From positions 4,933-68,932 of the forward strand of contig JBAZQN010000006.1 in the NCBI GenBank assembly GCA_041645165.1: a stretch of 64,000 bases of DNA, given 5' to 3'. The notes below the pieces were generated by a model. That model did no database searches and was not told the DNA's origin. It saw only the letters and a list, made by a program, of their open reading frames with translations. Source of the stretch: Patescibacteria group bacterium. Lineage in GTDB: Bacteria; Patescibacteriota; Patescibacteriia; 2-02-FULL-49-11. Below, piece after piece: positions 1 to 64,000 of the stretch; within the stretch, counting starts at the first letter, position 1, and the number at the start of each line of letters is the position of its first letter. The position numbers and the translations under genes are program-made.

Positions 1-737
1 CCCACTTCTTGGGCTTTTATTTTTGACATACCGTAGTAAAACAAAAAATAAGCGACGGCCGATGAAAAGAAAACGCCAAAAATAATGCCGATTAGGCCGT
101 TAATATTTAACTGATGAAAACTCCAATTATTTAACTCCCCAACCGCAAAAGGCAAAAAAGTAAGGCTGCCGAAGAGGAAAGAGATTGTAGTTACTTGGTA
201 AGGATTAACTTTTTTTAATATATCTTTACCAAAAATGGTTTGAAAAATGGTTCCAAAAGTAGCAATGAGAAAAAATATATTACCGCCAATCCTGCCGAAA
301 TTCAACACTCCTCCGTTACTTACCACAGGAGATAAAATTACCACTAATACCCCAAAAAGCGCAATCATCATCCCGGACAACACTTTGAATTTTGGTTTTT
401 CGTGTAAAAATATGATGGAAAATAAATAGATAAAGACAGGCCCTGAACAAGCGATTATCGGCACATTAATGCTGGTTGACTTTGGTAATCCTAAAAAGAA
501 AAAACTGATGTTGATGGTCACACCAAAAAAACCAACTAAAAGAATCTCTAGCCACTGCCGCATATTTATCTTCTGCCAATGGTGAATTGCCAGGGGTATG
601 AAGATTAATCCCGCTCCAAAAAACCTGATAAACGCTAAGGTAAAGGGAGGAATATTCTCGAGGGCAAATTTAAAAATCGGCGCAGCAGCGCCCCAGATAA
701 TGTTGGTAATAATCAAGGCAGTGATGGGATTCATAAA

Positions 738-1226
738 TTATTTTTTCCAAGTTGTATTAATTTGCTTTATATTGTTAATTTTTTCTTTTTTAAAAAATTT
801 AATAAACAAGAACACTATCCCACTGATCACTAAGAATAAAGCTAGCCATCGTTTAAGAAGTTCTCTATAATAAGTCTTCTCTAAAAAAGTGTACTTCTCG
901 CCTATGTTTCCTTCTATGTACTCATAACCTAATTTTTCACAACATGGTTCAATATCTTTTAAATAAACAGTCGCTGTTAAATCGCATTGCTCAAATTTAT
1001 TAGCAATACTCCTATCATTATATTCAAGCTTCCAACCAGGTGGAACACTAAATGATTTTGAATTAAAACCCTCACCTTTGGCAGAAATATAAAAACCACA
1101 CTGTTGAGTTGTCTCATTTATAGCGTAACCAGTCGTAGGACCTAAAGCATTAACAGAGCTCGTAAGATATAAACAATTAATAATTATTAATACTAAGCTA
1201 GCCAAAACAATTTTCTTTTTAGACAT
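738..1226 (-). CDS. hypothetical small secreted/membrane-anchored protein (paralog 1 of a tandem pair)
   Basis: 162-aa ORF. N-terminus MSKKKIVLASLVLIIINCLYL is signal/TM-like. Lies in a ~30% GC AT-rich block. Next ORF has the same MSKKKI + TM start. Confidence 0.45.
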   Translation of the reverse strand: MSKKKIVLASLVLIIINCLYLTSSVNALGPTTGYAINETTQQCGFYISAKGEGFNSKSFSVPPGWKLEYNDRSIANKFEQCDLTATVYLKDIEPCCEKLGYEYIEGNIGEKYTFLEKTYYRELLKRWLALFLVISGIVFLFIKFFKKEKINNIKQINTTWKK

Positions 1227-1240
1227 AAAAGTTGTGTAAT

Positions 1241-1684
1241 CTATTTACTTTTCTGTTTATCTTTAAATAATAACAATTTCACTATTAAAAAATACAGTGA
1301 CATATAAATGGGTAGCGTTAACAAATAATAGTAATTATATTCCCTGATACCAAAGCCATGCCACTTAGATGCCAACCAAGGAAATGGAAAACCATATTTT
1401 ACTATTTCTTCTTGTGCGTCTGCGACACTGGCATGTTCTATGCTCCATAAATCATCCGATTCAGAACTATTTTTATCATAATAATCACGGTTACTGTAAT
1501 CCTTAAAATAAATAGTAACAAAAAATAATTTTATAGTTACATCTCTTAAACATCGGGGATTAGAGTCGACATTGACATAATTATGACCATAAACATTAAA
1601 ACAATGGTCATAAAAAAATATTATTTTATAGCTTAAATTTATGCAGATTAGAATAATAAATAAAATAATTTTCTTTTTAGACAT
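1241..1684 (-). CDS. hypothetical small secreted/membrane-anchored protein (paralog 2)
   Basis: 147-aa ORF with N-terminus MSKKKIILFIILICINLSY. Tandem with previous ORF and equally AT-rich. Confidence 0.45.
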   Translation of the reverse strand: MSKKKIILFIILICINLSYKIIFFYDHCFNVYGHNYVNVDSNPRCLRDVTIKLFFVTIYFKDYSNRDYYDKNSSESDDLWSIEHASVADAQEEIVKYGFPFPWLASKWHGFGIREYNYYYLLTLPIYMSLYFLIVKLLLFKDKQKSK

Positions 1685-1900
1685 AAAATTGTTCTCTATT
1701 ATGATGATAAAATTAGTATCTAGAACTATTTGAAGTGGTAATAAGTCGGCTCAATTCCCTCCATTTGAGCCGATAACTAAATCCCTAATCGGCTCATTCG
1801 CGCCGTGTTTGAGCCGAAAGATCCCGCGGTTTGAGCTGTTTCTTTATTAGTATCTGCTGACTAGGCTCACCCTAACCCATTATCATTTCTTCTGCGCCTT

Positions 1901-1946
1901 TTGAGGATGAAATATGCGCTTCATCCACTCAATCATGCCTAGAAGG
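1901..1946. repeat. direct repeat copy 1: diverged duplicate of the P-type ATPase 3' end (translates to ...HPQKAQKK*)
   Basis: 37/37 nt identical (ggatgaaatatgcgcttcatccactcaatcatgccta) to 2468-2504, which encodes the real C-terminus ...MIEWMKRIFHPHKKGKD*. Confidence 0.7.
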
Positions 1947-1978
1947 TCAGAATTACTCATGTTTTTAATAAACATGCA

Positions 1979-2410
1979 TTAACTAAGTTTTTTAATAAAC
2001 CTGATTGCTTTATTAATTTTATAGATTTCTTTAACCACGCAATAGGGTAAAATCACTAAAATGATAAATAGCATTATGAACAAAATCAAAATAACTGGGA
2101 ATAAATCTTTATCAATGAATTGAAAAAAATCTTTACTAAAAACATCTTTACTAAAAAAGGATATAATCATTATCATTATAAAAAGATATACAGATACTAA
2201 AAATAGTCTACCAAACTTTTGTCGTGTTAATTCAACAATATTTTTATCTAATATTATCAAATTGTATAAAAAGTTATTTTGTTTCGCTAAACATCCTTTA
2301 TGATAAAATAATACAGTATGCAATAAGGAAGCCGCACCTAAATAATCCCGCTCAGCAATAATCAAATCGTCCCTGGAATATATTTCTTTTTTGCATTGAT
2401 AACATTTCAT
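1979..2410 (-). CDS. hypothetical zinc-ribbon (CxxC...HxxC) membrane protein
   Basis: 143-aa ORF with N-terminal C-x2-C ... HKGC, followed by two hydrophobic segments. Sits between the two direct-repeat copies of the ATPase 3' end. Confidence 0.35.
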   Translation of the reverse strand: MKCYQCKKEIYSRDDLIIAERDYLGAASLLHTVLFYHKGCLAKQNNFLYNLIILDKNIVELTRQKFGRLFLVSVYLFIMIMIISFFSKDVFSKDFFQFIDKDLFPVILILFIMLFIILVILPYCVVKEIYKINKAIRFIKKLS

Positions 2411-2445
2411 ATTTTATTTCATTAAAGTATCAAAAATCTTTAAAT

Positions 2446-5178
2446 TTAATCTTTTCCTTTCTTGTGTGGATGAAATATGCGCTTCATCCACTCAATCATG
2501 CCTATAAAGACGCAGGAAATGAAGAGGATAAGCAGCCAGTCATGCGGTAAGAGAGGTACGGTGCCAAAGAGGTGCTGTAGCGCGGGGATGTAGATTACGG
2601 CGACTTGGAGCAATAATCCCGTGACGGCAGCAAGGATGAGCATGGGATTCCGCATAAATGGGATCCGCCAAATCGGCTCCTGCAGGGAGCGCAATGAAAA
2701 TACATAAACCGTGGCAGTGACCGAGAGCGTCGTGAATGCTATGGTCCGCGCAAGTTCCAGGGAATGGAACATATTCCAATAGAAGATGAAAAGGAGAAGA
2801 CTTAATATGGCAGAACAGGTGCTAATCGCGCCGATCAACCAGCGATGCTCGTGCATAAGAATAGATTCCCCTCTTACCCGCGGCTTTTCGCGCATGAGGG
2901 CGCGGTTGGCCGGCTCCTGGGTAAGCGCGAGCGCGGGAAACGTGTCAGTGACAATATTGACCCATAAAATTTGAGCAGGAAGATAGGGAAGGGGCCACCC
3001 CATCAGAAGCGCAAAAGTAATCGCAATGGTTTCCGTAAAGCTGTTAGAAAGCATATAAAGCGCCACGGTGCGGATATTATGGTAGATAAGCCTGCCCTCG
3101 CGTATGGCGCTCGTCATAGTGCGGATATGATTATCGAGAAGCACTATGTCCGACGACTCCTTTGCCACATCAGTGCCGCTCCCCAAGGCAACGCCGATGT
3201 CAGCCGCTTTCAAGGCGGGAGCGTCATTCACCCCGTCCCCTGTCATCGCAACCACCGCGCCTCTCGCTTTCCATGCCGCGATAATGCGGAGCTTGTCTTC
3301 AGGCGTTGCGCGGGAAAATACCGCAATATTATTTATCTTTTCCGCGAGCGCATTGAGCGAGAGTTCCTTGAGTTCGCTTCCATCCATTACCCTTCTTGCG
3401 CCCTTTAATAACCCAAGCGTTCGCCCGATGGAAGTGGCGGTAAGGCGATGATCGCCGGTTATCATGACCGTGCGGATGCCTGCTTTTTCCGCTTCCGCAA
3501 TGGTTTCCACCGCACCCTCGCGCAGAGGATCTTGGATGCCGATAAAGCCAAGAAATATCAAATCATGAAGAGGATTAACCATCTTTTTCAGCTCCCGTGC
3601 GTCTCTGCGTGCCTCCCTTTTCGTAATGCAGAGCACCCGCAATCCTTGTCCGCTCATGCGTTCCACTTTTTTATTCAGCGCATCTATCCCCTCACGGCTT
3701 AAAGGCACCACTCGGCCAGATTCGTCTTCTACATACTTGATAAAAGGGAGAAGGATTTCTGGCGCGCCTTTTACATAGAGCACGTCCTTTACGCTTCCCT
3801 CTGCCGCGGATGCGCGATGGAGCGTGCACATATATTTATCCTTTGAATTAAACGGCTGTTCAGCGCGGCGAGGATAGAGGTTCCGTAATGCGGCGACATC
3901 TATCCCATGGTCGAGAGCGGCGCGCATGAGCGCCCTGTCAGTGGTATTACCCGTGGCCACAGGGCCCGAAACAGCTCCCCCCATCTCATACGGCGCGGCA
4001 TCATTGCATACCACCATGGCAGTGACAAGCTCCTCTAACCCAGCATGTAAATCGTTTAACGCACGTTCGCGCAGTATATTGTAGGAACGAAGGTATGTGT
4101 CCATCCGCACTACTTGCATCTCCCCCACGGTGAGCGTGCCTGTTTTATCGGCACAGATGACGGATGTCGCACCGAGCGTTTCTGCGGCATGGAGCTTTTT
4201 TACGAGCCCTTTCTGCGTTAAAATTCTCTGCATGCCGATCGCAAGCACCACGGTAACAGCAATGGTAAGCCCTTCTGGAATCGCCGATACCGCAACTGCA
4301 ATCGCGGTCGCAAACATATCTGCAATCCCCTCTCCTTGAAAAATGCCGAATCCGAAAATTAATAGAACCACGACAATAATCGCAAACGCGAGCTCGCGTC
4401 CGAATCGGTTTAATTGCTTCTGGAGCGGCGTGCGCTCTTCCGGCGTTCGCGCAAGAAGCAGGGCAATATGCCCTACCTGCGTATGCGCACCCGTGGCCAC
4501 CACGAGCCCGCTTCCCCGTCCCGCAGTCACGACCGTACCAAACCAAAGCATGTTGATCTGTTCCGCAAGCACGCGTGCGGTATGAAGGGTGCGGACATCC
4601 TTTTTCGCGGGGTGCGATTCCCCCGTGAGCATGCTCTCATTGGCCTCCAGGGCATGCTCCGATAATAGGCGAATATCCGCGGGCACGCGGTCACCCGCCT
4701 GTACGGAAACGATATCGCCGGGCACCAGTTCCTCCTGCGGCACTTCCACGAGCGCGCCATCTCGTAGAACCCGCGCTTTGGTGACGATGACCTTCTGTAG
4801 CGCGGCAAGCGCATGCTGCGCACGGCGCTCTTGGAACGCGCCCACCGCTACATTTATGAATACCGCACCCAAAATAACCTGCGCATCGACTACATCTCCC
4901 AGCATGAAACTCGCCACAGACGCCGCGATCAGTATGACGACTAAAACATTGGCAAACTGGCGGAGCAGAATGAGCAAAAAGAAGTTACGATTCTCACGAT
5001 GCGGCAACACATTATTACCCCACTGCGTGCGGCGCTCGAGCGTCTCTCTCGTGGTAAGCCCTTGCGGGGTTGCGTGCAATTCCTGGAGGATCTCCTTGCC
5101 TGAACGCAATGAAAATGACCCCCCCGGAGATTGCCCTCCGAGCGGCTCTGCTTCCTTTTTTTGTCCCAGGTTAGTCAT
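2446..5178 (-). CDS. cation-transporting P-type ATPase (P2-type, Ca2+/Mg2+-like)
   Basis: 910 aa. Motifs: ICADKTGTLT (phosphorylation site), MITGDHRLTA, TGDGVNDAPALKAADIGVALG. Cation-ATPase N-domain and 10 TM-like segments. Confidence 0.9.
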   Translation of the reverse strand: MTNLGQKKEAEPLGGQSPGGSFSLRSGKEILQELHATPQGLTTRETLERRTQWGNNVLPHRENRNFFLLILLRQFANVLVVILIAASVASFMLGDVVDAQVILGAVFINVAVGAFQERRAQHALAALQKVIVTKARVLRDGALVEVPQEELVPGDIVSVQAGDRVPADIRLLSEHALEANESMLTGESHPAKKDVRTLHTARVLAEQINMLWFGTVVTAGRGSGLVVATGAHTQVGHIALLLARTPEERTPLQKQLNRFGRELAFAIIVVVLLIFGFGIFQGEGIADMFATAIAVAVSAIPEGLTIAVTVVLAIGMQRILTQKGLVKKLHAAETLGATSVICADKTGTLTVGEMQVVRMDTYLRSYNILRERALNDLHAGLEELVTAMVVCNDAAPYEMGGAVSGPVATGNTTDRALMRAALDHGIDVAALRNLYPRRAEQPFNSKDKYMCTLHRASAAEGSVKDVLYVKGAPEILLPFIKYVEDESGRVVPLSREGIDALNKKVERMSGQGLRVLCITKREARRDARELKKMVNPLHDLIFLGFIGIQDPLREGAVETIAEAEKAGIRTVMITGDHRLTATSIGRTLGLLKGARRVMDGSELKELSLNALAEKINNIAVFSRATPEDKLRIIAAWKARGAVVAMTGDGVNDAPALKAADIGVALGSGTDVAKESSDIVLLDNHIRTMTSAIREGRLIYHNIRTVALYMLSNSFTETIAITFALLMGWPLPYLPAQILWVNIVTDTFPALALTQEPANRALMREKPRVRGESILMHEHRWLIGAISTCSAILSLLLFIFYWNMFHSLELARTIAFTTLSVTATVYVFSLRSLQEPIWRIPFMRNPMLILAAVTGLLLQVAVIYIPALQHLFGTVPLLPHDWLLILFISCVFIGMIEWMKRIFHPHKKGKD
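2465..2510. repeat. direct repeat copy 2 (functional 3' end of ATPase gene)
   Basis: Same 37-bp core as 1905-1941. Lies inside CDS 2446..5178. Confidence 0.7.
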
Positions 5179-5295
5179 TTCCTTAATATTGTACGATGAA
5201 TAGGCATATATGGCAAAAACAGCTCTCCATTCCTTTCTCTTGCTATATTCTGTATAATACTGTTATCCACTCAGTTATAGATAAACCCTTTTAAA

Positions 5296-5402
5296 TATAT
5301 AACCAGACGCGAGTTGCCGCGTTTCGCCGCGAGGACTGTTTGAGTCCCGCGAAGCGGGACGAGTTCCGCAGCAAGAAAGGCGGCAACCGCGGCGGAATAG
5401 AA
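5296..5402. repeat. GC-rich leader element family F copy 1 (GCGAGGACTGT...GAGTCCCGCGAAGCGGGAC...GAGTTCCGCAGCAAGAAA)
   Basis: Shares GCGAGGACTGT, GTCCCG/CGGGAC hairpin and GAGTTCCGCAG(C)AAGAAA with 7076-7215. Partial similarity to 17030-17110. Confidence 0.5.
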
Positions 5403-5470
5403 CCATATTTCTAAAGGTTCATCTCTATAAAACCATTCCATTTGAATATTAACAAATAACTTTATACCCT

Positions 5471-5929
5471 ATGCCCCCCACTCCAGCCCAACCAGAGGAA
5501 CAAAAAGGCACCTTGCGCCCTTGGCTTTCTATCCTCGTAGTGCTCATTTTTGCCATAATTGCATGGGCCTATATCGCCCAAAAGGCCAAAACTAACGTAC
5601 AAGAGGAAGGTGTATCGACCGTAAACCAGCCTCCTCTCCCACCCACGCTCACGCTTCCCCAAGAGCCGCCAACGCTCACAGGCGCGATGACTTTTATCCA
5701 AGGCGCTAACCTCACCGTGATGGTCCTTAAGGAAAATAATCCTACGCTTGAGATTGATAAAGCGCTTATCGTCTCGGTAAGCGCTGATACCAAGATTGCG
5801 GATAAGGGCGGCAAGGCGCTGGCCTCTGACGCGCTGAAGGTGGGCGATACCATCGCCGTGTATAGCCAATTGCCTCTCACGGACGAGAGCTCAGTAGTAC
5901 CCGCGGATATTATCGTAATCAATCCTTAA
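5471..5929 (+). CDS. hypothetical membrane-anchored protein
   Basis: 152-aa ORF with one N-terminal TM (LSILVVLIFAIIAWAYIA), a Pro/Thr-rich linker, and coding-like composition. Overlapping minus ORF 5462..5869 judged less likely. Confidence 0.4.
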   Translation: MPPTPAQPEEQKGTLRPWLSILVVLIFAIIAWAYIAQKAKTNVQEEGVSTVNQPPLPPTLTLPQEPPTLTGAMTFIQGANLTVMVLKENNPTLEIDKALIVSVSADTKIADKGGKALASDALKVGDTIAVYSQLPLTDESSVVPADIIVINP

Positions 5930-6116
5930 ATCTAAATCCCATTCTCCACATTTTACACAAACCCCCTTCCTGAAGAAGGGGGTTTATTCATGCATAAATT
6001 TAATTTCAGTACCTTAGGCGCCGTAAAAAAATAACATATCCCGCCATCTACGCCGTACGTCAACAAAATAAGGACAAATCTATGGGACAAGTGAAATGTT
6101 ATTTTTTTAAGCGCCC

Positions 6117-7025
6117 TTAGGGTATGGCCAATGATTTTGCGAAAGAATCAGACAATGTAAATATCTCATCTTCTCCTGCGGCGCGGATCCACCACACATT
6201 TTGTTGCTTTACCAATGTGACTTCTCCCGAATCTGCTTCCAAAGAACCTTTGAATGAAATTATTATCCCTTTTGCTTCCTTTTGCGCAAAAGTGGCTTTA
6301 TCCTTTTCCGTGTCTATAAATCCTGTGGCTTTCAAGGGATGCAAAGCGGCTATTAATGTCTCCATCTCTGCATTGCCTGCGGCCACAGTGGCGGCCCCTG
6401 CGCTCACCTCCCACGTGTCTCCATCCTTGTGATAGGTTTTTATGGTTGCCCCTTGCATGCGGTAGGTGATCGTGTCAAGCGCGGCGGGGTCAATATTCAC
6501 AATCGTTTTATTCCTCCAAGAATCAATAAGCAACGGGAATACAAGAGACAGATTGGCATTGGCCAGATAGACCTCATCTTTGCCCTCAATCTTCACATAA
6601 GACGAGCTGTAGGTAGGGCCGCTTTTGCCTACCCTGAATGCGATACGCGTATCCTCCACGCGCAGGGAAATCAACAGCCCTTCATCACCAACTCCTAATC
6701 TTTCAAAATTCTCGGGGTTGCGAGATATGGGGCCTTCATAGGCACTGGTGCGCAAAGTATCCAAGGCTTTTTGCACCAGCTCCGCATCTGCGCGTTTCCC
6801 ATCTACGCGCCACGCACCGTCCTGTCGCGCTAAGGCAATAACGCTTTCATCTTTCTTAATCTCTATCTCCCCAACCTGCGAAGGGTCCATATTCTGAAGC
6901 GCTTTACTCATATTATTGGCGTTTCCACTCTTCTCCCCTCTTCCTTTCCGCCACCTCACTCCTCCTATTATCGCCGCAAGCACCACTACGATAAGCGCAA
7001 GAATTAACAATACTTTTTTGCTCAT
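6117..7025 (-). CDS. DUF4340-like protein, partner of the ABC/GldG transport system
   Basis: 302 aa with N-terminal TM (LLILALIVVVLAAIIGG). Sits 3' of the GldG-like gene, the typical DUF4340 context. Confidence 0.6.
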   Translation of the reverse strand: MSKKVLLILALIVVVLAAIIGGVRWRKGRGEKSGNANNMSKALQNMDPSQVGEIEIKKDESVIALARQDGAWRVDGKRADAELVQKALDTLRTSAYEGPISRNPENFERLGVGDEGLLISLRVEDTRIAFRVGKSGPTYSSSYVKIEGKDEVYLANANLSLVFPLLIDSWRNKTIVNIDPAALDTITYRMQGATIKTYHKDGDTWEVSAGAATVAAGNAEMETLIAALHPLKATGFIDTEKDKATFAQKEAKGIIISFKGSLEADSGEVTLVKQQNVWWIRAAGEDEIFTLSDSFAKSLAIP

Positions 7026-7075
7026 AAAATGAAAGCGTAGAATAATGCAGTAGAACTAATATCCGAAACGAAGGT

Positions 7076-7215
7076 TAGTCAATTTTAGTGCGAGGACTGT
7101 CCGAGGGAGTCCCGATGAGCTATGGATGATTAGTATTGGAGGCGAAACGGGACGATGCCATAAGGCACCCGAGTTCCGCAGAAGAAAATTGGGCTAACCT
7201 GAGTGGGGATGGCGG
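7076..7215. repeat. GC-rich leader element family F copy 2 (with internal insertion)
   Basis: See 5296-5402. Shared blocks: gcgaggactgt, gagtcccg, cgggacga, gagttccgcagaagaaa. Confidence 0.5.
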
Positions 7216-7249
7216 ATCCGCCTGCCTTAAAACTATCAACACATTCTAT

Positions 7250-9508
7250 TTAGATCATTGCTGATTTCTTCTTTCGAATAAATAGCCTTACCCCTGCGGC
7301 GAGCGCAACCAATATTGGCACACCGATAAGATTAAACAACCTCACCCTCTGCCGCAGAGTGTCGCTCGGGAACCCGAGGGGGCTCGGGATGCGCGTCTTG
7401 GACCGCACGCTGATAAGCGCTTCATCCTGCGTCAGCCAATCAACGGTATTCAACGCAAAGGTCAAATTGGGGCTTCCTTCCTGCATGAACTGATCACTCG
7501 CCATTTTCGCGCTCCCCACCAACACCAACCTCCCGCTCTTCTTGAGGGTTTGCCCTGCGGAAGAGTGCACCACCATGGACACTGCAGCAATATTCTTTCC
7601 GAGCTCATCCTTATTTGCCTTTAAGGGAGCTTGAGGGTCAATATTCACAGGCAGGGACTTCGCAAATCCGCCGTCAGTGGTGGTGAGAAGTTCCTGTATT
7701 TCATTACCCTCGCCTTTATCGGTCCGCTCGACTAACGACGCCCATGGTAACATTACCGAAGTGAGATCTCCTGCAATGGGGTTCGCCGTAACCACATGCG
7801 CGCGCACCCAATAGGGATATGGCAGGATCAGGGAAAGGAACCCGCTCTGGATGGTCACATTCTCATACGAACGCACATCGGCAAGGATCCGGGGGGCGAC
7901 ACGGGCGCCGAATGGAGCAAAGAGATCCCCGTTTGAATCAACATACTCCTGCGCGGTAAATGTCTGTGCATCCACGTTCGCCCTATCAATAAATGCCAGC
8001 ATACTTCCTCCTTGCTCAATGTAATTCCGGATGGCCTGCACTGCGCTGTCGCCAAGATCTTGAGTTGGCCCTAAGAGGATCGCTGCATCGGTTTCCTGGG
8101 CGATAACCGGCGTGGACGTGCTCATATCTGTATCAGTAACCGCGTCTAATCGGCTCAGCGCCTGGCGGAATGCGCCCGCAGGCTCCTCCCCGAAACCAGT
8201 TAGAAAGGTGACATTAGCTTTCTTGGGATCGGTAAGCGATTTAATGGACCTCAAAAGCCGGTATTCCAAATCATCGCTCCGATCGATAAAGGGGATCACT
8301 TCTTTCCCGTCTGTATACAAAGTAGCGAGGCCAAACATACCCTTTTGGGCTTGAAATACATCCTTTTCGAGCACATTGAACTGCATCTCGGTGATGCCTA
8401 ACGCCCTCGCCTCCTCTATCGCATCCGACCCTTCCTCCACGTTTTTATATTCCACCACGACATTCCCTCTCCCCTGTGATTGAAAATCTGACAGTAAATC
8501 TTGCACATCGCGTTTTACCAACGCGATCTGGGAAGGCAACTCTTTGGTGGAAAAAAGCTTAATGGTCACGAGATCCGGCAGTGCGCGCACAATAGTTTTC
8601 GTGGCAGGAGACAATGTATAGACGCGATTCTGGGTAAAATCAATGCGCCCCCGAAGGTATGCGCCCGCAAGGTTGAGCCCAAGGGTAAGTACTATAATAA
8701 GCATCGATCCATAAAAATACCGGCGTCGCTGAGGCGCATGGGGCGACAAACGTTCACGCATGAGGAGCCACCCCGCGATGCCAAAAGCCGCACCGCTCAC
8801 GGTTATGAAATATACAAAATCCCGTATGTCCAACACGCCCCTCGTTATATTGTAATAATGGGCGCTGATCGAGAGATGTTCTGCCACCACGCGTACTGAT
8901 GCAGGGAGGCCGACGGTGACGACCTCTGCCCCTGCGATCGTGAACACGAAACTCACCCCCGCGCTGATAAGGAACGAAGTCACTTGGTGGCGCACTCCTG
9001 CGGAGGCCGCAAGGCTAATGCATGAAAACACAAACGCCAAAAACATGGCGCCGAGATATTGCGCCGCCACAATGCCGAAATCAAAACTGCCAAACCCTCG
9101 CAGGGTTAAAACCACCGGCAACGTGAGGATAAACGTGATGAGGAAAAACGACCATACGGAAAGCAGTTTCCCTGCCAAATACACCCATGGATTCACCGGC
9201 TGCGCGAGCGCCGTTTCAAGCGTCCCTGATTTTCTCTCTTCCGCAATAAGCCGCATGCTCACCGCAGGGACTAAGAAAAGCAGGAGCCAGGGAAAAAGCT
9301 CAAACATCGGCCGCAAGGTGGCGATGGGATTAACGGCAAGTGAACGAAAATAAAAAAATGAATTGAATACGAGGGCAACGATAAGCAGGAGGTAACCGCC
9401 GGGATGGTCAAACCACGCGCGGAGTTCTCGTTGTACGATGGCAATGATTTGTCGAACCGCTATCATACAAAAATAATTACTAGATCTATTATCGTTTATA
9501 ATTCTCAA
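7250..9508 (-). CDS. fused ABC-2 type permease / GldG-like auxiliary component
   Basis: 752 aa. N-terminal ~250 aa has 6 TM (ABC-2 permease-like). A large extracytoplasmic domain follows, then a C-terminal TM anchor (LFNLIGVPILVALAAGVRLFI). Adjacent to the ABC ATPase gene. Confidence 0.65.
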   Translation of the reverse strand: MRIINDNRSSNYFCMIAVRQIIAIVQRELRAWFDHPGGYLLLIVALVFNSFFYFRSLAVNPIATLRPMFELFPWLLLFLVPAVSMRLIAEERKSGTLETALAQPVNPWVYLAGKLLSVWSFFLITFILTLPVVLTLRGFGSFDFGIVAAQYLGAMFLAFVFSCISLAASAGVRHQVTSFLISAGVSFVFTIAGAEVVTVGLPASVRVVAEHLSISAHYYNITRGVLDIRDFVYFITVSGAAFGIAGWLLMRERLSPHAPQRRRYFYGSMLIIVLTLGLNLAGAYLRGRIDFTQNRVYTLSPATKTIVRALPDLVTIKLFSTKELPSQIALVKRDVQDLLSDFQSQGRGNVVVEYKNVEEGSDAIEEARALGITEMQFNVLEKDVFQAQKGMFGLATLYTDGKEVIPFIDRSDDLEYRLLRSIKSLTDPKKANVTFLTGFGEEPAGAFRQALSRLDAVTDTDMSTSTPVIAQETDAAILLGPTQDLGDSAVQAIRNYIEQGGSMLAFIDRANVDAQTFTAQEYVDSNGDLFAPFGARVAPRILADVRSYENVTIQSGFLSLILPYPYWVRAHVVTANPIAGDLTSVMLPWASLVERTDKGEGNEIQELLTTTDGGFAKSLPVNIDPQAPLKANKDELGKNIAAVSMVVHSSAGQTLKKSGRLVLVGSAKMASDQFMQEGSPNLTFALNTVDWLTQDEALISVRSKTRIPSPLGFPSDTLRQRVRLFNLIGVPILVALAAGVRLFIRKKKSAMI

Positions 9509-9660
9509 TTTTCAAATCTCAATTTTCAAATAATTTTTAATGAATCAATGATGCAATGTTTGAAAATTGAATCATTGCGATATTGATTGTCCCGCCGCAA
9601 CGGGATCCCGCGTCCGCGGGAAAAATTGGAAATTGAATATTGAAAATTCTAACTCTCTAT
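9505..9660. repeat. AT-rich palindromic intergenic element (family E'), paralogous to 31030-31140, with a GCGGGATCCCGC hairpin
   Basis: Shares caattttcaaataattttt?aatg...caatgtttgaaaattgaa with 31040-31120. Core is gtcccgccgcaacgggatcccgcgtccgcggga. Confidence 0.6.
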
Positions 9661-10581
9661 GGTAAGCTCCCGAAATACCTCCTCAAGGCTTTTTTCTTCT
9701 TCGTATAATTCCGCAATGACCCAGCGGTGTTCAACCGCACATTGAAATACCGCTGTCCGTATATCAACGTCACGCGGGGTGAGGAGCTCAAAACGCTTAA
9801 ATTTATTTTTTTGATTCCCCTCGAACGCTTCCACGCGCGCGACGCCTCCGAGTTTCTCTAATGTTTCCCGAATCCCGCTCCCCTGTGCTTCCACGACCGT
9901 CCGCTTTTCACCGCTTGCGCGGTGTTCTAGTTCATCCACGGTGCCGTCAGCGACAATGCGGCCTTCCCGAATCACTATCACCCGTGAACAGGTCATCGCA
10001 ACTTCAGTAAGGACATGCGTGGAAAGAAGCACTGTTTTTTCCCGTCCCAAGCGTTTTATCAATTCCCTTATTTCATGCCGCTGATTCGGGTCCAACCCTT
10101 CGGTGGGTTCGTCAAAAATAAGGATATCCGGATCTCCCACGATCGCCTGCGCCAAGCCCACCCGCTGGCGAAAACCTTTTGAGAGCTCGGCAATGGGGCG
10201 GCGCCATACCTTTTCAAGGCCGGCAAGCCCAATCGCGCGTTCAACTGCACTCTTTTTGTCCGCTCCCCACATCCCATGGAGCGCTGCGGTATAGTTAAGC
10301 GCCTGCGTCACGAGCAAGTCTTCATGCAAAGGATTATTTTCAGGCAGATATCCTAAACGTTTCTTCAAAGAAAGAGGATCCTCCAATGCATTTTGGCCGT
10401 CAAAATTTATTTCACCCTTATCAGGCTCCAAGACCCCCGCGATTATCCTCATCGTGGTCGTCTTGCCGGCGCCGTTGGGACCCAAAAATCCTATCACTTC
10501 GCCCTTTGAAATGGAAAAAGTGAGCTCATCAACCGCTTTCACCTTGCCAAATGATTTGGATATTTTATCTAACGTGAGCAT
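9649..10581 (-). CDS. ABC transporter ATP-binding protein
   Basis: Walker A GPNGAGKTTTMR, signature LSKGFRQRVGLA, Walker B ILIFDEPTEGLD. Annotated start is the ATG at 10579-10581 (MLTLDKISKSF). The 9 upstream codons of the tracked ORF translate the element TIR. Confidence 0.9.
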   Translation of the reverse strand: MLTLDKISKSFGKVKAVDELTFSISKGEVIGFLGPNGAGKTTTMRIIAGVLEPDKGEINFDGQNALEDPLSLKKRLGYLPENNPLHEDLLVTQALNYTAALHGMWGADKKSAVERAIGLAGLEKVWRRPIAELSKGFRQRVGLAQAIVGDPDILIFDEPTEGLDPNQRHEIRELIKRLGREKTVLLSTHVLTEVAMTCSRVIVIREGRIVADGTVDELEHRASGEKRTVVEAQGSGIRETLEKLGGVARVEAFEGNQKNKFKRFELLTPRDVDIRTAVFQCAVEHRWVIAELYEEEKSLEEVFRELTIES

Positions 10582-10815
10582 ACCCCGTATATCAACATCC
10601 AACGCCAAACGCGGCTGGCATTGGAGAAAACCATAATATGAATGCGATCTTAGAGTATTGTATCATAACAAGATTGGAAGATAACGTTTGGCGATCGGTG
10701 AGGGAGGCTATGTAAAAATCTACCATACGTTCAATCCGCATCCAGTCGTACCTCATCTATTATTTTCTGCACAAAGGTTCCCGCCTCCCTCTTGGATGTT
10801 GTATTGCGGGGCATA
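10579..10815 (-). repeat. family A TIR element copy A1 (MITE-like, ~237 bp), abutting the start codon of the ABC ATPase gene
   Basis: TIRs are cataccccgtatatcaacatccaa ... ttggatgttgtattgcggggcata. Internal nested inverted repeats cgccaaacg/cgtttggcg and gagggagg/cctccctc. The terminal CAT (=ATG) is the gene start. Confidence 0.75.
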
Positions 10816-10875
10816 ACGCCTTATCATAGAAAACACAGCGCGGCTTTCGGCTGTGTTTCCCATCGTATTAATCTT

Positions 10876-11676
10876 TTACTTCAGCAATGGATCAATGATA
10901 TTCTTGAAATTCTCAAAAGGCACCGCGCCAGAAACGGGAATTTTTGTATCGCCTTTCACTACCACGTTATAGGGAGTGCCTGCACCGCCTGCGAGCACTG
11001 CGCCCTGCGCCTGGTCCTGCACCTTTTGCGTGTATTTTCCTGATTCAAGGCATGCAGTAAATGCTTCCTTATCCAAACCCATCTCTTGCGCGTACTCCGG
11101 CAATTTTGCCAAATCAAGCCCGTTATTAGCTGGCGTCACTTCGTAAATTTTATCAAGCAACTTCCAAAAACCGTCATTGCCGCCCAGTTCGCCTGCGCAC
11201 TCGGTTGCTTCCGCTTCCTTGGTCGCCTTGGAATGCAGGTTCACCAGAGGAAAGTGCCGATACACCCAATTCACTTTTCCATCATACTCTGCTATCACTT
11301 GCTTCAGGGTAGGGTGGAGCCGTTTGCAGAACGGGCATTCCAAATCTGAATATTCTACAATGGTTACGGGAGCATCTTTCTCCCCTCTCGTCCAGTCAGT
11401 GTCAGTCACTGCGGGAAGTCCTTCAGCGCCCGCTCTTGGGGCTGGTTCTCCCGCTTGGGGCGTGGGATTGACTTGCGCGGTAGGCGCCGCTTTTTTATCT
11501 CCATTTTTATCATCTCCGCTATCGCCTTTCAGCATTATCCCTAAGAGAATAAAAAACCCCACGACGAAAAAAAACACCAACGCGCTCCCCATTCCGAGGA
11601 AAAATGTAGTTTTCGGCTTCATGTGCGAAAACCAAGAATTGTTGGATTCGTGTTCACTATGAGTGTGTTCTGCCAT
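10876..11676 (-). CDS. DsbA-family thiol:disulfide oxidoreductase (membrane-anchored)
   Basis: 266 aa with N-terminal TM and thioredoxin-fold active site CPFC (…EYSDLECPFCKRLHP…). Confidence 0.8.
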   Translation of the reverse strand: MAEHTHSEHESNNSWFSHMKPKTTFFLGMGSALVFFFVVGFFILLGIMLKGDSGDDKNGDKKAAPTAQVNPTPQAGEPAPRAGAEGLPAVTDTDWTRGEKDAPVTIVEYSDLECPFCKRLHPTLKQVIAEYDGKVNWVYRHFPLVNLHSKATKEAEATECAGELGGNDGFWKLLDKIYEVTPANNGLDLAKLPEYAQEMGLDKEAFTACLESGKYTQKVQDQAQGAVLAGGAGTPYNVVVKGDTKIPVSGAVPFENFKNIIDPLLK

Positions 11677-11814
11677 AGACGAGCATGGTTAATATAATTT
11701 AAGTAAAAGAGAATTTCTGCGCCTATTACTCACGCAGAAGGAATATTGAAAATTATTTGGTAATCTACAGTATACAACAGAAAATCCCACATGTCCAAAA
11801 ACGCAACTCCATTC

Positions 11815-12123
11815 CTATTTCCTAAAACTAGGATAGCTCCGCATTAATTTTTGCAAACGCTTTTTATAATCACGAAATTTGTTATCAAGTTCAATTTCAT
11901 CCTCCCCGCTCAACCCTACCTCCCGATATGTCCTGTAATCTTCTTCTATCTTTAAAAACAAATCAACAGTCTCTTTCAAATATTTCTCTATTTCTATAAG
12001 CTCAATCAGCTTTCCCTCCATCAGATTAATACGCAGAATCAGATCCTGCATCATAGTCCTCAAATGGCCCTCTAACTCTTTTCGAGAGCAATCACCTCCT
12101 TCAGGCCTCTTTTCTCCATTCAT
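11815..12123 (-). CDS. hypothetical small coiled-coil protein
   Basis: 102-aa ORF immediately 3' of tkt, charged/helical. No recognisable motif. Confidence 0.3.
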   Translation of the reverse strand: MNGEKRPEGGDCSRKELEGHLRTMMQDLILRINLMEGKLIELIEIEKYLKETVDLFLKIEEDYRTYREVGLSGEDEIELDNKFRDYKKRLQKLMRSYPSFRK

Positions 12124-12126
12124 AAA

Positions 12127-14091
12127 TTATTGCCCTAAAGACCGCACCGCCTGTAGTATAGCACCTCTGTCAATTTCCTCAAAACCCAATAATTCCGCGG
12201 GCGTGCCGCTCTTCGGAGTTTTGCGCACTGCGAGTGATTTAAACGCGGCGCCAGTGCCCGCGATTGCTTCTGCCACCGCCTCTCCCAATCCCCCTTCCGG
12301 CACATGGTCTTCCACGGTAATAATCTTGCCTGTCTCTTGAGCCGCCCTTACGAGCGCCGCGCGATCGATGGGTTTTAGAGAATAACAATCTATGATTCTC
12401 AATTCAATTCCTTCTTGCGCCAAAGTATCTGCCGCGGCAAGCGCTTCAAAAAGGGTAATGCCGGCGGCAACGATAGTGCAGACGTCTCGCGCGCTTGACC
12501 TTAACGTCTTACTGCCGCCGATCGGAAACTGTTCCTCCGGACCATAAATGACAGGCGTTGCTCCGCGTGTCGTGCGGAGGTAAACAATGCCATTATAACG
12601 CACAGCTTCATGAACTAGTCTTTCCGTAGCAGGGGCATCTGACGGATAAAGCACCACTGCATCCTGCACCGCCCTAAACATGGCAATGTCCTCGAGCCCC
12701 ATCTGGCTGGGGCCGTCTTCGCCGATAGACACGCCTGCATGCGAACCCACAAACTTCACATTCGCTTTGCTGTACGATGCCATCCTGATCTGGTCAAAGG
12801 CGCGGGTAAAGAACGCCGCAAAAGTGCTGCAAAACGGGATCATACCTCGCTTCGCAAGCCCTACGGCGACACCCACCATATTCTGCTCCGCGATAAACAT
12901 TTCCACAAACTGCTGGGGGGTGCCCTTCTTCACCAATTCTGCAAAGGTGGAATTTTTCACTTCAGCGTCCACCGCCACCACCCGCGGATCCTCACGCGCC
13001 AGTTTCTCCAACGCTTCCCCATACGCTTTCCGCGTCGCGATCAAGTCTCCCTTCTTGTACTCGGTATTAGGTATTACGTATTTCGTATTATGCACTTGAT
13101 CGCTCGCCCCCTGATACCTACTACCTGATACCTGATACGAAACGTCTGGCATTGCAACTGTCCCTCTTAATCGAGTATCAATTTCTCTCAACTCCCCTAA
13201 TGCTTTTTCATATTCTTCAACAGAGAGCGCTTTGCCATGCCACCCTTCCTTATTCTCCATGCACGACACACCCTTCCCCTTTAGGGTCTTTGCGATAATC
13301 ATGGTTGGTTTATCTTGTGTACCCTTAGCCTTGCGATAGGCAGAGAGTATCTCATCAGTATTATGGCCATCCACTATAATCGTTTCCCAGCCAAATGCGG
13401 CGACCCTTCGGGCATACGCGTCCACATCGTGGCCCGCCATAGTCTCTCCGCTCTGCCCCAAACGGTTCACGTCTATAATACCGACTAAATTATCCAGTTT
13501 TTCATGCCCCGCCCACATGATTGCCTCCCACACCGAACCTTCTGCCATTTCGCTGTCTCCGAGAAGCACATACACGCGTGAAACACACCCCTCCTCACTC
13601 CGTTCGGTACCCCTCTCAAGAGGGGAATTACCCGAAGTCCCCTCCTGCGGAGGGGTGTCCCGCCATTGAGGGACGGGGTGGGTAAACCGCTTCAATGCGA
13701 GCGCCATGCCTGCACCTACTGACAGCCCCTGTCCGAGCGAACCAGTCGCCACTTCCGTATAGCGAAACGTCGGCATAGGATGCCCTTCCAGGGGTGAATT
13801 AAATTTTCGCAATGATAAAAGCTCATCTTCGTTTACCGCTCCCGCAGCCGCATAGAGCGCATACAACAAGGGAGCAGCATGCCCTTTAGAAAAAATCACT
13901 CGGTCATTCAAAGGATATTCCGGATGGTCAAGGTCAAAACGCAAAATGCCGCCAAAGAAAAGTACTGTCATGAGATCGGTCGCGGAGAGCGAAGAGCTCG
14001 GATGACCAGACCCTGCCGCGGTCGTCGCGCGAAGGATAAAATAGCGCACCAGCTGCGCGAGATTTTCAAGAGTTTCTTTCGTGGTTTGCAT
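12127..14091 (-). CDS. tkt: transketolase (single-chain short form)
   Basis: GHPSSSLSATDLM...SKGHAAPLLYA (TPP-binding N-domain), plus pyrimidine-binding and C-terminal domains. Contains an extra ~30-aa loop (HPVPQWRDTPPQEGTSGNSPLERGTERSEEGCVS) encoded by a palindromic insert. Confidence 0.9.
   Translation of the reverse strand: MQTTKETLENLAQLVRYFILRATTAAGSGHPSSSLSATDLMTVLFFGGILRFDLDHPEYPLNDRVIFSKGHAAPLLYALYAAAGAVNEDELLSLRKFNSPLEGHPMPTFRYTEVATGSLGQGLSVGAGMALALKRFTHPVPQWRDTPPQEGTSGNSPLERGTERSEEGCVSRVYVLLGDSEMAEGSVWEAIMWAGHEKLDNLVGIIDVNRLGQSGETMAGHDVDAYARRVAAFGWETIIVDGHNTDEILSAYRKAKGTQDKPTMIIAKTLKGKGVSCMENKEGWHGKALSVEEYEKALGELREIDTRLRGTVAMPDVSYQVSGSRYQGASDQVHNTKYVIPNTEYKKGDLIATRKAYGEALEKLAREDPRVVAVDAEVKNSTFAELVKKGTPQQFVEMFIAEQNMVGVAVGLAKRGMIPFCSTFAAFFTRAFDQIRMASYSKANVKFVGSHAGVSIGEDGPSQMGLEDIAMFRAVQDAVVLYPSDAPATERLVHEAVRYNGIVYLRTTRGATPVIYGPEEQFPIGGSKTLRSSARDVCTIVAAGITLFEALAAADTLAQEGIELRIIDCYSLKPIDRAALVRAAQETGKIITVEDHVPEGGLGEAVAEAIAGTGAAFKSLAVRKTPKSGTPAELLGFEEIDRGAILQAVRSLGQ
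13575..13680. repeat. in-frame GC-rich triple-hairpin insertion inside tkt
   Basis: Three hairpins: cccctctcaagagggg, cccctcctgcggagggg, gtcccgccattgagggac. Lies between the conserved GQGLSVGAGMALA and RVYVLLGD motifs. Confidence 0.6.
14041..14091. repeat. direct repeat: tkt 5' end (copy 1, functional start)
   Basis: tagcgcaccagctgcgcgagattttcaagagtttctttcgtggtttgcat, ~90% identical to 16950-17000. Confidence 0.75.
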
Positions 14092-14219
14092 ATTTTTTAT
14101 TGAGTACTTATTTAACCAAATCCAAACCTATTTTAAACGGTACTGATAACGTGCCTTGCTCCCCGATAGCCCAAATGCTCGAACGATGCGGACAAAGAAA
14201 GGCGCTCTGAAGTTGAATG

Positions 14220-14984
14220 TTAAAAATTTCCAAAAATCATTATACACCGTGAGCTTTTATTTTGGTCGAACTTTTTATGAACGTTAAAATCACCCAAGAG
14301 TTTCTTTAATTTCCATCTCTTCCCTAATAAACTCTTAACTTCCTTCACCGTGAGATATTGCTGCGTCTCAGTGTCTTGGATTACACGCCTCTCTCCAGTC
14401 TTTTTATTAGTAATTGTGTAAACGTAACTTGATTCACGAATCCTATTTTGATTAATAATCCAATCTCTGGTCACCGTTAACTGGTATTGCTTATTATTTA
14501 CTGGAGCATAGGTCTTGTGAAATTCTCTCATCGTTATATAACGATAGAAATTCGCTTCTTCTAATATGATTACTTGTTTTATGTGGCTTTTTAACCAATG
14601 AAAAAAATGTTTGCGCCCCTTTGCGTTCAGAATGTAAGGAAATGTGGACCACATACAAATCGCTGCATCATAATTTTTTTGAAGCGCTATGGTCTCAAAA
14701 GTTCCCTGTGCGGTCTTTAATTGGATATACCCTTTTTTCGCTTGAAGCAGCGCATTCTTCGACTGGTCAAATATAGTTACATCGTACCCTTGAGAAGCAA
14801 GGATCTTAGAATGCATGCCCACCCCGCCACCGAGATCGATAATGGTCTTAACCTTTCCCCCAAAAGTTCCCACAACTCCTAAAATAAATTCCGTCTCGTC
14901 TTTCTCTGCTCCTTTCCGTTCCTCTAAACTTTCACGAAAAAGTGGGTAAAGGTTGGTAAGTCTTTCGTACATCAACGTTTTCAT
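14220..14984 (-). CDS. class I SAM-dependent methyltransferase
   Basis: Motif I IIDLGGGVGMHS and acidic loop DVTIFDQS. Located in the AT-rich island. Confidence 0.7.
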   Translation of the reverse strand: MKTLMYERLTNLYPLFRESLEERKGAEKDETEFILGVVGTFGGKVKTIIDLGGGVGMHSKILASQGYDVTIFDQSKNALLQAKKGYIQLKTAQGTFETIALQKNYDAAICMWSTFPYILNAKGRKHFFHWLKSHIKQVIILEEANFYRYITMREFHKTYAPVNNKQYQLTVTRDWIINQNRIRESSYVYTITNKKTGERRVIQDTETQQYLTVKEVKSLLGKRWKLKKLLGDFNVHKKFDQNKSSRCIMIFGNF

Positions 14985-15769
14985 ACTGACCTTTTTTTAC
15001 TTAAAACTTGGACTATCTCTTTATGATTCAATGAATTGGCCGCGACATAACTGGGCTGATATAGATCAACTCTTTGACCCTTAAAATTGGTCACTTTCCC
15101 TCCCGCCTCTCGGACAATAAGGCTTCCGGCAGCCCAATCCCATGGTTTATCTACACGATCAATACATCCATCAATTCTTCCCAACGCGAGATAAGCGAGT
15201 ACCGTACATGCTGAATTAAAAATTCTCACCTCTCTCGTTTTGCCAACAAACCGATAGAGGATGCCGACATCTGCCCTATTAAAGTATGTTTCAGACGCAA
15301 GTATCGAATCTTTCAAGAGCCTGCGAGAAACTGAAAGTCTCCTTTTGCCCGCATAGGCACCGTGACCTTTGACCGCACTTAAGAGGAGATTTTCGCTAGG
15401 GAGATAGAGTACGCCGAGTATAATCTCGCCATTCATCTCTAACCCTATGGAAACGGAAAAAAGAGGGATTCCTCGTGCATAATTCGGGGTACCGTCAAGT
15501 GGGTCAATAATCCATTTATAGCCTCTTGTTAGAGAATATGCGGATGAAGACTCCTCCGCGAGGACAGTAAAATCTGGGGTCTCCTTTTTTAGATGCTCAA
15601 GGATAATTTTTTCACTTTTTATGTCTGCTTCCGTCACCCACGTTTCATCGTTTTTTCTATGAACCTGGATGGCGTCGTTTCGAAATTGTTTCATGAGGTA
15701 GTGACCAGCTTTCTCTGCTGCTGTCGAGGCTATCTTTAAACAAAAACCTAAATTCCCTTTACTATTCAT
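14981..15769 (-). CDS. inositol monophosphatase-family phosphatase (SuhB/HisN-like)
   Basis: IMPase motifs WIIDPLDGTPNY and …WDWAAG…. Confidence 0.8.
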   Translation of the reverse strand: MNSKGNLGFCLKIASTAAEKAGHYLMKQFRNDAIQVHRKNDETWVTEADIKSEKIILEHLKKETPDFTVLAEESSSAYSLTRGYKWIIDPLDGTPNYARGIPLFSVSIGLEMNGEIILGVLYLPSENLLLSAVKGHGAYAGKRRLSVSRRLLKDSILASETYFNRADVGILYRFVGKTREVRIFNSACTVLAYLALGRIDGCIDRVDKPWDWAAGSLIVREAGGKVTNFKGQRVDLYQPSYVAANSLNHKEIVQVLSKKRSV

Positions 15770-15771
15770 AT

Positions 15772-16908
15772 CTATCCCAAAATACCTTTAATGGCATGTA
15801 ACACCCTGTTATTCGATTCCTGATCCAAAACAGTGATGCGCACAAAATGATTATGGAATTGCTTACTCATTGAATCGCAGTTCCTGATATACACACCCTT
15901 ATCTTTAAGCTTCTCGATTAACAGAGAGGCGGATATCTTTTTAAGCTGGCAAAGAATAAAATTGGTGACTGATGGAAAAGTCACTAATCCCGGGAGCTTG
16001 GCTAACTCTCTAAACAATAATTTTTCAAGTTTATGTGTTTTTTCTATTTTTTTGGCATAATATTTCCAATTTGAAATAGCAGCTATTGCCGCCATCTGAC
16101 CTGGCAGGCTAACCGACCACGGTGGAATACGCAAAATAAGGCTTTTTGTGATACTTGCATTTGCGATAAGATACCCCACACGCAATCCCGAGAGAGCATA
16201 AATCTTTGACATAGATTTCAATATGCACAGATTAGGATGCTGATCCACTAAAGTCTCACATGATTCATGATGTCCTACATATTCGATATATGTTTCATCA
16301 ACTATAATCATAGTATTTTTGGGAACAGCGGCAATAAACTCTTGCACTTGTGCACGAGTCATATAGGTACCTGCCGGGCTATTAGGATTTACTATAACAA
16401 CTACCTTCGGTTTGTGCTGAATAACATCTTTGATTAGCTGGCTAAGGGAAACTTGAAAATTATTTTCTGGTTTTAAAGCATGAGAAACGATTTTACAACC
16501 TACTACCTTCTCCATTACGTGCAGGTACTCTCCATACATGGGATCAATAATCATGGCGAGATCCTTTTGCGTAAAAAGAATTTCTAAGAGCAAAAAAATT
16601 AATTGGGACGAACCTGTTCCGCATGAGATTAACCTTTCGGGGACCTCTCTAGTTTGTGATATGGTTTTTATGAGAGATTGCGGTCGCGCGGGCGGACTTG
16701 TATGAATAATGTGCTCTAGATGCTTTCTAAGCACCTGACTAACTGCGGGGGCAGGCGGATACCATGCATCAAGAACATCAGCGGGTATTATAGTATGACC
16801 AAGCTCAGAAATTCGACTAAAATCATACTTAAACTTTTCCCAAAAGCTTCCGCCATGAAATGCCGCGACATCAATTTGCCCTTTTCTCATTTTGCCGGTA
16901 TTACTCAT
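15772..16908 (-). CDS. class I/II PLP-dependent aminotransferase (HisC/CobD-like)
   Basis: 378 aa with PLP-lysine context SMSKIYALSGLRVGY and N-terminal fold-type I. Confidence 0.75.
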   Translation of the reverse strand: MSNTGKMRKGQIDVAAFHGGSFWEKFKYDFSRISELGHTIIPADVLDAWYPPAPAVSQVLRKHLEHIIHTSPPARPQSLIKTISQTREVPERLISCGTGSSQLIFLLLEILFTQKDLAMIIDPMYGEYLHVMEKVVGCKIVSHALKPENNFQVSLSQLIKDVIQHKPKVVVIVNPNSPAGTYMTRAQVQEFIAAVPKNTMIIVDETYIEYVGHHESCETLVDQHPNLCILKSMSKIYALSGLRVGYLIANASITKSLILRIPPWSVSLPGQMAAIAAISNWKYYAKKIEKTHKLEKLLFRELAKLPGLVTFPSVTNFILCQLKKISASLLIEKLKDKGVYIRNCDSMSKQFHNHFVRITVLDQESNNRVLHAIKGILG

Positions 16909-16949
16909 AAACTCTCAGCATAACAGCAGACAAAACGTCTTATGATTTA

Positions 16950-17000
16950 GTAGCGCACCATCTGCGCGAGATTTTCAAGAGTTTCTTTCGATGCTTGCAT
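16950..17000. repeat. direct repeat: displaced duplicate of tkt 5' end (encodes MQASKETLENLAQMVRY)
   Basis: tagcgcaccatctgcgcgagattttcaagagtttctttcgatgcttgcat. Bounds a ~2.86-kb AT-rich island together with 14041-14091. Confidence 0.75.
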
Positions 17001-17029
17001 ACAATATTATGGTGCAGTATTCTAAAGAT

Positions 17030-17110
17030 AGTCCGAACCGCTTTCGCCGCCTGCGGCGGCGAGGAAGTCCCCCCGCGAAAATTCGGAATGGCGGCGGAGC
17101 CGCACCGCTG
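17030..17110. repeat. GC-rich element related to family F
   Basis: Shares tttcgccgc, gcgagga, cccgcgaa and ggcggc with 5296-5402. Confidence 0.35.
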
Positions 17111-17153
17111 ACAATTTCAAGTTTTTCTTTGGCGGTATTTAATTATAACACAT

Positions 17154-17858
17154 TCAGAATTTTTTGAATTTCAGGCCCATAAAAAATTCGTAGAAAGGTC
17201 CTGCTACCATTCCAACACCAAATGCCCATAATAATTCTTCAATCGGAATACCTGAAATAAAAATATGGCTTAGGTTTGGAAGTAGCCACCATTTGTGTAT
17301 AACCCCCGGAAACAATGCAAGAAAAATTAGATAACCGAATAAAGTTAAGAGGCCCACCAACAGGCCACTTGCAAGCGCGTCAAAAAATAGGTCTCGTCTA
17401 AAATAAATCATAAAAGCACTTAAAATTCCAAAACTGACTAGGGCCGCATAAATCGAGTTAATCCCGAAATATACTGGAAGACCAAAAACTAAAAAGAAAA
17501 GTGCAAAGAAAGGAATGAGAAACCAAGTCCAATGATGTCTTCTATCTCTTCTTTTGCAAAAATGCTTACCAAAAACTTCCTCGTAAATCACATTAGCTAT
17601 GCCACCGAGAAAAAAACCATACAGAAAATCTTCAATACCTCCTAGTCGCCAATTTTTTAAAAAAGAAGAGTGTATATATTCTGGTCTCCAGTAATCTGCC
17701 AAAAACCATGGAGCCCATAAAATAGCAAGAATCCCGACACAGAAACTAGCAACTAAAATTTCTTTCCTACAATCCTTACGATGAATGAAAAAATATAACC
17801 AAAGTGGTAATGCTACAAGGTTTCCCAAAAGATATGCGTATTGAAAGTCATTAAACAT
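17154..17858 (-). CDS. hypothetical polytopic membrane protein
   Basis: 234 aa with ~7 hydrophobic helices. AT-rich. Confidence 0.45.
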   Translation of the reverse strand: MFNDFQYAYLLGNLVALPLWLYFFIHRKDCRKEILVASFCVGILAILWAPWFLADYWRPEYIHSSFLKNWRLGGIEDFLYGFFLGGIANVIYEEVFGKHFCKRRDRRHHWTWFLIPFFALFFLVFGLPVYFGINSIYAALVSFGILSAFMIYFRRDLFFDALASGLLVGLLTLFGYLIFLALFPGVIHKWWLLPNLSHIFISGIPIEELLWAFGVGMVAGPFYEFFMGLKFKKF

Positions 17859-17983
17859 GCATGATTAAAAAATTTTCTTCCCCCAAAATGCGAAATCGTG
17901 AATTCGTTTTTACCCCCAAAATTGAATACAAATTAGTCGCCGAGCGAAGCGAGGCGAGCCTTTCAAACTTGCAATTTCCTACG

Positions 17984-18059
17984 TGGTGCGCCCAGCAGGG
18001 ATCGAACCTGCGACCGTTGGCTTAAAAGGCCACTGCTCTACCAACTGAGCTATGGGCGC
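17984..18059 (-). tRNA. tRNA-Lys (anticodon UUU)
   Basis: GCGCCCATAGCTCAGTTGGTAGAGCAGTGGCCTTTTAAGCCAACGGTCGCAGGTTCGATCCCTGCTGGGCGCACCA. Cloverleaf with anticodon loop CUUUUAA; CCA is encoded. Confidence 0.85.
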
Positions 18060-18302
18060 GAAGTATATCCAAACTATACGAGATTATTGCATAATAATCA
18101 ACTGCAACGGCATTAAAAGGTGGACTCCCTGTGGAAAGAAGGTTAATAGAAGAGCCTTGGGCGCCTTGCAAAAATAACTTCCCACTTAGGGTACAGAATC
18201 GTGCCTTGCTGGTAACCATACATTATGGACATTCATATAAGTTATTTTTTCAGGCGCCCTTGTAATCCTGCCGCATGGCAAGGTACAATACCATAGCAGT
18301 AA

Positions 18303-18405
18303 TGAAATTCGAAATACTAAATCCGAAATCCTAAACCGTTTTGGATTTTGGTAATTGGAATTTTGGGTTTGTTTAGGATTTAGAGTTTAGGATTTAGGAT
18401 TTTCA
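18303..18405. repeat. low-complexity palindromic spacer (family E; AAATCCTAAA.../...TTTAGGATTT arms)
   Basis: gaaatactaaatccgaaatcctaaaccgttttggattttgg...gtttaggatttagagtttaggatttagg. Confidence 0.6.
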
Positions 18406-18411
18406 TTAAGG

Positions 18412-18731
18412 TATGCCCAGTTATACAACTTCCCATATGTTCTTCTATATCTATGTATTGGAGAGTCTGCAGGATAACGAGAGATACGTAGGATATACTC
18501 ATAATCTGAGAAAACGATTAGAAGAACATAATAAGGGTAAGAATTTTGCCACAAAGTTTAGATTACCATTTAAACTCATTTACTTCGAAGGATGTTTTAA
18601 TCAAAACGACGCCAAACGCCGTGAACATTATCTGAAAGGAACCCAAGGTCGAAGGTTCTTAGGACTGCGGCTTCAGGAATACACTCGCAGTCAACCAGCG
18701 TTTGGCGTGGGAAGTTGATATACTGGGTATG
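18412..18731 (+). mobile_element. family A element, long copy A5 carrying a GIY-YIG nuclease ORF (candidate autonomous element), abutting the dnaB start
   Basis: Left end (g)tatgcccagttatacaacttccca matches the far TIR of A1–A4. Right end cgtttggcgtgggaagttgatatactgggtATG matches the near TIR. Flanked by ATG at 18413-18415 and 18729-18731. Confidence 0.7.
18413..18718 (+). CDS. small GIY-YIG nuclease family protein (COG2827/UPF0213-like)
   Basis: …FFYIYVLESLQDNERYVGYTHNLRKRLEEHNKGKNFATKFRLPFKLIYFEGC…AKRREHYLK. Has the GIY…YIG, R and E(H)N signature. Alternative start at ATG 18437. Confidence 0.7.
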   Translation: MPSYTTSHMFFYIYVLESLQDNERYVGYTHNLRKRLEEHNKGKNFATKFRLPFKLIYFEGCFNQNDAKRREHYLKGTQGRRFLGLRLQEYTRSQPAFGVGS

Positions 18732-20129
18732 CCCATCTCCCCCGACCGCCTTCCTCCCCAAAATCTTGAAGCAGAGCAATCGGTGCTGGGAAGCCTGCTT
18801 ATTGATAAAGAGGCAATTACGAAAATTGCCGATTTTTTGCATCCGGAAGATTTCTACCGCGACCTGCACGGGCTCATTTTTGAAACAATGCTTGAGCTCT
18901 ATGAGCGCAAAGAGCCCATCGACTTGCTCTCGCTTTCCGGACGGCTTGAAGAGAAAAAGAAACTGGAAATGGTGGGCGGGAGAGGATTTTTGGCAGGCCT
19001 TGCCAATGTGGTGCCCACGGCAAGCCACGTGGTGCACTACGGGCAGATCGTGCAGAAGAAGGCGATATTGAGGAGGCTTATTCATGCCGCCGCAGAAGTG
19101 GGTGAACTGGGATTCAATGAATCGGAAGACGTGGACGTGGTGCTCGATAAGGCGGAACAGCGGCTCTTCAATGTCTCGCAGCACAGCAGACGCCAAAATT
19201 TCGTCCCCGTCAAGCAGTTGCTTACCGAGGCATTTGATCGCATCGATGAGCTGCACCGCGAGTCAGGGAAACTGCGGGGCTTTAGGACAGGCTTCAAAGA
19301 ACTCGACCACAAGCTCGCGGGGCTCCAGCGCTCAAACCTCATCATTGTCGCGGCGCGGCCCAGCATGGGAAAAACGTCGCTCACCATAGACATCGCGCGC
19401 CATATCGCCACGCAGGAACATGTGCCCGTGGGTATATTTTCCCTTGAAATGTCAAAAGAGGAACTGGTGGACAGGATGCTCTGCGCAGAAGCGAACGTGG
19501 ACCTCTGGAAACTCCGCACCGGCAGGCTTTCGGACCGCGAAACGCCCCAAGGGGAAAGCGACTTTACCGCGATCGGCCGCGCCATGGGCACCCTCGCGGA
19601 GGCGCCTATTTATATTGATGATTCCGCGATACTCAACGTCATGGAAATCCGCACCAAAGCGCGGCGCTTGCATGCGGAAACCGGATTGGGATTCATCGTG
19701 GTAGATTACCTCCAGCTTATGGAAAGCGGCAGCAATCTGGAGAGCAGGGTCCAGGAAGTCGCGCAAATCACGCGGGGCTTAAAAGCGCTCGCCCGCGAAC
19801 TCAATGTTCCGGTACTCGCCGTGTCGCAGCTTTCGCGGCAGGCGGAAAACCGCCCCGGCTCCATTCCGCGCCTTGCCGACCTCCGGGAATCAGGATCCAT
19901 AGAACAGGACGCGGACGTGGTGATGATTATTTTCCGCGAAGAAATGTACAAGCCTGATACGCCGCGCAAGCACATCGCGGAAATCCATATCGCCAAACAC
20001 CGCAACGGCCCAACCGGTATTGTAGAACTCTACTTCGACGCGGAAAAAACCTCGTTTAAAAATCTGGAAAAGACAATGCCCATCACTAACATGCCACCTC
20101 CTCCTTCTGTTAGCAATCCATCATTTTAG
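18729..20129 (+). CDS. dnaB: replicative DNA helicase DnaB
   Basis: N-domain …PQNLEAEQSVLGSLLID…, Walker A ARPSMGKTSL, …LSQLSRQAENR… Annotated from the element-terminal ATG; the tracked ORF begins 27 nt earlier at a TTG inside the TIR. Confidence 0.9.
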   Translation: MPISPDRLPPQNLEAEQSVLGSLLIDKEAITKIADFLHPEDFYRDLHGLIFETMLELYERKEPIDLLSLSGRLEEKKKLEMVGGRGFLAGLANVVPTASHVVHYGQIVQKKAILRRLIHAAAEVGELGFNESEDVDVVLDKAEQRLFNVSQHSRRQNFVPVKQLLTEAFDRIDELHRESGKLRGFRTGFKELDHKLAGLQRSNLIIVAARPSMGKTSLTIDIARHIATQEHVPVGIFSLEMSKEELVDRMLCAEANVDLWKLRTGRLSDRETPQGESDFTAIGRAMGTLAEAPIYIDDSAILNVMEIRTKARRLHAETGLGFIVVDYLQLMESGSNLESRVQEVAQITRGLKALARELNVPVLAVSQLSRQAENRPGSIPRLADLRESGSIEQDADVVMIIFREEMYKPDTPRKHIAEIHIAKHRNGPTGIVELYFDAEKTSFKNLEKTMPITNMPPPPSVSNPSF

Positions 20130-20189
20130 AATTTATCTGGCTACGCCAGATCTCGCATAGCGAGAGAGTTTAGAATTTATTATAAAAAT

Positions 20190-20477
20190 ATGACTATCTT
20201 CTCCAAGATCAAAGCAGTGCGCGACCTGCGCTCGCAAGCGAAAGAAATGCAATCCGTGCTCCAGGACGTCCACGTGGAAACGGAACACAAAGGCACAAAA
20301 ATCATGCTCAACGGAAACCTCGAAGTGGAAAGCCTCACGCTCAACCGCGAACGCAGCGTATCTGATCTGCAAAACGACCTGAAAGACCTCCTCAACGACG
20401 CGCTGAAAAAAACCCAGCGCAAGATGGCGGAAACCATGCGAGCATCTGGAAAAATGAATTTACCAGGCCTCTCTTAA
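20190..20477 (+). CDS. ybaB: YbaB/EbfC nucleoid-associated protein
   Basis: 95 aa. …VLQDVHVETEHKGTKIMLNGNLEVESLTLN… Conserved position before recR. Confidence 0.75.
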   Translation: MTIFSKIKAVRDLRSQAKEMQSVLQDVHVETEHKGTKIMLNGNLEVESLTLNRERSVSDLQNDLKDLLNDALKKTQRKMAETMRASGKMNLPGLS

Positions 20478-20504
20478 GGACAAGGGAAGGTTACTTTCAA
20501 TATA

Positions 20505-20615
20505 ACAAATCCCAAACCCCAATTTCCAATGACCAAGTAAATCCCAATGCATCAATGACCAAATTTGGACATTTGGATTTTGAGCTTTATTGGGAATTGG
20601 TCATTGGGATTTCTC
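20505..20615. repeat. family E low-complexity palindromic spacer
   Basis: aaatcccaaaccccaatttccaatgaccaa...ttggtcattgggatttc. Confidence 0.55.
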
Positions 20616-20642
20616 CATATAAGTCTCTAATTTTACAGTATT

Positions 20643-21263
20643 GTGCAATACCCCTCACCTATTCAAAACCTCATCAATGCATTCAAATCCCTTCCCGGCG
20701 TCGGCCCCCGTACCGCAGAACGCTATGCTTTCGCGCTGTTCCATAAGCCTGAAGAAGAGCGGCAATCCATCGCGGCAGCCATACAAAACGCTTCCCGGGT
20801 AAAACAATGCACGCAATGCAATAATTTTAGCGAGAATACCCGCTGCCACATTTGCGCAGATATGCGCAGGAATCAACGCACTATCTGCGTCGTGGCTGAA
20901 GTACAGGATCTTGCGGCCATGGAAAGGGCAGGTGAATTCCGCGGCGTGTATCATGTGCTCGGGGGATTGCTGTCTCCTCTTGAAGGCACGTCACCTAAGG
21001 AGTTAAAAATTGAACAGTTGCTGGTAAGAATAAAGCAGCTAAATAATCCCCCCGCGCCTGACAGCGCAGCCATACTTGAAATCATCCTAGCCTTTGACCA
21101 GACGCCGGAGGGAGAATCAACCGCCATCTACCTCGCGAAAGAGCTCAAAACCACCGGCGCAAAGATCACCCGCTTGGCCCGTGGCCTTCCCACAGGATCA
21201 GACCTCTCCTACGCGGACGAAATGACGCTCACGAACGCGCTATTGGGGAGAAGAGAAATGTAA
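20643..21263 (+). CDS. recR: recombination protein RecR
   Basis: HhH motif LPGVGPRTAERYAF, C4 zinc finger CTQCNNFSENTRCHIC, Toprim domain. Confidence 0.9.
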   Translation: MQYPSPIQNLINAFKSLPGVGPRTAERYAFALFHKPEEERQSIAAAIQNASRVKQCTQCNNFSENTRCHICADMRRNQRTICVVAEVQDLAAMERAGEFRGVYHVLGGLLSPLEGTSPKELKIEQLLVRIKQLNNPPAPDSAAILEIILAFDQTPEGESTAIYLAKELKTTGAKITRLARGLPTGSDLSYADEMTLTNALLGRREM

Positions 21264-21604
21264 TAAAAAACATCTGTGGAAAACTCCTTCTTGACCAAAA
21301 AATACATATCCCCTACACTTTTACTACTTATGCCACAGCCACGCGCAATTATCCTTAACGTCGTCCTTGCAAACGGGATACTCCCGTGTGGTTTGGCGTA
21401 AGTAACGGATAGAAATAAAAATAAGGACGCCGACCCCCACGGGCCGGCGATTTTAGTTCTTTATAAAATAAATTTGGTTTTAGACGTGAGTCAATTATTC
21501 GTAATAACTGACTTTCGCTTAAAACCTGCTGGTCGAGGGAATTAAACCCCCAAATACCGGCTAGTGGCGGACGTCACAATAATCATTCGTCACGCCAAAG
21601 GTTT

Positions 21605-21640
21605 TAAAGCCCTGTGCCATAAACGCAGGGCTACTTATTT
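21605..21640. terminator. candidate bidirectional hairpin terminator between convergent recR and kbl
   Basis: gccctgtgccataaacgcagggc followed by tacttatttt on + and a ttt run on −. Confidence 0.35.
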
Positions 21641-22822
21641 TACAATCCCATACTTCTTCCCCAATTTCACAAATGCAGACACAAGGGTATCGATTTGCGT
21701 GGTGGTGTGCGCGGCTGAAATTTGCACGCGAATGCGCGCGCGCCCCATAGGCACCACCGGATAACTGAATCCAATCACATAAATCCCTTCCGAGAGCATG
21801 TCTTCTGCTACCCCTAACGCCACTTTCCCCTCGCCGACAATCACGGGCACGATGGGATGGACCGATGCGGGGAGCGTGAAACCTGCCTCAGCCATCTTCG
21901 CACGGAAATGCTTCGTATTATCCCACAAGCGTTCTCGCAACTCCGGATGACCCTTAAGGTGCTGCAATACCGCAATCGTCGTGCCTGCCACGACAGGGGG
22001 CAATGCATTGGTAAACAAACTGGTGCGCACGCGCTGTTCAAGCAGCTCAATTAATGCCGAGGGTCCTGCGATACAGCCGCCGGTTGCGCCGCCCAAAGCT
22101 TTGCCAAACGTGGTAGTGATCACGTCCACCCGATCCTCCACGCGGTGGTATTCATGCGTGCCGCGCCCCGTATCTCCCATGAAACCCGTGGCATGCGAAT
22201 CATCCACAACCACCACGGCATTATATTTCTCCGCCAAATCGCATATCTGCGGCAAGGGCGCGATCTCCCCTTCCATGCTGAATACTCCGTCCGTCACGAT
22301 ACACCGCACGCGTTTGCCTTGGGTCGCTTTCAGTTTCTCCTCAAGACCATGTAAATCCAAATGCGCGTATACGTGCCGTTCTGCTTTGCACAGCCTTAAC
22401 CCGTCAATAATGCTCGCATGATTCAGGGCATCGCTTATCACTGCGTCTTCTTCATTCAGCATCGCGGCAAAAAGGCCTTCATTGGCATCCCAGCAAGAGC
22501 CGAACGCCAATGCAGATTCTTTCTTCAAAAACGCGGCCGTCTCGCGCTCAAGGTCCTTGTGCACTGTCTGCGTGCCGCAAATGAACCGCACCGATGACAA
22601 ACCATACCCATACCGGTCAAGCGCCTTTTTTGCCTCATCAACCAAAATATCGCTGCCTGCAAGCCCTAGATAATTATTCGCGCAAAAATTAATCACCTCT
22701 TTCCCCTGCGTCCTCACCACCGCGCCTTGTCTGCTCTCAAGCACGCGCTGGGATTTATAGAGACCTGAACTCCTTATTTCTTCAAGGACTTTCGTAATAA
22801 TTGGCTGTAGCGAAGAGAACAT
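21635..22822 (-). CDS. kbl: 2-amino-3-ketobutyrate CoA ligase (glycine C-acetyltransferase)
   Basis: 395 aa alpha-oxoamine synthase family: …VINFCANNYLGLAG…, PLP Lys in …TFGKALGG…. Confidence 0.85.
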   Translation of the reverse strand: MFSSLQPIITKVLEEIRSSGLYKSQRVLESRQGAVVRTQGKEVINFCANNYLGLAGSDILVDEAKKALDRYGYGLSSVRFICGTQTVHKDLERETAAFLKKESALAFGSCWDANEGLFAAMLNEEDAVISDALNHASIIDGLRLCKAERHVYAHLDLHGLEEKLKATQGKRVRCIVTDGVFSMEGEIAPLPQICDLAEKYNAVVVVDDSHATGFMGDTGRGTHEYHRVEDRVDVITTTFGKALGGATGGCIAGPSALIELLEQRVRTSLFTNALPPVVAGTTIAVLQHLKGHPELRERLWDNTKHFRAKMAEAGFTLPASVHPIVPVIVGEGKVALGVAEDMLSEGIYVIGFSYPVVPMGRARIRVQISAAHTTTQIDTLVSAFVKLGKKYGIVK

Positions 22823-22832
22823 ATCTCATGAA

Positions 22833-22950
22833 TTAATTCCCAAATCCCAATGCCCAATTCCCAATAAAATCCCAAACCTAAAAATCCAAACATTGAAGCA
22901 TTGGGGTTTAAAGTATTGATTGGTCATTGATCATTGATCATTTATCAATG
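22833..22950. repeat. family E low-complexity palindromic spacer
   Basis: aattcccaaatcccaatgcccaattcccaataaaatcccaaacc...ttggggtttaaag...tggtcattgatcattgatcat. Confidence 0.55.
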
Positions 22951-22953
22951 CGG

Positions 22954-24135
22954 CTACTTCTGCATATCAAATATCAACTTCGGATGTTCAGCCATTTTTT
23001 GCTCTAAAAGTTCAGGGGTAAACGCGGAAAGAGGTATGACCGTGCCATTGCCGCCGCGCAATATGATATTCCAAATATCATCCTGCAGTCCGTTCGAGAC
23101 GTCGGAGAGGAGGCGGTGCATCGTATGCCATGTGTTGAATATCTGCCTGCCGATAATATTATGGATGGTGATGCCTTTCATCACCATGCGGGAAAAATTT
23201 GTGATTACGAAATCCCCGTCCTTGATGCCGAAAAATACCACATGGCCGCCCGGACGCACCGCCTCAAGGCAGTTATTGACCGAGGAATTAAAGCCTGCCA
23301 TTTCCATGGCAATATTGACCCCCTTGCCGCGTGTGATGCCCTTTATCGCCTCTACGACTTCTGTATCAGCCGCATACTCATGGGCTTTATCCTTTCTCTC
23401 AATCTTAATGGTATGGTGAGCTCCCAATGCTTTGGCCATATCCAACTGGCTGCGGTCAGTGTCAATCCCTATGATGAGCGATGCCCCGTATCGGCGAGCG
23501 AGCGCAATGGAGAAAAGCCCTATTTGCCCGCATCCAAAAATAGCGACTGTAGCGCCGCGCAGCTCCAGAGAGGTAAGCGCATGCACGGCATTGCCGATCG
23601 GATCATAGATGGCGCAAATTTCCGGCCGCACCGCGCCCGTATCAACCCTCCAGAGATTCCTTGCCGGCAGCTTCACGTATTCTGCAAAGACCCCGTCAAT
23701 GCTGATGCCGAGGATGAGCTGGTCTTGGCACACCTCTTGCATCCCCGTGCGGCACTGCAGGCATTTCCCGCACGTAACGTGCGAGTCTCCCGTAACCATG
23801 TCCCCTTCCTTAATGCCGTAGAGATGCTCCACCTGCGACCCCGCCGCAACGACTTCGCCTAAAAATTCATGCCCTAAAATGCGCATGCGCTTGCCCTCGC
23901 GCTTCAATGATGTGTGGATCATCTCCGAGAACGCCTGGCGTTTCCAAATCCCGCGGTCAGAACCGCATATCCCCGCGTAGAGAATTTTCAAAATGATAAA
24001 CGCCGCCTCCTTCGGGTCAAGGCGCTCATTAAGCTCCGGATAAAGCACCTCGCGCTTCATAAATCCGCGCGAGGTCTCCCATCCGTCTTTTTCGAGGTCG
24101 AGCGTGAGAGCTTGGATGGAGGCGGACATAGCCAA
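22954..24135 (-). CDS. tdh: L-threonine 3-dehydrogenase-like zinc alcohol dehydrogenase (N-terminally extended)
   Basis: GICGSDRGIWK, ILGHEFLGEVVAAG, Rossmann GCGQIGL. Directly upstream of kbl. Confidence 0.8.
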   Translation of the reverse strand: MAMSASIQALTLDLEKDGWETSRGFMKREVLYPELNERLDPKEAAFIILKILYAGICGSDRGIWKRQAFSEMIHTSLKREGKRMRILGHEFLGEVVAAGSQVEHLYGIKEGDMVTGDSHVTCGKCLQCRTGMQEVCQDQLILGISIDGVFAEYVKLPARNLWRVDTGAVRPEICAIYDPIGNAVHALTSLELRGATVAIFGCGQIGLFSIALARRYGASLIIGIDTDRSQLDMAKALGAHHTIKIERKDKAHEYAADTEVVEAIKGITRGKGVNIAMEMAGFNSSVNNCLEAVRPGGHVVFFGIKDGDFVITNFSRMVMKGITIHNIIGRQIFNTWHTMHRLLSDVSNGLQDDIWNIILRGGNGTVIPLSAFTPELLEQKMAEHPKLIFDMQK

Positions 24136-24196
24136 GAAGTTAGAAGCTGAAATTTGGAATTAACAATACCGTATACAATAATCCGATAGCCTCTTG

Positions 24197-24248
24197 TCAT
24201 TCCCGCCCCGTATCACGGTACGGGGTAAACTCCGGCGGGAATCCAGAA
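24197..24248. repeat. nested GC hairpin element family G copy 1
   Basis: cattcccgccCCCGTATCACGGTACGGGGtaaactccggcgggaatccagaa. Inner stem is 7 bp; outer is attcccgcc/ggcgggaat. Confidence 0.6.
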
Positions 24249-24337
24249 TGAAAAATAAATATAAAAATCCTCCAACGCTAGAGAGGATTCTTTATGGTAA
24301 TAATGGGCTCTAATCGACTTGTCCTGTAGCGGATCCC

Positions 24338-24661
24338 CTAGCCACGTATCTTAGTAATTTTAATTTCCGTGAACATCTGCCGATGGCCCTGCTTTTTGTA
24401 ATAGCGGGTCTTGGGCTTGAATTTGATAATGGTCACTTTCCTTGCGCGTCCCTGCTTTACTACGGTTGCCTCCACCGCGGCATTAGCGACATATGGCGTG
24501 CCGACCTTCACCTCGCCGCCAGTCTCCTGCGCAACCAGCAATACTTCCCCAAAGATTATTTCAGCACCCTCTTTCGCTTCGAGCTTTTCCACGCGCAAAA
24601 CTGTACCTTCTTTCACAAGGTACTGCTTCCCGCCTGTCTTAATGACCGCTATTTGAGTATC
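24338..24661 (-). CDS. rplU: 50S ribosomal protein L21
   Basis: MDTQIAVIKTGGKQYLVKEGTVL… Annotated start at the internal ATG. rpmA is not adjacent. Confidence 0.85.
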   Translation of the reverse strand, partial: DTQIAVIKTGGKQYLVKEGTVLRVEKLEAKEGAEIIFGEVLLVAQETGGEVKVGTPYVANAAVEATVVKQGRARKVTIIKFKPKTRYYKKQGHRQMFTEIKITKIRG

Positions 24662-24699
24662 CATACACATTTGCGCTTCGCACAAATCGCTGATCAACG

Positions 24700-24745
24700 C
24701 AGATCGTCACGCATGCAATGACGCAGATTTACGCAGATGATTATA
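24700..24745. promoter_or_regulatory. ACGCAGA(T) repeat array upstream of rplU
   Basis: caacgcagatcgtcacgcatgcaatgacgcagatttacgcagatg: 3–4 ACGCA(G/T) units at ~10-bp phasing. Confidence 0.4.
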
Positions 24746-24802
24746 ACTTCAATATCCTCCTCTATTCTATCCTAAAACCTTATGAATAGTCAAATAATAA
24801 TA

Positions 24803-25291
24803 CTACCTATTCCCTGATACTCCTACATCATTATTAATCTCATTTTTTTCAGCCCACCCTGCGGGTACCTCAAGGACATGGGTCACGAGGCTGGGAGGAG
24901 AGTAGGTTGGCAACGGTGAATATTCATTGACTGGCGCGGGCACGTTGGGCGTAACGCCGATGACCTTATCGTGGTAAATCCAGATGATATCAATCGAGAA
25001 CCGCATCTCCTTCATCCAGAATGAAGGCATGGAGGGAGGATCGAAGACAAAGAGCATTCCCTTCCCTTCATCCAAACCTGCCCTGCCTGAAAACCCTTTG
25101 GCTTTCTCTTCTGGCGTGCGCATTACCTCAACCTGCACGGGAATGCCGTTGAGGGTGATCGTGGTAACTCTTTGCGTTGACGCATCTTCATTTTCCGCCG
25201 GAGGCACGGCAACTTTTTGCCGGGCGGTGAGGGAGCAGCCGGATAAAGAAATACCTATTAGAATTATGATGAGAAAAAAGATACGGGACAT
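24803..25291 (-). CDS. DUF192-family lipoprotein
   Basis: Lipobox LSGC. …KGMLFVFD…FWMKEM.FSIDIIW…VLEVPAG… COG1430-like. Confidence 0.6.
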   Translation of the reverse strand: MSRIFFLIIILIGISLSGCSLTARQKVAVPPAENEDASTQRVTTITLNGIPVQVEVMRTPEEKAKGFSGRAGLDEGKGMLFVFDPPSMPSFWMKEMRFSIDIIWIYHDKVIGVTPNVPAPVNEYSPLPTYSPPSLVTHVLEVPAGWAEKNEINNDVGVSGNR

Positions 25292-25409
25292 ACCTTAGTG
25301 AAAATGACCAATTAGTACAAAAACACCTTACACGATAAAGTTCAAAATCTCACCGCTTCAGCGGGACCCGCATACCTTAGATAAATTAGTTCAATGTGCG
25401 GGACAAAGC

Positions 25410-25505
25410 TCAAATGCCAAATGAAATCCAAAATTCCAATGCCAAAACTTTAACATTGAGGTTTTGACATTCCTTTGAACTTTGAAATTTGTCATTTGAA
25501 CTTAT
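25410..25505. repeat. family E low-complexity palindromic spacer
   Basis: caaatgccaaatgaaatccaaaattccaatgccaaaac...gttttgacattcctttgaactttgaaatttg. Confidence 0.5.
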
Positions 25506-25533
25506 CAATGGCGGGGTTTGGAATTTCTTTCAA

Positions 25534-26592
25534 TCATGTTCGTTTCTTATACCTCACTACTACCACAATCGCCAGCAGCACCATAACAATCCCCAGCACA
25601 AGAAGCGCCATCACCTTTTGCTGGCTTTGTAAAAATAATGATGAAGTGCCGAAAAATGCGGTGAAACCCCAGAGCACAAACACCGCCTGCCGGTGGGTCA
25701 ATCCCGCATCCAGAAGCCTGAAATGAAGATGCTTGAGATCCGCAGATGCAAAAGAAGTCCGCTCCAAAAAAATCCTCCTCACGACCACCCACGCCACATC
25801 CAGAATGGGGATCCCCATGATAAGAAGCGCGGTGGCTATTTTCGCGCCGGAAATTATGGCAAGCACGCCTAAGAGGTATCCGATGAGCGTTGATCCGCCT
25901 TCACCTAAAAAAATAGAAGCCGGATGAATATTAAAGGCAAGGAATCCAAGGCACGCGCCTGCCACCATGAGCGCTAAATAAGAGGTGCCCGAAAGCGGCA
26001 CATCCCAATAGAGGGAAACCATAAAAAGGATAAATGCGCCGATCGCGCCAATCCCCGCCACGAGCCCATCGAGTCCGTCCAACAGCTTTGTGGTATACGT
26101 CATGCCGAGAAGCCAAATCCCTGCGATGGCAGACCCGAACCAGGGAGAAATATACAGGAGCGCGCGCCCATAAGGGCCAGTGCCTGCGACAAATGGATTA
26201 GTGACATACTGGACGCCTATCCCCGCCGCAAGGGACACTACTACTGCGGTTATGGGAAATAAAAATTGCCGCCACGGCTTTAATCCTTTCGCGTCGTCCC
26301 ACATGCCGCCGCCGACCAGCAAGAGGGACGCAAGAACAATGCCTAACAATTGCGTATTGCCAATCCTCGCATCATTGAGTAACCCCAAACGCCACGCGAT
26401 AAAACCTACCCCCACCAATGCAAGCCATAATGCTAATCCTCCCCAAAGAGGAGTAGGAGACGGATGGCGTTTACGCTCCTGGTTAGGAAGGTCTACGGCG
26501 CCTTTTGCGCGCGCAAACCTAAGCACCAGCGGCGTGCATAGTGCTGCGAGCGCCATAGAGCTGAAAAATACTAAAAACCGTTCTATGTTCAT
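25534..26592 (-). CDS. glycosyltransferase family 4 polyprenyl-phosphate sugar-1-phosphate transferase (WecA/MraY family)
   Basis: 352 aa, 10–11 TM. DGLDGLVAGI motif and …NF.GPKLVGRG… region. Confidence 0.8.
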   Translation of the reverse strand: MNIERFLVFFSSMALAALCTPLVLRFARAKGAVDLPNQERKRHPSPTPLWGGLALWLALVGVGFIAWRLGLLNDARIGNTQLLGIVLASLLLVGGGMWDDAKGLKPWRQFLFPITAVVVSLAAGIGVQYVTNPFVAGTGPYGRALLYISPWFGSAIAGIWLLGMTYTTKLLDGLDGLVAGIGAIGAFILFMVSLYWDVPLSGTSYLALMVAGACLGFLAFNIHPASIFLGEGGSTLIGYLLGVLAIISGAKIATALLIMGIPILDVAWVVVRRIFLERTSFASADLKHLHFRLLDAGLTHRQAVFVLWGFTAFFGTSSLFLQSQQKVMALLVLGIVMVLLAIVVVVRYKKRT

Positions 26593-26635
26593 TGAAGATG
26601 ATTATTAGTAGACTTTCCCAATTGCCCTCACTGTC

Positions 26636-26688
26636 ATTCACGCCCCGCATCACGGTACGGGGTAAACTCCGGCGGGAATCCAGAACAA
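26636..26688. repeat. family G nested hairpin copy 2
   Basis: cattcacgccCCCGCATCACGGTACGGGGtaaactccggcgggaatccagaa. Confidence 0.6.
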
Positions 26689-26689
26689 T

Positions 26690-27172
26690 TCAATCAATAT
26701 TATTATGCTTATTTCTGGATCCCCGACCCCGTATCTCGGTACGGGGCAGGTTCTGGTCGGGGATGACATTGAATGGTGAATGTCCAGTAGTATTATTTAA
26801 GTATGTATCAAGTAACAATTGCGCCGCGAGCGCGTGTTCGTCCGCGCTCTTACCTTGATTCTTTTTTTTGGCTTCTGCCGTGGTGAAACGCTCATCTACC
26901 GTTTCCACCGGCACATTCAGGAATTCTTCCAATTCACATACGAATTTCTGCACTTCAGAGGATGCGGCGCCTTGCGCGCCTTTAAGGGTAAGCGGTAAAC
27001 CTACCACTGATTTAAGTATGCCTTCAAATTCTACGATCTTCTCAAGGTCTTGAAAGAGCTTTTTGCGGCTCGTGACCTCCAATGTTTTATAAGGAAAAGC
27101 CATCTTCCCTTCTTCGTCAGTCACGGCAAGCCCCACATGCTTTCTGCCATAATCTATTCCGAGAATTTTCAT
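26690..27172 (-). CDS. ruvX: Holliday-junction resolvase-like RuvX/YqgF
   Basis: MKILGIDYGRKHVGLAVTDE… RNase H-like YqgF. The C-terminal ~25 aa of the ORF reads through the G hairpins and is probably not real. Confidence 0.75.
   Translation of the reverse strand: MKILGIDYGRKHVGLAVTDEEGKMAFPYKTLEVTSRKKLFQDLEKIVEFEGILKSVVGLPLTLKGAQGAASSEVQKFVCELEEFLNVPVETVDERFTTAEAKKKNQGKSADEHALAAQLLLDTYLNNTTGHSPFNVIPDQNLPRTEIRGRGSRNKHNNID
26717..26767. repeat. family G nested hairpin copy 3 (variant outer stem)
   Basis: ggatccccgaCCCCGTATCTCGGTACGGGGcaggttctggtcggggatg. Confidence 0.55.
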
Positions 27173-27212
27173 AAAAATTAATTCAACTGAATGACTAAAT
27201 GACTTAATGTCT

Positions 27213-27971
27213 TTATGGCTCAGTTAATATCTCACATCCATTTTCAGTAATAACGATGGTATGTTCGTAATGCGCGCTTAAATCTCCGTCCTGCGTGACC
27301 ACGGTCCAGCCGTCGTCCAGTGTCTTCACGCGCCAGTCGCCCGCCGTGATCATGGGTTCAATCGCGATTGTTGCACCCGCAGGCAGCACATCGCCCACAA
27401 AAGGTGATTTAAAATTTGGTACCTCGGGTGGCTCGTGCAGCGCGCGCCCCACCCCATGCCCCACAAGATCGCGCACCACGCCAAATCCCTGCGCCACCAC
27501 ATATTCCTCTATCGCCGTGCCGATTTCCCCTACCTTCACGCCTGCCCTAACCATACTCACGCCGCATTTAAACGCTTCCTGAGCCGCATTGATCAGCCTT
27601 GTGGCTATAGGGGTCACTTTCCCCACAGGAACGGTCAACGCCGCATCCACGCATAAATCCTCATACCACAGACCAAGATCAAGCCCTACAATATCCCCTT
27701 CTAGGAGCGCGCGGATGCGCCTCCCGTTTCCATGCACCACTTCCTCATTCACCGATGCGCACAATGTGGAAGGGAACCCTTTATAACCCAAAAAGGCCGG
27801 GATTGCCCCTGCCTCACGAATCATTTTTTCCGCACTCCGATCCAGTTCCTTTATTACTACTCCCGGCGCTACTTGCTTTGCCACCTCAGCTAACACCCGC
27901 GCAAGAATCTTGCCCCCTTTGCGCATTTTCTCTATCTCATCTTCTGACTTGGGAATAATCTTTACAGTCAT
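27213..27971 (-). CDS. map: methionine aminopeptidase type I
   Basis: 252 aa pita-bread fold: …CASVNEEVVHG…, D…D metal ligands, H…E…E. Confidence 0.9.
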   Translation of the reverse strand: MTVKIIPKSEDEIEKMRKGGKILARVLAEVAKQVAPGVVIKELDRSAEKMIREAGAIPAFLGYKGFPSTLCASVNEEVVHGNGRRIRALLEGDIVGLDLGLWYEDLCVDAALTVPVGKVTPIATRLINAAQEAFKCGVSMVRAGVKVGEIGTAIEEYVVAQGFGVVRDLVGHGVGRALHEPPEVPNFKSPFVGDVLPAGATIAIEPMITAGDWRVKTLDDGWTVVTQDGDLSAHYEHTIVITENGCEILTEP

Positions 27972-28153
27972 AATAACGAAAGAAATCGTCTCCTATTGGC
28001 GAGGTATTCGCATTCCAGACCATCTCGAGGCTTCGCGGGCATGGTCTCCGACTCCGCCGACTGGCGGATGTCGGAGGAGCGAAACCGAGAGCTGAGCGAC
28101 GCGAGCCACGCTGGGGCGAGCAAGAGTGTCTGGATATGCGGATACCGAGTGTC

Positions 28154-28825
28154 TTAATGTATTCCTAATTTCCTGAAAATTTCTTTTCGTACCTCCACCA
28201 CCGTCTGTTCGCCGTTCACCTCCACCACCCATCCTTTCGTGCGAAAATACTCAACGGCGGGCACCACTTCCTCCTGATAAAATTGGATGCGTTTCATTAT
28301 CGCTTGTTCATTGGTGTCGTAATCGCGCACTTCCACCGCTGCGCCATCAATCGGGCACTGCGTAAAATTACGCCCGATTAATATATGACCATTCACGCAT
28401 ACGCTGCGGTTCAACAGCCGCCGTTTCAACTCTTCTCCTTGCACTTCGATGACAAGCGCTTTTACGTTGGTACGCCCGAGGCGCCGAAGCATGTCCTCGA
28501 GCTGTCTCGCTTGCCCGACCCGCCGCGGATACCCATCTATAAGCAAACCCTTGTGCGAAGGGATGGAAATAATTTTTTCCTCCACCAGTTGCAATACTTC
28601 CTCATCAGGCAAGTACCTTCCTGATTCGTATACGTCTTTCACGTGACGCCCCCACGCCGAGTCCTCTTTTGCTTTTTCGCGTACGATCTCCCCTGCTTCC
28701 ACTTTTTCCAAATTGAGCGCTTTTAATATAAAATCCCCTTGCGTGCCCTTGCCGGAGCCAGCAGAGCCGAAGAGGATCACCGTAAGAGGTTCATTCTTTG
28801 CATGAGATTCCATACATTCATTCAA
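28154..28825 (-). CDS. adk: adenylate kinase
   Basis: P-loop FGSAGSGKGTQ, LID region with Zn-type CxxH…C, …GYPRRVGQA…. Confidence 0.9.
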   Translation of the reverse strand: MNECMESHAKNEPLTVILFGSAGSGKGTQGDFILKALNLEKVEAGEIVREKAKEDSAWGRHVKDVYESGRYLPDEEVLQLVEEKIISIPSHKGLLIDGYPRRVGQARQLEDMLRRLGRTNVKALVIEVQGEELKRRLLNRSVCVNGHILIGRNFTQCPIDGAAVEVRDYDTNEQAIMKRIQFYQEEVVPAVEYFRTKGWVVEVNGEQTVVEVRKEIFRKLGIH

Positions 28826-28852
28826 AATGTTTCTACCACCAAGTTTGACTCA

Positions 28853-37660: not shown

Positions 37661-37667
37661 CCTTGCA

Positions 37668-38066
37668 TTACTTAATCCTCTCTTTAACCTTTTCTTTCCC
37701 TATTGCCTCATGCTCTCCTTTACCGAGTCGTGCCACTCTCTCTCCCAACACCAAAATGACATGGCTGGTCCTGCGGAGGATGGGATTTGCGCGGCCCATC
37801 GCCCGCGGAAAAGTCCTTTTCAGTGAAGGCCCCCCGTCAACGCGTATCTCCTTCACGTAAAGATTGATAGACTCAAGGTGAAAATTATGTTTCGCGTTCG
37901 CTACACCTGATTCCACAAGCTTTTTCAAAGGCTTTGCGCTATGATGCGCATCAAACGAAAGGAGCGCAATTGCTTTAGTGGCATCGATCCCTTTTATGGT
38001 CTCAGCCACCAGCCGCACCTTCCTTGGCGCCATCCGGAGATACCTTAATTTTGCAGTGATGTCCAT
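37668..38066 (-). CDS. rplV: 50S ribosomal protein L22
   Basis: MDITAKLRYLRMAPRKVRLVAETIKG…. Confidence 0.9.
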   Translation of the reverse strand: MDITAKLRYLRMAPRKVRLVAETIKGIDATKAIALLSFDAHHSAKPLKKLVESGVANAKHNFHLESINLYVKEIRVDGGPSLKRTFPRAMGRANPILRRTSHVILVLGERVARLGKGEHEAIGKEKVKERIK

Positions 38067-38170
38067 ACCCGCCTAAATTTTGCACCAGTCTGGTGCACTT
38101 AATTTCTTAATAACGATTACTCGACCTATTGTATCTCACTATTGTTCCTGCCCGCAAAACTTAGGCGGGC
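38064..38170 (-). repeat. family B TIR element copy B3. Left TIR supplies the rplV ATG; right TIR overlaps the rpsS stop codon.
   Basis: CATacccgcctaaattttgcaccagtctggtgcacttaatttc…cccgcaaaacTTAggcgggc. TTA at 38161-38163 is the rpsS TAA. Confidence 0.75.
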
Positions 38171-38496
38171 TTTTCTTTCTCGTCAGGTTTCGTTTGTGCG
38201 ACTTCTGTCTCCGCCTGTTTCGCTTCGATCTCTCTCTGCATGCGGCCGCCATGTCGCACAAATTTGCGGGTTAGGGAAAATTCCCCCAACCGATGCCCTA
38301 CCATATTCTCCACCACGAGGACTGGCACATGGATTTTGCCGTTATGCACGCCAAACACAAAGCCAACCATTTCCGGGGTAATGACGCTCGCGCGCGCCCA
38401 TGTTTTAATAACCGTTTTATCTCCGGATTTTAATGACTTCACGCGCTGCAAGAGTTTTTGATCTATGTAAGGCCCTTTTTTAAGTGAACGTGACAT
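38161..38496 (-). CDS. rpsS: 30S ribosomal protein S19 (with short K/E-rich C-terminal tail)
   Basis: [16 protein letters not shown]…HNGK…. Confidence 0.9.
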
Positions 38497-38602
38497 ACCC
38501 GCCTAAATTTTGCACATTCTTTAAGTGCATTAATTGATTAATAATTCATTACTCGACATAGAGAATTACCATTTTAGCTACCCGCAAAACTTAGGCGGGC
38601 AT
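38494..38602 (-). repeat. family B TIR element copy B4 abutting the rpsS start (divergent interior)
   Basis: catacccgcctaaattttgcacattctttaagtgcattaattg…cccgcaaaacttaggcgggcat. Confidence 0.7.
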
Positions 38603-38650
38603 ACTCCATAATTTTGGACTTTGGAATTTGGTTTTTGGATTATCAACATA

Positions 38651-39481
38651 TTAACTTCTTTTCTTAACGATAAACCTATTGGTCCATTTCCCTTTATTCC
38701 TGGTAGGAACGCCAAACGCGGGTTTCCCCCACGGAGTTTTGGGAAATTTCATGCCTATGGGATTGTGCCCTTCGCCTCCGCCGTGAGGATGGTCAACCGG
38801 GTTCATCGCCTTGCCGCGTACCTCTGGTCTCCACCCTAAATGACGCATACGGCCTGCCTTACCTAACCTCACTAAACGCTTATCAGGATTAGAAACTTGG
38901 CCCACTGAAGCGCATGCTTCTTTCGGAAAAAGCCGGATTTCCCCCGAGGGCAGCTTCACTTGGGCGAAATCCCCTTCCACGTTCATCACTATTGCATTCG
39001 TACCCGCGGATCGCACTATCTTTCCCCCTTGTCCAGGAACCAGTTCGATATTATACACCGGCTTACCGGTAGGGATATAAGAGAGGGGCATCCGGTTACC
39101 GGGGGTGGCTTCAATCTTGTGCATACTTGACATCACGGTAGTCCCCTGGTGAATATCCACCGGTGCGGGAATATAACGGCGTTCCTTATCAGGATATTCC
39201 ACCAATGCGATTGCGCTTGTCCGATTCGGGTCATATTCTACCGCAATCACTTTCGCAGGCACATCGAATCGGTCTTGGCGAAAATCAATGATCCGGTACA
39301 ACCGCTTATGGCCGCCTCCTCGATGCCGCACGGTGATTTTCCCTTGGGCATTCCTCCCCCCGCTCTTAGAAAGTGGGGTGACCAACGAACGCTCCGGCCG
39401 CTTGTCGGCAAAGCTTGTATGCGGAATGCTTGAGGCGCCGCGCCGTCCGGGACTTGTAGGTTTGTATAATTTTATAGCCAT
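38651..39481 (-). CDS. rplB: 50S ribosomal protein L2
   Basis: MAIKLYKPTSPGRR… and …GGGHKRLYR…. Confidence 0.95.
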   Translation of the reverse strand: MAIKLYKPTSPGRRGASSIPHTSFADKRPERSLVTPLSKSGGRNAQGKITVRHRGGGHKRLYRIIDFRQDRFDVPAKVIAVEYDPNRTSAIALVEYPDKERRYIPAPVDIHQGTTVMSSMHKIEATPGNRMPLSYIPTGKPVYNIELVPGQGGKIVRSAGTNAIVMNVEGDFAQVKLPSGEIRLFPKEACASVGQVSNPDKRLVRLGKAGRMRHLGWRPEVRGKAMNPVDHPHGGGEGHNPIGMKFPKTPWGKPAFGVPTRNKGKWTNRFIVKKRS

Positions 39482-39486
39482 ACCTT

Positions 39487-39610
39487 AATGGAAAATACCA
39501 AACTCTAAATCCTAAATAAATACAAAATTCGAAAATTCAAAAACAAAGTTTCGTCGTTTTTATTTTTTGGATTTGTTTAGAGTTTAGAATTTAGTGCTTA
39601 GGATTTATCA
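39487..39610. repeat. family E low-complexity palindromic spacer
   Basis: aaaataccaaactctaaatcctaaataaatacaaaattcg…ttggatttgtttagagtttagaatttagtgcttaggattt. Confidence 0.6.
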
Positions 39611-39615
39611 CTTTG

Positions 39616-40071
39616 CTACGTCTTTGACGCTGTTGCTAATACATCAATAGTTTTGCCTTTTGGGAGTGTTACTATCGCCTTTTTGTACGATTTTGTATAC
39701 CCATAGTGGCGCCCAAATCGAACTTTCTTGCCTTGATAATTTTGGATGTCAACGGATATTGGCCGCACCCCATAGGCTGCAGTGATTGCCTCTTTGACCG
39801 ATCCCTTGGTTGCGCGCGTATGCACGACAAACACATACTGGCCGAGCGCCGCACAGCGTGTAGACTTTTCTGACACCACAGGCTTCAAGAGCACTGAACC
39901 TCCCTCGCGATACAGAGGATAATCTCTGGGCGCCTTGGACGCTTTGTTACCCTTCTTCGTCTCAGGCTCCTGCGCTTTCTGCTCATCTTTTTGAGGCGCT
40001 TTGTCCTTCGGCGCAGCCCTCTGCACTACTTCATGTTTTCGCTTAAATCGGTCAAAAAAACCCATACTCAC
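39616..40071 (-). CDS. rplW: 50S ribosomal protein L23 (ORF carries a ~55-aa K/E-rich N-terminal extension; a GTG start with a GAGGGAGG Shine-Dalgarno (SD) sequence lies internally)
   Basis: Core …SVLLKPVVSEKSTR…FVVHTRATKGSVKEAI… An internal 'gagggaggttcaGTGctcttgaag' would give a canonical ~95-aa L23. Confidence 0.8.
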   Translation of the reverse strand: MSMGFFDRFKRKHEVVQRAAPKDKAPQKDEQKAQEPETKKGNKASKAPRDYPLYREGGSVLLKPVVSEKSTRCAALGQYVFVVHTRATKGSVKEAITAAYGVRPISVDIQNYQGKKVRFGRHYGYTKSYKKAIVTLPKGKTIDVLATASKT

Positions 40072-40077
40072 TAATGA

Positions 40078-40240
40078 TAAATCCTAAATACTAAACTCTA
40101 AATCCTAAATTGCTCCTGTTGGGTGCCGAACTTTGAATTTCGGTCATTAAGATTTATTTAGGATTTCTCCCGCTCCTTGATTTTTTCTTTCTAAGGTATG
40201 CGGGATCCCGCCTGAGCGGTGAGGATTTAGTGCTTTGTAT
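40078..40240. repeat. family E palindromic spacer plus family H GCGGGATCCCGCC motif
   Basis: taaatcctaaatactaaactctaaatcctaaattg…ggtcattaagatttatttaggattt, then ggtatGCGGGATCCCGCctgagcggtgagg. Confidence 0.55.
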
Positions 40241-40936
40241 TTATTCCTTCTTTTTACGCTTTACTCTGGTACGTTGCGCCAGGATTGGAATAACTCCCGG
40301 AACCATGAGAATCGTCCGGTATCCCGCCACATCTTCAATCGCGACATCATGAGCGCTCACGGTGCGCACGCCGGGCACATTCCTGCTGGCGCGTGTCATC
40401 ACTGCAGAGGACGCCTCCGGGAATACCACCAGCAACTCCTGCCTCTCTTTCGGCAATTGCACGTGCTTCAAATCCTCAATGTGTGCGCGCATTTCACGCA
40501 ACGCTGTCACAAACACCTTCGTTTTCGCTTCATTTAAAATAAATTCCTTTATCACCACGACATGCTTGGACTTGTATTGTGCGGAAAACGCCATTGCCAG
40601 CGCTTTTCGCGCGACCTTCACGTTCACCTTCCGCTCCCAATTGCGTTCATTCCGAGGGCCAAACACCACCCCGCCGCCTTTCCAAATGGGAGATCTGATA
40701 GAACCATGACGCGCGCGTCCGGTTCCTTTCTGGCGCCACGGTTTCTTCCCTCCCCCTCTCACTTCATCGCGCGTTTTGGTGTGTGCGGTTCCCGCGCGCG
40801 TGCTGGAAGCCCGGGAAATAAGCACCCTGTGAAGCAAGGATTTATCTACCTTCACGTCAAAAACCTCCGGAGGCAAATCAAGCTCCTCGGCAACGGTACC
40901 ATCTAAATTGTAGACCTTGGCCTTCTCCATATTCAC
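40241..40936 (-). CDS. rplD: 50S ribosomal protein L4
   Basis: MNMEKAKVYNLDGT…. Confidence 0.9.
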   Translation of the reverse strand: MNMEKAKVYNLDGTVAEELDLPPEVFDVKVDKSLLHRVLISRASSTRAGTAHTKTRDEVRGGGKKPWRQKGTGRARHGSIRSPIWKGGGVVFGPRNERNWERKVNVKVARKALAMAFSAQYKSKHVVVIKEFILNEAKTKVFVTALREMRAHIEDLKHVQLPKERQELLVVFPEASSAVMTRASRNVPGVRTVSAHDVAIEDVAGYRTILMVPGVIPILAQRTRVKRKKKE

Positions 40937-40949
40937 AATGCAAAATGTG

Positions 40950-41555
40950 TTAACCCTGAATAATAACCAAGCTGTTCCTCGCGCCCGGGAGCGCTCCTTT
41001 CACGTACATTAATCCTTGCTCCGGTTCAATTCTCACCACTTTCAATTTTTTCACGCTTACCCGCTCTCCCCCCATCCTCCCTGCCATCCTTGTTCCTTTA
41101 AAAACTCTTTGTACGCCGCCCGCGCCTATGCTCCCGGGCGCGCGGCCGCTGTCCTTATGGCCGTGGGAAGAAGGATGACCGTGAAAATGATGCCGCTTCA
41201 CGACGCCCGCGAATCCTTTGCCTTTTGAAGTGCCTGCCACTGACACCGTGTCACCCGGCTGAAAAATGTCAATCGGAATCTCTTTGCCGCGTGAAATATC
41301 CTTCGCTTCCTCTGCGGTACACTGGAAGGAGCGAAGATACTGGAAATGCGGAAGGTCTTTGAGATGCCCTTGCATTGGCTTGGTGGGATGTTTCACTTTC
41401 CCGTATCCAAGTTGCACCTCGACCGTGTCTTCTGTACGGTTTCTCACCTGCGTCACCGCGCATCCGGAAACATTCACCGCAGTGACCGGTACCGCAGTGC
41501 CATCTTCCTCAAAGAATCGCGTCATATTTAATTTTCTCCCTAAAATCACCTTCAT
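40950..41555 (-). CDS. rplC: 50S ribosomal protein L3
   Basis: MKVILGRKLNMTRFFEEDG… Annotated from the internal ATG. Confidence 0.9.
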   Translation of the reverse strand: MKVILGRKLNMTRFFEEDGTAVPVTAVNVSGCAVTQVRNRTEDTVEVQLGYGKVKHPTKPMQGHLKDLPHFQYLRSFQCTAEEAKDISRGKEIPIDIFQPGDTVSVAGTSKGKGFAGVVKRHHFHGHPSSHGHKDSGRAPGSIGAGGVQRVFKGTRMAGRMGGERVSVKKLKVVRIEPEQGLMYVKGALPGARNSLVIIQG

Positions 41556-41754
41556 AAACTGGTAACACAAACTAAAAACGAATACCACAACCAATACGTT
41601 CAGGGAAGCGGTATTCGCATCGCCAACGAAATACTGGTGTGTTGTGCCTTAAATGGAAACCTCATCTATTGCGCGTTAGTACTATAGGAGGAGGTAACCC
41701 CGCATTTGCGGGGTCGGTCCCCAGAATACCTAACGACAATTGTTTGAAAAGAAT

Positions 41755-42126
41755 CTACAACATTTTTATTTCGACATCTACGCCGGCGGGGAGATTCAAA
41801 TTCATGAGCTCGTCCACCGTCTTTGGTTTTGGATCTATAATATCGATAAGACGCTTATGAACCCTTATTTCGTACTGCTCCCGCGAATTCTTATGCACAA
41901 ACGCAGAACGAATAGTGGTATATTTCGTCTTTTCTGTCGGCAACGGCACCGGCCCTTTCAGCTGCGCGCCTGTCCTCTCTGCGGTTTCGATAATCGTGCG
42001 CGTCGACTGGTCCGCGATTTTATGGTCGTATGCCTTAATCTTAATCCGAATACGCTGCGGACCTTCCACTTCTTTCTCTACCGGCTTTGCCGTCTTTGCG
42101 TGAGTTGTAGGTTGTAATAGAGCCAT
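41755..42126 (-). CDS. rpsJ: 30S ribosomal protein S10 (possible ~20-aa N-terminal over-extension)
   Basis: …[31 protein letters not shown]…. Confidence 0.85.
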
Positions 42127-42152
42127 CGCCTAAGAAATCAGATCAACAACGT

Positions 42153-43355
42153 TTATTTATAAATCTTAATTACCGCACCCGCGCCTACCGTGTGCCCGCC
42201 TTCGCGGATCGCGAACCGCTGCTTCTCTTCCAATGCGACCGCTTTCTGAAGCACTACCTTAATCTGTACGGTATCTCCGGGCATCACCATTTCAGTGCCT
42301 TCAGGAAGGATGACCTCGCCGGTCACGTCAGTGGTGCGGATATAGAACTGCGGCTTGTATCCCTTGAAGAATGGCGTATGGCGGCCTCCCTCATCCTTGG
42401 AGAGGATATAGACTTGCCCTTCAAACTCGGTATGGGGCGTGGTGGTGCCGGGCTTGGCAATAACCTGCCCGCGCTCGACATCTTCTTTCTTCAAACCCCT
42501 CATAAGGCATCCTGCATTGTCGCCCGCGCGCCCTTCATCCAGCGACTTGTTGAACATTTCTATTCCCGTAATGACGGTCTTCTGGGTTTCTCTCAAACCA
42601 ACCACCTCGACCTCTTCGTTCACCTTAATAACGCCGCGCTCTACCCTCCCGGTCACGACGGTGCCGCGGCCTTCAATGGAAAAAATATCTTCGATCGGCA
42701 TAAGGAATGGCTGGTCAACCGCCCGCACCGGCTCCGGAATGTATTCATCAAGCGTCTCCGCGAGTTTGAGCACGGCTTTAAAATTCTCGCCGTCTTTATT
42801 GCCCGCGTTTGCCTCTTCAAGCGCTTTGAGCGCTGAGCCCCGTATGATGGGGGTCGTTTCCCCGGGGAATTCATATTTCTTGAGAAGTTCCCTTACCTCT
42901 TCTTCCACTAAATCCACCAAGTCTTTGTCGTCGACTTGGTCCACTTTATTCAAGAAAACAATGATATAGGGAACGCCCACTTGCCGCGCGAGCAAGATGT
43001 GTTCGCGAGTCTGGGGCATGGGGCCGTCAGCGGCGGATACTACAAGAATAGCGCCATCCATTTGGGCAGCGCCTGTAATCATGTTTTTCACGTAGTCCGC
43101 GTGTCCCGGGCAGTCAATGTGCGCGTAGTGACGCTTCGCGGTTTCATATTCCACGTGCGCGGTGTTGATGGTAATGCCGCGCGCTTTCTCTTCCGGCGCA
43201 TTGTCAATCTGATCAACACCCTTCTCCTGCGCGTTGAAACCTGCCACCTTCAGTACTTTCAGCATTGCGGCGGTCAAAGTCGTCTTGCCGTGGTCCACAT
43301 GGCCAATGGTGCCGACGTTGATATGTGGTTTTGTGCGTTCGTATTTGCCTGCCAT
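42153..43355 (-). CDS. tuf: elongation factor Tu
   Basis: [25 protein letters not shown]. Confidence 0.95.
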
Positions 43356-43399
43356 ACGTGTTTAAATTAATGATACTAATAAATTAATTCCCTACTTTA

Positions 43400-43500
43400 A
43401 TGTACTTCTGCGTGCATCTGCGTTACTTTCTGCGTATATCTGCTTCTATGCCTCATAAGATGCGGAAGAACACTGATAATGACGCAGAATAACGCAGAAA
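43400..43500. promoter_or_regulatory. phased TCTGCGT / ACGCAGA repeat array upstream of tuf
   Basis: cttctgcgtgcatctgcgttactttctgcgtat…gacgcagaataacgcagaaag at ~10–12-bp spacing. Same heptamer as upstream of rplU. Confidence 0.4.
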
Positions 43501-43689
43501 GATTGAAATTCCGATACAATAAATATTATGTTTCAAGACCTAAAGCGCTCGTCATAAAGAGAGTCTTTAAATACAGCCCTGATTGTAGCAAGATATTACC
43601 ATTAATGCAAGGGTGTAATTTCCACGGTCTGGCGTTTTATTTAAATAAAGTAAATATTTCTCTAGAATTAGCCAAGAAATACTAAACAC

Positions 43690-43850
43690 TCACTAACTCT
43701 CTTTTACCAGTAATTGCTCACTTACTTAAACCTATAAGCGAAGGAATACCAATTTTTCGAGGATTTAGGCGTATCAAGCGGCTAGGTCGCGTCCGCAGAA
43801 AAATTGTGTATTCCTGAGTGGGAAAGAACCTGAGTGAGCAATTACCCTCT
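43690..43850. repeat. tuf–fusA intergenic element bounded by a 12-bp inverted repeat
   Basis: …ccagtaattgctcacttac … gagtgagcaattaccc…. Confidence 0.35.
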
Positions 43851-45953
43851 CCTCTTCACCCCGCTTCTTGTTTCCTGGATAGCCAGTGCGATCTGCTTGG
43901 GCACTTCTTCATAATGGGAAAATTCCATGGTGTTGGAAGCGCGCCCCTGTGTCATTGAGCGCAGGGTGGTCGCATAGCCGAACATCTCCGCCAGAGGGAC
44001 GAGCGCATCGATAATCTTCACGCCGCTGCGGTCCCGCATCTCTTTGATCTGTCCGCGCTTCGCATTCAAATCTCCTATCACCTCGCCCAGAAATTCTTCC
44101 GGCGTTATTACTTCCACTTTCATGATAGGTTCGAGCAACACGGGCAACGCTCTTTTGCACGCTTCCTGGAACGCGAATGATCCCGCGAGTTTGAATGCCG
44201 CTTCCGATGAATCGACTTCGTGGTACGAACCGTCATACACGGTGACCGTCATGTCAATCACGGGATATCCCGCGACGACGCCGTTCTCAAGCGCTTCTTT
44301 CACGCCCTTCTCAATGGCGGGGATATACTCGCGCGGAATGGACGCTCCTTTTATTTCATCGATGAACTCGTAGCCCTTCCCCCGCTCTTGCGGCGCCACT
44401 CTCAGCCAGCAATGGCCGTATTGCCCGCGCCCGCCTGTCTGCCGGATGTATTTCCCTTCCCCTTCCGCCTCATCTTTGATCGTTTCTTTATATGCCACCT
44501 GCGGCTTGCCCACGGTCGCGCCGACACTGAACTCGCGCTTCATTCTTTCCACAATAATTTCAAGATGCAGCTCACCCATGCCTGAAATAATGGTCTCGAG
44601 CGTTTCCTCGTCTGTCCTGATGCGGAAGGTGGGATCTTCCTCCGCAAGACGCTGGAGCGCGATGCCCATTTTTTCCTGATCCACTTTCGTCTTCGGCTCG
44701 ATCGCGACAGAGATAACCGGCTCGGGAAATACAATGGACTCGAGCAATATAGGATGGTCCGGATCGCACAAGGTATGGCCGGTAGAAGTGCTCTTCAATC
44801 CCACCGCCGCGGCGATCTCTCCTGCAAACACTTCATCCACATCTTCCCGGTGATTCGCATGGAGCCGCACGATCCTGCTGATGCGCTCGCGCTCTCCATT
44901 GCTTACATTGAGGACGTATGATCCTGAGGTCAGGTGCCCGGCATACACGCGGAAAAAAGTGAGTTTTCCCACATAGGGGTCAGCCGCAACCTTAAAGGCA
45001 AGCGCAGTAAACGGCTCATCATCCGATGCCTTGCGTGAAACCGCGGCGCCGGTCTTGGGATCAGATGCCACTAAATCAGGCACATCCAAAGGAGAAGGAA
45101 GATATTCCACGATTGCGTCAAGAAGGAATTGCACTCCTTTATTTTTCAGCGCAGAACCGCAAAGGATGGGGATAATCTTGCACTGGATCACTGCCTTTCT
45201 CAATACTGCTTTTAATTCCCCCAAGGCGGGCTCCTTGCCTTCCAAGTACTGGCGCATGAGGGTATCGTCATTTTCCACTATTGCCTCAATGAGCGCGTGG
45301 CGCGCGGTTTCCGCAACTTTGCTTAATTCAGCGGGGATTTCTTCTTCAGTAATTTCCTTACCCCATTCGTCATGGTACAGGTATGCCTTGCGAGTAAGGA
45401 GATCAATGATGCCTTTGAATTTTTCCTCATCTCCGATGGGGATCTGGAGCGGGTACGCATTCTTGGCGAGCCTTGTGTGTATGCTCTTCACGTCCGCCCA
45501 AAAATCCGCGCCCATCCGGTCGAGCTTATTGATGAAACACATGCGGGGCACATTGTAGCCGTCCGCATAACGCCAGTTCGTCTCGCTTTGCGGTTCCACT
45601 CCTGCCACGCCGTCAAACACCACGACGGCGCCGTCAAGCACCCTCAAACTTCTCTTCACTTCCACGGTAAAGTCAATGTGGCCCGGAGTATCGATGAGGT
45701 TCAGCCGGTGCTTATTGCCAGGATCGGACGTCGGCGCCCAGAAACAAGTCGTCGCGGCAGCGGTAATGGTGATGCCGCGCTCCTTCTCCTGCTCCATCCA
45801 GTCCATTTCAGCCGCGCCTTCATGGACCTCCCCGATCTTATGCTTCTTGCCAGTATAAAACAGCACGCGTTCAGACACGGTGGTTTTTCCCGCGTCAATG
45901 TGGGCGATAATGCCGAAATTTCTCGTTTTCTCTAATGAATATTCCCGTGGCAT
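43842..45953 (-). CDS. fusA: elongation factor G
   Basis: [17 protein letters not shown], domains II–V. Confidence 0.95.
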
Positions 45954-46161
45954 ACCCGCCTAAATTTTGCACTTCATTAAGTGCATAATATGGTAATAAG
46001 GAATGAATCGACCAAATGAATCTATACCTAGTGCCGTTACAATTTAATTCGGCTATAACTGATATGCTTATTTTACCATCTGTATTGAAATACTAATCTC
46101 TTGCGTGTCGCAAAACTTAATTGTAACGGTACTAGTTCATGCCCGCAAAACTTAGGCGGGC
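45951..46161 (-). repeat. family B TIR element copy B5 (long, ~211 bp) abutting the fusA start
   Basis: catacccgcctaaattttgcacttcattaagtgcataat … gttcatgcccgcaaaacttaggcgggc. Confidence 0.7.
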
Positions 46162-46618
46162 GAATATGAAGTTTGATGGTGAAGCTCCACGGCTTTATAG
46201 CCGTGGCATCTTCACGTTCTTCGGCGGAACCCGCCGAAGCGTATCCGCCTTCGCTTGGAGGCTACGGCGGATTACCCGCATCGCATTCATCCACCCCGCC
46301 ATGGCGGGGTGGCTTTCTGCGGAGGCGGGTAAAAAAATAAATCCTCCCCTTCTCTCTCCCTCCTTCTCCTTCCGCAATCGTGCGTGAGCGCATGAACCTT
46401 CACTTGATGATCGGGGTAAACTGATTTTCGCAGCGATTTTTCTTCAGCGAGAGCTGCGCTTGCGAAACCCTCCGCAACCGGCCCCAGCACGGTCTCTGAT
46501 GTCAGTCGGAGTGGGGCTGGTGAGGCGGAGTGCGGTCCCGCGCTGGCGGGACCGACACGTGTTTCGCAATGTGCAACTCGAGCGACTGCGTGAGTCCATC
46601 ATCGGCAATCCCGAGCGT
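46162..46618. other. GC-rich hairpin-dense non-coding region between rpsG and fusA (candidate structured RNA or element remnant)
   Basis: Stems ccacggctttatagccgtgg, cggcggaacccgccgaag, cccgccatggcgggg. No credible ORF. Conventional str operons have a ≤100-bp rpsG–fusA gap. Confidence 0.4.
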
Positions 46619-47089
46619 CTACCCATAGCGGGCGAAATGCGCAAACGCGCGGTTCGCTTCCGCCATTCTCTGCATATCCATTTTCTTTTTCATGGCCGCG
46701 CCCTCACCCTTCGCCGCCTCCTGCAGCTCTTCCAGAAGTTTCTTGTGCATCGGTTTTCCTTTCCGGGCTCTTGAGGCATCAATAATCCACCGGAACGCGA
46801 GCGTGTTCCTGCGGTCGGGATTTACGGGAAATGGAATTTGATAGTTGGCGCCCCCAATCCTGCGCGGCCGTATTTCCAGCGCCGGCCCTACATTCTTCAT
46901 GGCCATATCAAACACCGTGAGCGGGTCAGCGCCTGCGCTTTTAATGGCATCAAACGTGCGGTAGAGCACATTTTGCGCGGTTGATTTCTTCCCGCGCCGC
47001 ATGAGGTAATTGATGAATTTCGCAATCGTCACCGATCCAAACTTTGGATCCGGCGCAATTTTTCTCTTTGGTGCTTTCTTTCCACGCAT
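46619..47089 (-). CDS. rpsG: 30S ribosomal protein S7
   Basis: MRGKKAPKRKIAPDPKFGS…ANRAFAHF…. Confidence 0.9.
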   Translation of the reverse strand: MRGKKAPKRKIAPDPKFGSVTIAKFINYLMRRGKKSTAQNVLYRTFDAIKSAGADPLTVFDMAMKNVGPALEIRPRRIGGANYQIPFPVNPDRRNTLAFRWIIDASRARKGKPMHKKLLEELQEAAKGEGAAMKKKMDMQRMAEANRAFAHFARYG

Positions 47090-47094
47090 AATAA

Positions 47095-47195
47095 CTAAAT
47101 CAAAATGCAAAATGCAAATCTCAAAATGATGGTATTACGTCCCGCTGAGGCGGGACTCCATAATTTTGATTTTTGGACTTTGATTTTTGGATTAG
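47095..47195. repeat. family D hairpin element copy D4
   Basis: aaatcaaaatgcaaaatgcaaatctcaaaatgatggtattacGTCCCGCtgagGCGGGACtccataattttgatttttggactttgatttttgg. Confidence 0.65.
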
Positions 47196-47200
47196 CATTT

Positions 47201-47626
47201 TCATTTCTTCGCCTTCTCCCGCTTCGCGCCGTACCGCGACCTTCCCTGTTTCCTCGCCTGCACGCCGCCGGTATCATAGACTCCCCGCACAATATGATAG
47301 CGCACCCCGGGCAAATCCTTTACCCTGCCGCCGCGCACCAATACAATGGAGTGTTCCTGCAAATTATGCCCCTCGCCGGGGATGTACACAGTCGCTTCTT
47401 CGCCGTTCGAGAGCCTCACGCGGGCGATCTTCCGTAAAGCAGAGTTCGGTTTCTTGGGCGTCATGGTGGTCACCTTGAGGCACACCCCGCGCTTATAGGG
47501 GTTTCCTTTATCAAGCGTTTTCCTTCTGCGCGTAAGCACGTTAAACACCGTCTGCATGGCAGGCGATTTGGTCTTGCGCTTGAGGCTCTTCCGCCCTTGG
47601 CGGACTAATTGGTTAATGGTCGGCAT
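47201..47626 (-). CDS. rpsL: 30S ribosomal protein S12
   Basis: [14 protein letters not shown]…[10 protein letters not shown]…. Confidence 0.95.
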
Positions 47627-47741
47627 AAAAAATCGGTATAAGACGATAAGTCCTATACGTCCTTATCATATGACCTATACGACTTAAGTTACTTATTACG
47701 CTTTATAATTTACCAATTCTTTTAAAAAGTGTCAAACTGCC

Positions 47742-48344
47742 TTACCCGGCAATTCCTGTGAAGAGACGGAAAAGGAATGCCATAAGCGGAAGAAGCGCGC
47801 TCGCGAAATAAAATATAAATAAAATAAAAAGCACGATGCCATACCGCTCAAAAGTGTGCTCCATCCCCCGCCAGGAATCCGGAAGGAGCGCGAATAATAT
47901 TTTCGAACCGTCAAGAGGAGGGATGGGCACGAGGTTAAACACCGCCAGCATCACATTCGCCCATACGCCTACGCTAAGTATTTCCAAAAAGGAGGATGAG
48001 GGAAGGAAACGGACTACCATGCCAAGGAACGCCGCGATTATGAAATTGGATGCAGGGCCTGCTATCCCGACAAGCGCGGGTCCCCATTTCTTATCTTTTA
48101 GATTATAGGGATTATAAGGGACTGGCTTGGCATAGGCGAATAAAAACCGCCCGCCCGTGGTAAACCACGCGATAAGCGGCAAAAGAATTGAACCCATGGG
48201 ATCAATATGCACGATTGGGTTAAGTGTAAGCCTTCCCAAATCCTTGGCGGTCGGATCGCCAAGCTCATTCGCCATCCATCCATGGCTGTACTCATGGATG
48301 ATCGCGCCCATGATGATGAAGATGAGAAACGCAATATCGGTCAT
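47742..48344 (-). CDS. site-2 protease family (M50) intramembrane metalloprotease
   Basis: HEYSHG (HExxH), …NLVPIPPLDGSKIL… (LDG motif), ~5 TM. Confidence 0.75.
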   Translation of the reverse strand: MTDIAFLIFIIMGAIIHEYSHGWMANELGDPTAKDLGRLTLNPIVHIDPMGSILLPLIAWFTTGGRFLFAYAKPVPYNPYNLKDKKWGPALVGIAGPASNFIIAAFLGMVVRFLPSSSFLEILSVGVWANVMLAVFNLVPIPPLDGSKILFALLPDSWRGMEHTFERYGIVLFILFIFYFASALLPLMAFLFRLFTGIAG

Positions 48345-48584
48345 ATCTCTACTCAGTTACCATTCCAATTCCGATTGTCATTCCAGACCGGGATCTGGAA
48401 TCCAGACAAAAAATAAGCAAACAAAACGATGTTTCATTTAACCGTTTAGCATTGCAGCCAATGTAACAATGTAACTATTTAACAGTTTAACAATTTCATT
48501 CTCAAGGTGTATATCAATCCTACCACTTCTCATGCAATCTCTACAAATTTGCCTTTTACCGCCAATTATGTTAACCTACCTTCA

Positions 48585-48635
48585 AGAGAAAATCGTCCCG
48601 CACTGCGGGACTCCGCAATTTTAATTTTCAACTTT
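48585..48635. repeat. family D hairpin core copy D5 (partial)
   Basis: gaaaatcGTCCCGCactGCGGGACtccgcaattttaattttc. Confidence 0.5.
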
Positions 48636-48687
48636 GTGATTATTAATTTTAGAGTTTAGAGCTTAGAATTTAGAATTTTTCAAGAAT

Positions 48688-48873
48688 ATGTCCCGCCGCT
48701 GTGATTTTTGCCTTCGTGGTCCTACCAAAATGACCACCCGCTCCCACTCGAATATTGCATCGAGGCGCTGGGTGTATATCAATCTCCAGCCCAAAACCAT
48801 TGACGGCAAGGGAGTCAAGATTTGTACGCGCTGCCTCAAGACGCAAGCCAAGAAGATGGTAACAAAATCATAA
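48688..48873 (+). CDS. rpmB: 50S ribosomal protein L28
   Basis: MSRRCDFCLRGPTKMTTRSHSNIASRRWVYINLQ…ICTRCLK matches the L28 pattern MSRxCxxCGK…RSHA…R.W.PNL. Confidence 0.7.
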   Translation: MSRRCDFCLRGPTKMTTRSHSNIASRRWVYINLQPKTIDGKGVKICTRCLKTQAKKMVTKS

Positions 48874-48973
48874 CTTCGAATTTTAAAATTCCAAGTTTAC
48901 CACCCGCATAAAGCGGGCTTTTTATTTATATTTATTGACATTATAGTGGTGTGTAGTAATATACCAAAAAATT

Positions 48974-49046
48974 GGCCTATAGCTCAACTGGTAGAGCAAT
49001 CCTTTAGGAAAGGATGGTTAGGGGTTCGATACCCTTTAGGCCGCCA
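48974..49046 (+). tRNA. tRNA with atypical anticodon loop UUAGGAA (nominal anticodon AGG). Identity uncertain; possible pseudo-tRNA.
   Basis: GGCCTATAGCTCAACTGGTAGAGCAATCCTTTAGGAAAGGATGGTTAGGGGTTCGATACCCTTTAGGCCGCCA. Good D- and T-arms. Acceptor has a T·T pair, position 8 is A, and position 34 is A. Confidence 0.55.
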
Positions 49047-49056
49047 AAAATAAATA

Positions 49057-49133
49057 GGCCCCGTAGCTCAATTGGTTAGAGTACCTGCTTGACATGCAGG
49101 GTGTTGGAGGTTCGAGTCCTCCCGGGTCCACCA
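49057..49133 (+). tRNA. tRNA-Val (anticodon GAC)
   Basis: GGCCCCGTAGCTCAATTGGTTAGAGTACCTGCTTGACATGCAGG…GGAGGTTCGAGTCCTCCCGGGTCCACCA. One C·U in the acceptor stem. Confidence 0.75.
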
Positions 49134-49141
49134 AAAAAACT

Positions 49142-49219
49142 GCGCCCGTAGTTCAACTGGTTAGAACAATGGCTTGGTAAGCAGTAGGTTGGGGGTTCGA
49201 ATCCCCTCGGAGCGCTCCA
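49142..49219 (+). tRNA. tRNA-Thr-like (anticodon GGU), with a bulged acceptor stem and one anticodon-stem mismatch
   Basis: GCGCCCGTAGTTCAACTGGTTAGAACAATGGCTTGGTAAGCAGTAGGTTGGGGGTTCGAATCCCCTCGGAGCGCTCCA. Confidence 0.55.
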
Positions 49220-49226
49220 TAAAGCT

Positions 49227-49303
49227 GTGCCCGTAACTCAGCAGGTTAGAGTAATCGCCTGATAAGCGGGAAGTCGTAGGTTCGAACCCTACCGGGCACA
49301 CCA
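49227..49303 (+). tRNA. tRNA-Ile (anticodon GAU)
   Basis: GTGCCCGTAACTCAGCAGGTTAGAGTAATCGCCTGATAAGCGGGAAGTCGTAGGTTCGAACCCTACCGGGCACACCA. Confidence 0.8.
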
Positions 49304-49549
49304 TACAAAAGGCCATCATTTACATGATGGCCTTAAAATTTTTTAAACCACAAACCCGCCTCATATCTGGCGGGTTCCTGATTATTACACTGAAACCGAT
49401 CTACAGTTTTCAGATTTATCTCTCTCGCATATCTTAGACTTAGCTTGAACTTTTTTCGAGCGAGAGTTCAAAGGAATTTTAAAGGAAAAAACTGAACTGA
49501 AATTTCCCAAAACCGCTTTCGGGCGGCGGCGAGGCCTCAAAATCGCATA

Positions 49550-52285
49550 TTATTGTTTAAGAATATCTCCCAGTTGCCTTATTGCCTCGCCGTAGCGCGC
49601 CCAATCACCATCCCTTTGCGCTCGAACGGCTTCCTCATACGCTCCTAAGGCTCTTCGTATACGCTCCGGAATATCTTGAGGTGGTATTCCACCTGAGGCG
49701 GACGGTTTTGTTGTCGCGGACCCTTGCGGCTTTACTCCCGCTCCACTGCCAAAAATTTTCGATAACCCCTCCTCCAGCGTCTCTTCCATGGCAATTTTAT
49801 TTTCATACGCCACAACCACCCTTTTTAACTCGGGGATTTTTCCGGCTTCGGCCTTGAGATAGAGCGGGCGCACATACAAGAGCGATTCCTCAATCGGAAT
49901 AACTAAAAGTGGGCCTTGGATTACTTGCGACCCGCCTTGACTCCAAAGCGAGATCTGCTGACTAATCACCGGGTCCTGGTTGATGCGGCCGATGATCTGC
50001 TTTGGTCCGAACACAAGCTTGTCTTTAGGAAAACGATAGACCAACAACTTGCCGTAGTTTTCTCCATCGTTACGGGCAACCATCCAGGCGGACAGGTTGT
50101 CTTTTGCGCGGGGAGTAAAAGGCAGCATCAAAATATATTCCTCTTTTTTCTCTCCCGGCAACTTCATAATAATATGCCGTGGTTGCATCGGCGGAATCCC
50201 GCTCCCACGGGACGCCCCCTCTCCTTCTGACGCAATGGCCGGAATTTCCCACTGGTCTTCTTTGTTGTAAAAAATCTGTGGATCATCCATGTGGTAGACC
50301 GAATACGCGGCAGTCTGCAGGGTAAAGATATCTTCGGGATAGCGCAAATGAGAAACAAGGTTCTCTGGAATTTCTGACATCGGTCGGAATGTTCCGGGGA
50401 AAATCGTGGCGTATGTTTTTAAAATCGGGTCCTCTGTGTCCGCTTGATAGAAAACGACACTGCCATTATACGCATCAACCACCACTTTTACCGAGTTTCT
50501 CACATAATTTACACTCTTGCCATTCAACAACAACGGTTGGGAATAGGGATAACGGTCGCTCGTGGTATAGGCATCGGCGATCCAATACACCTTGCCGTCG
50601 GCAATAACGATATAAGGGTCTCGGTCAAAGGTCAAAAACGGCGCGATTTTGGCGATTCTTTCGGCAATAGTGCGGTAATACAGAATACGACTCTCACTGG
50701 TTATGTCGTTAGACAAAAGCAGTTTAAGCGATTGGAATTTCACTGCGTAAAAGACACGCTTGATGAAAGAGTTCATCTCCACCCCACCCGTGCCTTCATA
50801 TGTTGCGTAGACATTTTCTTCGCCTTTTGGATAGTTGAACTCGAGAGATTTGGTTTTTGCGATGACGTAGTCGTTTGAAAGCTCGCCGAAGTAGATCTCA
50901 GGACGCGAGATTTTCAGTTCATCCACATCAGATTTGGGCGGCAAATCCTTAACGAATAAAACCGGCAATCCTTCCTGGGTGACTTGATTCATCGGCCCGG
51001 CCGCTATGCCATAGCCGTGCGTAAACGTCAGCCGTTCATTGATCCAGTTCCTGTTCGGCAGGCTGGCCGAAGACAACTCCCGCGGAGAGAGCATAATCTG
51101 GCGAATTTCTCCATCTATGATATAGCGATCATTATCAACTTCGGCAAACTCGTAATAAGTTCTGATTTCCTGTATCTGGGAAAAAGTTGACAAAAGGGGC
51201 TTCCTGTCCCAAAGCCGCATGTTTTTAACCGTGAGATTGTTGGCCGAGATATCAGTGCTGGTTATGGGCTTATCTCCCGAGATTTCTCGTTCCTCGATTT
51301 TATCAAGAGCAAACGCCTGACGGGTAGCGGCGATATTATACTTAATAAACGGCGTTTCTTTTACCAGCTCATTGGGGGCAACCACCAATTTTTGAACAAG
51401 GGAAGGGATTACTGCTCCCGCGAATCCCACGACAACATAAAGAGAAACTGCTCCGACAAGCAGTGACAACTTTCCCTTCCATACCCAAAAGACGACCGAA
51501 ACTGCCGCAAGTACAGCCGTAACCATTGAGATCCAAAGCATGAGTATTCTCACGGTTGCGTCTGTGTACGTCGCGCCAAATACTAAACCATCCTGACTCG
51601 CGAGCAGTGTAAAGCGAGAAAGGTAGACCCCGGCGGCAATGGTTGAGAGAATTATTGCGAGCAAGATGCCAAGATGAATTCTCGCCGCGCGTTCAATTCG
51701 CATTTGTTTAAGTAATTGTAGACTTGCGACATAAAGGCTGCCTCGCAAAAAATATATGATCGCACAGCCGATCAGCGTCAAGATAACGAGTGTTTTCGCG
51801 AGACCAAGACCCGCTTGTAAAACAGGGAGAGAGAAGACATAAAATCCGATGTCTTTATTAAAGATAGGGTCTGTCGCGCCAAAAGCCGCGCCTGAAATAA
51901 ATTTTAATACCTCCTGCCAATTGGCCGCCGCCACAAGTCCGAAAAAGAGCGCGATTGCCACGCTCAACACAACGGCCAATTTTTTAACAATGCGATTGTT
52001 CAAATCCACCGGCCGGCCGATTAACGCCTCCGGCAAAATTGCCGTCCAAGAGATTTTTGAGCGGATTGCTAAAGAGAAGTTGATAAACAAAAAAACGGCG
52101 GCAAAAATTCCCGCTACCGAAAACAACGCTATTTTAGCGATCAGAGACTTAATAAAGATTTGAGTGTAGCCAACCTCGGAGAACCACCACCAATCAGTAA
52201 CAAAGGCGACAATGCTTGAAAAAAGGATAAAGACAACAAAAAGCCCAATAAAGGAGATTCGTGTGAGGTACTTTGGAATAGTCAT
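49550..52285 (-). CDS. UPF0182-family large membrane protein
   Basis: 911 aa. N-terminal ~280 aa has 7 TM helices, followed by a large extracytoplasmic domain. Typical UPF0182 architecture. Confidence 0.7.
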   Translation of the reverse strand: MTIPKYLTRISFIGLFVVFILFSSIVAFVTDWWWFSEVGYTQIFIKSLIAKIALFSVAGIFAAVFLFINFSLAIRSKISWTAILPEALIGRPVDLNNRIVKKLAVVLSVAIALFFGLVAAANWQEVLKFISGAAFGATDPIFNKDIGFYVFSLPVLQAGLGLAKTLVILTLIGCAIIYFLRGSLYVASLQLLKQMRIERAARIHLGILLAIILSTIAAGVYLSRFTLLASQDGLVFGATYTDATVRILMLWISMVTAVLAAVSVVFWVWKGKLSLLVGAVSLYVVVGFAGAVIPSLVQKLVVAPNELVKETPFIKYNIAATRQAFALDKIEEREISGDKPITSTDISANNLTVKNMRLWDRKPLLSTFSQIQEIRTYYEFAEVDNDRYIIDGEIRQIMLSPRELSSASLPNRNWINERLTFTHGYGIAAGPMNQVTQEGLPVLFVKDLPPKSDVDELKISRPEIYFGELSNDYVIAKTKSLEFNYPKGEENVYATYEGTGGVEMNSFIKRVFYAVKFQSLKLLLSNDITSESRILYYRTIAERIAKIAPFLTFDRDPYIVIADGKVYWIADAYTTSDRYPYSQPLLLNGKSVNYVRNSVKVVVDAYNGSVVFYQADTEDPILKTYATIFPGTFRPMSEIPENLVSHLRYPEDIFTLQTAAYSVYHMDDPQIFYNKEDQWEIPAIASEGEGASRGSGIPPMQPRHIIMKLPGEKKEEYILMLPFTPRAKDNLSAWMVARNDGENYGKLLVYRFPKDKLVFGPKQIIGRINQDPVISQQISLWSQGGSQVIQGPLLVIPIEESLLYVRPLYLKAEAGKIPELKRVVVAYENKIAMEETLEEGLSKIFGSGAGVKPQGSATTKPSASGGIPPQDIPERIRRALGAYEEAVRAQRDGDWARYGEAIRQLGDILKQ

Positions 52286-52414
52286 AATGATTATATTATA
52301 GAAAATTTTTCCTCAGTTGTTAATATCCACCCGCAAGCGGCGCGACAAAGGCGATAATTAGCAGAACAATCACGGTAATGAAAATAATTCTTTTGACCTT
52401 GTCAGACATAAAAT

Positions 52415-53455
52415 TTATTGGCTTTCGCGCTCTTTATGAATCATAATATAGATTTCGAGGAAGGTAAAGAGCAGGTTTAAGACGAGAGGCCCTAATAAGA
52501 ATCCGAGAGGTCCAAAAAAGCCGATGCCGCCCAAGATAGAAAGTAGAATCAGAAATGGATGGAGCTGTGTTCCTCGTCCAACGAGCTTCGGTCCCAAAAA
52601 GTTGTCAACGAGTCCCACGGCTGTCATTCCCCAAAGCAGAAGGCCGACCGCGAAAAACATTTCTCCGCTGAAGTATAGGTAGAGAATCGCCGGAAGAAGC
52701 ACTAAAGCCGTCCCAATACCGGGGATTAACGCGGTGATTGCCGCAACACTACCCCACAGCGTCGCATTGGGAACTCCGAAGATGGCGAATCCGACCGCGG
52801 TTAGTATGCCTTGAATGAACGCCACCATAAGACTCCCTTTGATGACTGAATTAATTGCCAGCGCAAGCTTATTGAAAATTGTTTCATCGTGAATATCTTG
52901 CAGGGGGCTTAAAGCGACGACGGCCTCTTTGAGTTTGCGACCATCCTTAAACAGATAATACAGAGCGACGAGGAATATAAAGATTCCAACCATTGCTTTT
53001 GCAACATTCGCAAAAAGAGGTCCGAGGTGCTGGAGTAACCAGATTAATCCCTGTTTTAAGTACGGGTTAATATCAATGGAGAATTCTATTGGCACAGGAG
53101 AAAATCTCGTGAGGTTCTGCATGGCATCATTCACACCGCGAGAGAGATCCGTTATGTCGTCGCTTTGTGTAAGAAAAGAGTGAAGCTGTGTTGCTTCCTG
53201 AAAAATCTGTATGCCTAAAAATGCGAGAGGTACGATAACAACGATAAGAACAGAGATGGTGGCGAGAAGCGCCGCCAGACCCCTTCGCTCGCGCGTAATG
53301 GTGAGCGTCTTTTTGTGGAATGGCGCAAAGACGGTTGCAAAAACCATGGCCAAGATAAGCGCATAAAGAAAAGGCTTAAAAATGAAAAGGGCAAGGACAA
53401 AAATTCCTGCGAGTAGAATGAGTAAAAAATAAAATTCTGATTTTTGGTGTTTCAT
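52415..53455 (-). CDS. AI-2E family transporter (PerM/UPF0118-like permease)
   Basis: 8 TM. Annotated start at MKHQKSEFYFLLILLAGIF… The tracked ORF has an extra 21-aa lead-in. Confidence 0.7.
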   Translation of the reverse strand: MKHQKSEFYFLLILLAGIFVLALFIFKPFLYALILAMVFATVFAPFHKKTLTITRERRGLAALLATISVLIVVIVPLAFLGIQIFQEATQLHSFLTQSDDITDLSRGVNDAMQNLTRFSPVPIEFSIDINPYLKQGLIWLLQHLGPLFANVAKAMVGIFIFLVALYYLFKDGRKLKEAVVALSPLQDIHDETIFNKLALAINSVIKGSLMVAFIQGILTAVGFAIFGVPNATLWGSVAAITALIPGIGTALVLLPAILYLYFSGEMFFAVGLLLWGMTAVGLVDNFLGPKLVGRGTQLHPFLILLSILGGIGFFGPLGFLLGPLVLNLLFTFLEIYIMIHKERESQ

Positions 53456-53607
53456 GTTATTTTTTCTTCCAAAATTTAAATTTATTAAAAAGTAAAATTC
53501 GCCAGCCCAATAATTCAAGACCGATAATTGCTAGCCATGAACCGGGAGTGAGCGGAGTAAAAAAAGCGGCAAGTCCTATTAGCACCAAAACAACGCCGAT
53601 GGGTTTC

Positions 53608-56325
53608 TTAATTTTTTGCATTTTCATTGCTTGTTTCTCGTCTTCGTAACAGTCCTTTCGTTATTTCCAATATCGGCACCACCGTTGCCGCCGCGCCCGC
53701 AACTATTGCCCAATCAGCGTACGATAAAGCCACGGTCTTAAACGGCACTTGAAGAAAAGGTACATAGATGACGAGCGCCAATAGAAGTAGCTCCCACGCA
53801 ATAGCGAGGTTCAGCCACCGGTTGGCAAATGGTCGGCGCAATACCGAATAGTGATCCGAACGGAAACTGTATGCCTTGAAAAATTGAATGAGCACCAGCG
53901 AGACAAATACCATCGCCATACTCGCGACCAAATCCCGACCAGACTGCAAAGCCCAGACAAACAGACCGACATTGACGAGTGTAGACCATACCCCGCCCGT
54001 GACCATCAGCGTAACAACGGAGCGGCTGAAAATTCCGCCAGTCAATTTGCGCGGGGAACGTCGCATGATATTAGCCTCGGGCGGATCCACGGCCAGCGCC
54101 AAAGCAGGCAGGCCATCCGTGGCAAGATTCACGTATAAAATCTGCACTGCTGAGAGTGGTAAGGGCAATCCCATAAGCGACGTCACCACCATCAGTCCGA
54201 TTTCGCCGATGTTTGATGAAATCAAATACATGAGGTATTTTTTTATATTGCTAAAGATAATCCGCCCCTCCTCCACCGCGGCAACAATGGAGGCAAAGTT
54301 ATCATCGGTCAATATCATGGCCGCCGCTTCTCTGGAGACATCAGTACCAGTAATACCCATGGCAATGCCAATATTGGCTTTCTTGATGGCCGGAGCGTCG
54401 TTGACGCCGTCGCCCGTCATAGCCACAATATGGCCGCGACGTTGCAGGGCCTCTACCACTCGCAGTTTGTGTTCGGGCGATACCCGAGCGCAGACGGCGA
54501 TGTGCTCAATACTTTGTTCTAGCTCGTTATCGCTCATCGCGGAGAGATCGCTGCCAGTAATCACTCGGCCACCGAGGGGCAAAAGGGTCAGTTCCCGCGC
54601 AATTGCCTTAGCCGTCACCGGGTGGTCACCGGTGATCATCATGAGTTTAATTCCGGCCTGTCGACAAAGCTCAATGGCCTGTTTCGCCTCCAGCCGGGGC
54701 GGATCAATCATGCCAAAGAGGCCCAGGAAAATCATATCTCGCTGCGCCAGCTCAATATCAGTGGCCGGAACATACGCCACTCCAATGACTCGAAGAGCTT
54801 CCTCGCCAAAGGTCTGCGTAGCGGCAAGGATAGCAGTGCGCACTTCCTTGGTGAGCGGTTGCACTTCTCCGCTTGTTTGGTAACGAGTGCAGGAGGCGAG
54901 AATAATTTCAGCCGCTCCCTTCCCGTACGCCACCGTGCCAAGGGGCGATTGGTGTAGTGTGGTCATTCGTTTACTTTCGGAACTAAAGGGGATTTCGGCC
55001 ACGCGCCGAAACTGCTCATCCATGAATTCTTTTTGCAGTCCCGCTTTTTCTGCCGCCACGACCAACGCTCCCTCGGTGGGGTCGCCTTTCAAATCCCAAA
55101 CGCCATCGGTTTTCGCAAGGCGAGCGTCCGAAGAGAGCGCGGCTGCTTGGAGTAAAAGCCGCAGGTTGTCCGTCAACGGATAGGGCTGACCTTGCCATAG
55201 AAATTCTCCTCTTGGCTCATATCCGCTGCCGCTCACCTCCAGCACAATTTCGCCATTTAAAAAAATTTTTCGCACGGTCATTTCGTCTTTGGTAAGCGTA
55301 CCTGTTTTATCCGAGCAGATAATGCTTGTGCATCCCAGGGTTTCTACCGCCGGCAAATGCCGCACCAGGGCGTTCCGTTTGACCATTCGTTGCACGCCAA
55401 TGGCGAGCGAGATCGTCACCACCGCGGGAAGCGCCTCAGGCACTACCGCGACGGCGAGTGCAATACCAAAGACTATCATCTCAAGTAGCGGTTGCCCTCG
55501 GAATAACCCGAGCAGTACGATACCCGCCACCACCGCAAAAGCGGCTTTGGTCAGGGTTTTCGCCACGCGGTCCAAATTTTTTGCTAAAGGAGTTTCTTCC
55601 TGCTCCACACTTTGGAGCATCCCCGCAATACGGCCAAATTCTGTCTGCATACCAGTGGCAGTAACTATGGCTCGTCCACGACCGTAGATAGCACTGGTAC
55701 CTGCAAAAACCATATTGCGACGATCCCCGAGTGGAGATCCTTCCTCACAGGTAAGCTCACTATGTTTTTCTACAGGTACAGATTCACCGGTTAATGCCGC
55801 TTCTTCCGCCTTTAGATTCACTGCTTCAATTAAACGAGCGTCAGCCGGGAAGCGATCGCCGGTCGCAAGCACAATAATGTCGCCTGGCACGAGCTCTTGG
55901 GCAGGCACTTCTCGCTCCAATCCATCGCGGAAAACCAGAGCTATTGGTGCGGCGAGCCTGCGCAGCGCTTCAAGCGCCCGCCCGGCGCGCCACTCTTGAA
56001 CAAAACCCAGGACTACGGCAAAGAGTATAATCACCCCAATAGCGATCGCTTCCACCACATGGCCCAAAATACCAGAGAGCGCCGTGGCGACAAGTAGAAT
56101 AAGAATTAAGGAATTCTTGAACTGATGAAGAAAGAGTGTAAATGGCGAAATTTGGGCGGCGGCAATAAGCTGGTTGGGACCATACTGTTGAAGACGAGTT
56201 TGTGCTTCAACATCAGATAATCCAGTAGTTCCGTCGGTCTTGAGTTCAGCGATAGCAGTGGCAGCGGTAAGGGCATGCCAGGGACGGCGGTTTGCTTCAT
56301 TATTGCCTAAATTCTTATGATGCAT
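53608..56325 (-). CDS. cation-transporting P-type ATPase (second P2-type paralog)
   Basis: ICSDKTGTLT, MITGDHPVTAKAIA, MTGDGVNDAPAIKKANIGIAMG. 905 aa. Confidence 0.9.
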   Translation of the reverse strand: MHHKNLGNNEANRRPWHALTAATAIAELKTDGTTGLSDVEAQTRLQQYGPNQLIAAAQISPFTLFLHQFKNSLILILLVATALSGILGHVVEAIAIGVIILFAVVLGFVQEWRAGRALEALRRLAAPIALVFRDGLEREVPAQELVPGDIIVLATGDRFPADARLIEAVNLKAEEAALTGESVPVEKHSELTCEEGSPLGDRRNMVFAGTSAIYGRGRAIVTATGMQTEFGRIAGMLQSVEQEETPLAKNLDRVAKTLTKAAFAVVAGIVLLGLFRGQPLLEMIVFGIALAVAVVPEALPAVVTISLAIGVQRMVKRNALVRHLPAVETLGCTSIICSDKTGTLTKDEMTVRKIFLNGEIVLEVSGSGYEPRGEFLWQGQPYPLTDNLRLLLQAAALSSDARLAKTDGVWDLKGDPTEGALVVAAEKAGLQKEFMDEQFRRVAEIPFSSESKRMTTLHQSPLGTVAYGKGAAEIILASCTRYQTSGEVQPLTKEVRTAILAATQTFGEEALRVIGVAYVPATDIELAQRDMIFLGLFGMIDPPRLEAKQAIELCRQAGIKLMMITGDHPVTAKAIARELTLLPLGGRVITGSDLSAMSDNELEQSIEHIAVCARVSPEHKLRVVEALQRRGHIVAMTGDGVNDAPAIKKANIGIAMGITGTDVSREAAAMILTDDNFASIVAAVEEGRIIFSNIKKYLMYLISSNIGEIGLMVVTSLMGLPLPLSAVQILYVNLATDGLPALALAVDPPEANIMRRSPRKLTGGIFSRSVVTLMVTGGVWSTLVNVGLFVWALQSGRDLVASMAMVFVSLVLIQFFKAYSFRSDHYSVLRRPFANRWLNLAIAWELLLLALVIYVPFLQVPFKTVALSYADWAIVAGAAATVVPILEITKGLLRRRETSNENAKN

Positions 56326-56327
56326 AG

Positions 56328-56546
56328 TTAGTTTTTGATTAAATCATCAACGCCAACATCCAACGCTTTGGCGATTCTCGTTAGTGTTTCAATAGTTGGG
56401 TTTGGGTTTGCTCCCGATTCCACTGTAACCACGGTATTAAGCGACAAATCCGCCAGCTTGGACAGGCGATCTTGGGAAATACCTTTGTCCTGCCGGATTT
56501 TCTTCAAGTTTTTGGCTATTTTTGAACCTTGATTATTATTTGACAT
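56328..56546 (-). CDS. XRE-family helix-turn-helix transcriptional regulator
   Basis: 72 aa. …LKKIRQDKGISQDRLSKLADLSLNTVVTVESG…. Confidence 0.75.
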   Translation of the reverse strand: MSNNNQGSKIAKNLKKIRQDKGISQDRLSKLADLSLNTVVTVESGANPNPTIETLTRIAKALDVGVDDLIKN

Positions 56547-57026
56547 AGGTCTTTGGAAGATATACCATTATATTGTATAGGTTAAAAAGTATCCTTTTAC
56601 TTTCATCAATTACAATGATAACAAATTTCAAAAGACTTGTCCAAACAAAAGGGAGTTCCTACTTGTCGCCCGCGCACGGGAAGGGTGGGGCAAGGGCGAC
56701 TATTCTTTTTCTTTTGGACCCGCCGCCCGAAAAATCCGCTGGGGGTTTCCAGCAGGTGGGCAAAAAGGAAGGGGGTTGGGGGGAAGGAATTTTTGCCCAT
56801 CTGCTCTCCGCGCCGAAGGCGCGGCTGAGGTGGGAGCGGCTCCGCTCTCTTGCTCCTTCAAGAGAAGCAAAGCAAAACATTTTTCAATTCCTTTTAGAAG
56901 AAAAAGGGTCGCGCACCAAAATTGAAAAAAGAGAAAAATGTTTTGCTTCGCGCCGCCGTCAGGCGGGCGGAGCCGCAGGACGGGTCAGTTTCGTTCAAAG
57001 TAGGTTCGCACTGCGTTCAGTAATTG

Positions 57027-57175
57027 CGACCAAGTTAGACATTGACAGTTTTCGGAAGAAGGTACGCGCTCGCTTCGCTCGCGCGCTGGGGGGATTTTAT
57101 TCTGATTTTCCGCCACAATCCGCCATTCGCCCGACCAATCCCAGCCGACTTTTTTGGAGAGCAGGCGGCGGTTCG
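57027..57175. repeat. perfect 149-bp inverted repeat, left copy (IR-L), immediately upstream of the serine recombinase gene
   Basis: Reverse complement of 57027-57175 is identical to 58661-58809. Confidence 0.85.
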
Positions 57176-57291
57176 GGTGCGCGAAGCGCACAACAAATGA
57201 AATTTGTATCCAATTTTTTCCTTTCCGCCAAAGGCGGAATACGAAGCCAGTTTTTTAATCCCGCGCTTTACGGCCAAAGGCGACTAACAAT

Positions 57292-58887
57292 ATGAACACC
57301 AAATACTTTTTATACGCTCGCAAATCAACCGAAGACGAAGAACGGCAAGTGATGAGTATTGAAGCGCAGCTTACGGAGTTGGCTGAATTTGCCAAGCGAG
57401 AAAATATTGAAATTGCCGAAACATTTATTGAATCAAAAAGCGCAAAGAAGCCAGGGCGAGAAGTGTTTAACGAGATGATGAGCAGAGTTCAGGAAAGTAA
57501 AACTACGGTGGGACTTCTCGCGTGGCACCCGGATCGTCTCGCCCGCAACAGCGTTGATGGCGGTTTGATAATTTACTCCATAGACACCGCCAAAATCGCT
57601 TCTTTGCGCTTTCCCACATTTTGGTTTGAGCCAACTCCGCAAGGGCTTTTTATGCTCCAAGTCGCCTTTGGCCAATCAAAATATTATTCCGACAATTTGT
57701 CGGAAAATGTAAAGCGCGGGATTCGCCAAAAACTCAGGCGGGGGGAGTGGCCCGGCCTTGCGCCGTTTGGGTATGTGAACAATCCGAAAACACGAACGAT
57801 TGAGCCAGACCCAACAAAAGCGAGAGTTATCAAAAAAGCGTTTGAAGAATACGCGCAAGGCCGTCATACACTTTTGTCTTTAGGTGAACGCCTGAGTTTT
57901 TGGGGCGTGGTGAGCGGAACCGGAAAACCGCTTTGCAAAGCAACGCTCCAACGAATGCTTACCAATAAAGCGCATCTCGGTTTAATTGTCCATAACGACG
58001 AAACTTACGAGGGCGGTTTTCCAGCAATTGTTTCCAGAGCGACTTTTGAGAAAGTGCAGGAAGTGTTAAAGAGCCGAGCCAAGCCGCGTCATTCTAAAAA
58101 GCGGCATAACTTCCCATTTACCGGACTGCTTACTTGCGGCGAGTGCGGCGCGGCTATTACGGCACAATACGCGCATGGACACGGTGGAACTTACAAATAC
58201 TATCGTTGCACCAAACGGCTTGGCTCGTGTTCGCAAAGTTATTTGCGCGAGGACTTACTCACCGAACAACTGAAAATAGAAATCTCAAAAGTCGCTCTCT
58301 GCGAAGACTCGAAAGAAAAGATGCTGGCGCAAGTGGAAGTGTGGGAAAAAGAAAATATCCAGTCTTCGCAATCTTTCGCCCAAAATTTGGAAAAGGAAAT
58401 CAAGGAAACCGAACAAAAACTTGATAGATTGGTAAACGCCTTTTTGGACGGAAGCATAGAAAAAGAAACCTACCTTACCAAAAAGGATGAACTCATCACA
58501 ACCAAAACAGACCTCCAGCAAAGGAAGTCTGATTTTGGGCGAAAGGGAAACAATTGGATCGAACCTTTGCGCGAATGGATTTTAGCCGCTCACCACGCGG
58601 AAAAACTGGCTTCGTCAAACGAATTTGATGAAATCAAATCGTTTGTTGAAAAAATTGGAACGAACCGCCGCCTGCTCTCCAAAAAAGTCGGCTGGGATTG
58701 GTCGGGCGAATGGCGGATTGTGGCGGAAAATCAGAATAAAATCCCCCCAGCGCGCGAGCGAAGCGAGCGCGTACCTTCTTCCGAAAACTGTCAATGTCTA
58801 ACTTGGTCGGGGCGGGGAGAATCGAACTCCCGCTACAAGCACCCCATGCTCGCGTACTACCATTATACTACGCCCCGTAAATTGTAG
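57292..58887 (+). CDS. large serine recombinase (resolvase/invertase N-domain + recombinase domain + zinc ribbon)
   Basis: YARKSTEDEERQ…SIEAQ (catalytic Ser), …HPDRLARN…, Zn ribbon CGECGAAI…YYRC. The last ~28 codons read through tRNA-Pro (antisense), so the true stop is probably earlier or overlapping. Confidence 0.85.
   Translation: MNTKYFLYARKSTEDEERQVMSIEAQLTELAEFAKRENIEIAETFIESKSAKKPGREVFNEMMSRVQESKTTVGLLAWHPDRLARNSVDGGLIIYSIDTAKIASLRFPTFWFEPTPQGLFMLQVAFGQSKYYSDNLSENVKRGIRQKLRRGEWPGLAPFGYVNNPKTRTIEPDPTKARVIKKAFEEYAQGRHTLLSLGERLSFWGVVSGTGKPLCKATLQRMLTNKAHLGLIVHNDETYEGGFPAIVSRATFEKVQEVLKSRAKPRHSKKRHNFPFTGLLTCGECGAAITAQYAHGHGGTYKYYRCTKRLGSCSQSYLREDLLTEQLKIEISKVALCEDSKEKMLAQVEVWEKENIQSSQSFAQNLEKEIKETEQKLDRLVNAFLDGSIEKETYLTKKDELITTKTDLQQRKSDFGRKGNNWIEPLREWILAAHHAEKLASSNEFDEIKSFVEKIGTNRRLLSKKVGWDWSGEWRIVAENQNKIPPARERSERVPSSENCQCLTWSGRGESNSRYKHPMLAYYHYTTPRKL
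58661..58809. repeat. perfect 149-bp inverted repeat, right copy (IR-R). Encodes the C-terminal ~48 aa of the recombinase and includes the last 6 nt of tRNA-Pro.
   Basis: cgaaccgccgcctgctctccaaaaaagtcggctgggattggtcgggcgaatggcgg…ctgtcaatgtctaacttggtcg. Confidence 0.85.
58804..58877 (-). tRNA. tRNA-Pro (anticodon GGG)
   Basis: CGGGGCGTAGTATAATGGTAGTACGCGAGCATGGGGTGCTTGTAGCGGGAGTTCGATTCTCCCCGCCCCGACCA. Confidence 0.8.
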
Positions 58888-58987
58888 CCCCGAAATCTAC
58901 TTCGGGGCCATGCATGCCTAACTACCGCCTTGATATCACACTGTGATATCAAGACCTACACCCCGTCAAATTGTAGTCTCGAAAACT
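58866..58987. repeat. att-like region: ~30-bp direct repeats (58868-58896 and 58946-58975) flanking a perfect 25-bp palindrome (CTTGATATCACACTGTGATATCAAG)
   Basis: ctacgccccgtaaattgtagccccgaaa vs ctacaccccgtcaaattgtagtctcgaaa. DR1 overlaps the 5' end of tRNA-Pro. Confidence 0.6.
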
Positions 58988-59673
58988 AAACTACTCAATG
59001 ACTTTATGACTTATTGACTTATTGACTAACACAAATGGCTCCAAAGGCTATTAGTAGGCAAGTCAGTCCCTCGCAAGTCAATCGGGCCACGTCTTCCATC
59101 AGCTGGCCTCGCACGAGGCTCGGTCAATCCGATACAAGATTCTCTCCCAAAGGAGAAAGGCCGCTGGTTGCTCTCAACCCGATACCGCAGTATCAAGGAA
59201 ATCAAGCTGACCGACGAAAATTACTTGACGAACCACTTAATCCTACTTATGAGCGCTAAAAGGAGCCACCTCTATTATACCACACCGTCAAGGCTCTTCA
59301 AGGTAAACAATTCCCTCAAACTCCAGCTTCGTAAGGTAGAGAAAATGTCCCCTCCTCTACGAAGGACTGCACTGCGAGTCAGAAGCGGTGCAGAGGGAGG
59401 TCTCCTGGGGATAACTGGACTGGACACCTTACTCACTATCCCCTACCATAGAAATACTATATGCAAATAACACCCAACCAAACCATGAAGATGAACAAGA
59501 TGAAGATGTCCTACCCTCAAGGGACTGGTTGGTGTTATGCATAAGGTTTAAATAAAAATTAGGAATACACCTCCAGCCCCAGAGCTGGTTTTTTTGTTTT
59601 TACATAATCACAGAAGCCAGTTTAGGCCATTGATACGCCAAAAACACAAAACGTTCATTGACAAGGAGAAGGA

Positions 59674-60129
59674 ATGAAAAAAGTTATTACATGGGTGATA
59701 GGATTTATCCTTTCACCTCTAAGCTTTTGGAACGATTTATTTATAAACGTTCCAATAAGCTGGTTCGTTGCTTGGCCGGCGGCACTCATATATCGGCCTG
59801 CATTCCCATTCGTATTTTCGGTTGCATATATCGCGACCAACGTGCTGGGAATGCGCATGATGGACACGGCGGTCCATCAAAAAAACAATGGCGTTGTTAC
59901 ATGGGCCAACGCCATCGGCTGTGTGGTGTTACTCGCAGCCGCCAGCTTGGGCTGGATCCCGCTTCCGTTACTCTTTGTCACTGCTTGTGTGGTGGCAAAT
60001 ATGATCGGCGCGATCATTTACCAGATCGCGGGAAATAAAAAGAGGGTCGAACTGTGCATGACCCTTGTTTACACCGCTCTTATAGTAGGAGCGGTATTCA
60101 TGGAATGGATTCCAATACCCACTCCTTAA
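59674..60129 (+). CDS. hypothetical small polytopic membrane protein
   Basis: 151 aa with 4 hydrophobic helices. Confidence 0.5.
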   Translation: MKKVITWVIGFILSPLSFWNDLFINVPISWFVAWPAALIYRPAFPFVFSVAYIATNVLGMRMMDTAVHQKNNGVVTWANAIGCVVLLAAASLGWIPLPLLFVTACVVANMIGAIIYQIAGNKKRVELCMTLVYTALIVGAVFMEWIPIPTP

Positions 60130-60269
60130 AGGCATGACTGATACTTCAAGTCATGCCTTCTGCTTTATGCAAAACTCATAATACGCTGTTTTCGTTCCCG
60201 TAAAGCGCAATTATTTTCACGATCGTGAAAATAATGTCCCTTATGTTACCGCAACGCATTCCATGTATC

Positions 60270-61130
60270 TCATGTTAACACATCAAGTAACACGTGCGGA
60301 ATCTCATCAATCACATCCGTGGCAAGAAGCCCTTCGCCTTTCAAAGCGCCTGCGAGCTCCCCTGCCTTTCCTGATATCCAGCAGCCTGCTTGCGCGGCAA
60401 TGAATGGCGTTGCTCCGCGCGCGAGGAGCGCGCCGATAATGCCTGCGAGCACGTCTCCAGTGCCGCCCTTTGTCATGAAGGGTGTGCCTGTGGAATTCAC
60501 TGCCACTTCCTGTCCGTCAGAAATAATATCCTTATTTCCTTTGAGTACCACGACGCAGCCCAGCGTTCGCGCTGCCTGCTTCACGATTTCTATCCGTTCT
60601 TCAAATGGCTTCATGGCAGGATCAATGCCGGTAAGCGCAAAAAATTCTCCTGCGTGCGGGGTAAAGACAAATGGTTTGCCCTTCATCTCTTCAAAATCAA
60701 TTTTCCTCAACGCACGTATGGCATCCGCGTCAATGACCGCGGGCATGGTGCATTCTTTCATAATCTTCAACAGCGCATCGAACGTACCCTCCTCCCTTCC
60801 CGCGCCATTTCCAATGACCATGGCCGTTTTATGTGTCACAAGTTCCCGCATCTTCGGCAAATGCCGATTGGAAATCGCGTCGCCATCAAGCGGCCACGTA
60901 ACCAGATTGGGATTCGCGCCTGCCGCAGCGTCTGCCGCCCGCTGCGGTGCAACAATGGTTGCTAAATCACATCCTGCCCTCATTGCCGCCAGCGCCACCA
61001 GCTGCGGCGCGCCGGTATAGTGCACTGACCCACCTACGACCAAAAGATGGCCATAGTCGTATTTCTTGGCATCCAAAGGACGGGGCTTGTAAATAGAACG
61101 TATCAACTCTGCAGATATTACAAATGCCAT
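60270..61130 (-). CDS. ADP-dependent (S)-NAD(P)H-hydrate dehydratase (YjeF C-terminal domain, Nnr2-like)
   Basis: …GGSVHYTGAPQLVALAAMRAGCDL…TPHAGEF…TKGGTGDVLAGIIGALLA…. Confidence 0.8.
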   Translation of the reverse strand: MAFVISAELIRSIYKPRPLDAKKYDYGHLLVVGGSVHYTGAPQLVALAAMRAGCDLATIVAPQRAADAAAGANPNLVTWPLDGDAISNRHLPKMRELVTHKTAMVIGNGAGREEGTFDALLKIMKECTMPAVIDADAIRALRKIDFEEMKGKPFVFTPHAGEFFALTGIDPAMKPFEERIEIVKQAARTLGCVVVLKGNKDIISDGQEVAVNSTGTPFMTKGGTGDVLAGIIGALLARGATPFIAAQAGCWISGKAGELAGALKGEGLLATDVIDEIPHVLLDVLT

Positions 61131-61137
61131 AAATTAT

Positions 61138-61272
61138 GAAATCCTAAACACTAAACTCTAAACCCTAAACAAATCTAAAATCCAAATATCAAAATCCAAA
61201 ATGTAAATGTAAAATCTATAAATTTTAATCTATCATTTTGATTTTTGCATTTTGGATTTTACATTCCTCCCC
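61138..61272. repeat. family E low-complexity palindromic spacer
   Basis: aaatcctaaacactaaactctaaaccctaaacaaatctaaaatccaaatatcaaaatccaaaatg…ttttgatttttgcattttggatttt. Confidence 0.6.
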
Positions 61273-61329
61273 GATAAAACAAAACCTCCCCGTTAAAATC
61301 GAGGAAGTTGCAAACATATTAACTCAGGA

Positions 61330-61920
61330 TTAGAACATAATATCTTCCTCTGCCCGCTTGTAGTCGTGGAGGTCTTCCGGAGAAAACCAGTATTCGATTT
61401 CATGCGCCGCTTCTTTGGGAGTTTCCGAGGCGTGTACGAGATTGTGGATTCCCCTCCGGTCGCGGTTTGCGGCGGCTGGCGAGTCCACCGAATAATCGCC
61501 GCGGATTGTGCCCATCTCCGCCTTGTTGGGCAGGGTGTGCCCGCACACTTTGCGCACCATATCTATCGCATGAATTCCTTCAATGACCATCTTCACCAAC
61601 GGCCCTTCGGTCATATAGTCAAGCAGCCACCCGCGCACCATTTTGCCGATCTCTTTGGGTTCCCCCGTGCCCAACTCTTTCACTGGATCAAGGCCGTAAT
61701 GAGAGTACGTATCAAGTGTTTTGTGTCCCAAACGTTCTACCCAAGTGTCATCCTTCGGATAATGCCCATCAATCTGTTCACGGGTTGCAGTAAACATTTT
61801 AAGCGCCACGATTTTTAAACCACGCTGCTCAAAGCGCTTCATCACCTCGCCCACCAATCCGCGCTTCACGCCGTCTGGTTTGACCATCACATAAGTTCGT
61901 TCTTGTTTGGGGTGAATCAT
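61330..61920 (-). CDS. ndk: nucleoside diphosphate kinase (long form)
   Basis: ERTYVMVKPDGVKRGLVGEVMKRFEQRGLKIVALKM… Has an NDK active-site His region. Confidence 0.85.
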   Translation of the reverse strand: MIHPKQERTYVMVKPDGVKRGLVGEVMKRFEQRGLKIVALKMFTATREQIDGHYPKDDTWVERLGHKTLDTYSHYGLDPVKELGTGEPKEIGKMVRGWLLDYMTEGPLVKMVIEGIHAIDMVRKVCGHTLPNKAEMGTIRGDYSVDSPAAANRDRRGIHNLVHASETPKEAAHEIEYWFSPEDLHDYKRAEEDIMF

Positions 61921-62484
61921 AGTGGAGAATCTAGAAGCTGCCCGATCATCCGATCGGGCATCCGGTCGAATGACCGGATGAATCTAGAATAAGGATAGCA
62001 TAAAAAAGAAAAAGGATGCAACGTCAAGAAAAAATTCAGCCCTGCTACGCAAAGTGGGCTGTACTGTAGAGAGATACTCAGTTGCTTTCCTAGGTTGCGG
62101 TAGCAGGGTCTTTCGACGGGCGGGAGGCACTGGCCCCCCAAATTTTTGCTCCGAACGGAACGGTGGTGCTTGTCAAATAACAGCACCACGGGTGGTCATG
62201 CTCCGTCCGGAGCGCTGCCTCGGCGAATGTTCACATTCACAACAGGTGCACACTAACCTGTTGCATCAACTCCGAGGACAATCTATGTTAAGGCCACATC
62301 CTGCGAGCAAGGGCTCGCAATCTATGGCTCGAATATTCTGGTGGCCACCAGATGACTAACCCTTTACGAACTTTCAGCTCGTCATTGGTGACCCACCAGC
62401 AGTGTTAAGGAGGAGCAAATTTAATTTTATCATCCCTATCCTAGCATATCCACTTACCTTGTCAAATTCCTTAACCTGACACCC

Positions 62485-63996
62485 TCACCTAACCTCTTCC
62501 TTTCTAGGGAGAGGACCGTATAAACTTAGTCCGTCGCTAGTAAATCTCACATCCCCCCGCACATCCGTGCGGAGCACCGTGGCGCCGGCGCGCTCTAATC
62601 GCTTCACGGTACGCAAGGACGGATGACCGTAAGGATTATCTTTGCCTGCGGATATGACAGCATACTGGGGCGCGACCGCATTAATAAATTCCTCTGAATT
62701 CGCATCCGAGCTTCCGTGATGGCCCACTTTCAGCACATTGCTTTCCAAATCCCACTCACCCGCCGCAAGTATCCCTTCCTCCATTGCAACCGGCGCATCG
62801 CCCATGAAGAGAAATGACGATTCTCCGTAGGCAAAACGCAGGACCACGGAAGTGCCGTTTAACTCTTCAACGCGTATCCCTTCCAAACCCTCCTGCGGCG
62901 CGAGCACACTGAATTCTCCGTTTCCTAATTCAAACGAATCGCCTGAAGCCACAAACTGCACGGGGATATTTCTCCCCCGCACTTCATCTAAAAACGCAAG
63001 ATACTCATCGGTCGTGTGCGCCACGCCTGTCATCACTACTTTTTCCACCTTATAGCGCTTCAACACTTCCACTAAGCCTGTCACGTGATCCGTGTGCGGA
63101 TGAGTAAGCACTACATACTCGATCGTGCGGTCCCACCACGGCAGGGCGCTGCCGAGTTTGCTTAAAATGCCCGCGTCCGGCCCCCCGTCAATGAGCGCTT
63201 GCTGTCCTCGGGGAATATTAATCAACGCCGCGTCTCCCTGCCCGACGTCGAAAAACGTAACCTCCAATTTCTTGCTGCGCAGGTATAAGGGAAAAGAATA
63301 CGCGAGAAACAGAAGGGCTACCGCGCCGATGGCAATAGGGAAGCGATGCGCTTCGATCCCGTGTATTATTTTTTTCCAATAAGGTTCCTGCGCGCGTGCG
63401 GGTTGATCCTTTTTCCCCTTCTCTTCTAACATGATGACCGGTTCGCGGAACAGCGATTCGTCAATCGGCACGAGGGCAATTTCCATTGACTGTGCTGCGA
63501 TCGTTTCTTTCGATTTCATGAGAGAGGGGGCAAAGAAGCGTGCGCGATAGCGCTGTTTAAAATTACCCCAAAGGAGAACCAATAACCTCCTCTGCCACCA
63601 GCCGATGATTGCGAGCGCATACAGCGCGACCACCGCAGTCCACGACCATGAAGGCACCTGCAATGCGGCGCCCGGCACTTGAGCGAGTGCGTGCGCAACC
63701 GCAAGAAACGCATGCGCCATAACCCACACCATCGCGCCTACCGCTTCTCCCGCAAGAGGAAACACGCCTACGATGCCTGCGATGAATCCAATCGCCATCA
63801 AGAATGGCACCCATGGCACGAGCATGAGATTCGCAATCGGAGATATGACGGACACTCGGTCAAAACTGCCTACCAAGAGCGGCAAGGTGGTCACCTGCGC
63901 GGCTAAGGTCAGCGCAATGATTTCGCGCAATTTCCATCGCTCGGGGATAAAGGCGAGACGGCGCATGAGATGAGGGCTCACTAAGAGAATACCCAC
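62485..63996 (-). CDS. comEC: ComEC/Rec2 DNA-internalisation protein, C-terminal part (TM + metallo-beta-lactamase domain). N-terminus lies beyond the window end.
   Basis: MBL motifs …DVGQGDAALI… and VLTHPHTDH. N-terminal part of the segment has hydrophobic TM helices. Confidence 0.75.
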   Translation of the reverse strand: MGILLVSPHLMRRLAFIPERWKLREIIALTLAAQVTTLPLLVGSFDRVSVISPIANLMLVPWVPFLMAIGFIAGIVGVFPLAGEAVGAMVWVMAHAFLAVAHALAQVPGAALQVPSWSWTAVVALYALAIIGWWQRRLLVLLWGNFKQRYRARFFAPSLMKSKETIAAQSMEIALVPIDESLFREPVIMLEEKGKKDQPARAQEPYWKKIIHGIEAHRFPIAIGAVALLFLAYSFPLYLRSKKLEVTFFDVGQGDAALINIPRGQQALIDGGPDAGILSKLGSALPWWDRTIEYVVLTHPHTDHVTGLVEVLKRYKVEKVVMTGVAHTTDEYLAFLDEVRGRNIPVQFVASGDSFELGNGEFSVLAPQEGLEGIRVEELNGTSVVLRFAYGESSFLFMGDAPVAMEEGILAAGEWDLESNVLKVGHHGSSDANSEEFINAVAPQYAVISAGKDNPYGHPSLRTVKRLERAGATVLRTDVRGDVRFTSDGLSLYGPLPRKEEVR

Positions 63997-64000
63997 AGTC

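Follow-up and report, generated by a model that had tools for sequence, protein, structure and literature searches.

The 665-nt spacer between rpsG and fusA is probably non-coding DNA built from lineage-specific, hairpin-forming intergenic repeats, rather than a conserved RNA gene in its own right or a leader dedicated to fusA. It is best read as a fast-turning-over mosaic of interspersed palindromic repeats of the REP/BOX/MITE-like type, made up of families that are new but of a known kind. The evidence lies in composition, homologies, structural covariation within one of the families (alpha) and presence or absence among strains, as observed in a 64,000-nt stretch of Patescibacteria DNA (hereafter the window) and in the str-operon neighborhoods of related genomes. 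Among the three options offered in a first-pass annotation of this DNA, namely a structured ncRNA, a processed leader and decayed element DNA, the last fits best and the other two fit less well. The same annotation had named two findings that would refute it, an Rfam hit to a known RNA and degenerate repeat DNA in many copies. No Rfam match was obtained, but the second is essentially what was found, with homologous elements both in the window and in related genomes.

The spacer is situated in the str operon, between the following genes:

47201-47626, minus strand: rpsL, ORF.
46619-47089, minus strand: rpsG (ribosomal protein S7), ORF of 156 aa with an ATG start, the upstream boundary of the spacer.
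43842-45953, minus strand: fusA (EF-G), ORF of 703 aa, the downstream boundary of the spacer.
42153-43355, minus strand: tuf, ORF.

A product identical to that of rpsG matches the Pfam domain Ribosomal_S7, and identities to the S7 proteins of 75 CPR genomes range from 47 to 64%. The coordinates of both genes bear out the expanded junction of 665 bp reported earlier, i.e. a gap at 45954-46618. That rpsG and fusA are normally nearly adjacent holds as a usual arrangement, the median gap in the 75 CPR genomes being 56 nt, but not as a rule, since 11 of the 75 have gaps of more than 400 nt, mostly with unrelated ORFs inserted. Insertions recur at this junction, which is a hot spot rather than strictly tight.

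Most spacers have a GC content of about 0.35, as compared to 0.58 in the 457 nt of 46162-46618. Counting as perfect any hairpin with a stem of at least 8 bp and a loop of 3-6 nt, we found four distinct ones in this stretch, namely the three quoted in the first-pass annotation (46187-46206, 46219-46239 and 46291-46312) and a fourth at 46533-46554, while dinucleotide shuffling (500 replicates) yielded 0.02 on average and never more than one. The earlier description of some 450 bp of GC-rich, hairpin-dense DNA is thereby upheld. Folding is strong on both strands, with MFE z-scores of -6.3 (minus) and -6.8 (plus), and neither strand is clearly favored by G-U pairs (10 on the plus and 6 on the minus strand). 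Perfect stems and unbiased G-U pairs would both be more in keeping with recent DNA palindromes than with an RNA under prolonged selection. Terminal inverted repeats are lacking in the GC-rich part, and a tandem-repeat scan gave nothing relevant. Searching phage and plasmid collections with the 457 nt (blastn) produced a single 30-nt match attributable to chance. Exact patterns of two of the hairpins were not found in viral contigs, where an exact pattern of the B arm (see below) had three single matches, roughly at chance level. A 36-nt similarity between one hairpin and locus L026 was likewise judged to be due to chance.

Read from the rpsG stop codon towards fusA, the spacer contains the following features:

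46586-46618, minus strand: 5' end of the spacer element, beginning at the rpsG stop codon.
46445-46585, minus strand: beta domain (D1), a three-way junction with a closing stem of ~17 bp.
46374-46444, minus strand: weakly structured linker resembling a degenerate alpha 3' core.
46329-46373, minus strand: polypurine tract (46342-46373, 32 nt) followed by UUUAUUUUUUUAC (46329-46341), located by blastn and alignment.
46179-46328, minus strand: 150-nt block of four consecutive GC-rich hairpins, delimited by alignment with L167.
46162-46178, minus strand: short tail CATCAAACTTCATATTC(G), collinear with CATCAATTTCACATTCG in L167.
45954-46161, minus strand: long copy of the B element, 208 nt (211 nt counting the ATG).
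46028-46135, no strand assigned: nested 108-nt element in B, with 22-nt terminal inverted repeats CTAGTGCCGTTACAATTTAATT / AACTTAATTGTAACGGTACTAG and TA flanks.

Accordingly ordered, these features make up four parts. The first, which covers the 5' 290 nt, is a decayed copy of a structured element, starting at the rpsG stop, with an intact beta, a degenerate alpha core and an end formed by the polypurine tract and a U-run. The second is the four-hairpin block, which would be inserted between TTTTTTTAC and ATCAA relative to L167, the nearest genome sharing the spacer backbone. A 17-nt backbone tail constitutes the third part, and the fourth is the B element at the fusA ATG, carrying a putative MITE-like insertion of 108 nt.

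The homologies of the first part are mainly to L168, a relative with 78% identity in S7. From the pairwise alignment of the window with L168, together with the L167 alignment, the block TCGGGATTGCCGA of 46586-46618 has a counterpart in the L168 element (TCGCGATTGGCGA) and a looser one in L167. Over its full 294 nt, the alignment of the window with the L168 element reached z = 8.1 over dinucleotide shuffles. The beta domain carries the apical hairpin UCCCGCCAGCGCGGGA at 46533-46554 and folds with an MFE of -74.1 kcal/mol (z = -5.4). As the founding copy, 46445-46585 belongs to the family that we define from it, i.e. three-way junctions of ~140 nt in sense orientation to the flanking genes, with a closing stem of 17-19 bp and the apical hairpin (G/A)UCCCGCCAGCGCGGGA(C/U), a definition that is provisional, being based on three lineage copies. 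A covariance model (CM) built from this domain, R1, matched positions 7097-7242 of L168, L084 and L173 at 31.8 bits (E ~1e-5 to 2e-4, E-values of home-made CMs being rough). These copies, located just downstream of fusA, have an identical 16-nt apical hairpin and outer helices with compensatory changes relative to the window copy. Selection on RNA structure would also be expected to give this pattern of stability and compensatory changes.

After beta, the linker AUCGCUGCGAAAAUCAGUUUACCCCG aligns with AUCGGCUCGAACAGCUUGCCCCG of L168, as does UCAUGCG..CUCACGCACG, and the pairwise alignment of this portion gave z = 4.7. The alpha family is defined by a P1 closing helix with the 5' core UUGCUGCGGAACUCG and the 3' core CUCAAACAGUCCUCGC, between which there is a variable apical domain. 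The alpha CMs R2 and R3, run with filters off, found no match in 46162-46618. The window's rpsG-fusA copy has lost the conserved alpha core; what is left of it is degenerate and can be aligned with the alpha/beta composite of L168. The polypurine/U-run segment (46329-46373) is the only block clearly conserved with the rpsG-fusA spacer of L167 (blastn, 91% over 35 nt). Among 177 loci, the polypurine/UUUAUUUUUUUAC motif was found in L081 and L167 only, and a similar polypurine tract occurs in L168. Direct alignment of the 5' GC-rich part with the L167 spacer was not significant (z = 0.47), so homology to L167 is confined to the polypurine/U-run plus the 17-nt tail, and both the four-hairpin block and B are additional.

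The four-hairpin block has a predicted folding energy of -86.2 kcal/mol (z = -7.0). It is missing from L167, whose sequence reads TTTTTTTAC|ATCAA, and has no second copy in the window or in the relatives' loci. Judging from this single comparison, it would be a gain relative to L167, although a deletion in L167 could equally be the case. The hairpins differ in sequence, having only CCGCC/GGCGG cores in common. IS200/IS605-derived PATEs have subterminal hairpins but neither TIR nor TSD, insert 3' of a specific tetranucleotide such as TTAC and go with TnpA/TnpB in the genome. When compared to these, with one copy and one comparison genome at hand, the block was seen to follow TTTTTTTAC without terminal inverted repeats, and no TnpA or TnpB was seen.

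The B element ends one base before the fusA ATG, and its 16-nt arms CCCGCCTAAATTTTGC / GCAAAACTTAGGCGGG recur in four further copies in the window (10 arm matches as compared to 0.2 expected), which confirms the 211-bp B-family element that had been described as fused to the fusA ATG. The four copies are:

33905-34008, 34559-34662, 38067-38170 and 38497-38600, strand not given: B elements with a canonical length of 108 nt.

These join four other genes exactly as the long copy joins fusA. Invariant ends, GCCCGCCTAAGTTTTGCGGG ... GTGCAAAATTTAGGCGGGT, characterize the family, and the long copy folds with z = -5.8. Comparison with the canonical 108-nt copies also helped to delimit the nested element, which is present as a single copy in the window and the relatives' loci. 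With two additional copies at other sites in sister strains, seven B elements were identified, four of which are surrounded by a TATG...TATG direct repeat.

Outside the rpsG-fusA spacer, the window contains three alpha elements and one additional beta-like domain:

43734-43821, minus strand: alpha element in the fusA-tuf spacer, adjoining the fusA stop (R2 29 bits, R3 52.6 bits).
27997-28152, minus strand: beta-like domain filling the adk-map spacer (R1 15.7 bits).
7064-7206, minus strand: alpha element, 76% identical over 116 nt to the rpsG-fusA spacer of L167.
5305-5392, minus strand: minimal alpha element of ~88 nt (R2 34 bits, R3 88 bits).

Copy numbers are thus three for alpha and two for beta in 64 kb, the search covering the window and the relatives' str-operon neighborhoods. 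Orthologous copies of the first of these alpha elements were found in L178-L182, and L167 (S7 87% identical) has an alpha element in its rpsG-fusA spacer. The similarity of the latter to 7064-7206 (blastn E = 2e-16) extends to structure, with 35 pairs in RNAalifold, six of them compensatory and none broken. In the minimal element, the apical hairpin is GUCCCGC-UUCG-GCGGGAC. The adk-map copy folds with z = -4.5 and is 66% identical to the L168 element over 110 nt (blastn E = 4e-4). In the alpha alignment, 98.5% of the cells are paired and 15 pairs are doubly changed, which was reached in none of 500 shuffles, and conserved G-U pairs are found on the sense strand. About five out of five independent alpha and beta copies are in sense orientation to their flanking genes, which together with the sense-strand G-U pairs may hint at a function of the family at the RNA level. 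Because structure is strong and related copies show compensatory base changes, such a role is conceivable.

A shorter hairpin motif is native to the spacers. CCCGC-N(2-12)-GCGGG occurs 16 times in the window, as compared to 1.1 expected, and all 16 occurrences fall within the 21% that is non-coding, two of them in the rpsG-fusA region. It thereby has the properties of REP/BIME sequences, i.e. short, imperfect, over-represented and strictly extragenic palindromes. No RAYT-like ORF was noticed during an unsystematic look at the window, no transposase or mobility mechanism was identified in its 64 kb or in the relatives' str-operon neighborhoods, and nothing specific was found in the literature on such repeats in Patescibacteria.

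Presence or absence among strains shows how rapidly the spacer changes. In sister strains, the flanking genes are 93-95% (fusA) and 90-94% (rpsG) identical, and the spacer is an unrelated sequence of 137 nt (L082, L083, L166 and L178-L181) or 112 nt (L182), AT-rich and in both cases folding as a single long hairpin. Five spacer alleles, of 665, 137, 112, 277 and 445-465 nt, are distributed over six lineages. Long hairpins, regardless of sequence, were the form taken by the str-operon spacers in every strain examined. The sister strains carry B at other sites, namely the rpsL-rpsG spacer in L166 and the rpsJ-rplC spacer in L182. Same-position conservation, as displayed by a conserved fusA leader or an autoregulatory ribosomal protein leader, is missing across the related genomes. 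Since short unrelated spacers take its place in sister strains, the rpsG-fusA spacer is probably not an essential new RNA gene.

Judging from sequence, the whole spacer would be co-transcribed with the str operon, because all copies of the family are in sense orientation and there is no promoter-like or convincing terminator-like site. More specifically, no sigma-70-like promoter was found in the gap, and the sole terminator-like match (46099-46115) is within the B element. The spacer mRNA would form a string of stable stem-loops, which may at most modulate processing, stability or rpsG/fusA coupling, like REP, BOX and Correia repeats. The elements might spread or be exchanged between spacers via transposition in trans or recombination. 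As sister strains manage with unrelated hairpin spacers of 112-137 nt, the net effect of the elements at rpsG-fusA seems dispensable.

The alternative that survives best, although we consider it unlikely, is a structured RNA module with a function in cis within the str operon, in which the beta junction, polypurine tract and hairpins would be under selection. Possible roles include a site for RNase III or other processing, a barrier protecting rpsL-rpsG against 3' exonucleases, or an insulator uncoupling the translation of fusA. The strong folding, the long hairpins in all str-operon spacers of all strains examined, the compensatory changes in alpha and beta helices, the sense orientation of every copy and the 91% conservation of the polypurine/U-run relative to L167 amid unalignable surroundings are all in favor of it. 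Against it stand the replacement of the sequence by unrelated hairpins of 112-137 nt in strains whose flanking genes are 93-95% identical, the loss of the alpha core in the window copy and the lack of strand bias in G-U pairs. A wider version, which seems rather improbable to us, is that alpha, beta, B and the AT-rich cassettes are functional lineage-specific intercistronic RNA modules, or that alpha is a new class of small catalytic or ligand-binding RNA. The cassettes, which all have GUCCCGC-N4-GCGGGAC-type hairpins at their tips or as their framework and are all sense to the genes, would then be processing or insulator sites cutting the long ribosomal protein operon transcripts into separately translated units, possibly near-leaderless ones, B ending one base before the AUG. 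They would be swapped between spacers and strains, and the rpsG-fusA spacer would be an over-grown working example.

We find it very doubtful that an independent small RNA gene, sense or antisense, is located between rpsG and fusA. The GC-rich structured island does stand out against an AT-rich intergenic background, and its CU-rich/polypurine tract is conserved with L167; as a candidate, a plus-strand RNA with the CU-rich stretch UCCUCCCCUUCUCUCUCCCUCC could pair with Shine-Dalgarno sequences. However, 46162-46618 contains neither a sigma-70-like promoter nor a terminator-like site, the sequence is missing from sister strains, and homologous elements extend from stop codon to start region, like spacers and not like genes. 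Nor does it match any Rfam family: the covariance scan proposed in the first-pass annotation, run with Rfam 15 on the whole window at gathering score, returned six tRNAs only, and at E <= 10 the top matches in 45800-46800 were 14-18 bits, as compared to thresholds of 30-100. Rfam gave nothing for the L167 spacer either, and a tRNA/tmRNA scan of the region found none. Group I or group II intron remnants, a retron and an S7 autoregulatory site were also considered and dropped, as they were without any support.

The remnant of a decayed protein-coding gene, inserted at the hot spot, is highly improbable. GC content resembles that of coding DNA, intact ORFs are inserted at this junction in 11 of 75 relatives, and there is a stop-free frame of 103 codons at 46290-46598, but coding statistics are absent in all frames. 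The best codon usage score in any frame is 0.04, far below real genes (mean 0.27, 5th percentile 0.09), which agrees with the earlier statement that the GC-rich part holds no credible ORF. Ten out of 13 stop-free six-frame pieces of at least 30 aa were searched against Pfam without a match, a concatenated six-frame search of 5.8e9 proteins gave no protein match, and an exact look-up of seven ORFs in a public protein collection showed that no gene is called in the gap. Comparison with the ORFs inserted in relatives (tblastx and blastn) revealed no similarity, and homology to structured elements that are non-coding accounts for the sequence. Neither a C-terminal extension of rpsG by frameshifting nor an alternative genetic code had any support, and both were dropped. 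Just as improbable is an assembly error, be it an artefact or a chimera, that placed unrelated sequence between rpsG and fusA: 45954-46304 is present in one assembly only, and the contig of a separate assembly (Logan SRR8449827, L081) ends at 46305, within a 22-nt palindrome, but this contig is 100% identical over 46305-48408 and so confirms 46305-46618 beside rpsG, collinearity of the backbone with L167 extends to either side of the hairpin block, the B-fusA junction is the same as the B junctions with four other genes, and the fragmented Logan assembly breaks in other spacers too.

Small size and streamlining are attributed to the genomes of CPR/Patescibacteria. In this lineage, however, nearly all spacers of the core translation operons are hairpin cassettes of 90-665 nt, which differ between strains with 93-95% identical flanking genes. 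If this applies genome-wide, active and undescribed families of interspersed structured repeats would exist in an uncultivated phylum, and the cassettes would also serve as strain-level markers. It also raises the question of whether polycistronic ribosomal protein mRNAs are processed or insulated at such hairpins. For annotation, a new ncRNA gene should not be assumed merely because an intergenic island is long, GC-rich and highly structured.

Among known systems, the BOX, RUP and SPRITE repeats of Streptococcus pneumoniae are small, modular, intergenic and confined to a narrow clade. Transcribed together with neighboring genes and predicted to form extensive RNA secondary structure, they vary in presence between close strains and were considered to be mainly parasitic, any influence on expression being a side effect (Croucher et al. 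2011, PMC3049150). The elements described here are likewise small, modular, structured intergenic repeats with strain-variable presence. There is, however, no sequence relationship, and in our case alpha, beta, B and AT-rich hairpins fill ribosomal protein operon spacers from stop to start, with copy numbers taken from a 64-kb window.

REP/BIME sequences of Enterobacteria and Pseudomonas are short, GC-rich extragenic palindromes, often clustered in operons and transcribed, and REPs stabilize upstream mRNA. The GUCCCGC-N4-GCGGGAC hairpin is similarly strictly extragenic and strongly over-represented, and the four-hairpin block resembles a BIME-like cluster, but its hairpin sequences differ and there is no conserved GTAG-type flank. 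The S7 autoregulatory site of the E. coli str operon, another structured intercistronic RNA, is situated between rpsL and rpsG, whereas the present spacer is downstream of rpsG and has nothing conserved across strains.

In Neisseria, Correia/NEMIS elements are transcribed together with neighboring genes, and RNase III cleaves the hairpins that they form. B and its nested insert share terminal inverted repeats and nested insertion with MITE/Correia elements, and B is multi-copy and differently located in sister strains. We know of no parent transposase for B. Unlike those elements, B always stops precisely a single base short of a start codon. In L166, the final codons of rpsL and its stop codon are provided by the 5' arm of B, and the TATG direct repeat surrounds four out of seven copies. 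Lastly, mycobacterial interspersed repetitive units (MIRUs) are intercistronic in operons, with ends coinciding with the flanking stop and start codons, and consist of tandem direct repeats encoding tiny coupled ORFs. The ends of B also coincide with a stop (CCC GCC TAA, 5') and a start codon (ATG, 3'), and the only possible ORF is ATG CCC GCC TAA, but B is a single palindromic unit.

The source genome of the window is a patescibacterium (CPR) of Parcubacteria type, with an EF-G at most 75% identical to those of species representatives labelled Uhr-, Veblen-, Kerfeld- and Falkowbacteria. Its str operon is arranged as follows:

Genes of the str operon and the rpsG-fusA gap (window positions)
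47201-47626, minus strand, rpsL
46619-47089, minus strand, rpsG
45954-46618, rpsG-fusA gap, 665 nt
43842-45953, minus strand, fusA
42153-43355, minus strand, tuf

That rpsG and fusA normally adjoin, as the first-pass annotation had it, is roughly true of 75 CPR genomes (median gap 56 nt), although the gap exceeds 400 nt in 11 of them, usually because of an inserted unrelated ORF. In a relative with 70% EF-G identity (L013), a 1.2-kb gene is inserted between rpsG and fusA, flanked by TCCCGC-N-GCGGGA hairpins (2794-2809 and 3968-3983) of the same motif that marks the spacers of the window. Many CPR genomes (L003, L005, L012, L018, L019, L022, L024 and others) furthermore gave EF-G matches of about 3.0-3.1 kb, not 2.1 kb, which suggests insertions of about 1 kb inside fusA, e.g. 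inteins or other inserts.

All features that had been described at the junction from the sequence were present. The fusA-proximal 208 nt (45954-46161), which end 1 base before the fusA ATG, are a copy of B, one of the hairpin-forming spacer repeat families defined here (alpha, beta and B). The other 457 nt (46162-46618) have a GC content of 0.58, compared to about 0.35 in most spacers of the window. Perfect hairpins of 8 bp or more number 17 in the whole 64 kb, and four distinct ones lie here (0.02 expected). The fold z of this part is -6.3 on the minus and -6.8 on the plus strand. As already noted from the sequence, it has no credible ORF, the best codon-usage score of any frame being 0.04 (gene mean 0.27, 5th percentile 0.09). 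No ORF of the gap is called in the public protein collection, ten stop-free six-frame pieces had no Pfam match, and a concatenated six-frame query found no match among 5.8 billion proteins. Neither an Rfam family, a tRNA, a tmRNA nor tandem repeats were identified in the region, and phage, plasmid and viral-contig searches with it were empty. No promoter-like site was found in the gap, and its sole terminator-like match lies within the B element, outside the GC-rich part. An independent assembly (Logan contig L081) is identical to the window over 46305-48408 and stops within a 22-nt palindrome; 45954-46304 is seen in one assembly only. For this strongly folded spacer the probability of an sRNA gene is small, and so is that of a pseudogene or of an assembly artefact.

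In L167, a relative with 87% identical S7 and 81% identical fusA DNA, the rpsG-fusA spacer is 277 nt long and has only two blocks in common with that of the window, in the same order: a polypurine tract plus UUUAUUUUUUUAC (91% over 35 nt), and a 17-nt tail, ATCAAnTTCAnATTCG. In the window the two blocks are separated by 150 additional nt (46179-46328) made up of four hairpins (fold z = -7.0). No significant alignment was found 5' of the polypurine tract (z = 0.47), while the tail is followed 3' by B in the window and by an AT-rich tail in L167. A covariance model (R1) of the beta domain, a three-way junction at 46445-46585 (fold z = -5.4), found the same architecture (31.8 bits) directly downstream of fusA in L168, L084 and L173, representing a 78%-S7 relative of 'Uhrbacteria RIFCSPLOWO2_01_FULL_55_36' type. 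The 16-nt apical hairpin UCCCGCCAGCGCGGGA is identical there, and the outer helices differ in sequence but are still paired. The L168 element aligns over 294 nt (46325-46618) that begin just past the stop codon and extend as far as the polypurine tract, with a score exceeding dinucleotide shuffles by 8.1 SD. The adk-map spacer of the window (27997-28152) is taken up by another, weaker beta-like copy. In L168-L173, a DDE transposase gene (DDE_5/DDE_Tnp_1; e.g. L168 7482-8471) comes right after the alpha/beta element downstream of fusA, and the rpsG-fusA spacer contains an orphan ORF (72-110 aa) with frameshifts or differing gene calls from one near-identical contig to the next.

The central L167 spacer matches window 7080-7194 with 76% identity over 116 nt (E = 2e-16) and a common structure of 35 pairs, six of them compensatory and none broken. 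Covariance models for this family, alpha (R2 and R3), identified further copies in the window and between fusA and tuf in L178-L182; about 170 more distant CPR loci had none.

Copies of alpha
window 5305-5392, found with R2 and R3
window 7064-7206
window 43734-43821, found with R2 and R3, right after the fusA stop
L167 4494-4634
L178 5023-5117

Found only in one narrow clade and sense to the neighboring genes in every copy, alpha is 88-143 nt long and consists of a closing helix with strong covariation, the conserved cores UUGCUGCGGAACUCG and CUCAAACAGUCCUCGC, and an apical domain that varies between copies: its smallest form is a GUCCCGC-N4-GCGGGAC hairpin, and others are two hairpins and, in L168, the beta junction. 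In the alignment of five distinct copies, which was fitted to the model, 98.5% of cells are paired and 15 pairs have double changes; this pairing was reached by none of 500 shuffles, and slid controls had 32-49% of cells paired. Neither R2 nor R3 matched the rpsG-fusA copy of the window. Having kept beta but lost the alpha helix and cores, this copy is a decayed alpha/beta composite.

The B arms, CCCGCCTAAATTTTGC and GCAAAACTTAGGCGGG, occur 10 times in the window (0.2 expected), forming five elements, each of which stops 1 base short of the ATG in a minus-strand gene. Including two sister-strain copies, B ends 1 base before the start codon in every case (n=7).

Copies of B
window 33905-34008
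window 34559-34662
window 38067-38170
window 38497-38600
window 45954-46161
L166 3266-3367, between rpsL and rpsG
L182 4826-4931, in front of rplC

All copies have the same 20-nt ends around a variable interior, with a covarying 3' subterminal hairpin (GCACCAG/CTGGTGC, GCACTT/AAGTGC, GCACTT/AGGTGC). The 5' arm has a G at the position of an A in the 3' arm, so that on the sense strand alone every copy gains a G-U pair in its long stem. (G)TATG precedes four of the seven, so that TATG is directly repeated (TATG...TATG) and a mini-ORF, ATG CCC GCC TAA, arises; in L166, rpsL takes its final codons and its stop from CCC GCC TAA of the 5' arm. The motif CCCGC-N(2-12)-GCGGG occurs 16 times in the window (1.1 expected), exclusively in its non-coding 21% and twice inside the rpsG-fusA gap, at the tips of AT-rich spacers and in alpha, beta and the B arm.

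Close strains (L082, L083, L166 and L178-L182), obtained by metagenome and protein-guided retrieval, are 90-94% identical to the window in rpsL-rpsG DNA and 93-95% in fusA DNA. Their rpsG-fusA spacer is an AT-rich 137 nt, or 112 nt in L182, and over the full length between stop and start codons neither version is related to the other or to the window. Each is one long hairpin (fold z = -4.2 and -7.1), as is the rpsL-rpsG spacer of the window (z = -7.2). With such unrelated hairpin spacers, and with B located at other spacers in L166 and L182, the str operon spacers behave as exchangeable hairpin cassettes, and the nearest relatives manage without the 665-nt allele. Almost all intercistronic spacers in the ribosomal-protein cluster (30000-48500; e.g. 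47090-47200) are 90-200 nt long, each with one long imperfect hairpin of an A/C-rich and a U/G-rich arm (fold z -4 to -7), often tipped by GUCCCGC-N4-GCGGGAC, which is unusual for a 'streamlined' CPR genome. Many ATGs in this cluster lack an obvious Shine-Dalgarno sequence.

The composition, homologies, covariation and strain turnover of the spacer were observed directly. Its read-through within the str mRNA, where it would fold into consecutive stable stem-loops, is suggested by the sense orientation of all copies and the lack of a promoter or convincing terminator. REP and Correia repeats form structures able to block exonucleases or attract RNase III. By analogy to these and to BOX repeats, the stem-loops may do the same and shift the ratio of neighboring cistrons. 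BOX repeats are a comparison system for such expression effects of structured repeats (PMC3049150). A selected cis-acting RNA module is an unlikely reading of the spacer. The 665-nt version is probably accumulated repeat DNA, as its stems are perfect, its G-U pairs have no strand preference, the alpha core is gone and the sister strains lack it. Of the options in the first-pass annotation, decayed element DNA fits best; the spacer is best seen as an over-grown, partly decayed example of the repeats, not as a new RNA gene. Alpha, beta and B belong to a known kind of intergenic repeat (small, interspersed, modular and structure-forming), but as families have no counterpart in Rfam or the literature searched. 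What is unusual is that they fill spacers in the ribosomal-protein operons of a CPR bacterium over the whole length between stop and start codons, and that they are replaced wholesale between near-identical strains.

Two further stretches are structured. A 564-nt non-coding stretch between two minus-strand genes (61921-62484, minus strand) has the second strongest GC-corrected MFE residual of 424 sampled windows (z = -3.5), and its minus-strand end has a ccctgctac...gtagcaggg stem followed by TTTTTT. It had no Rfam match even at E <= 1, and looks like a discrete RNA gene. The other, 786 nt of non-coding DNA with several perfect hairpins (58888-59673), adjoins a tRNA (58807-58877) and a 531-aa recombinase-like ORF (57292-58887), a probable serine recombinase, and may mark the border of an integrated element.

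Follow-up and report, generated by a model that had tools for sequence, protein, structure and literature searches.

A tRNA-Pro island in a Patescibacteria group bacterium with an integrase gene that probably spans attP and with a probable second, inverted attP in its interior

The perfect inverted repeat that encloses a large serine recombinase gene beside tRNA-Pro(GGG) in the DNA analyzed here (the window, 64,000 nucleotides of contig JBAZQN010000006.1 from a Patescibacteria group bacterium) is probably best explained overall as part of a tRNA-Pro island whose integrase gene spans the attachment site attP and which carries a further, inverted attP inside. On this explanation a serine integrase would have placed 9.38 kb of DNA into the 3' end of tRNA-Pro(GGG), with the crossover lying in C71-G72-A73 and the terminal CCA supplied by the incoming element. 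As for the anatomy of the island, we consider it highly probable that the two repeat copies are P' arms of attachment sites, one in attL and one in the internal inverted attP. The positions of all parts are given in Table 1.

Table 1. Parts of the island and of its insertion site (window coordinates)
Feature	Position	Strand	Basis and remarks
Whole integrated island	49425..58809	.	9.38 kb counting both direct core copies; absent from contigs L086/L087
Far-end crossover core (attR junction, host DNA downstream of tRNA/island)	49425..49427	+	TCG on + strand, i.e. CGA in tRNA sense; empty-site contigs
P arm of attR at the far end (tail-arm copy, diverged)	49428..49460	+	TGAAC at offset 19-23 from core, TTAGAC at 7-12
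UPF0182 membrane protein, 911 aa, cargo	49550..52285	-	Pfam PF03699, E = 3.6e-296; within insertion
AI-2E family transporter, 367 aa, cargo	52415..53518	-	Pfam PF01594
P-type cation ATPase, 905 aa, cargo	53608..56325	-	Pfam E1-E2_ATPase, Cation_ATPase_N/C; start 3 nt past XRE stop codon
XRE/Cro-type HTH regulator, 72 aa, conserved part of element	56328..56546	-	Pfam HTH_3; homologues at same position in at least 16 related loci
Hairpin-rich region H between tail and XRE	56547..56984	-	RNA fold z = -7.1 (56547-56990)
Tail (Z arm), putative P arm of internal attP	56985..57026	-	In frame with left repeat copy: native integrase ending QLLNAVRTYFERN + stop
Core (CGA) of putative internal, inverted, intact attP	57027..57029	-	Trinucleotide identical to attL, attR and empty attB
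Left arm of inverted repeat (X')	57027..57175	-	Core + CCA + putative P' arm of internal attP
Spacer S upstream of integrase start	57176..57291	+	Small GC hairpins; homologous in L001-L003
Large serine integrase ORF, 531 aa	57292..58887	+	Residues 1-506 integrase; last 25 codons antisense tRNA-Pro
Right arm of inverted repeat (X)	58661..58809	+	Integrase gene 3' end; outer end is island P' arm + CCA + core, i.e. putative attL
Host tRNA-Pro(GGG), integration target	58804..58877	-	ARAGORN; CCA (58804-58806) from island; crossover in C71-G72-A73 (58807-58809)

A repeat search returned two arms of 149 nt each, 100% complementary to one another and 1485 nt apart. A perfect repeat of this length cannot have arisen by chance, and a sensitive BLAST search found no third copy within the 64-kb window. 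The first-pass annotation, made from the sequence alone, had described both the perfect repeat and the overlap of its right arm with the last six nucleotides of tRNA-Pro(GGG), and these descriptions are borne out: the placements by ARAGORN and Rfam agree that the shared nucleotides are C71-G72-A73 plus CCA (CGACCA), with Rfam setting the tRNA at 58807-58877, that is, leaving the CCA out. The enzyme is indeed a complete large serine recombinase with the Pfam domains Resolvase (PF00239, E = 8.5e-22, residues 6-153), Recombinase (PF07508) and Zn_ribbon_recom (PF13408), and an XRE regulator and a hairpin-rich region do lie upstream, as had been stated. The C-terminus, on the other hand, had been put inside the right repeat. 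In fact, the reading frame continues through the whole antisense tRNA and ends beyond the repeat, at a TAA in positions 58885-58887.

The extent of the inserted DNA is evident from two related metagenome contigs (L086 and L087) that represent the empty site. They lack window positions 49428-58806, share 79-95% identity with the window in the flanks on either side, and have a tRNA-Pro(GGG) whose 3' end runs directly into the homologue of window positions 49377-49277. The insertion of 9.38 kb is therefore located between tRNA position 73 and the downstream terminator of the tRNA. Of the possibilities raised in the first-pass annotation, this comparison turns the "one edge of an integrated element" into a full island; an IS-like element with 149-bp terminal inverted repeats does not agree with it, as the inserted unit measures 9.4 kb instead of 1.78 kb and is present in the window only once. 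The trinucleotide CGA is common to attL, attR, the internal attP and the empty attB; for tRNA-Pro the core dinucleotide is G72-A73. At the island ends this 3-nt core is the only direct repeat, as expected of a serine integrase, and the longer tRNA fragment at the far end that is the signature of tyrosine integrases is not seen. Integration has left the tRNA intact (59.4 bits in Rfam), with the CCA directly after A73 coming from the island. In the empty-site contig L086 the tRNA ends ...CCCCGA followed by GAAAG and has no encoded CCA, which weakens the earlier reading of the left repeat copy as bearing an orphan tRNA 3' fragment; the six nucleotides rather appear to be the shared crossover core and an element-borne CCA within an intact internal attP. 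Upon excision, a circle junction is predicted in which 49428... is joined to ...58806, i.e. ...AAGTCTAAGATATG-CGA-CCAAGTTAGAC.... A further candidate, in which X joined to the tail is the attP used here and the tail is expected beside host DNA, was rejected for the window, the far end of which has a different, diverged arm. No long inverted repeat between this far-end arm and the internal arm was detectable in the window. The GC content is 0.48 for the island overall and 0.53 for the gene of the P-type ATPase.

The half-sites point to the nature of the internal site. In 31 of 36 loci, the window included, a YGAAY motif occurs in both flanks: on the tRNA side, as part of the T-loop, its offset is 14, and on the tail side 19. 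As GTTCG, the motif stands at -20 in the T-loop and at -25 in the tail arm. The internal tail arm of the window has the motif as CGAAC at offset 19, and the offset in the far-end arm is equal. It has been reported that the motif contacted by the zinc-ribbon domain is shifted by 5 bp between attB and attP half-sites and lies closer to the center in attB (PMC3783163); the 5-bp shift of YGAAY between the tail and tRNA flanks matches this published signature. Within attB, only the tRNA half contains a recognizable motif, and the T-loop, which is universal, apparently serves as a DNA motif for the integrase. By its half-site signature the internal site is of the attP type, and recombination at it would be predicted. 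An internal site of attL-like character, with a tail arm imitating that of the tRNA, was rejected, as the motif is at the attP-type and not at the attB-type offset.

The integrase reading frame itself appears to span attP: the X segment continues into antisense tRNA in the window and into a conserved tail in what would be the non-integrated forms. The last two integrase residues are Trp-Ser, encoded by TGG TCG at the crossover core. A minus-strand ORF (56985-57191) covers the tail and the left repeat copy. The native tail is the C-terminus in 22 of the 120 best homologues, and clusters at 90% identity hold integrases in which one and the same X segment runs into the native tail or into various antisense tRNAs. 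Protein-coding constraint acts on the tail: its codon-position entropy amounts to 5.0/4.1/9.2 at positions 1/2/3, and synonymous and non-synonymous differences stand at 845:817 in frame versus 307:1195 and 277:1274 in the shifted frames. In the main body of the protein, the catalytic motif Y8-A9-R10-K11-S12, invariant in the family alignment, is retained, and a structure model shows, at low confidence, long helices at residues 338-440 for the embedded coiled coil. An AlphaFold2 model based on 22 native-tail homologues (mean pLDDT 59.5, pTM 0.29) is too poor for interpreting the X-encoded segment or the role of the tail. Spacer S presumably holds the promoter and the ribosome-binding site of the integrase gene.

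Exact look-up of the 531-aa protein gave no record, and no relatives were found in IMG/VR. Weak but significant sequence matches exist to SPbeta SprA/YokA (E = 5e-9) and to the A118 integrase. Among the plasmid proteins of PLSDB and the phage proteins of INPHARED the best matches listed are only 24-30% identical, and all are below 60%, so that the family is not annotated in cultured references. A protein search with a threshold of E <= 0.001 retrieved 6777 proteins, and in species-representative genomes 528 loci could be confirmed. Elements with 70-95% protein identity reside in MAGs assigned to Patescibacteria, Omnitrophota, Planctomycetota, Bacteroidales and Gammaproteobacteria.

The layout of the window recurs in this family. 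In 84 related loci the target is tRNA-Pro 44 times and another tRNA 20 times, and in about 60 of the 84 the integrase gene is flanked by repeats of 90-200 nt. Most of these repeats are 98-100% identical, and the right arm ends 3-6 nt within the antisense tRNA. These about 60 loci share the inner boundary GGCGGTTCG and the order of parts, though the repeated sequence differs from locus to locus. They stem from many phyla and include a closed genome (CP060229.1) and three MAG contigs (L031, L076 and L079) that are presumed to be long-read assemblies on the basis of their record names only. A second perfect repeat, made up of tail and H (150-435 nt) and abutting the first, surrounds the cargo in at least 19 loci; the cargo usually consists of restriction-modification genes. 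In these loci the P arm of attR is the same as the internal tail arm, and the internal site therefore equals the attP that would be rebuilt from the island ends. Unlike in these canonical relatives, a second long inverted repeat was not found in the window. Because of its absence and of the divergence of the far-end arm, the excised circle of the window island would give an integrase that ends in SHILDLA and not in the native tail, and the island may be decaying.

With regard to orientation, the integrase reads into the tRNA in 64 chromosome-linked loci and away from it in 3-4, and integrases with either ending occur within the 90% clusters, orientation across repeats longer than k being unreliable in short-read assemblies. 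In the closed genome and the presumed long-read MAG contigs (4/4) the tRNA-proximal integrase is present in the tRNA-fused orientation only. Two contigs have informative arrangements. In L106, the integrase module has attP on both sides, which is how the excised form should look; as the two arms are only 88% identical, the assembly is unambiguous. In L041 the module is located between two different tRNA-Pro genes, an arrangement that would be the expected product of recombination between the internal attP and a second attB. A search for terminal direct repeats, indicative of closed circles, among the native-tail contigs L001, L084, L085, L105, L106 and L107 was negative.

The following sequence of events can be put forward. 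The right repeat copy would serve as attL and, at the same time, form the 3' terminus of the gene for the integrase; upon integration, the native last 13 codons would have been exchanged for antisense tRNA. The left copy and the tail would together form a second complete attP, inverted and situated between the integrase module and the module of XRE gene and cargo, in which the native ending is preserved. The copies would stay identical by recombining with each other. The first-pass annotation had suggested ongoing gene conversion, and this fits the pattern in the family, in which the two arms of one locus are identical but those of different loci cannot be aligned with each other; as a mechanism, gene conversion is inferred. 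Crossing-over between the copies, or action of the integrase on attL and the internal attP, could flip the integrase segment of 1.5 kb, and an invertible module, likewise proposed earlier, is plausible for the window. The integrase would regain its native C-terminus once the segment is flipped or, for canonical relatives, once the circle is excised. The tRNA-fused form, which is that of nearly all chromosomal copies, would then be quiescent until flipping or excision re-arms the enzyme, and such a latch would work without a separate directionality factor. Large serine integrases depend for excision on a separate recombination directionality factor. In the relatives of 3-5 kb, the smallest ones, which contain only integrase, XRE and cargo, no candidate for such a factor was identified.

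The steps of this proposal deserve different degrees of trust. That the integrase segment flips at all seems rather likely, if not by a wide margin, and that flipping functions as a latch is a tentative suggestion that we would not expect to hold. Slightly more doubtful still is the generalization that tRNA-targeting serine integrases steer their own directionality without a separate factor, that the flip is brought about by integrase or RecA, that the tRNA-fused protein keeps the island locked, that a conserved tail of 11-13 residues, encoded by the P-arm site to which the enzyme itself binds, re-arms the enzyme and that the internal attP also stacks islands or rearranges chromosomes between tRNA genes. 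Recombination of attL with attP is not known from canonical large serine integrases, and flipping driven by the integrase is therefore an assumption. RecA-mediated gene conversion alone is expected to yield identical inverted repeats of 100-200 nt, so the identity by itself does not prove a function.

On a simpler view, the integrase is an ordinary one and the layout a functionless by-product, left over from tandem or nested integrations or from an old inverted duplication. It would persist through gene conversion and because the integrase has to bind the outer 30 nt in any case. RecA-type conversion would be enough to keep repeats of 150 nt identical, the far-end arm of the window has decayed, and tandem or composite arrangements do exist in the family: L085 contains cargo modules that each end in a stub of tail, core and X', the far end of the cargo in L081 abuts a second integrase of only 22% identity, and L067 has islands in two adjacent tRNA genes. 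We nevertheless regard a mere by-product as unlikely, since inner boundary and part order are constant in about 60 loci of many phyla in spite of differing repeats, since the tail is under coding constraint in its internal copy, and since orientation is strongly biased where neutral flipping would give 50:50.

The position of the recombinase gene within a segment bounded by inverted sites is reminiscent of Hin, and inversion might turn tRNA read-through or the XRE-cargo operon on and off instead of affecting the integrase itself. The restriction-modification cargo of relatives is bounded by a perfect inverted repeat as well, and both relative orientations of integrase and cargo are encountered among contigs (L084/L085 versus L105/L106). 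Yet wherever an XRE gene is detectable in a chromosome-linked locus (16 of 16), it adjoins the internal site and has the same orientation, so that integrated copies give no sign of cargo flipping. The enzyme, at more than 500 aa and with insertion junctions that are proven, is a large serine integrase and not a small invertase, and the length of the repeats is well beyond that of a recombination site. A phase switch of this kind is accordingly improbable in our eyes. Hin, Gin and Cin are invertases of about 190 aa that use 26-bp sites and a Fis-bound enhancer and do not integrate. They resemble the window in that a recombinase gene is tied to a segment bounded by inverted sites; they differ from the integrase of about 500 aa with its mapped insertion junctions and its repeats of 90-435 nt, and the 531-aa ORF with large-serine-recombinase domains is not the small recombinase with C-terminal HTH of such switches.

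Two remaining readings are rejected. An IS-like element of 1.78 kb (57027-58809), mobilized by its serine recombinase through 149-bp terminal inverted repeats, is very improbable: the module does occur in other contexts, such as between the two tRNA-Pro genes of L041 and on many contigs of 1.9-2.1 kb, but the empty site reveals 9.38 kb of inserted DNA and not the repeat-bounded 1.78 kb, the tail, H and XRE to the left of the left arm are element DNA conserved in other hosts, serine recombination at inverted sites cannot excise a segment, and breaks in assembly at the repeats account for the short contigs, which end at k-1 or k nt of an arm. Metagenome assemblers do mishandle inverted repeats, the related contig L028 resembles a fold-back walk, and an arm of L004 is interrupted by a scaffold gap. 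A fold-back or chimeric join at the repeat is nevertheless scarcely credible, given the same architecture in more than 50 independent assemblies from different assemblers, among them the closed chromosome L081 and the presumed long-read contigs L031, L076 and L079, and given X'-S and tail'-X' junctions that require real molecules when only 6 nt are shared with the tRNA.

If the preferred reading of a tRNA-Pro island with an attP-spanning integrase gene and an internal inverted attP is compared with established systems, the phage-type large serine integrases (A118/LI, SPbeta SprA, phiC31, Bxb1) are alike in their domains (Resolvase, Recombinase and zinc ribbon with coiled coil), in the short crossover core and in the motif that lies 5 bp further out in attP-type half-sites. 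The window integrase is at most about 30% identical to any of those in the plasmid and phage collections searched, and its family differs in that tRNA 3' ends are targeted, the gene crosses attP and a second inverted attP is kept inside. Use of tRNA genes by serine integrases has been called unreported in 2014 (PMC4383910) and again in 2020 (PMC7192596), when it was still regarded as needing proof. In Mx8, attP resides within the integrase coding sequence and integration gives the integrase (IntP/IntX) a new 3' end (PMC6070905), and Mx8 and SSV have been described alike (PMC4383910). An attP inside the integrase gene is thus shared with the window family, whereas the enzymes of the Mx8/SSV type are tyrosine recombinases and that of the window is a serine recombinase. 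We know of no inverted spare copy of gene 3' end and attP for Mx8 or SSV integrases.

SCCmec and related cassette chromosomes are small non-phage islands that are mobilized by large serine recombinases (CcrAB/CcrC), sit at the 3' end of a conserved gene, form tandem or composite arrays and carry accessory or defense cargo. The window family is similar as regards large-serine-recombinase islands at a gene 3' end, arrays (here L085, L067 and L081) and defense cargo. SCCmec, in contrast, targets rlmH and not a tRNA, its terminal repeats are short, its recombinase gene is not placed between long inverted repeats, and its recombinases have no close sequence relationship to the window integrase. The yeast 2-micron plasmid has Flp, a tyrosine recombinase, acting on FRT sites in inverted repeats of 599 bp; the plasmid replicates and amplifies its copy number through inversion. 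For canonical relatives the predicted excised circle would resemble it, with two long inverted repeats that contain sites and two unique regions, one of which encodes the recombinase. Such repeats are present in canonical relatives, where the abutting pairs share the core and L106 has attP on both sides; the second repeat of the window has decayed. The cargo proteins that were scanned included no evident product of a replication gene.

To the left of the internal site, homology between elements extends to about 56322. In relatives, XRE precedes the restriction-modification cargo in the manner of a controller protein. Region H is homologous to sequence downstream of the integrase in L001 and is part of the second inverted repeat in canonical relatives. 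A promoter scan indicated a promoter-like site for XRE at 56643-56615. Rfam matches are limited to tRNAs, both at the gathering score over the whole window and at E <= 1 in 56300-59700, and no known RNA family was found in H.

The literature searched contains no described match for the layout, which combines an attP-crossing integrase gene, an apparently intact inverted attP inside the island and perfect repeats bounding both modules. The integrases described here form a very large family that targets tRNA 3' ends, with the T-loop as apparent DNA motif. From the layout one can derive a testable scheme by which a serine integrase would be controlled with no directionality factor, which would be of interest for the engineering of genome-writing tools, and the internal attP, if it works as proposed, would permit several islands to accumulate at one tRNA and, now and then, chromosomal rearrangements between tRNA genes. 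Tiny elements of 3-9 kb with restriction-modification or other defense genes may have spread unusually widely among uncultivated bacteria by horizontal transfer, with mis-binning as a possible contribution. As a side observation, the repeats break or mis-orient metagenome assemblies beside tRNA genes.

The perfect 149-bp inverted repeat proposed in the first-pass annotation was confirmed, its two arms (X and X') being 100% complementary and separated by 1485 nt, and no further copy of the 149-nt repeat was found elsewhere in the window. The recombinase gene between the arms is intact, and its product comprises Resolvase, Recombinase and Zn_ribbon_recom domains. The right arm overlaps tRNA-Pro at the 3' end of this gene, as had been stated, but the reading frame does not end within the repeat and instead traverses the entire antisense tRNA. 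Since the Rfam boundary of the tRNA, which excludes CCA, lies at 58807, the end of the right arm corresponds to C71-G72-A73 plus CCA. Beside the left arm, the minus strand offers 13 further in-frame codons, i.e. a native integrase ending, here termed the tail.

Features of the window and sequences of attachment sites
Feature	Position	Strand	Sequence or remark
Left arm of inverted repeat	57027-57175		149 nt
Right arm of inverted repeat	58661-58809		149 nt
Large serine recombinase ORF	57292-58887		531 aa
tRNA-Pro(GGG)	58804-58877	minus	
ORF with native tail	56985-57191	minus	13 codons QLLNAVRTYFERN, then stop
Hairpin-rich region H	56547-56990		between tail and XRE gene
Perfect palindrome pair in H	56870-56885 / 56933-56948		16 nt
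Inserted island	49425-58809		9.38 kb, both cores counted
Empty attB			tRNA sense: CCCGGCACCC-CGA-GAAAGACAAATTTGAAAAT
Window attL			tRNA sense: CTCCCCGCCC-CGA-CCAAGTTAGACATTGACAG
Window attR			tRNA sense: AAGTCTAAGATATG-CGA-GAGAGATAAATCTGAAAAC
Direct repeat directly upstream of tRNA-Pro 5' end	58879-58899 / 58968-58988		21 nt, 86% identical: AAATTGTAGCCCCGAAATCTA / AAATTGTAGTCTCGAAAACTA

An empty site was found on metagenome contigs L086 and L087, which stem from a relative of the host and were retrieved with the neighbouring NAD(P)HX dehydratase (79-95% nucleotide identity to the window in homologous stretches). There, ~24 nt separate tRNA-Pro(GGG) from the counterpart of window 49377-49277, beyond which the sequence resumes at 49048 and runs leftward; the entire window segment from ~49428 to 58806 is missing. 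The junction sequences therefore define the insertion listed in the table. Of the readings offered in the first-pass annotation, the edge of an integrated element holds, the right repeat being the edge of this 9.4-kb island; an IS-like element is rejected and an invertible module is a possibility only. Its domains and the logic of its attachment sites identify the enzyme as a large serine integrase. It inserted the island at tRNA position 71-73, and its gene crosses attP. The crossover is located in C71-G72-A73 of the tRNA, and the CCA now following the tRNA is island-derived. The order of parts in the island, from the tRNA inward, is integrase gene (in antisense orientation relative to the tRNA), spacer S (116 nt), second repeat copy, 13-codon tail, H, and genes for an XRE protein, a P-type ATPase, an AI-2E transporter and a UPF0182 protein. 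In the far-end arm of the island the key positions are retained (TGAAC at offset 19-23), a long repeat is absent and the tail is no longer encoded. The window island is a larger, atypical member of its family with a far end that is possibly decaying.

In serine integrases, according to structural work (PMC3783163), attB half-sites carry the zinc-ribbon-domain motif 5 bp nearer the centre than attP half-sites do. The tRNA flank carries YGAAY, the antisense of T-loop GTTCR, at offset 14 from the repeat end and the tail flank an invariant CGAAC at offset 19. In 31 of 36 loci, the window among them, these two offsets differ by exactly 5, which identifies the tail arm as a P-type and the tRNA as a B-type half-site. 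The motif of the latter appears to be the universal T-loop, which would account for the use of many different tRNAs. The preference for tRNA-Pro would fit the core CGA, G72-A73 after a C1:G72 pair being characteristic of bacterial tRNA-Pro. The host-side half of attB showed no recognisable motif in the empty-site contigs or at the junctions of two related loci (L032, L040). As targets of serine integrases, tRNA genes were described as unknown in 2014 (PMC4383910), and in 2020 such use was said to have no earlier report and still to require proof (PMC7192596).

A protein search with the integrase yielded 6777 matches at E <= 0.001, the best 120 of which share 67-92% identity with the query and often reside on contigs of only ~2 kb. 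Among species-representative genomes 528 loci were confirmed by a scan, and the best 80 were retrieved. Going by record titles only, the hosts are assigned to Patescibacteria (many classes), Omnitrophota, Planctomycetia, Bacteroidales, Gammaproteobacteria, Actinomycetota, Ignavibacteria and others. In ~60 of 84 loci the integrase gene lies between inverted repeats of 90-200 nt that are mostly 98-100% identical. The right arm terminates 3-6 nt inside the antisense tRNA 3' end, the target being tRNA-Pro in 44 loci and a tRNA for Gln, Ala, Trp, Glu, Lys, Arg, Val, Asp, His, Phe or Leu in 20. The layout also occurs in a closed chromosome (CP060229.1, locus L081) and in three MAG contigs (L031, L076, L079) whose long-read origin is presumed from record names alone. 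Many related contigs begin or end within a repeat arm, k-1 or k nucleotides in, which accounts for the surplus of short contigs. Within the gene X varies most, and it cannot be aligned between the window and locus L002, though the arms are identical within each locus; the inner repeat boundary GGCGGTTCG is kept across loci. This combination amounts to concerted evolution of the repeat arms. The ~49 repeat-encoded residues (window 58661-58803) are hypervariable among elements with integrases otherwise 80-90% identical, and despite this the X reading frame is open in all homologues inspected. AlphaFold modelled the X-encoded stretch with pLDDT mostly < 50, and the model was poor overall.

At least 19 loci with sufficient flank possess a second perfect inverted repeat (tail plus H, 150-435 nt) around the cargo, which adjoins the first at the core. 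In L032 and L040 its outer copy meets AT-rich or terminator-like host DNA at TGG-TCG. In tRNA sense, the canonical structure is tRNA / X'-integrase'-S'-X / tail-H-cargo-H'-tail' / host, so that attL is tRNA/X' and attR is tail'/host. The internal X/tail junction is identical to the attP expected from rejoining both island ends, in inverted orientation, and the island keeps an intact inverted attP inside. The cargo behind XRE in relatives consists mostly of restriction-modification systems and Abi-like ATPases. H, which in canonical relatives belongs to the second inverted repeat, folds far more stably than shuffled sequence (z = -7.1) and contains several long GC hairpins; it may act as DNA (operators, recombination accessory sites) or as RNA.

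Variation among 24 distinct tail sequences falls mainly on third codon positions (entropy 5.0, 4.1 and 9.2 for positions 1, 2 and 3), with synonymous:non-synonymous counts of 845:817 in frame and 307:1195 and 277:1274 in the other two frames. From this in-frame coding signal it follows that integrase-X-tail is an expressed form, its tail being encoded by the enzyme's own predicted binding site. The native tail is under selection. Among the best 120 homologues, 22 have the tail ending and 83 the antisense tRNA ending, and 90%-identity clusters hold both endings on the same X. All native-tail proteins with a contig size returned lie on contigs of <= 10.8 kb. The tRNA-fused orientation is present in 64 chromosome-linked loci, and only in L028, L054 and L060 is the integrase gene directly preceded by a tRNA in sense orientation. 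This strong chromosomal excess suggests that the tRNA-fused orientation is the stable state and probably inactive.

In two loci the arms are diverged and the assembly is unambiguous. L106 has tail'-CGA-X' to the left and X-TCG-tail to the right of the integrase module (arms 88% identical), i.e. two inverted attP sites, as predicted for an excised element. In L041 (941-2936) the integrase module lies between face-to-face genes for tRNA-Pro(GGG) and tRNA-Pro(CGG), and the arms are identical over the inner ~100 nt and diverged over the outer ~60 nt. This layout is the expected outcome of recombination between the internal attP and a second attB, and it would fit a rearrangement of the chromosome through the internal attP. 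Among native-tail contigs, XRE directly follows the integrase in L084 and L085; in L105 and L106 the cargo far end follows and XRE is distal, which is the predicted product of excision of a window-type island.

We propose that the arms recombine and that gene conversion maintains their identity. The 1.5-kb segment would be flipped by crossing-over, or possibly through integrase action at attL and the internal attP, and flipping would restore the native integrase ending; the excised circle of canonical members would provide this ending in both integrase orientations. The arrangement might tentatively be regarded as a mobility latch without a separate directionality factor, in which the tRNA-fused integrase is quiescent and flipping or excision re-arms the native-tail form. 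According to the main rival explanation, which we consider unlikely, the internal attP is a tolerated relic.

Among solved integrases, SPbeta SprA (E = 5e-9) and the A118 integrase are only distant relatives of the window enzyme, and no close relatives were found in plasmid, phage or IMG/VR collections. Integrase genes spanning attP are already known for Mx8 and SSV (Mx8: PMC6070905; Mx8 and SSV: PMC4383910), which resemble the window element in this respect but encode tyrosine integrases. In form alone, the predicted two-repeat circle is similar to the yeast 2-micron plasmid. Of the known non-phage islands mobilised by large serine recombinases, SCC elements come closest. Neither an internal inverted attP nor an integrase gene between such repeats is described in the literature searched (full text, incomplete coverage). 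The island is of a known kind, a serine-integrase island, with an apparently new architecture; it is noteworthy for its use of a tRNA as target, for how widespread the family is and for a testable idea of self-regulation.

In L081 (800-2512 and 2463-2688), a closed Nomurabacteria chromosome, a second serine integrase (22% identity to the first) adjoins the cargo far end and takes its last 13 codons, EILTLARTYFEQN, from the second-repeat arm; a P-arm-encoded tail is therefore common to distant integrase lineages. L085 (5647-5965, 6937-7283) contains tandem modules, where two more cargo blocks each terminate in H'-tail'-CGA and a short stub similar to X'. Separate islands occupy adjacent tRNA-Ser and tRNA-Ala genes in locus L067 (2393-7527); tRNA clusters seem to be places where islands build up.

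The non-coding stretch 59023-59311, which lies a short way upstream of tRNA-Pro(GGG), is 94-95% identical to L086/L087, whereas the coding DNA beside it is merely ~81% identical. Its RNA fold gives z = -2.7 on the minus and z = -0.9 on the plus strand, and an Rfam match is absent at E <= 1; the stretch could represent a regulatory region or a small RNA not described so far. A tRNA-Pro with the anticodon AGG, unusual for bacteria, is encoded within 48973-49303 and kept in L086/L087; the window tRNAs Val, Thr and Ile (49057-49303) are absent from this relative, apparently because they were gained or lost between tRNA 3' ends of similar sequence. Between the genes for NAD(P)HX dehydratase and NDK, an AT-rich imperfect palindrome (61172-61265; 47-nt arms, 74% complementary) is probably a bidirectional terminator or promoter region.

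Follow-up and report, generated by a model that had tools for sequence, protein, structure and literature searches.

The segment examined here, which carries a direct repeat and a perfect palindrome in the flank of a tRNA-Pro gene, is probably a scar: a dead native tRNA-Pro lies beside a replacement tRNA-Pro, at the 3' end of which a large serine recombinase (LSR) would have inserted an island of 9.4 kb. A sequence-only reading of the window (the whole 64,000-nt stretch that was analysed) had taken the same segment for the footprint of site-specific integration or excision at the tRNA. The tRNA-Pro is indeed an integration site with an island beside it; the flagged repeats, however, are outside that island and bracket no element. 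On sequence comparison, the footprint of the resident LSR appears instead to be the tRNA 3' end together with a junction 9.4 kb away. The features are collected in Table 1.

Table 1. Features of the island, the LSR locus and the tRNA-Pro flank (positions within the window)
Feature	Position	Strand	Remarks
Integrated island, 9.4 kb	49428-58806	.	Absent in L083, L085, L087 and L088
attL	49425-49469	+	Core TCG, then decayed tail-coding half-site (HILDLA*TFFEREF)
Island cargo: UPF0182	49550-52285		
Island cargo: AI-2E transporter	52415-53518		
Island cargo: P-type ATPase	53608-56325		
XRE-family HTH gene	56328-56546	-	Adjoins LSR in at least 14 other loci
Spare tail piece (T)	56985-57026	-	In frame with left arm; QLLNAVRTYFERN*
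Left inverted-repeat arm	57027-57175	-	149 nt, 100% identical inverted copy of LSR 3' end
LSR ORF (state A)	57292-58887	+	Resolvase, Recombinase and Zn_ribbon_recom domains
Right inverted-repeat arm (P)	58661-58809	+	Last 49 LSR codons before the junction
Functional tRNA-Pro(GGG), encoded CCA	58804-58877	-	ARAGORN; Rfam 59.4 bits
Direct repeat copy A	58868-58899	-	22 nt upstream of working tRNA (with TACAAT) plus tRNA nt 1-10 (CGGGGCGTAG)
Second perfect hairpin, CCCCGAA-GTAGAT-TTCGGGG	58887-58908	-	Spans end of dead copy and upstream stretch of working tRNA
Pseudo-tRNA-Pro, nt 1 to ~47 of putative native gene	58897-58965	-	Alignments to relatives
Palindrome, CTTGATATCACA-C-TGTGATATCAAG	58929-58953	.	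Perfect 12+1+12, inside pseudo-tRNA
Direct repeat copy B	58956-58988	-	23 nt upstream plus nt 1-10 (CGGGGTGTAG) of putative dead native tRNA-Pro
Sigma-70-like promoter of putative dead native copy, TTGAGT-17-TACAAT	58970-58998	-	Consensus match only
Four tandem 8-nt units (TGACTTAT-like)	58999-59030	.	Between noncoding block and dead tRNA
Conserved noncoding block, candidate structured RNA	59033-59268	-	Adjoins tRNA-Pro in relatives
Promoter match TTGAAG-16-TATAAT, extended -10 TG	59274-59301	-	Upstream of noncoding block; conserved in relatives' alignment

The repeat itself is real. Its two copies are identical at 28 of 33 positions with a single 1-nt indel, and the alignment score of 39 was reached in none of 2000 dinucleotide-preserving shuffles (13.3 +/- 2.2; maximum, 24), so that the comparison with shuffled controls upholds the original claim; as a further control, the score was matched at 5 of 3000 random positions of the window. 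The spacing, start to start, is 88-89 nt and not the 80 nt initially given, and the repeat occupies the 5' (promoter) side of the minus-strand tRNA, comprising tRNA nt 1-10 and 22 nt upstream, rather than the 3' part of the tRNA that an att repeat of the tyrosine-integrase type would contain. The copies are separated by 56 nt, a stretch that is itself tRNA-derived and holds no ORF, and hence no integrase-bearing element; with so little between them, the flagged repeats bracket no element at all. Two further, independently made assemblies of this genome (L001 and L002) reproduce the region at 100% identity, so that it is not an assembly error, and none of 80 homologous recombinase loci contains anything that matches the flank around the repeat (58878-59670).

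The palindrome was likewise correctly recognized: its arms of 12 nt are perfect, far beyond chance (about 0.004 such palindromes would be expected per 64 kb, by our own arithmetic), and it is predicted to form a 13-bp hairpin in a minus-strand transcript. It is single-copy in the window, searched for both whole and as half-sites; of 99 fetched loci, only those from the two further assemblies of this genome contain it, and a viral collection yielded no copy.

Judged by its sequence, the upstream tRNA copy appears to be the remnant of the native tRNA-Pro, being closer to the tRNA of the relatives than is the working gene. Read along the minus strand, it begins with CGGGGTGTAG, which matches exactly (10/10) the tRNA start of the related contigs L085, L087 and L088; a 29-nt block holding the palindrome then stands in for the D-loop TATACC of the native tRNA, and is followed by GCGGTAGTTAGGCATGCATGG, a mutated anticodon loop and GTAG, with neither T-arm nor 3' acceptor strand. 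The similarity of GCGGTAGTTAGGCATGCATGG to nt 16-36 of the relatives' tRNA amounts to 19-20 of 21 positions (score 28-30; 0/3000 shuffles), as against a score of 16 with the window's own tRNA. The homology is thus spread over several segments at the orthologous position, and what remains is unrecognizable as a functional tRNA: neither ARAGORN nor Rfam finds a tRNA there even at E <= 10, the only match being the working gene at 58807-58877. The latter (CGGGGCG...CGAGC...GGGAGTTCGATTCTCCC; sequence tag ATTTCGGGGCTACAATTTACGGGGCGTAGTATAATGG) is only 80.6% identical to the tRNA-Pro(GGG) genes of L085, L087 and L088, which are 100% identical to each other; it differs from them at 14 positions, several of the changes being compensatory in stems.

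The alleles of the relatives show what the locus looks like without the island, which is absent from all four related Patescibacteria contigs (L083, L085, L087 and L088). The noncoding block of L087 and L088, which has 95-96% identity to that of the window, runs directly into tRNA-Pro, and in L083 the two are ~20 nt apart; these three contigs thus provide empty, single-copy alleles lacking both repeat and palindrome, and the alternative junctions that relatives had been predicted to show do exist. The 8-nt tandem units are common to the window and L085, and are absent from the other three. In L085, fragments of tRNA-Pro flank the tRNA on either side, among them a degenerate 5' fragment at the same place as that of the window. 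Across five genomes, the noncoding block is 82-96% identical, compared with 77-80% for the neighbouring protein gene at the nucleotide level; between the window and L087 the values are 95% for the block and 80% for the DUF7980 gene, and the DUF7980 genes of L085, L087 and L088 are ~78% identical despite their 100% identical tRNA-Pro. Two compensatory pairs occur in four sequences of the block, and a search of 58700-59750 against Rfam, at gathering thresholds and at E <= 10, returned no family for it, the tRNA being the sole match. The promoter match upstream of the block, to judge from its sequence, probably also drives tRNA-Pro in the relatives, where promoter, ~235-nt noncoding RNA, tRNA-Pro(GGG) and terminator would form a single transcription unit.

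From these comparisons, we infer that the native tRNA-Pro was cut after nt ~47, at the GTAG in its variable loop, such that its front part and copy B remain. Copy A and the complete, divergent tRNA-Pro(GGG) directly downstream of the remnant would then constitute the replacement gene, and the direct repeat would represent the promoter-proximal 22 nt and tRNA nt 1-10 of the dead and the replacement genes. The replacement and the adjacent 9.4-kb island presumably arrived together, on one piece of DNA from a related donor; one end of this DNA may have been joined by flank homology and the other illegitimately, at the GTAG microhomology. The LSR would have inserted the island itself at tRNA nt 71-73. 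No donor genome bearing the replacement tRNA together with its upstream stretch was found, so it is the outlier identity of the tRNA that argues for horizontal arrival. Moreover, in view of the fragments in L085 and of the 8-nt repeats that it has in common with the window, some of the duplication may be older than the island. The two hairpins of the dead copy most likely arose by templated (quasi-palindrome) mutation and, if transcribed, would give a highly structured leader; that both are perfectly symmetrical, in a remnant presumed to be neutral, may point to selection, for example on RNA processing or on the binding of a protein.

A local tandem duplication is an unlikely alternative to this history. 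A unit of ~70 nt, made up of tRNA nt 1-47 and the 22 nt that precede them, would have been copied in place, through slippage or unequal exchange between two (G)TAG microhomologies, and its upstream copy would have decayed, with the arrival of the island and the change of tRNA being later and unrelated events. Both units and the sequence after the second begin with TAG, the upstream stretches of copies A and B are identical at 19 of 22 positions, a pattern that a duplication in place would equally produce, and L085 combines the 8-nt repeats with a degenerate 5' fragment in the absence of an island. The model predicts, however, a native-like working copy and a drifting dead copy, which is the opposite of what is observed, and it would still need conversion or replacement to explain the 14 differences in the tRNA, several of them compensatory.

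More doubtful is the notion that the segment is a functional leader or operator, with the palindrome serving as an XRE-type operator, or with the hairpins acting as processing or insulation signals and copy B as the tRNA promoter. It draws on the two perfect hairpins, on the predicted RNA fold of 58878-58975 (-37.9 kcal/mol; z = -5.4), on the promoter match in copy B and on a symmetry that is unexpected for a drifting pseudogene; but the arrangement is conserved in no relative, and the palindrome is located outside the XRE-encoding island, 2.4 kb from the XRE gene, and is missing from other XRE-LSR loci. The window shows no excess of its half-sites, and none of them is near the XRE or LSR genes. 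Since it has no second copy, no half-site enrichment, no conservation and no nearby XRE or LSR promoter, nothing ties the palindrome to either protein; it does not look like an XRE/Cro-type operator, and the suggestion that it is a recombinase or regulator binding site finds no support. A leader function would in any case be compatible with the scar as a secondary role, and is not an alternative origin.

It is very improbable that the 33-nt copies are true att repeats, whether as attL and attR of a site-specific element, since deleted almost entirely, whose target was the 5' part of tRNA-Pro, or as the flanks of a miniature, non-autonomous element with the palindrome as its core. Although the repeat is missing from the empty alleles, the locus is a recombination hotspot, to judge from the tRNA fragments on both sides in L085, and the palindrome is of the size of a protein-binding site, the 56 nt between the copies hold no gene and, being tRNA-derived, are not foreign element DNA; the copies are 85% identical and not near 100%; no tyrosine integrase is nearby, and the resident recombinase leaves a 3-nt core only; and the palindrome recurs neither in the window nor in the 99 loci or the viral collection. 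Finally, chance similarity or an assembly artefact can be dismissed in view of the shuffle statistics, the two other assemblies and the homology to the relatives' tRNA.

The junctions of the island are of a quite different kind from the flagged repeats. Synteny with L085 stops at 49421 and restarts at the tRNA; the island is positioned at tRNA nt 71-73, and its two junctions share a core of 3 nt, TCG, at 49425-49427 in attL and at 58807-58809, the tRNA 3' end, in attR. The same core is present in S1 (attP) and in the empty site of L087. A short shared core as the only repeat, at the borders of an insertion missing from relatives, is the pattern of a serine-recombinase element, and nine other elements similarly have, precisely at the junction, a short core that is common to the triad of P|T, P|tRNA and flank|T'. 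The attL half-site is detectable at the peptide level only: it scores 30.9 bits with a peptide PSSM, second-best of 127,912 six-frame positions and well clear of the next (7.7 bits), whereas the nucleotide alignment between the left end of the island and the S1 flank is not significant. It resembles a different element subfamily, and the island may therefore be composite. If the LSR catalyses recombination between attP and attB, excision should yield a circle with the junction ...CTAACTTGG-TCG-CATATCTTAG... and a repaired site reading ...TCTCTC-TCG-GGGCGGGG.... As a separate observation, a low-GC region by tRNA-Lys contains ordinary metabolic genes and nothing mobile.

The LSR has three Pfam domains (E = 8.5e-22, 1.4e-12 and 1.6e-11) and a Y-x-R-x-S motif (Y8, R10 and S12) that is invariant in 21 homologues. 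It is very distant from characterized members (E = 5e-9, under all NCBIfam cut-offs), the nearest solved relative being SprA/YokA, and an exact-sequence look-up of the LSR of the window, with either form of the tail, gave no record. Past ...CLTWS, the ORF is an antisense reading through the whole of tRNA-Pro; the last 6 nt of arm P (TTGGTC-G) correspond to the tRNA 3' end, CGACCA. The left arm repeats the 3' end of the gene in inverted orientation, although its perfect identity may be inflated by repeat collapse in short-read assemblies, and independent assemblies break within it. Beyond it, the spare tail piece, which is conserved across phyla with synonymous variation (43 bits, the top match in the window), completes the LSR when the gene body is inverted (state B). 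We also considered the flank of the left arm as a degenerate tRNA T-arm, and rejected this because its variation is codon-wise and synonymous, marking it as coding. The gene forms an ORF in either orientation, and it is in the flipped orientation alone that the conserved tail terminates it; with an attachment site within its own 3' end and an inverted spare copy flanking it, the gene body could flip.

This architecture recurs widely. In ~60 of 80 homologous loci, which come from many phyla and show either orientation, the LSR lies between near-perfect inverted repeats of 90-200 nt; a convergent tRNA gene overlaps the last 4-6 nt of the arm, and the terminal bases of the arm vary with the identity of that tRNA. 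The conserved tail forms the C-terminus of ~20-25 of 120 homologues, the remainder reading antisense into the tRNA (tail A) or running to a contig end. Identical LSR bodies carry three different tails, and a contig in state B has the gene order predicted for it. As expected of an inverton, the window has a perfect 149-nt inverted repeat, and tail A and tail B both occur among near-identical LSRs in public data; P0144 and P0145, compared as a possible case of both orientations in one sample, come from different samples and are no evidence of flipping within a population. The closest LSRs (92-95% identical) adjoin different tRNA-Pro sequences, so the tRNA does not, as a rule, travel with the recombinase; given that close LSRs adjoin even other tRNA types, the tRNA was rejected as cargo of the LSR element. 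Among the cargo carried by such elements are an R-M system, a HepT/MNT toxin-antitoxin pair and transporters.

Searches of the literature found no description of such a nested, inverted LSR architecture, and we give even credence to the view that the LSR belongs to a class of integrative elements that is widespread, recently mobile and, it appears, undescribed, in which attP lies within the integrase's own last codons, the final 3 nt of tRNA genes are targeted, a second attP is held in inverted orientation and the gene body flips, the dead tRNA-Pro being collateral damage. Their hosts would include Patescibacteria, Omnitrophota, Bacteroidales and Planctomycetes, among other groups; insertion would supply the CCA end of the tRNA, and in the flipped state the integrase gene would regain its tail and point the same way as the tRNA promoter, the XRE gene and the cargo.

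Several known systems share parts of this organization. Tycheposons reportedly have partial tRNA repeats at their borders, and their tRNA sites are said to be hit repeatedly; we know of no nested, inverted copies of an integrase 3' end in them. Pseudo-tRNAs at the borders of islands and prophages similarly consist of a partial tRNA copy beside an intact one, are absent from empty alleles and mark loci that are repeatedly hit. The classical border scars, however, are 3' fragments left by tyrosine integrases at the far end of the element, whereas here the 5' two-thirds and the promoter region are directly upstream of the intact gene, and it is the intact gene that looks foreign. The large serine integrases (Bxb1, phiC31, A118 and SPbeta SprA; TnpX/TndX; CcrAB) have the same Resolvase, Recombinase and zinc ribbon domains and a very short junction core, but in the present case tRNA genes are targeted at their last 3 nt, the att site is inside the ORF and a long inverted duplicate of the 3' end of the gene brackets it. 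In SSV1-type elements (Fuselloviridae), attP is also inside the int gene and integration at a tRNA splits the recombinase ORF; the enzyme there is a tyrosine recombinase divided into two large parts, whereas here a serine recombinase has its last ~13 codons detached, and the spare inverted copy can restore them. A recombinase gene between long inverted repeats with its own sites, found in both orientations, recalls yeast 2-micron FLP/FRT and Hin/Gin/Pin; FLP, however, is a tyrosine recombinase of a non-integrating plasmid, and Hin and Gin are small serine invertases with sites of 26-34 bp that switch another gene, whereas the gene flipped here is the integrase of an integrative element, and one of the repeat arms abuts a tRNA. 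Tycheposons and other tRNA-targeting integrative elements (bioRxiv 10.1101/2020.12.28.424599) are likewise described as carrying cargo and as being inserted at tRNA genes.

For the calling of att sites, the locus is a caution: a significant, tRNA-containing repeat next to a recombinase gene may not be the footprint of that recombinase, and here would mark a dead native tRNA displaced by a replacement copy. Comparison alone defines attB (tRNA nt 71-73 and flank), attP (inside the integrase ORF), attL and attR for a large family of serine integrases, which share 60-95% identity over distant phyla, among them the hard-to-manipulate Patescibacteria; enzymes of this kind are sought as tools for genome engineering. 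The flagged repeat looks like a scar of a common sort and the LSR element like a new variant; the nested inverted copies in this element suggest a previously unreported coupling of the integrity and orientation of an integrase to its state of integration.

The direct repeat reported beside tRNA-Pro(GGG) by the sequence-only reading is borne out: its two copies align with a score of 39, significantly above shuffled controls (13.3 ± 2.2, maximum 24, in 2000 shuffles), and the region is 100% identical in two further public assemblies of this genome. The perfect palindrome between the copies is likewise confirmed, as is the position of the repeat beside the tRNA, although the spacing is 89 nt rather than 80, and the repeat lies on the promoter side of a minus-strand gene.

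Features of the tRNA-Pro region and sequences of the recombination sites (core trinucleotide set off by hyphens)
Feature	Position	Strand	Remarks
Decayed tail copy, HILDLA*TFFEREF	49428-49469	+	In-frame TGA; island's far end, 9.4 kb away
Intact inverted tail copy (S1)	56985-57026	-	Conserved 13-14 codons; adjoins left arm
Perfect 149-nt inverted repeat	57027-57175 and 58661-58809		Brackets the LSR gene, whose own 3' end forms the right arm
Large serine recombinase (LSR) ORF	57292-58887		Antisense through entire tRNA-Pro
tRNA-Pro(GGG)	58804-58877	-	ARAGORN and Rfam
Repeat copy A	58868-58899		tRNA nt 1-10 plus 22 nt upstream
Second perfect hairpin	58887-58908		Straddles junction of the two units
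Palindrome	58929-58953		12+1+12
Second copy of tRNA-Pro 5' stretch	58956-58988		28/33 identity, one indel
Four tandem 8-nt units, TGACTTAT-like	58999-59030		Between noncoding block and dead tRNA
Noncoding block, ~235 nt	59033-59268	-	Promoter 59274-59301; directly upstream of tRNA-Pro, same orientation
attB (L087)			CTTTC-TCG-GGGTGCC
attP (S1)			CTTGG-TCG-CAATTAC
attL			CTCTC-TCG-CATATC
attR			CTTGG-TCG-GGGCGG

The host is a Patescibacteria MAG, and four contigs of relatives that share this neighbourhood were recovered via the adjacent DUF7980 gene and the conserved noncoding block. In L087 and L088, the block (95-96% identity to the window) abuts tRNA-Pro(GGG) directly, GTTAGTCATTTTA running straight into CGGGGTGTAG; in L083, ~20 nt intervene. 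Repeat and palindrome are absent from all three, and the proposed comparison with empty alleles thus yields alternative junctions. The fourth contig, L085, carries a different extra segment of ~165 nt here, which includes tRNA-Pro fragments preceding its tRNA; more of them follow the tRNA. This contig (374-650) has no island, yet holds a degenerate 5' part upstream of its tRNA and, downstream, two copies of ATGTAGACCGG(G)TTTCC as well as a 3' part that 30 nt interrupt; CTTGGCCT and AGGCCAAG closely flank its working tRNA as an 8-bp inverted repeat, and one fragment also occurs in the window at ~49395-49410. The noncoding block is 82-96% identical in five genomes and the flanking gene 77-80% (95% and 80%, respectively, between the window and L087); the block has no Rfam match and is predicted to form a long rod closed by GGCUCC/GGAGCC, with only two compensatory pairs in four sequences.

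Read along the minus strand, the window's additional DNA runs from the tandem units (shared with L085; absent from L087, L088 and L083) through TAGTTTTCGAGACTACAATTTGA, CGGGGTGTAG and a 29-nt palindrome block to GCGGTAGTTAGGCATGCATGG, CCCCGAAGTAG, ATTTCGGGGCTACAATTTA and the working tRNA. Here, CGGGGTGTAG is identical to the tRNA start of the relatives, and the piece after the palindrome matches nt 16-36 of their tRNA at 19-20 of 21 positions (0 of 3000 shuffles), a closer fit than to the tRNA of the window itself. Because of these two matches, the upstream copy is identified as what is left of the native tRNA-Pro gene, cut off after nt ~47 and with part of its D-loop replaced by the palindrome; no tRNA model (ARAGORN, Rfam) recognizes it.

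The working tRNA, by contrast with its counterparts, is an outlier. The gene is 100% identical among L085, L087 and L088, although their DUF7980 genes are only ~78% identical; that of the window is 80.6% identical to these, with paired changes in three stems, and encodes a CCA that they lack and that comes from the arm of the recombinase element. Since the working copy is not native, we favour replacement by a foreign allele, which would have brought its own homologous upstream stretch and been joined at a GTAG microhomology. Local tandem duplication followed by conversion seems to us improbable; duplication in place alone would have left a native working copy, and the one observed looks foreign. 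Repeat and palindrome are an ordinary but instructive scar of a kind already known, the unusual aspect being the 5' fragment beside a foreign-looking replacement.

No further copy of the palindrome occurs in the window, in 99 loci or in the viral collection, and its half-sites are not enriched (five found, 4.2 expected). Together with the second hairpin, it is predicted to render a potential leader strongly structured (-37.9 kcal/mol, z = -5.4). No link was seen between the palindrome and the LSR or the neighbouring XRE protein: it falls outside the element that encodes both and shows no conservation alongside them.

The right arm of the LSR inverted repeat, within which the other assemblies of this genome break, extends over the final 6 nt of tRNA-Pro, its terminal TTGGTCG matching the tRNA 3' end, CGACCA. 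The recombinase has >6000 relatives (the best 120 are 67-92% identical), and resembles characterized serine integrases only distantly: the match to SprA/YokA has E = 5e-9, and no NCBIfam cut-off is reached. Nearly all of 21 aligned homologues terminate in 'WSG' followed by antisense tRNA, and at ~60 of 80 genomic loci, from many phyla, a near-perfect inverted repeat of 90-200 nt has an arm ending 4-6 nt inside a convergent tRNA. This is mostly Pro, but also Gln, Trp, Lys, Arg, Ala, Val, Asp, Glu, His or Phe, and the terminal bases of the arm co-vary with it (e.g. CGACCA, CAGCCA, CTGCCA, CCACCA). One 6.2-Mb Bacteroidales contig has two element copies (L075 and L078; 90% identity over ~3.1 kb), adjoining tRNA-Pro(TGG) and tRNA-Pro(GGG); their arms are 100% identical within each copy versus 96.6% between copies, which hints at homogenization.

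Also conserved across phyla is the sequence that adjoins the left arm on its outer side; its minus strand, in the reading frame of the arm, codes for (Q/S)LLNE(A/V)RTxFE(Q/R)..., with synonymous variation. The same tail, in place of antisense tRNA, ends ~20-25 of 120 homologues, and identical 506-residue bodies occur with three different tails; both orientations of the gene body therefore occur. A contig with the flipped body, L093, is arranged as predicted: an orphan arm, then the LSR with its tail, XRE, methyltransferase, helicase/nuclease and inverted tail region. Two 2-kb contigs have arm and tail on both sides, as expected if an element carrying two inverted attP sites is not integrated, although assembly repeat collapse could mimic this. 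Between XRE and the recombinase side, 56540-56643 has overlapping divergent promoter matches (+, TTGACA-17-TACCAT; -, TGGACA-17-TATCAT), and 56750-56980 contains many GC hairpins, partially conserved in other element copies.

Between the tRNA and the native downstream flank, the window has 9.4 kb that L085, L087 and L083 lack, encoding UPF0182, an AI-2E transporter, a P-type ATPase, XRE and the LSR. A PSSM from 36 tail peptides, scanned over 127,912 six-frame positions of the window, finds two sites, S1 at 57026(-) (43 bits) and 49428(+) (30.9 bits; next-best 7.7), the latter exactly at the synteny break. The decayed copy there resembles the tail of a different, L060-like, subfamily, so the island may be composite. 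The core TCG is common to the four site types, and the same triad logic recurs in nine other elements, the pattern that marks a serine-integrase crossover, here at tRNA nt 71-73, after which the element arm supplies the CCA missing from the native gene. The footprint of integration or excision originally proposed thus holds insofar as the tRNA is a recombinase site, but not for repeat and palindrome; the real sites of the LSR element are 58807-58809 and 49425-49427. Elsewhere in the window, low-GC stretches (31-42%) occupy 1-3000 and 14000-18000; the latter adjoins tRNA-Lys (17984-18059) and holds no mobile genes, only ordinary metabolic ones (aminotransferase, inositol monophosphatase, methyltransferase, lycopene-cyclase domain protein).

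The element resembles SSV1 in having its attachment site inside the integrase ORF, and the 2-micron plasmid and Hin in having a recombinase between long inverted repeats. A full-text literature search found no description of the two combined, which is absence of evidence only. It is this adjacent integrase element that deserves follow-up. Its relatives differ in cargo: L093 (2330-7983) carries, besides XRE, what looks like a restriction-modification system made up of an N6/N4 methyltransferase and a ResIII/helicase protein, and L094 (2412-6217) carries XRE and a HepT/nucleotidyltransferase toxin-antitoxin pair. This variation suggests a family that mobilizes genes for defence and transport.
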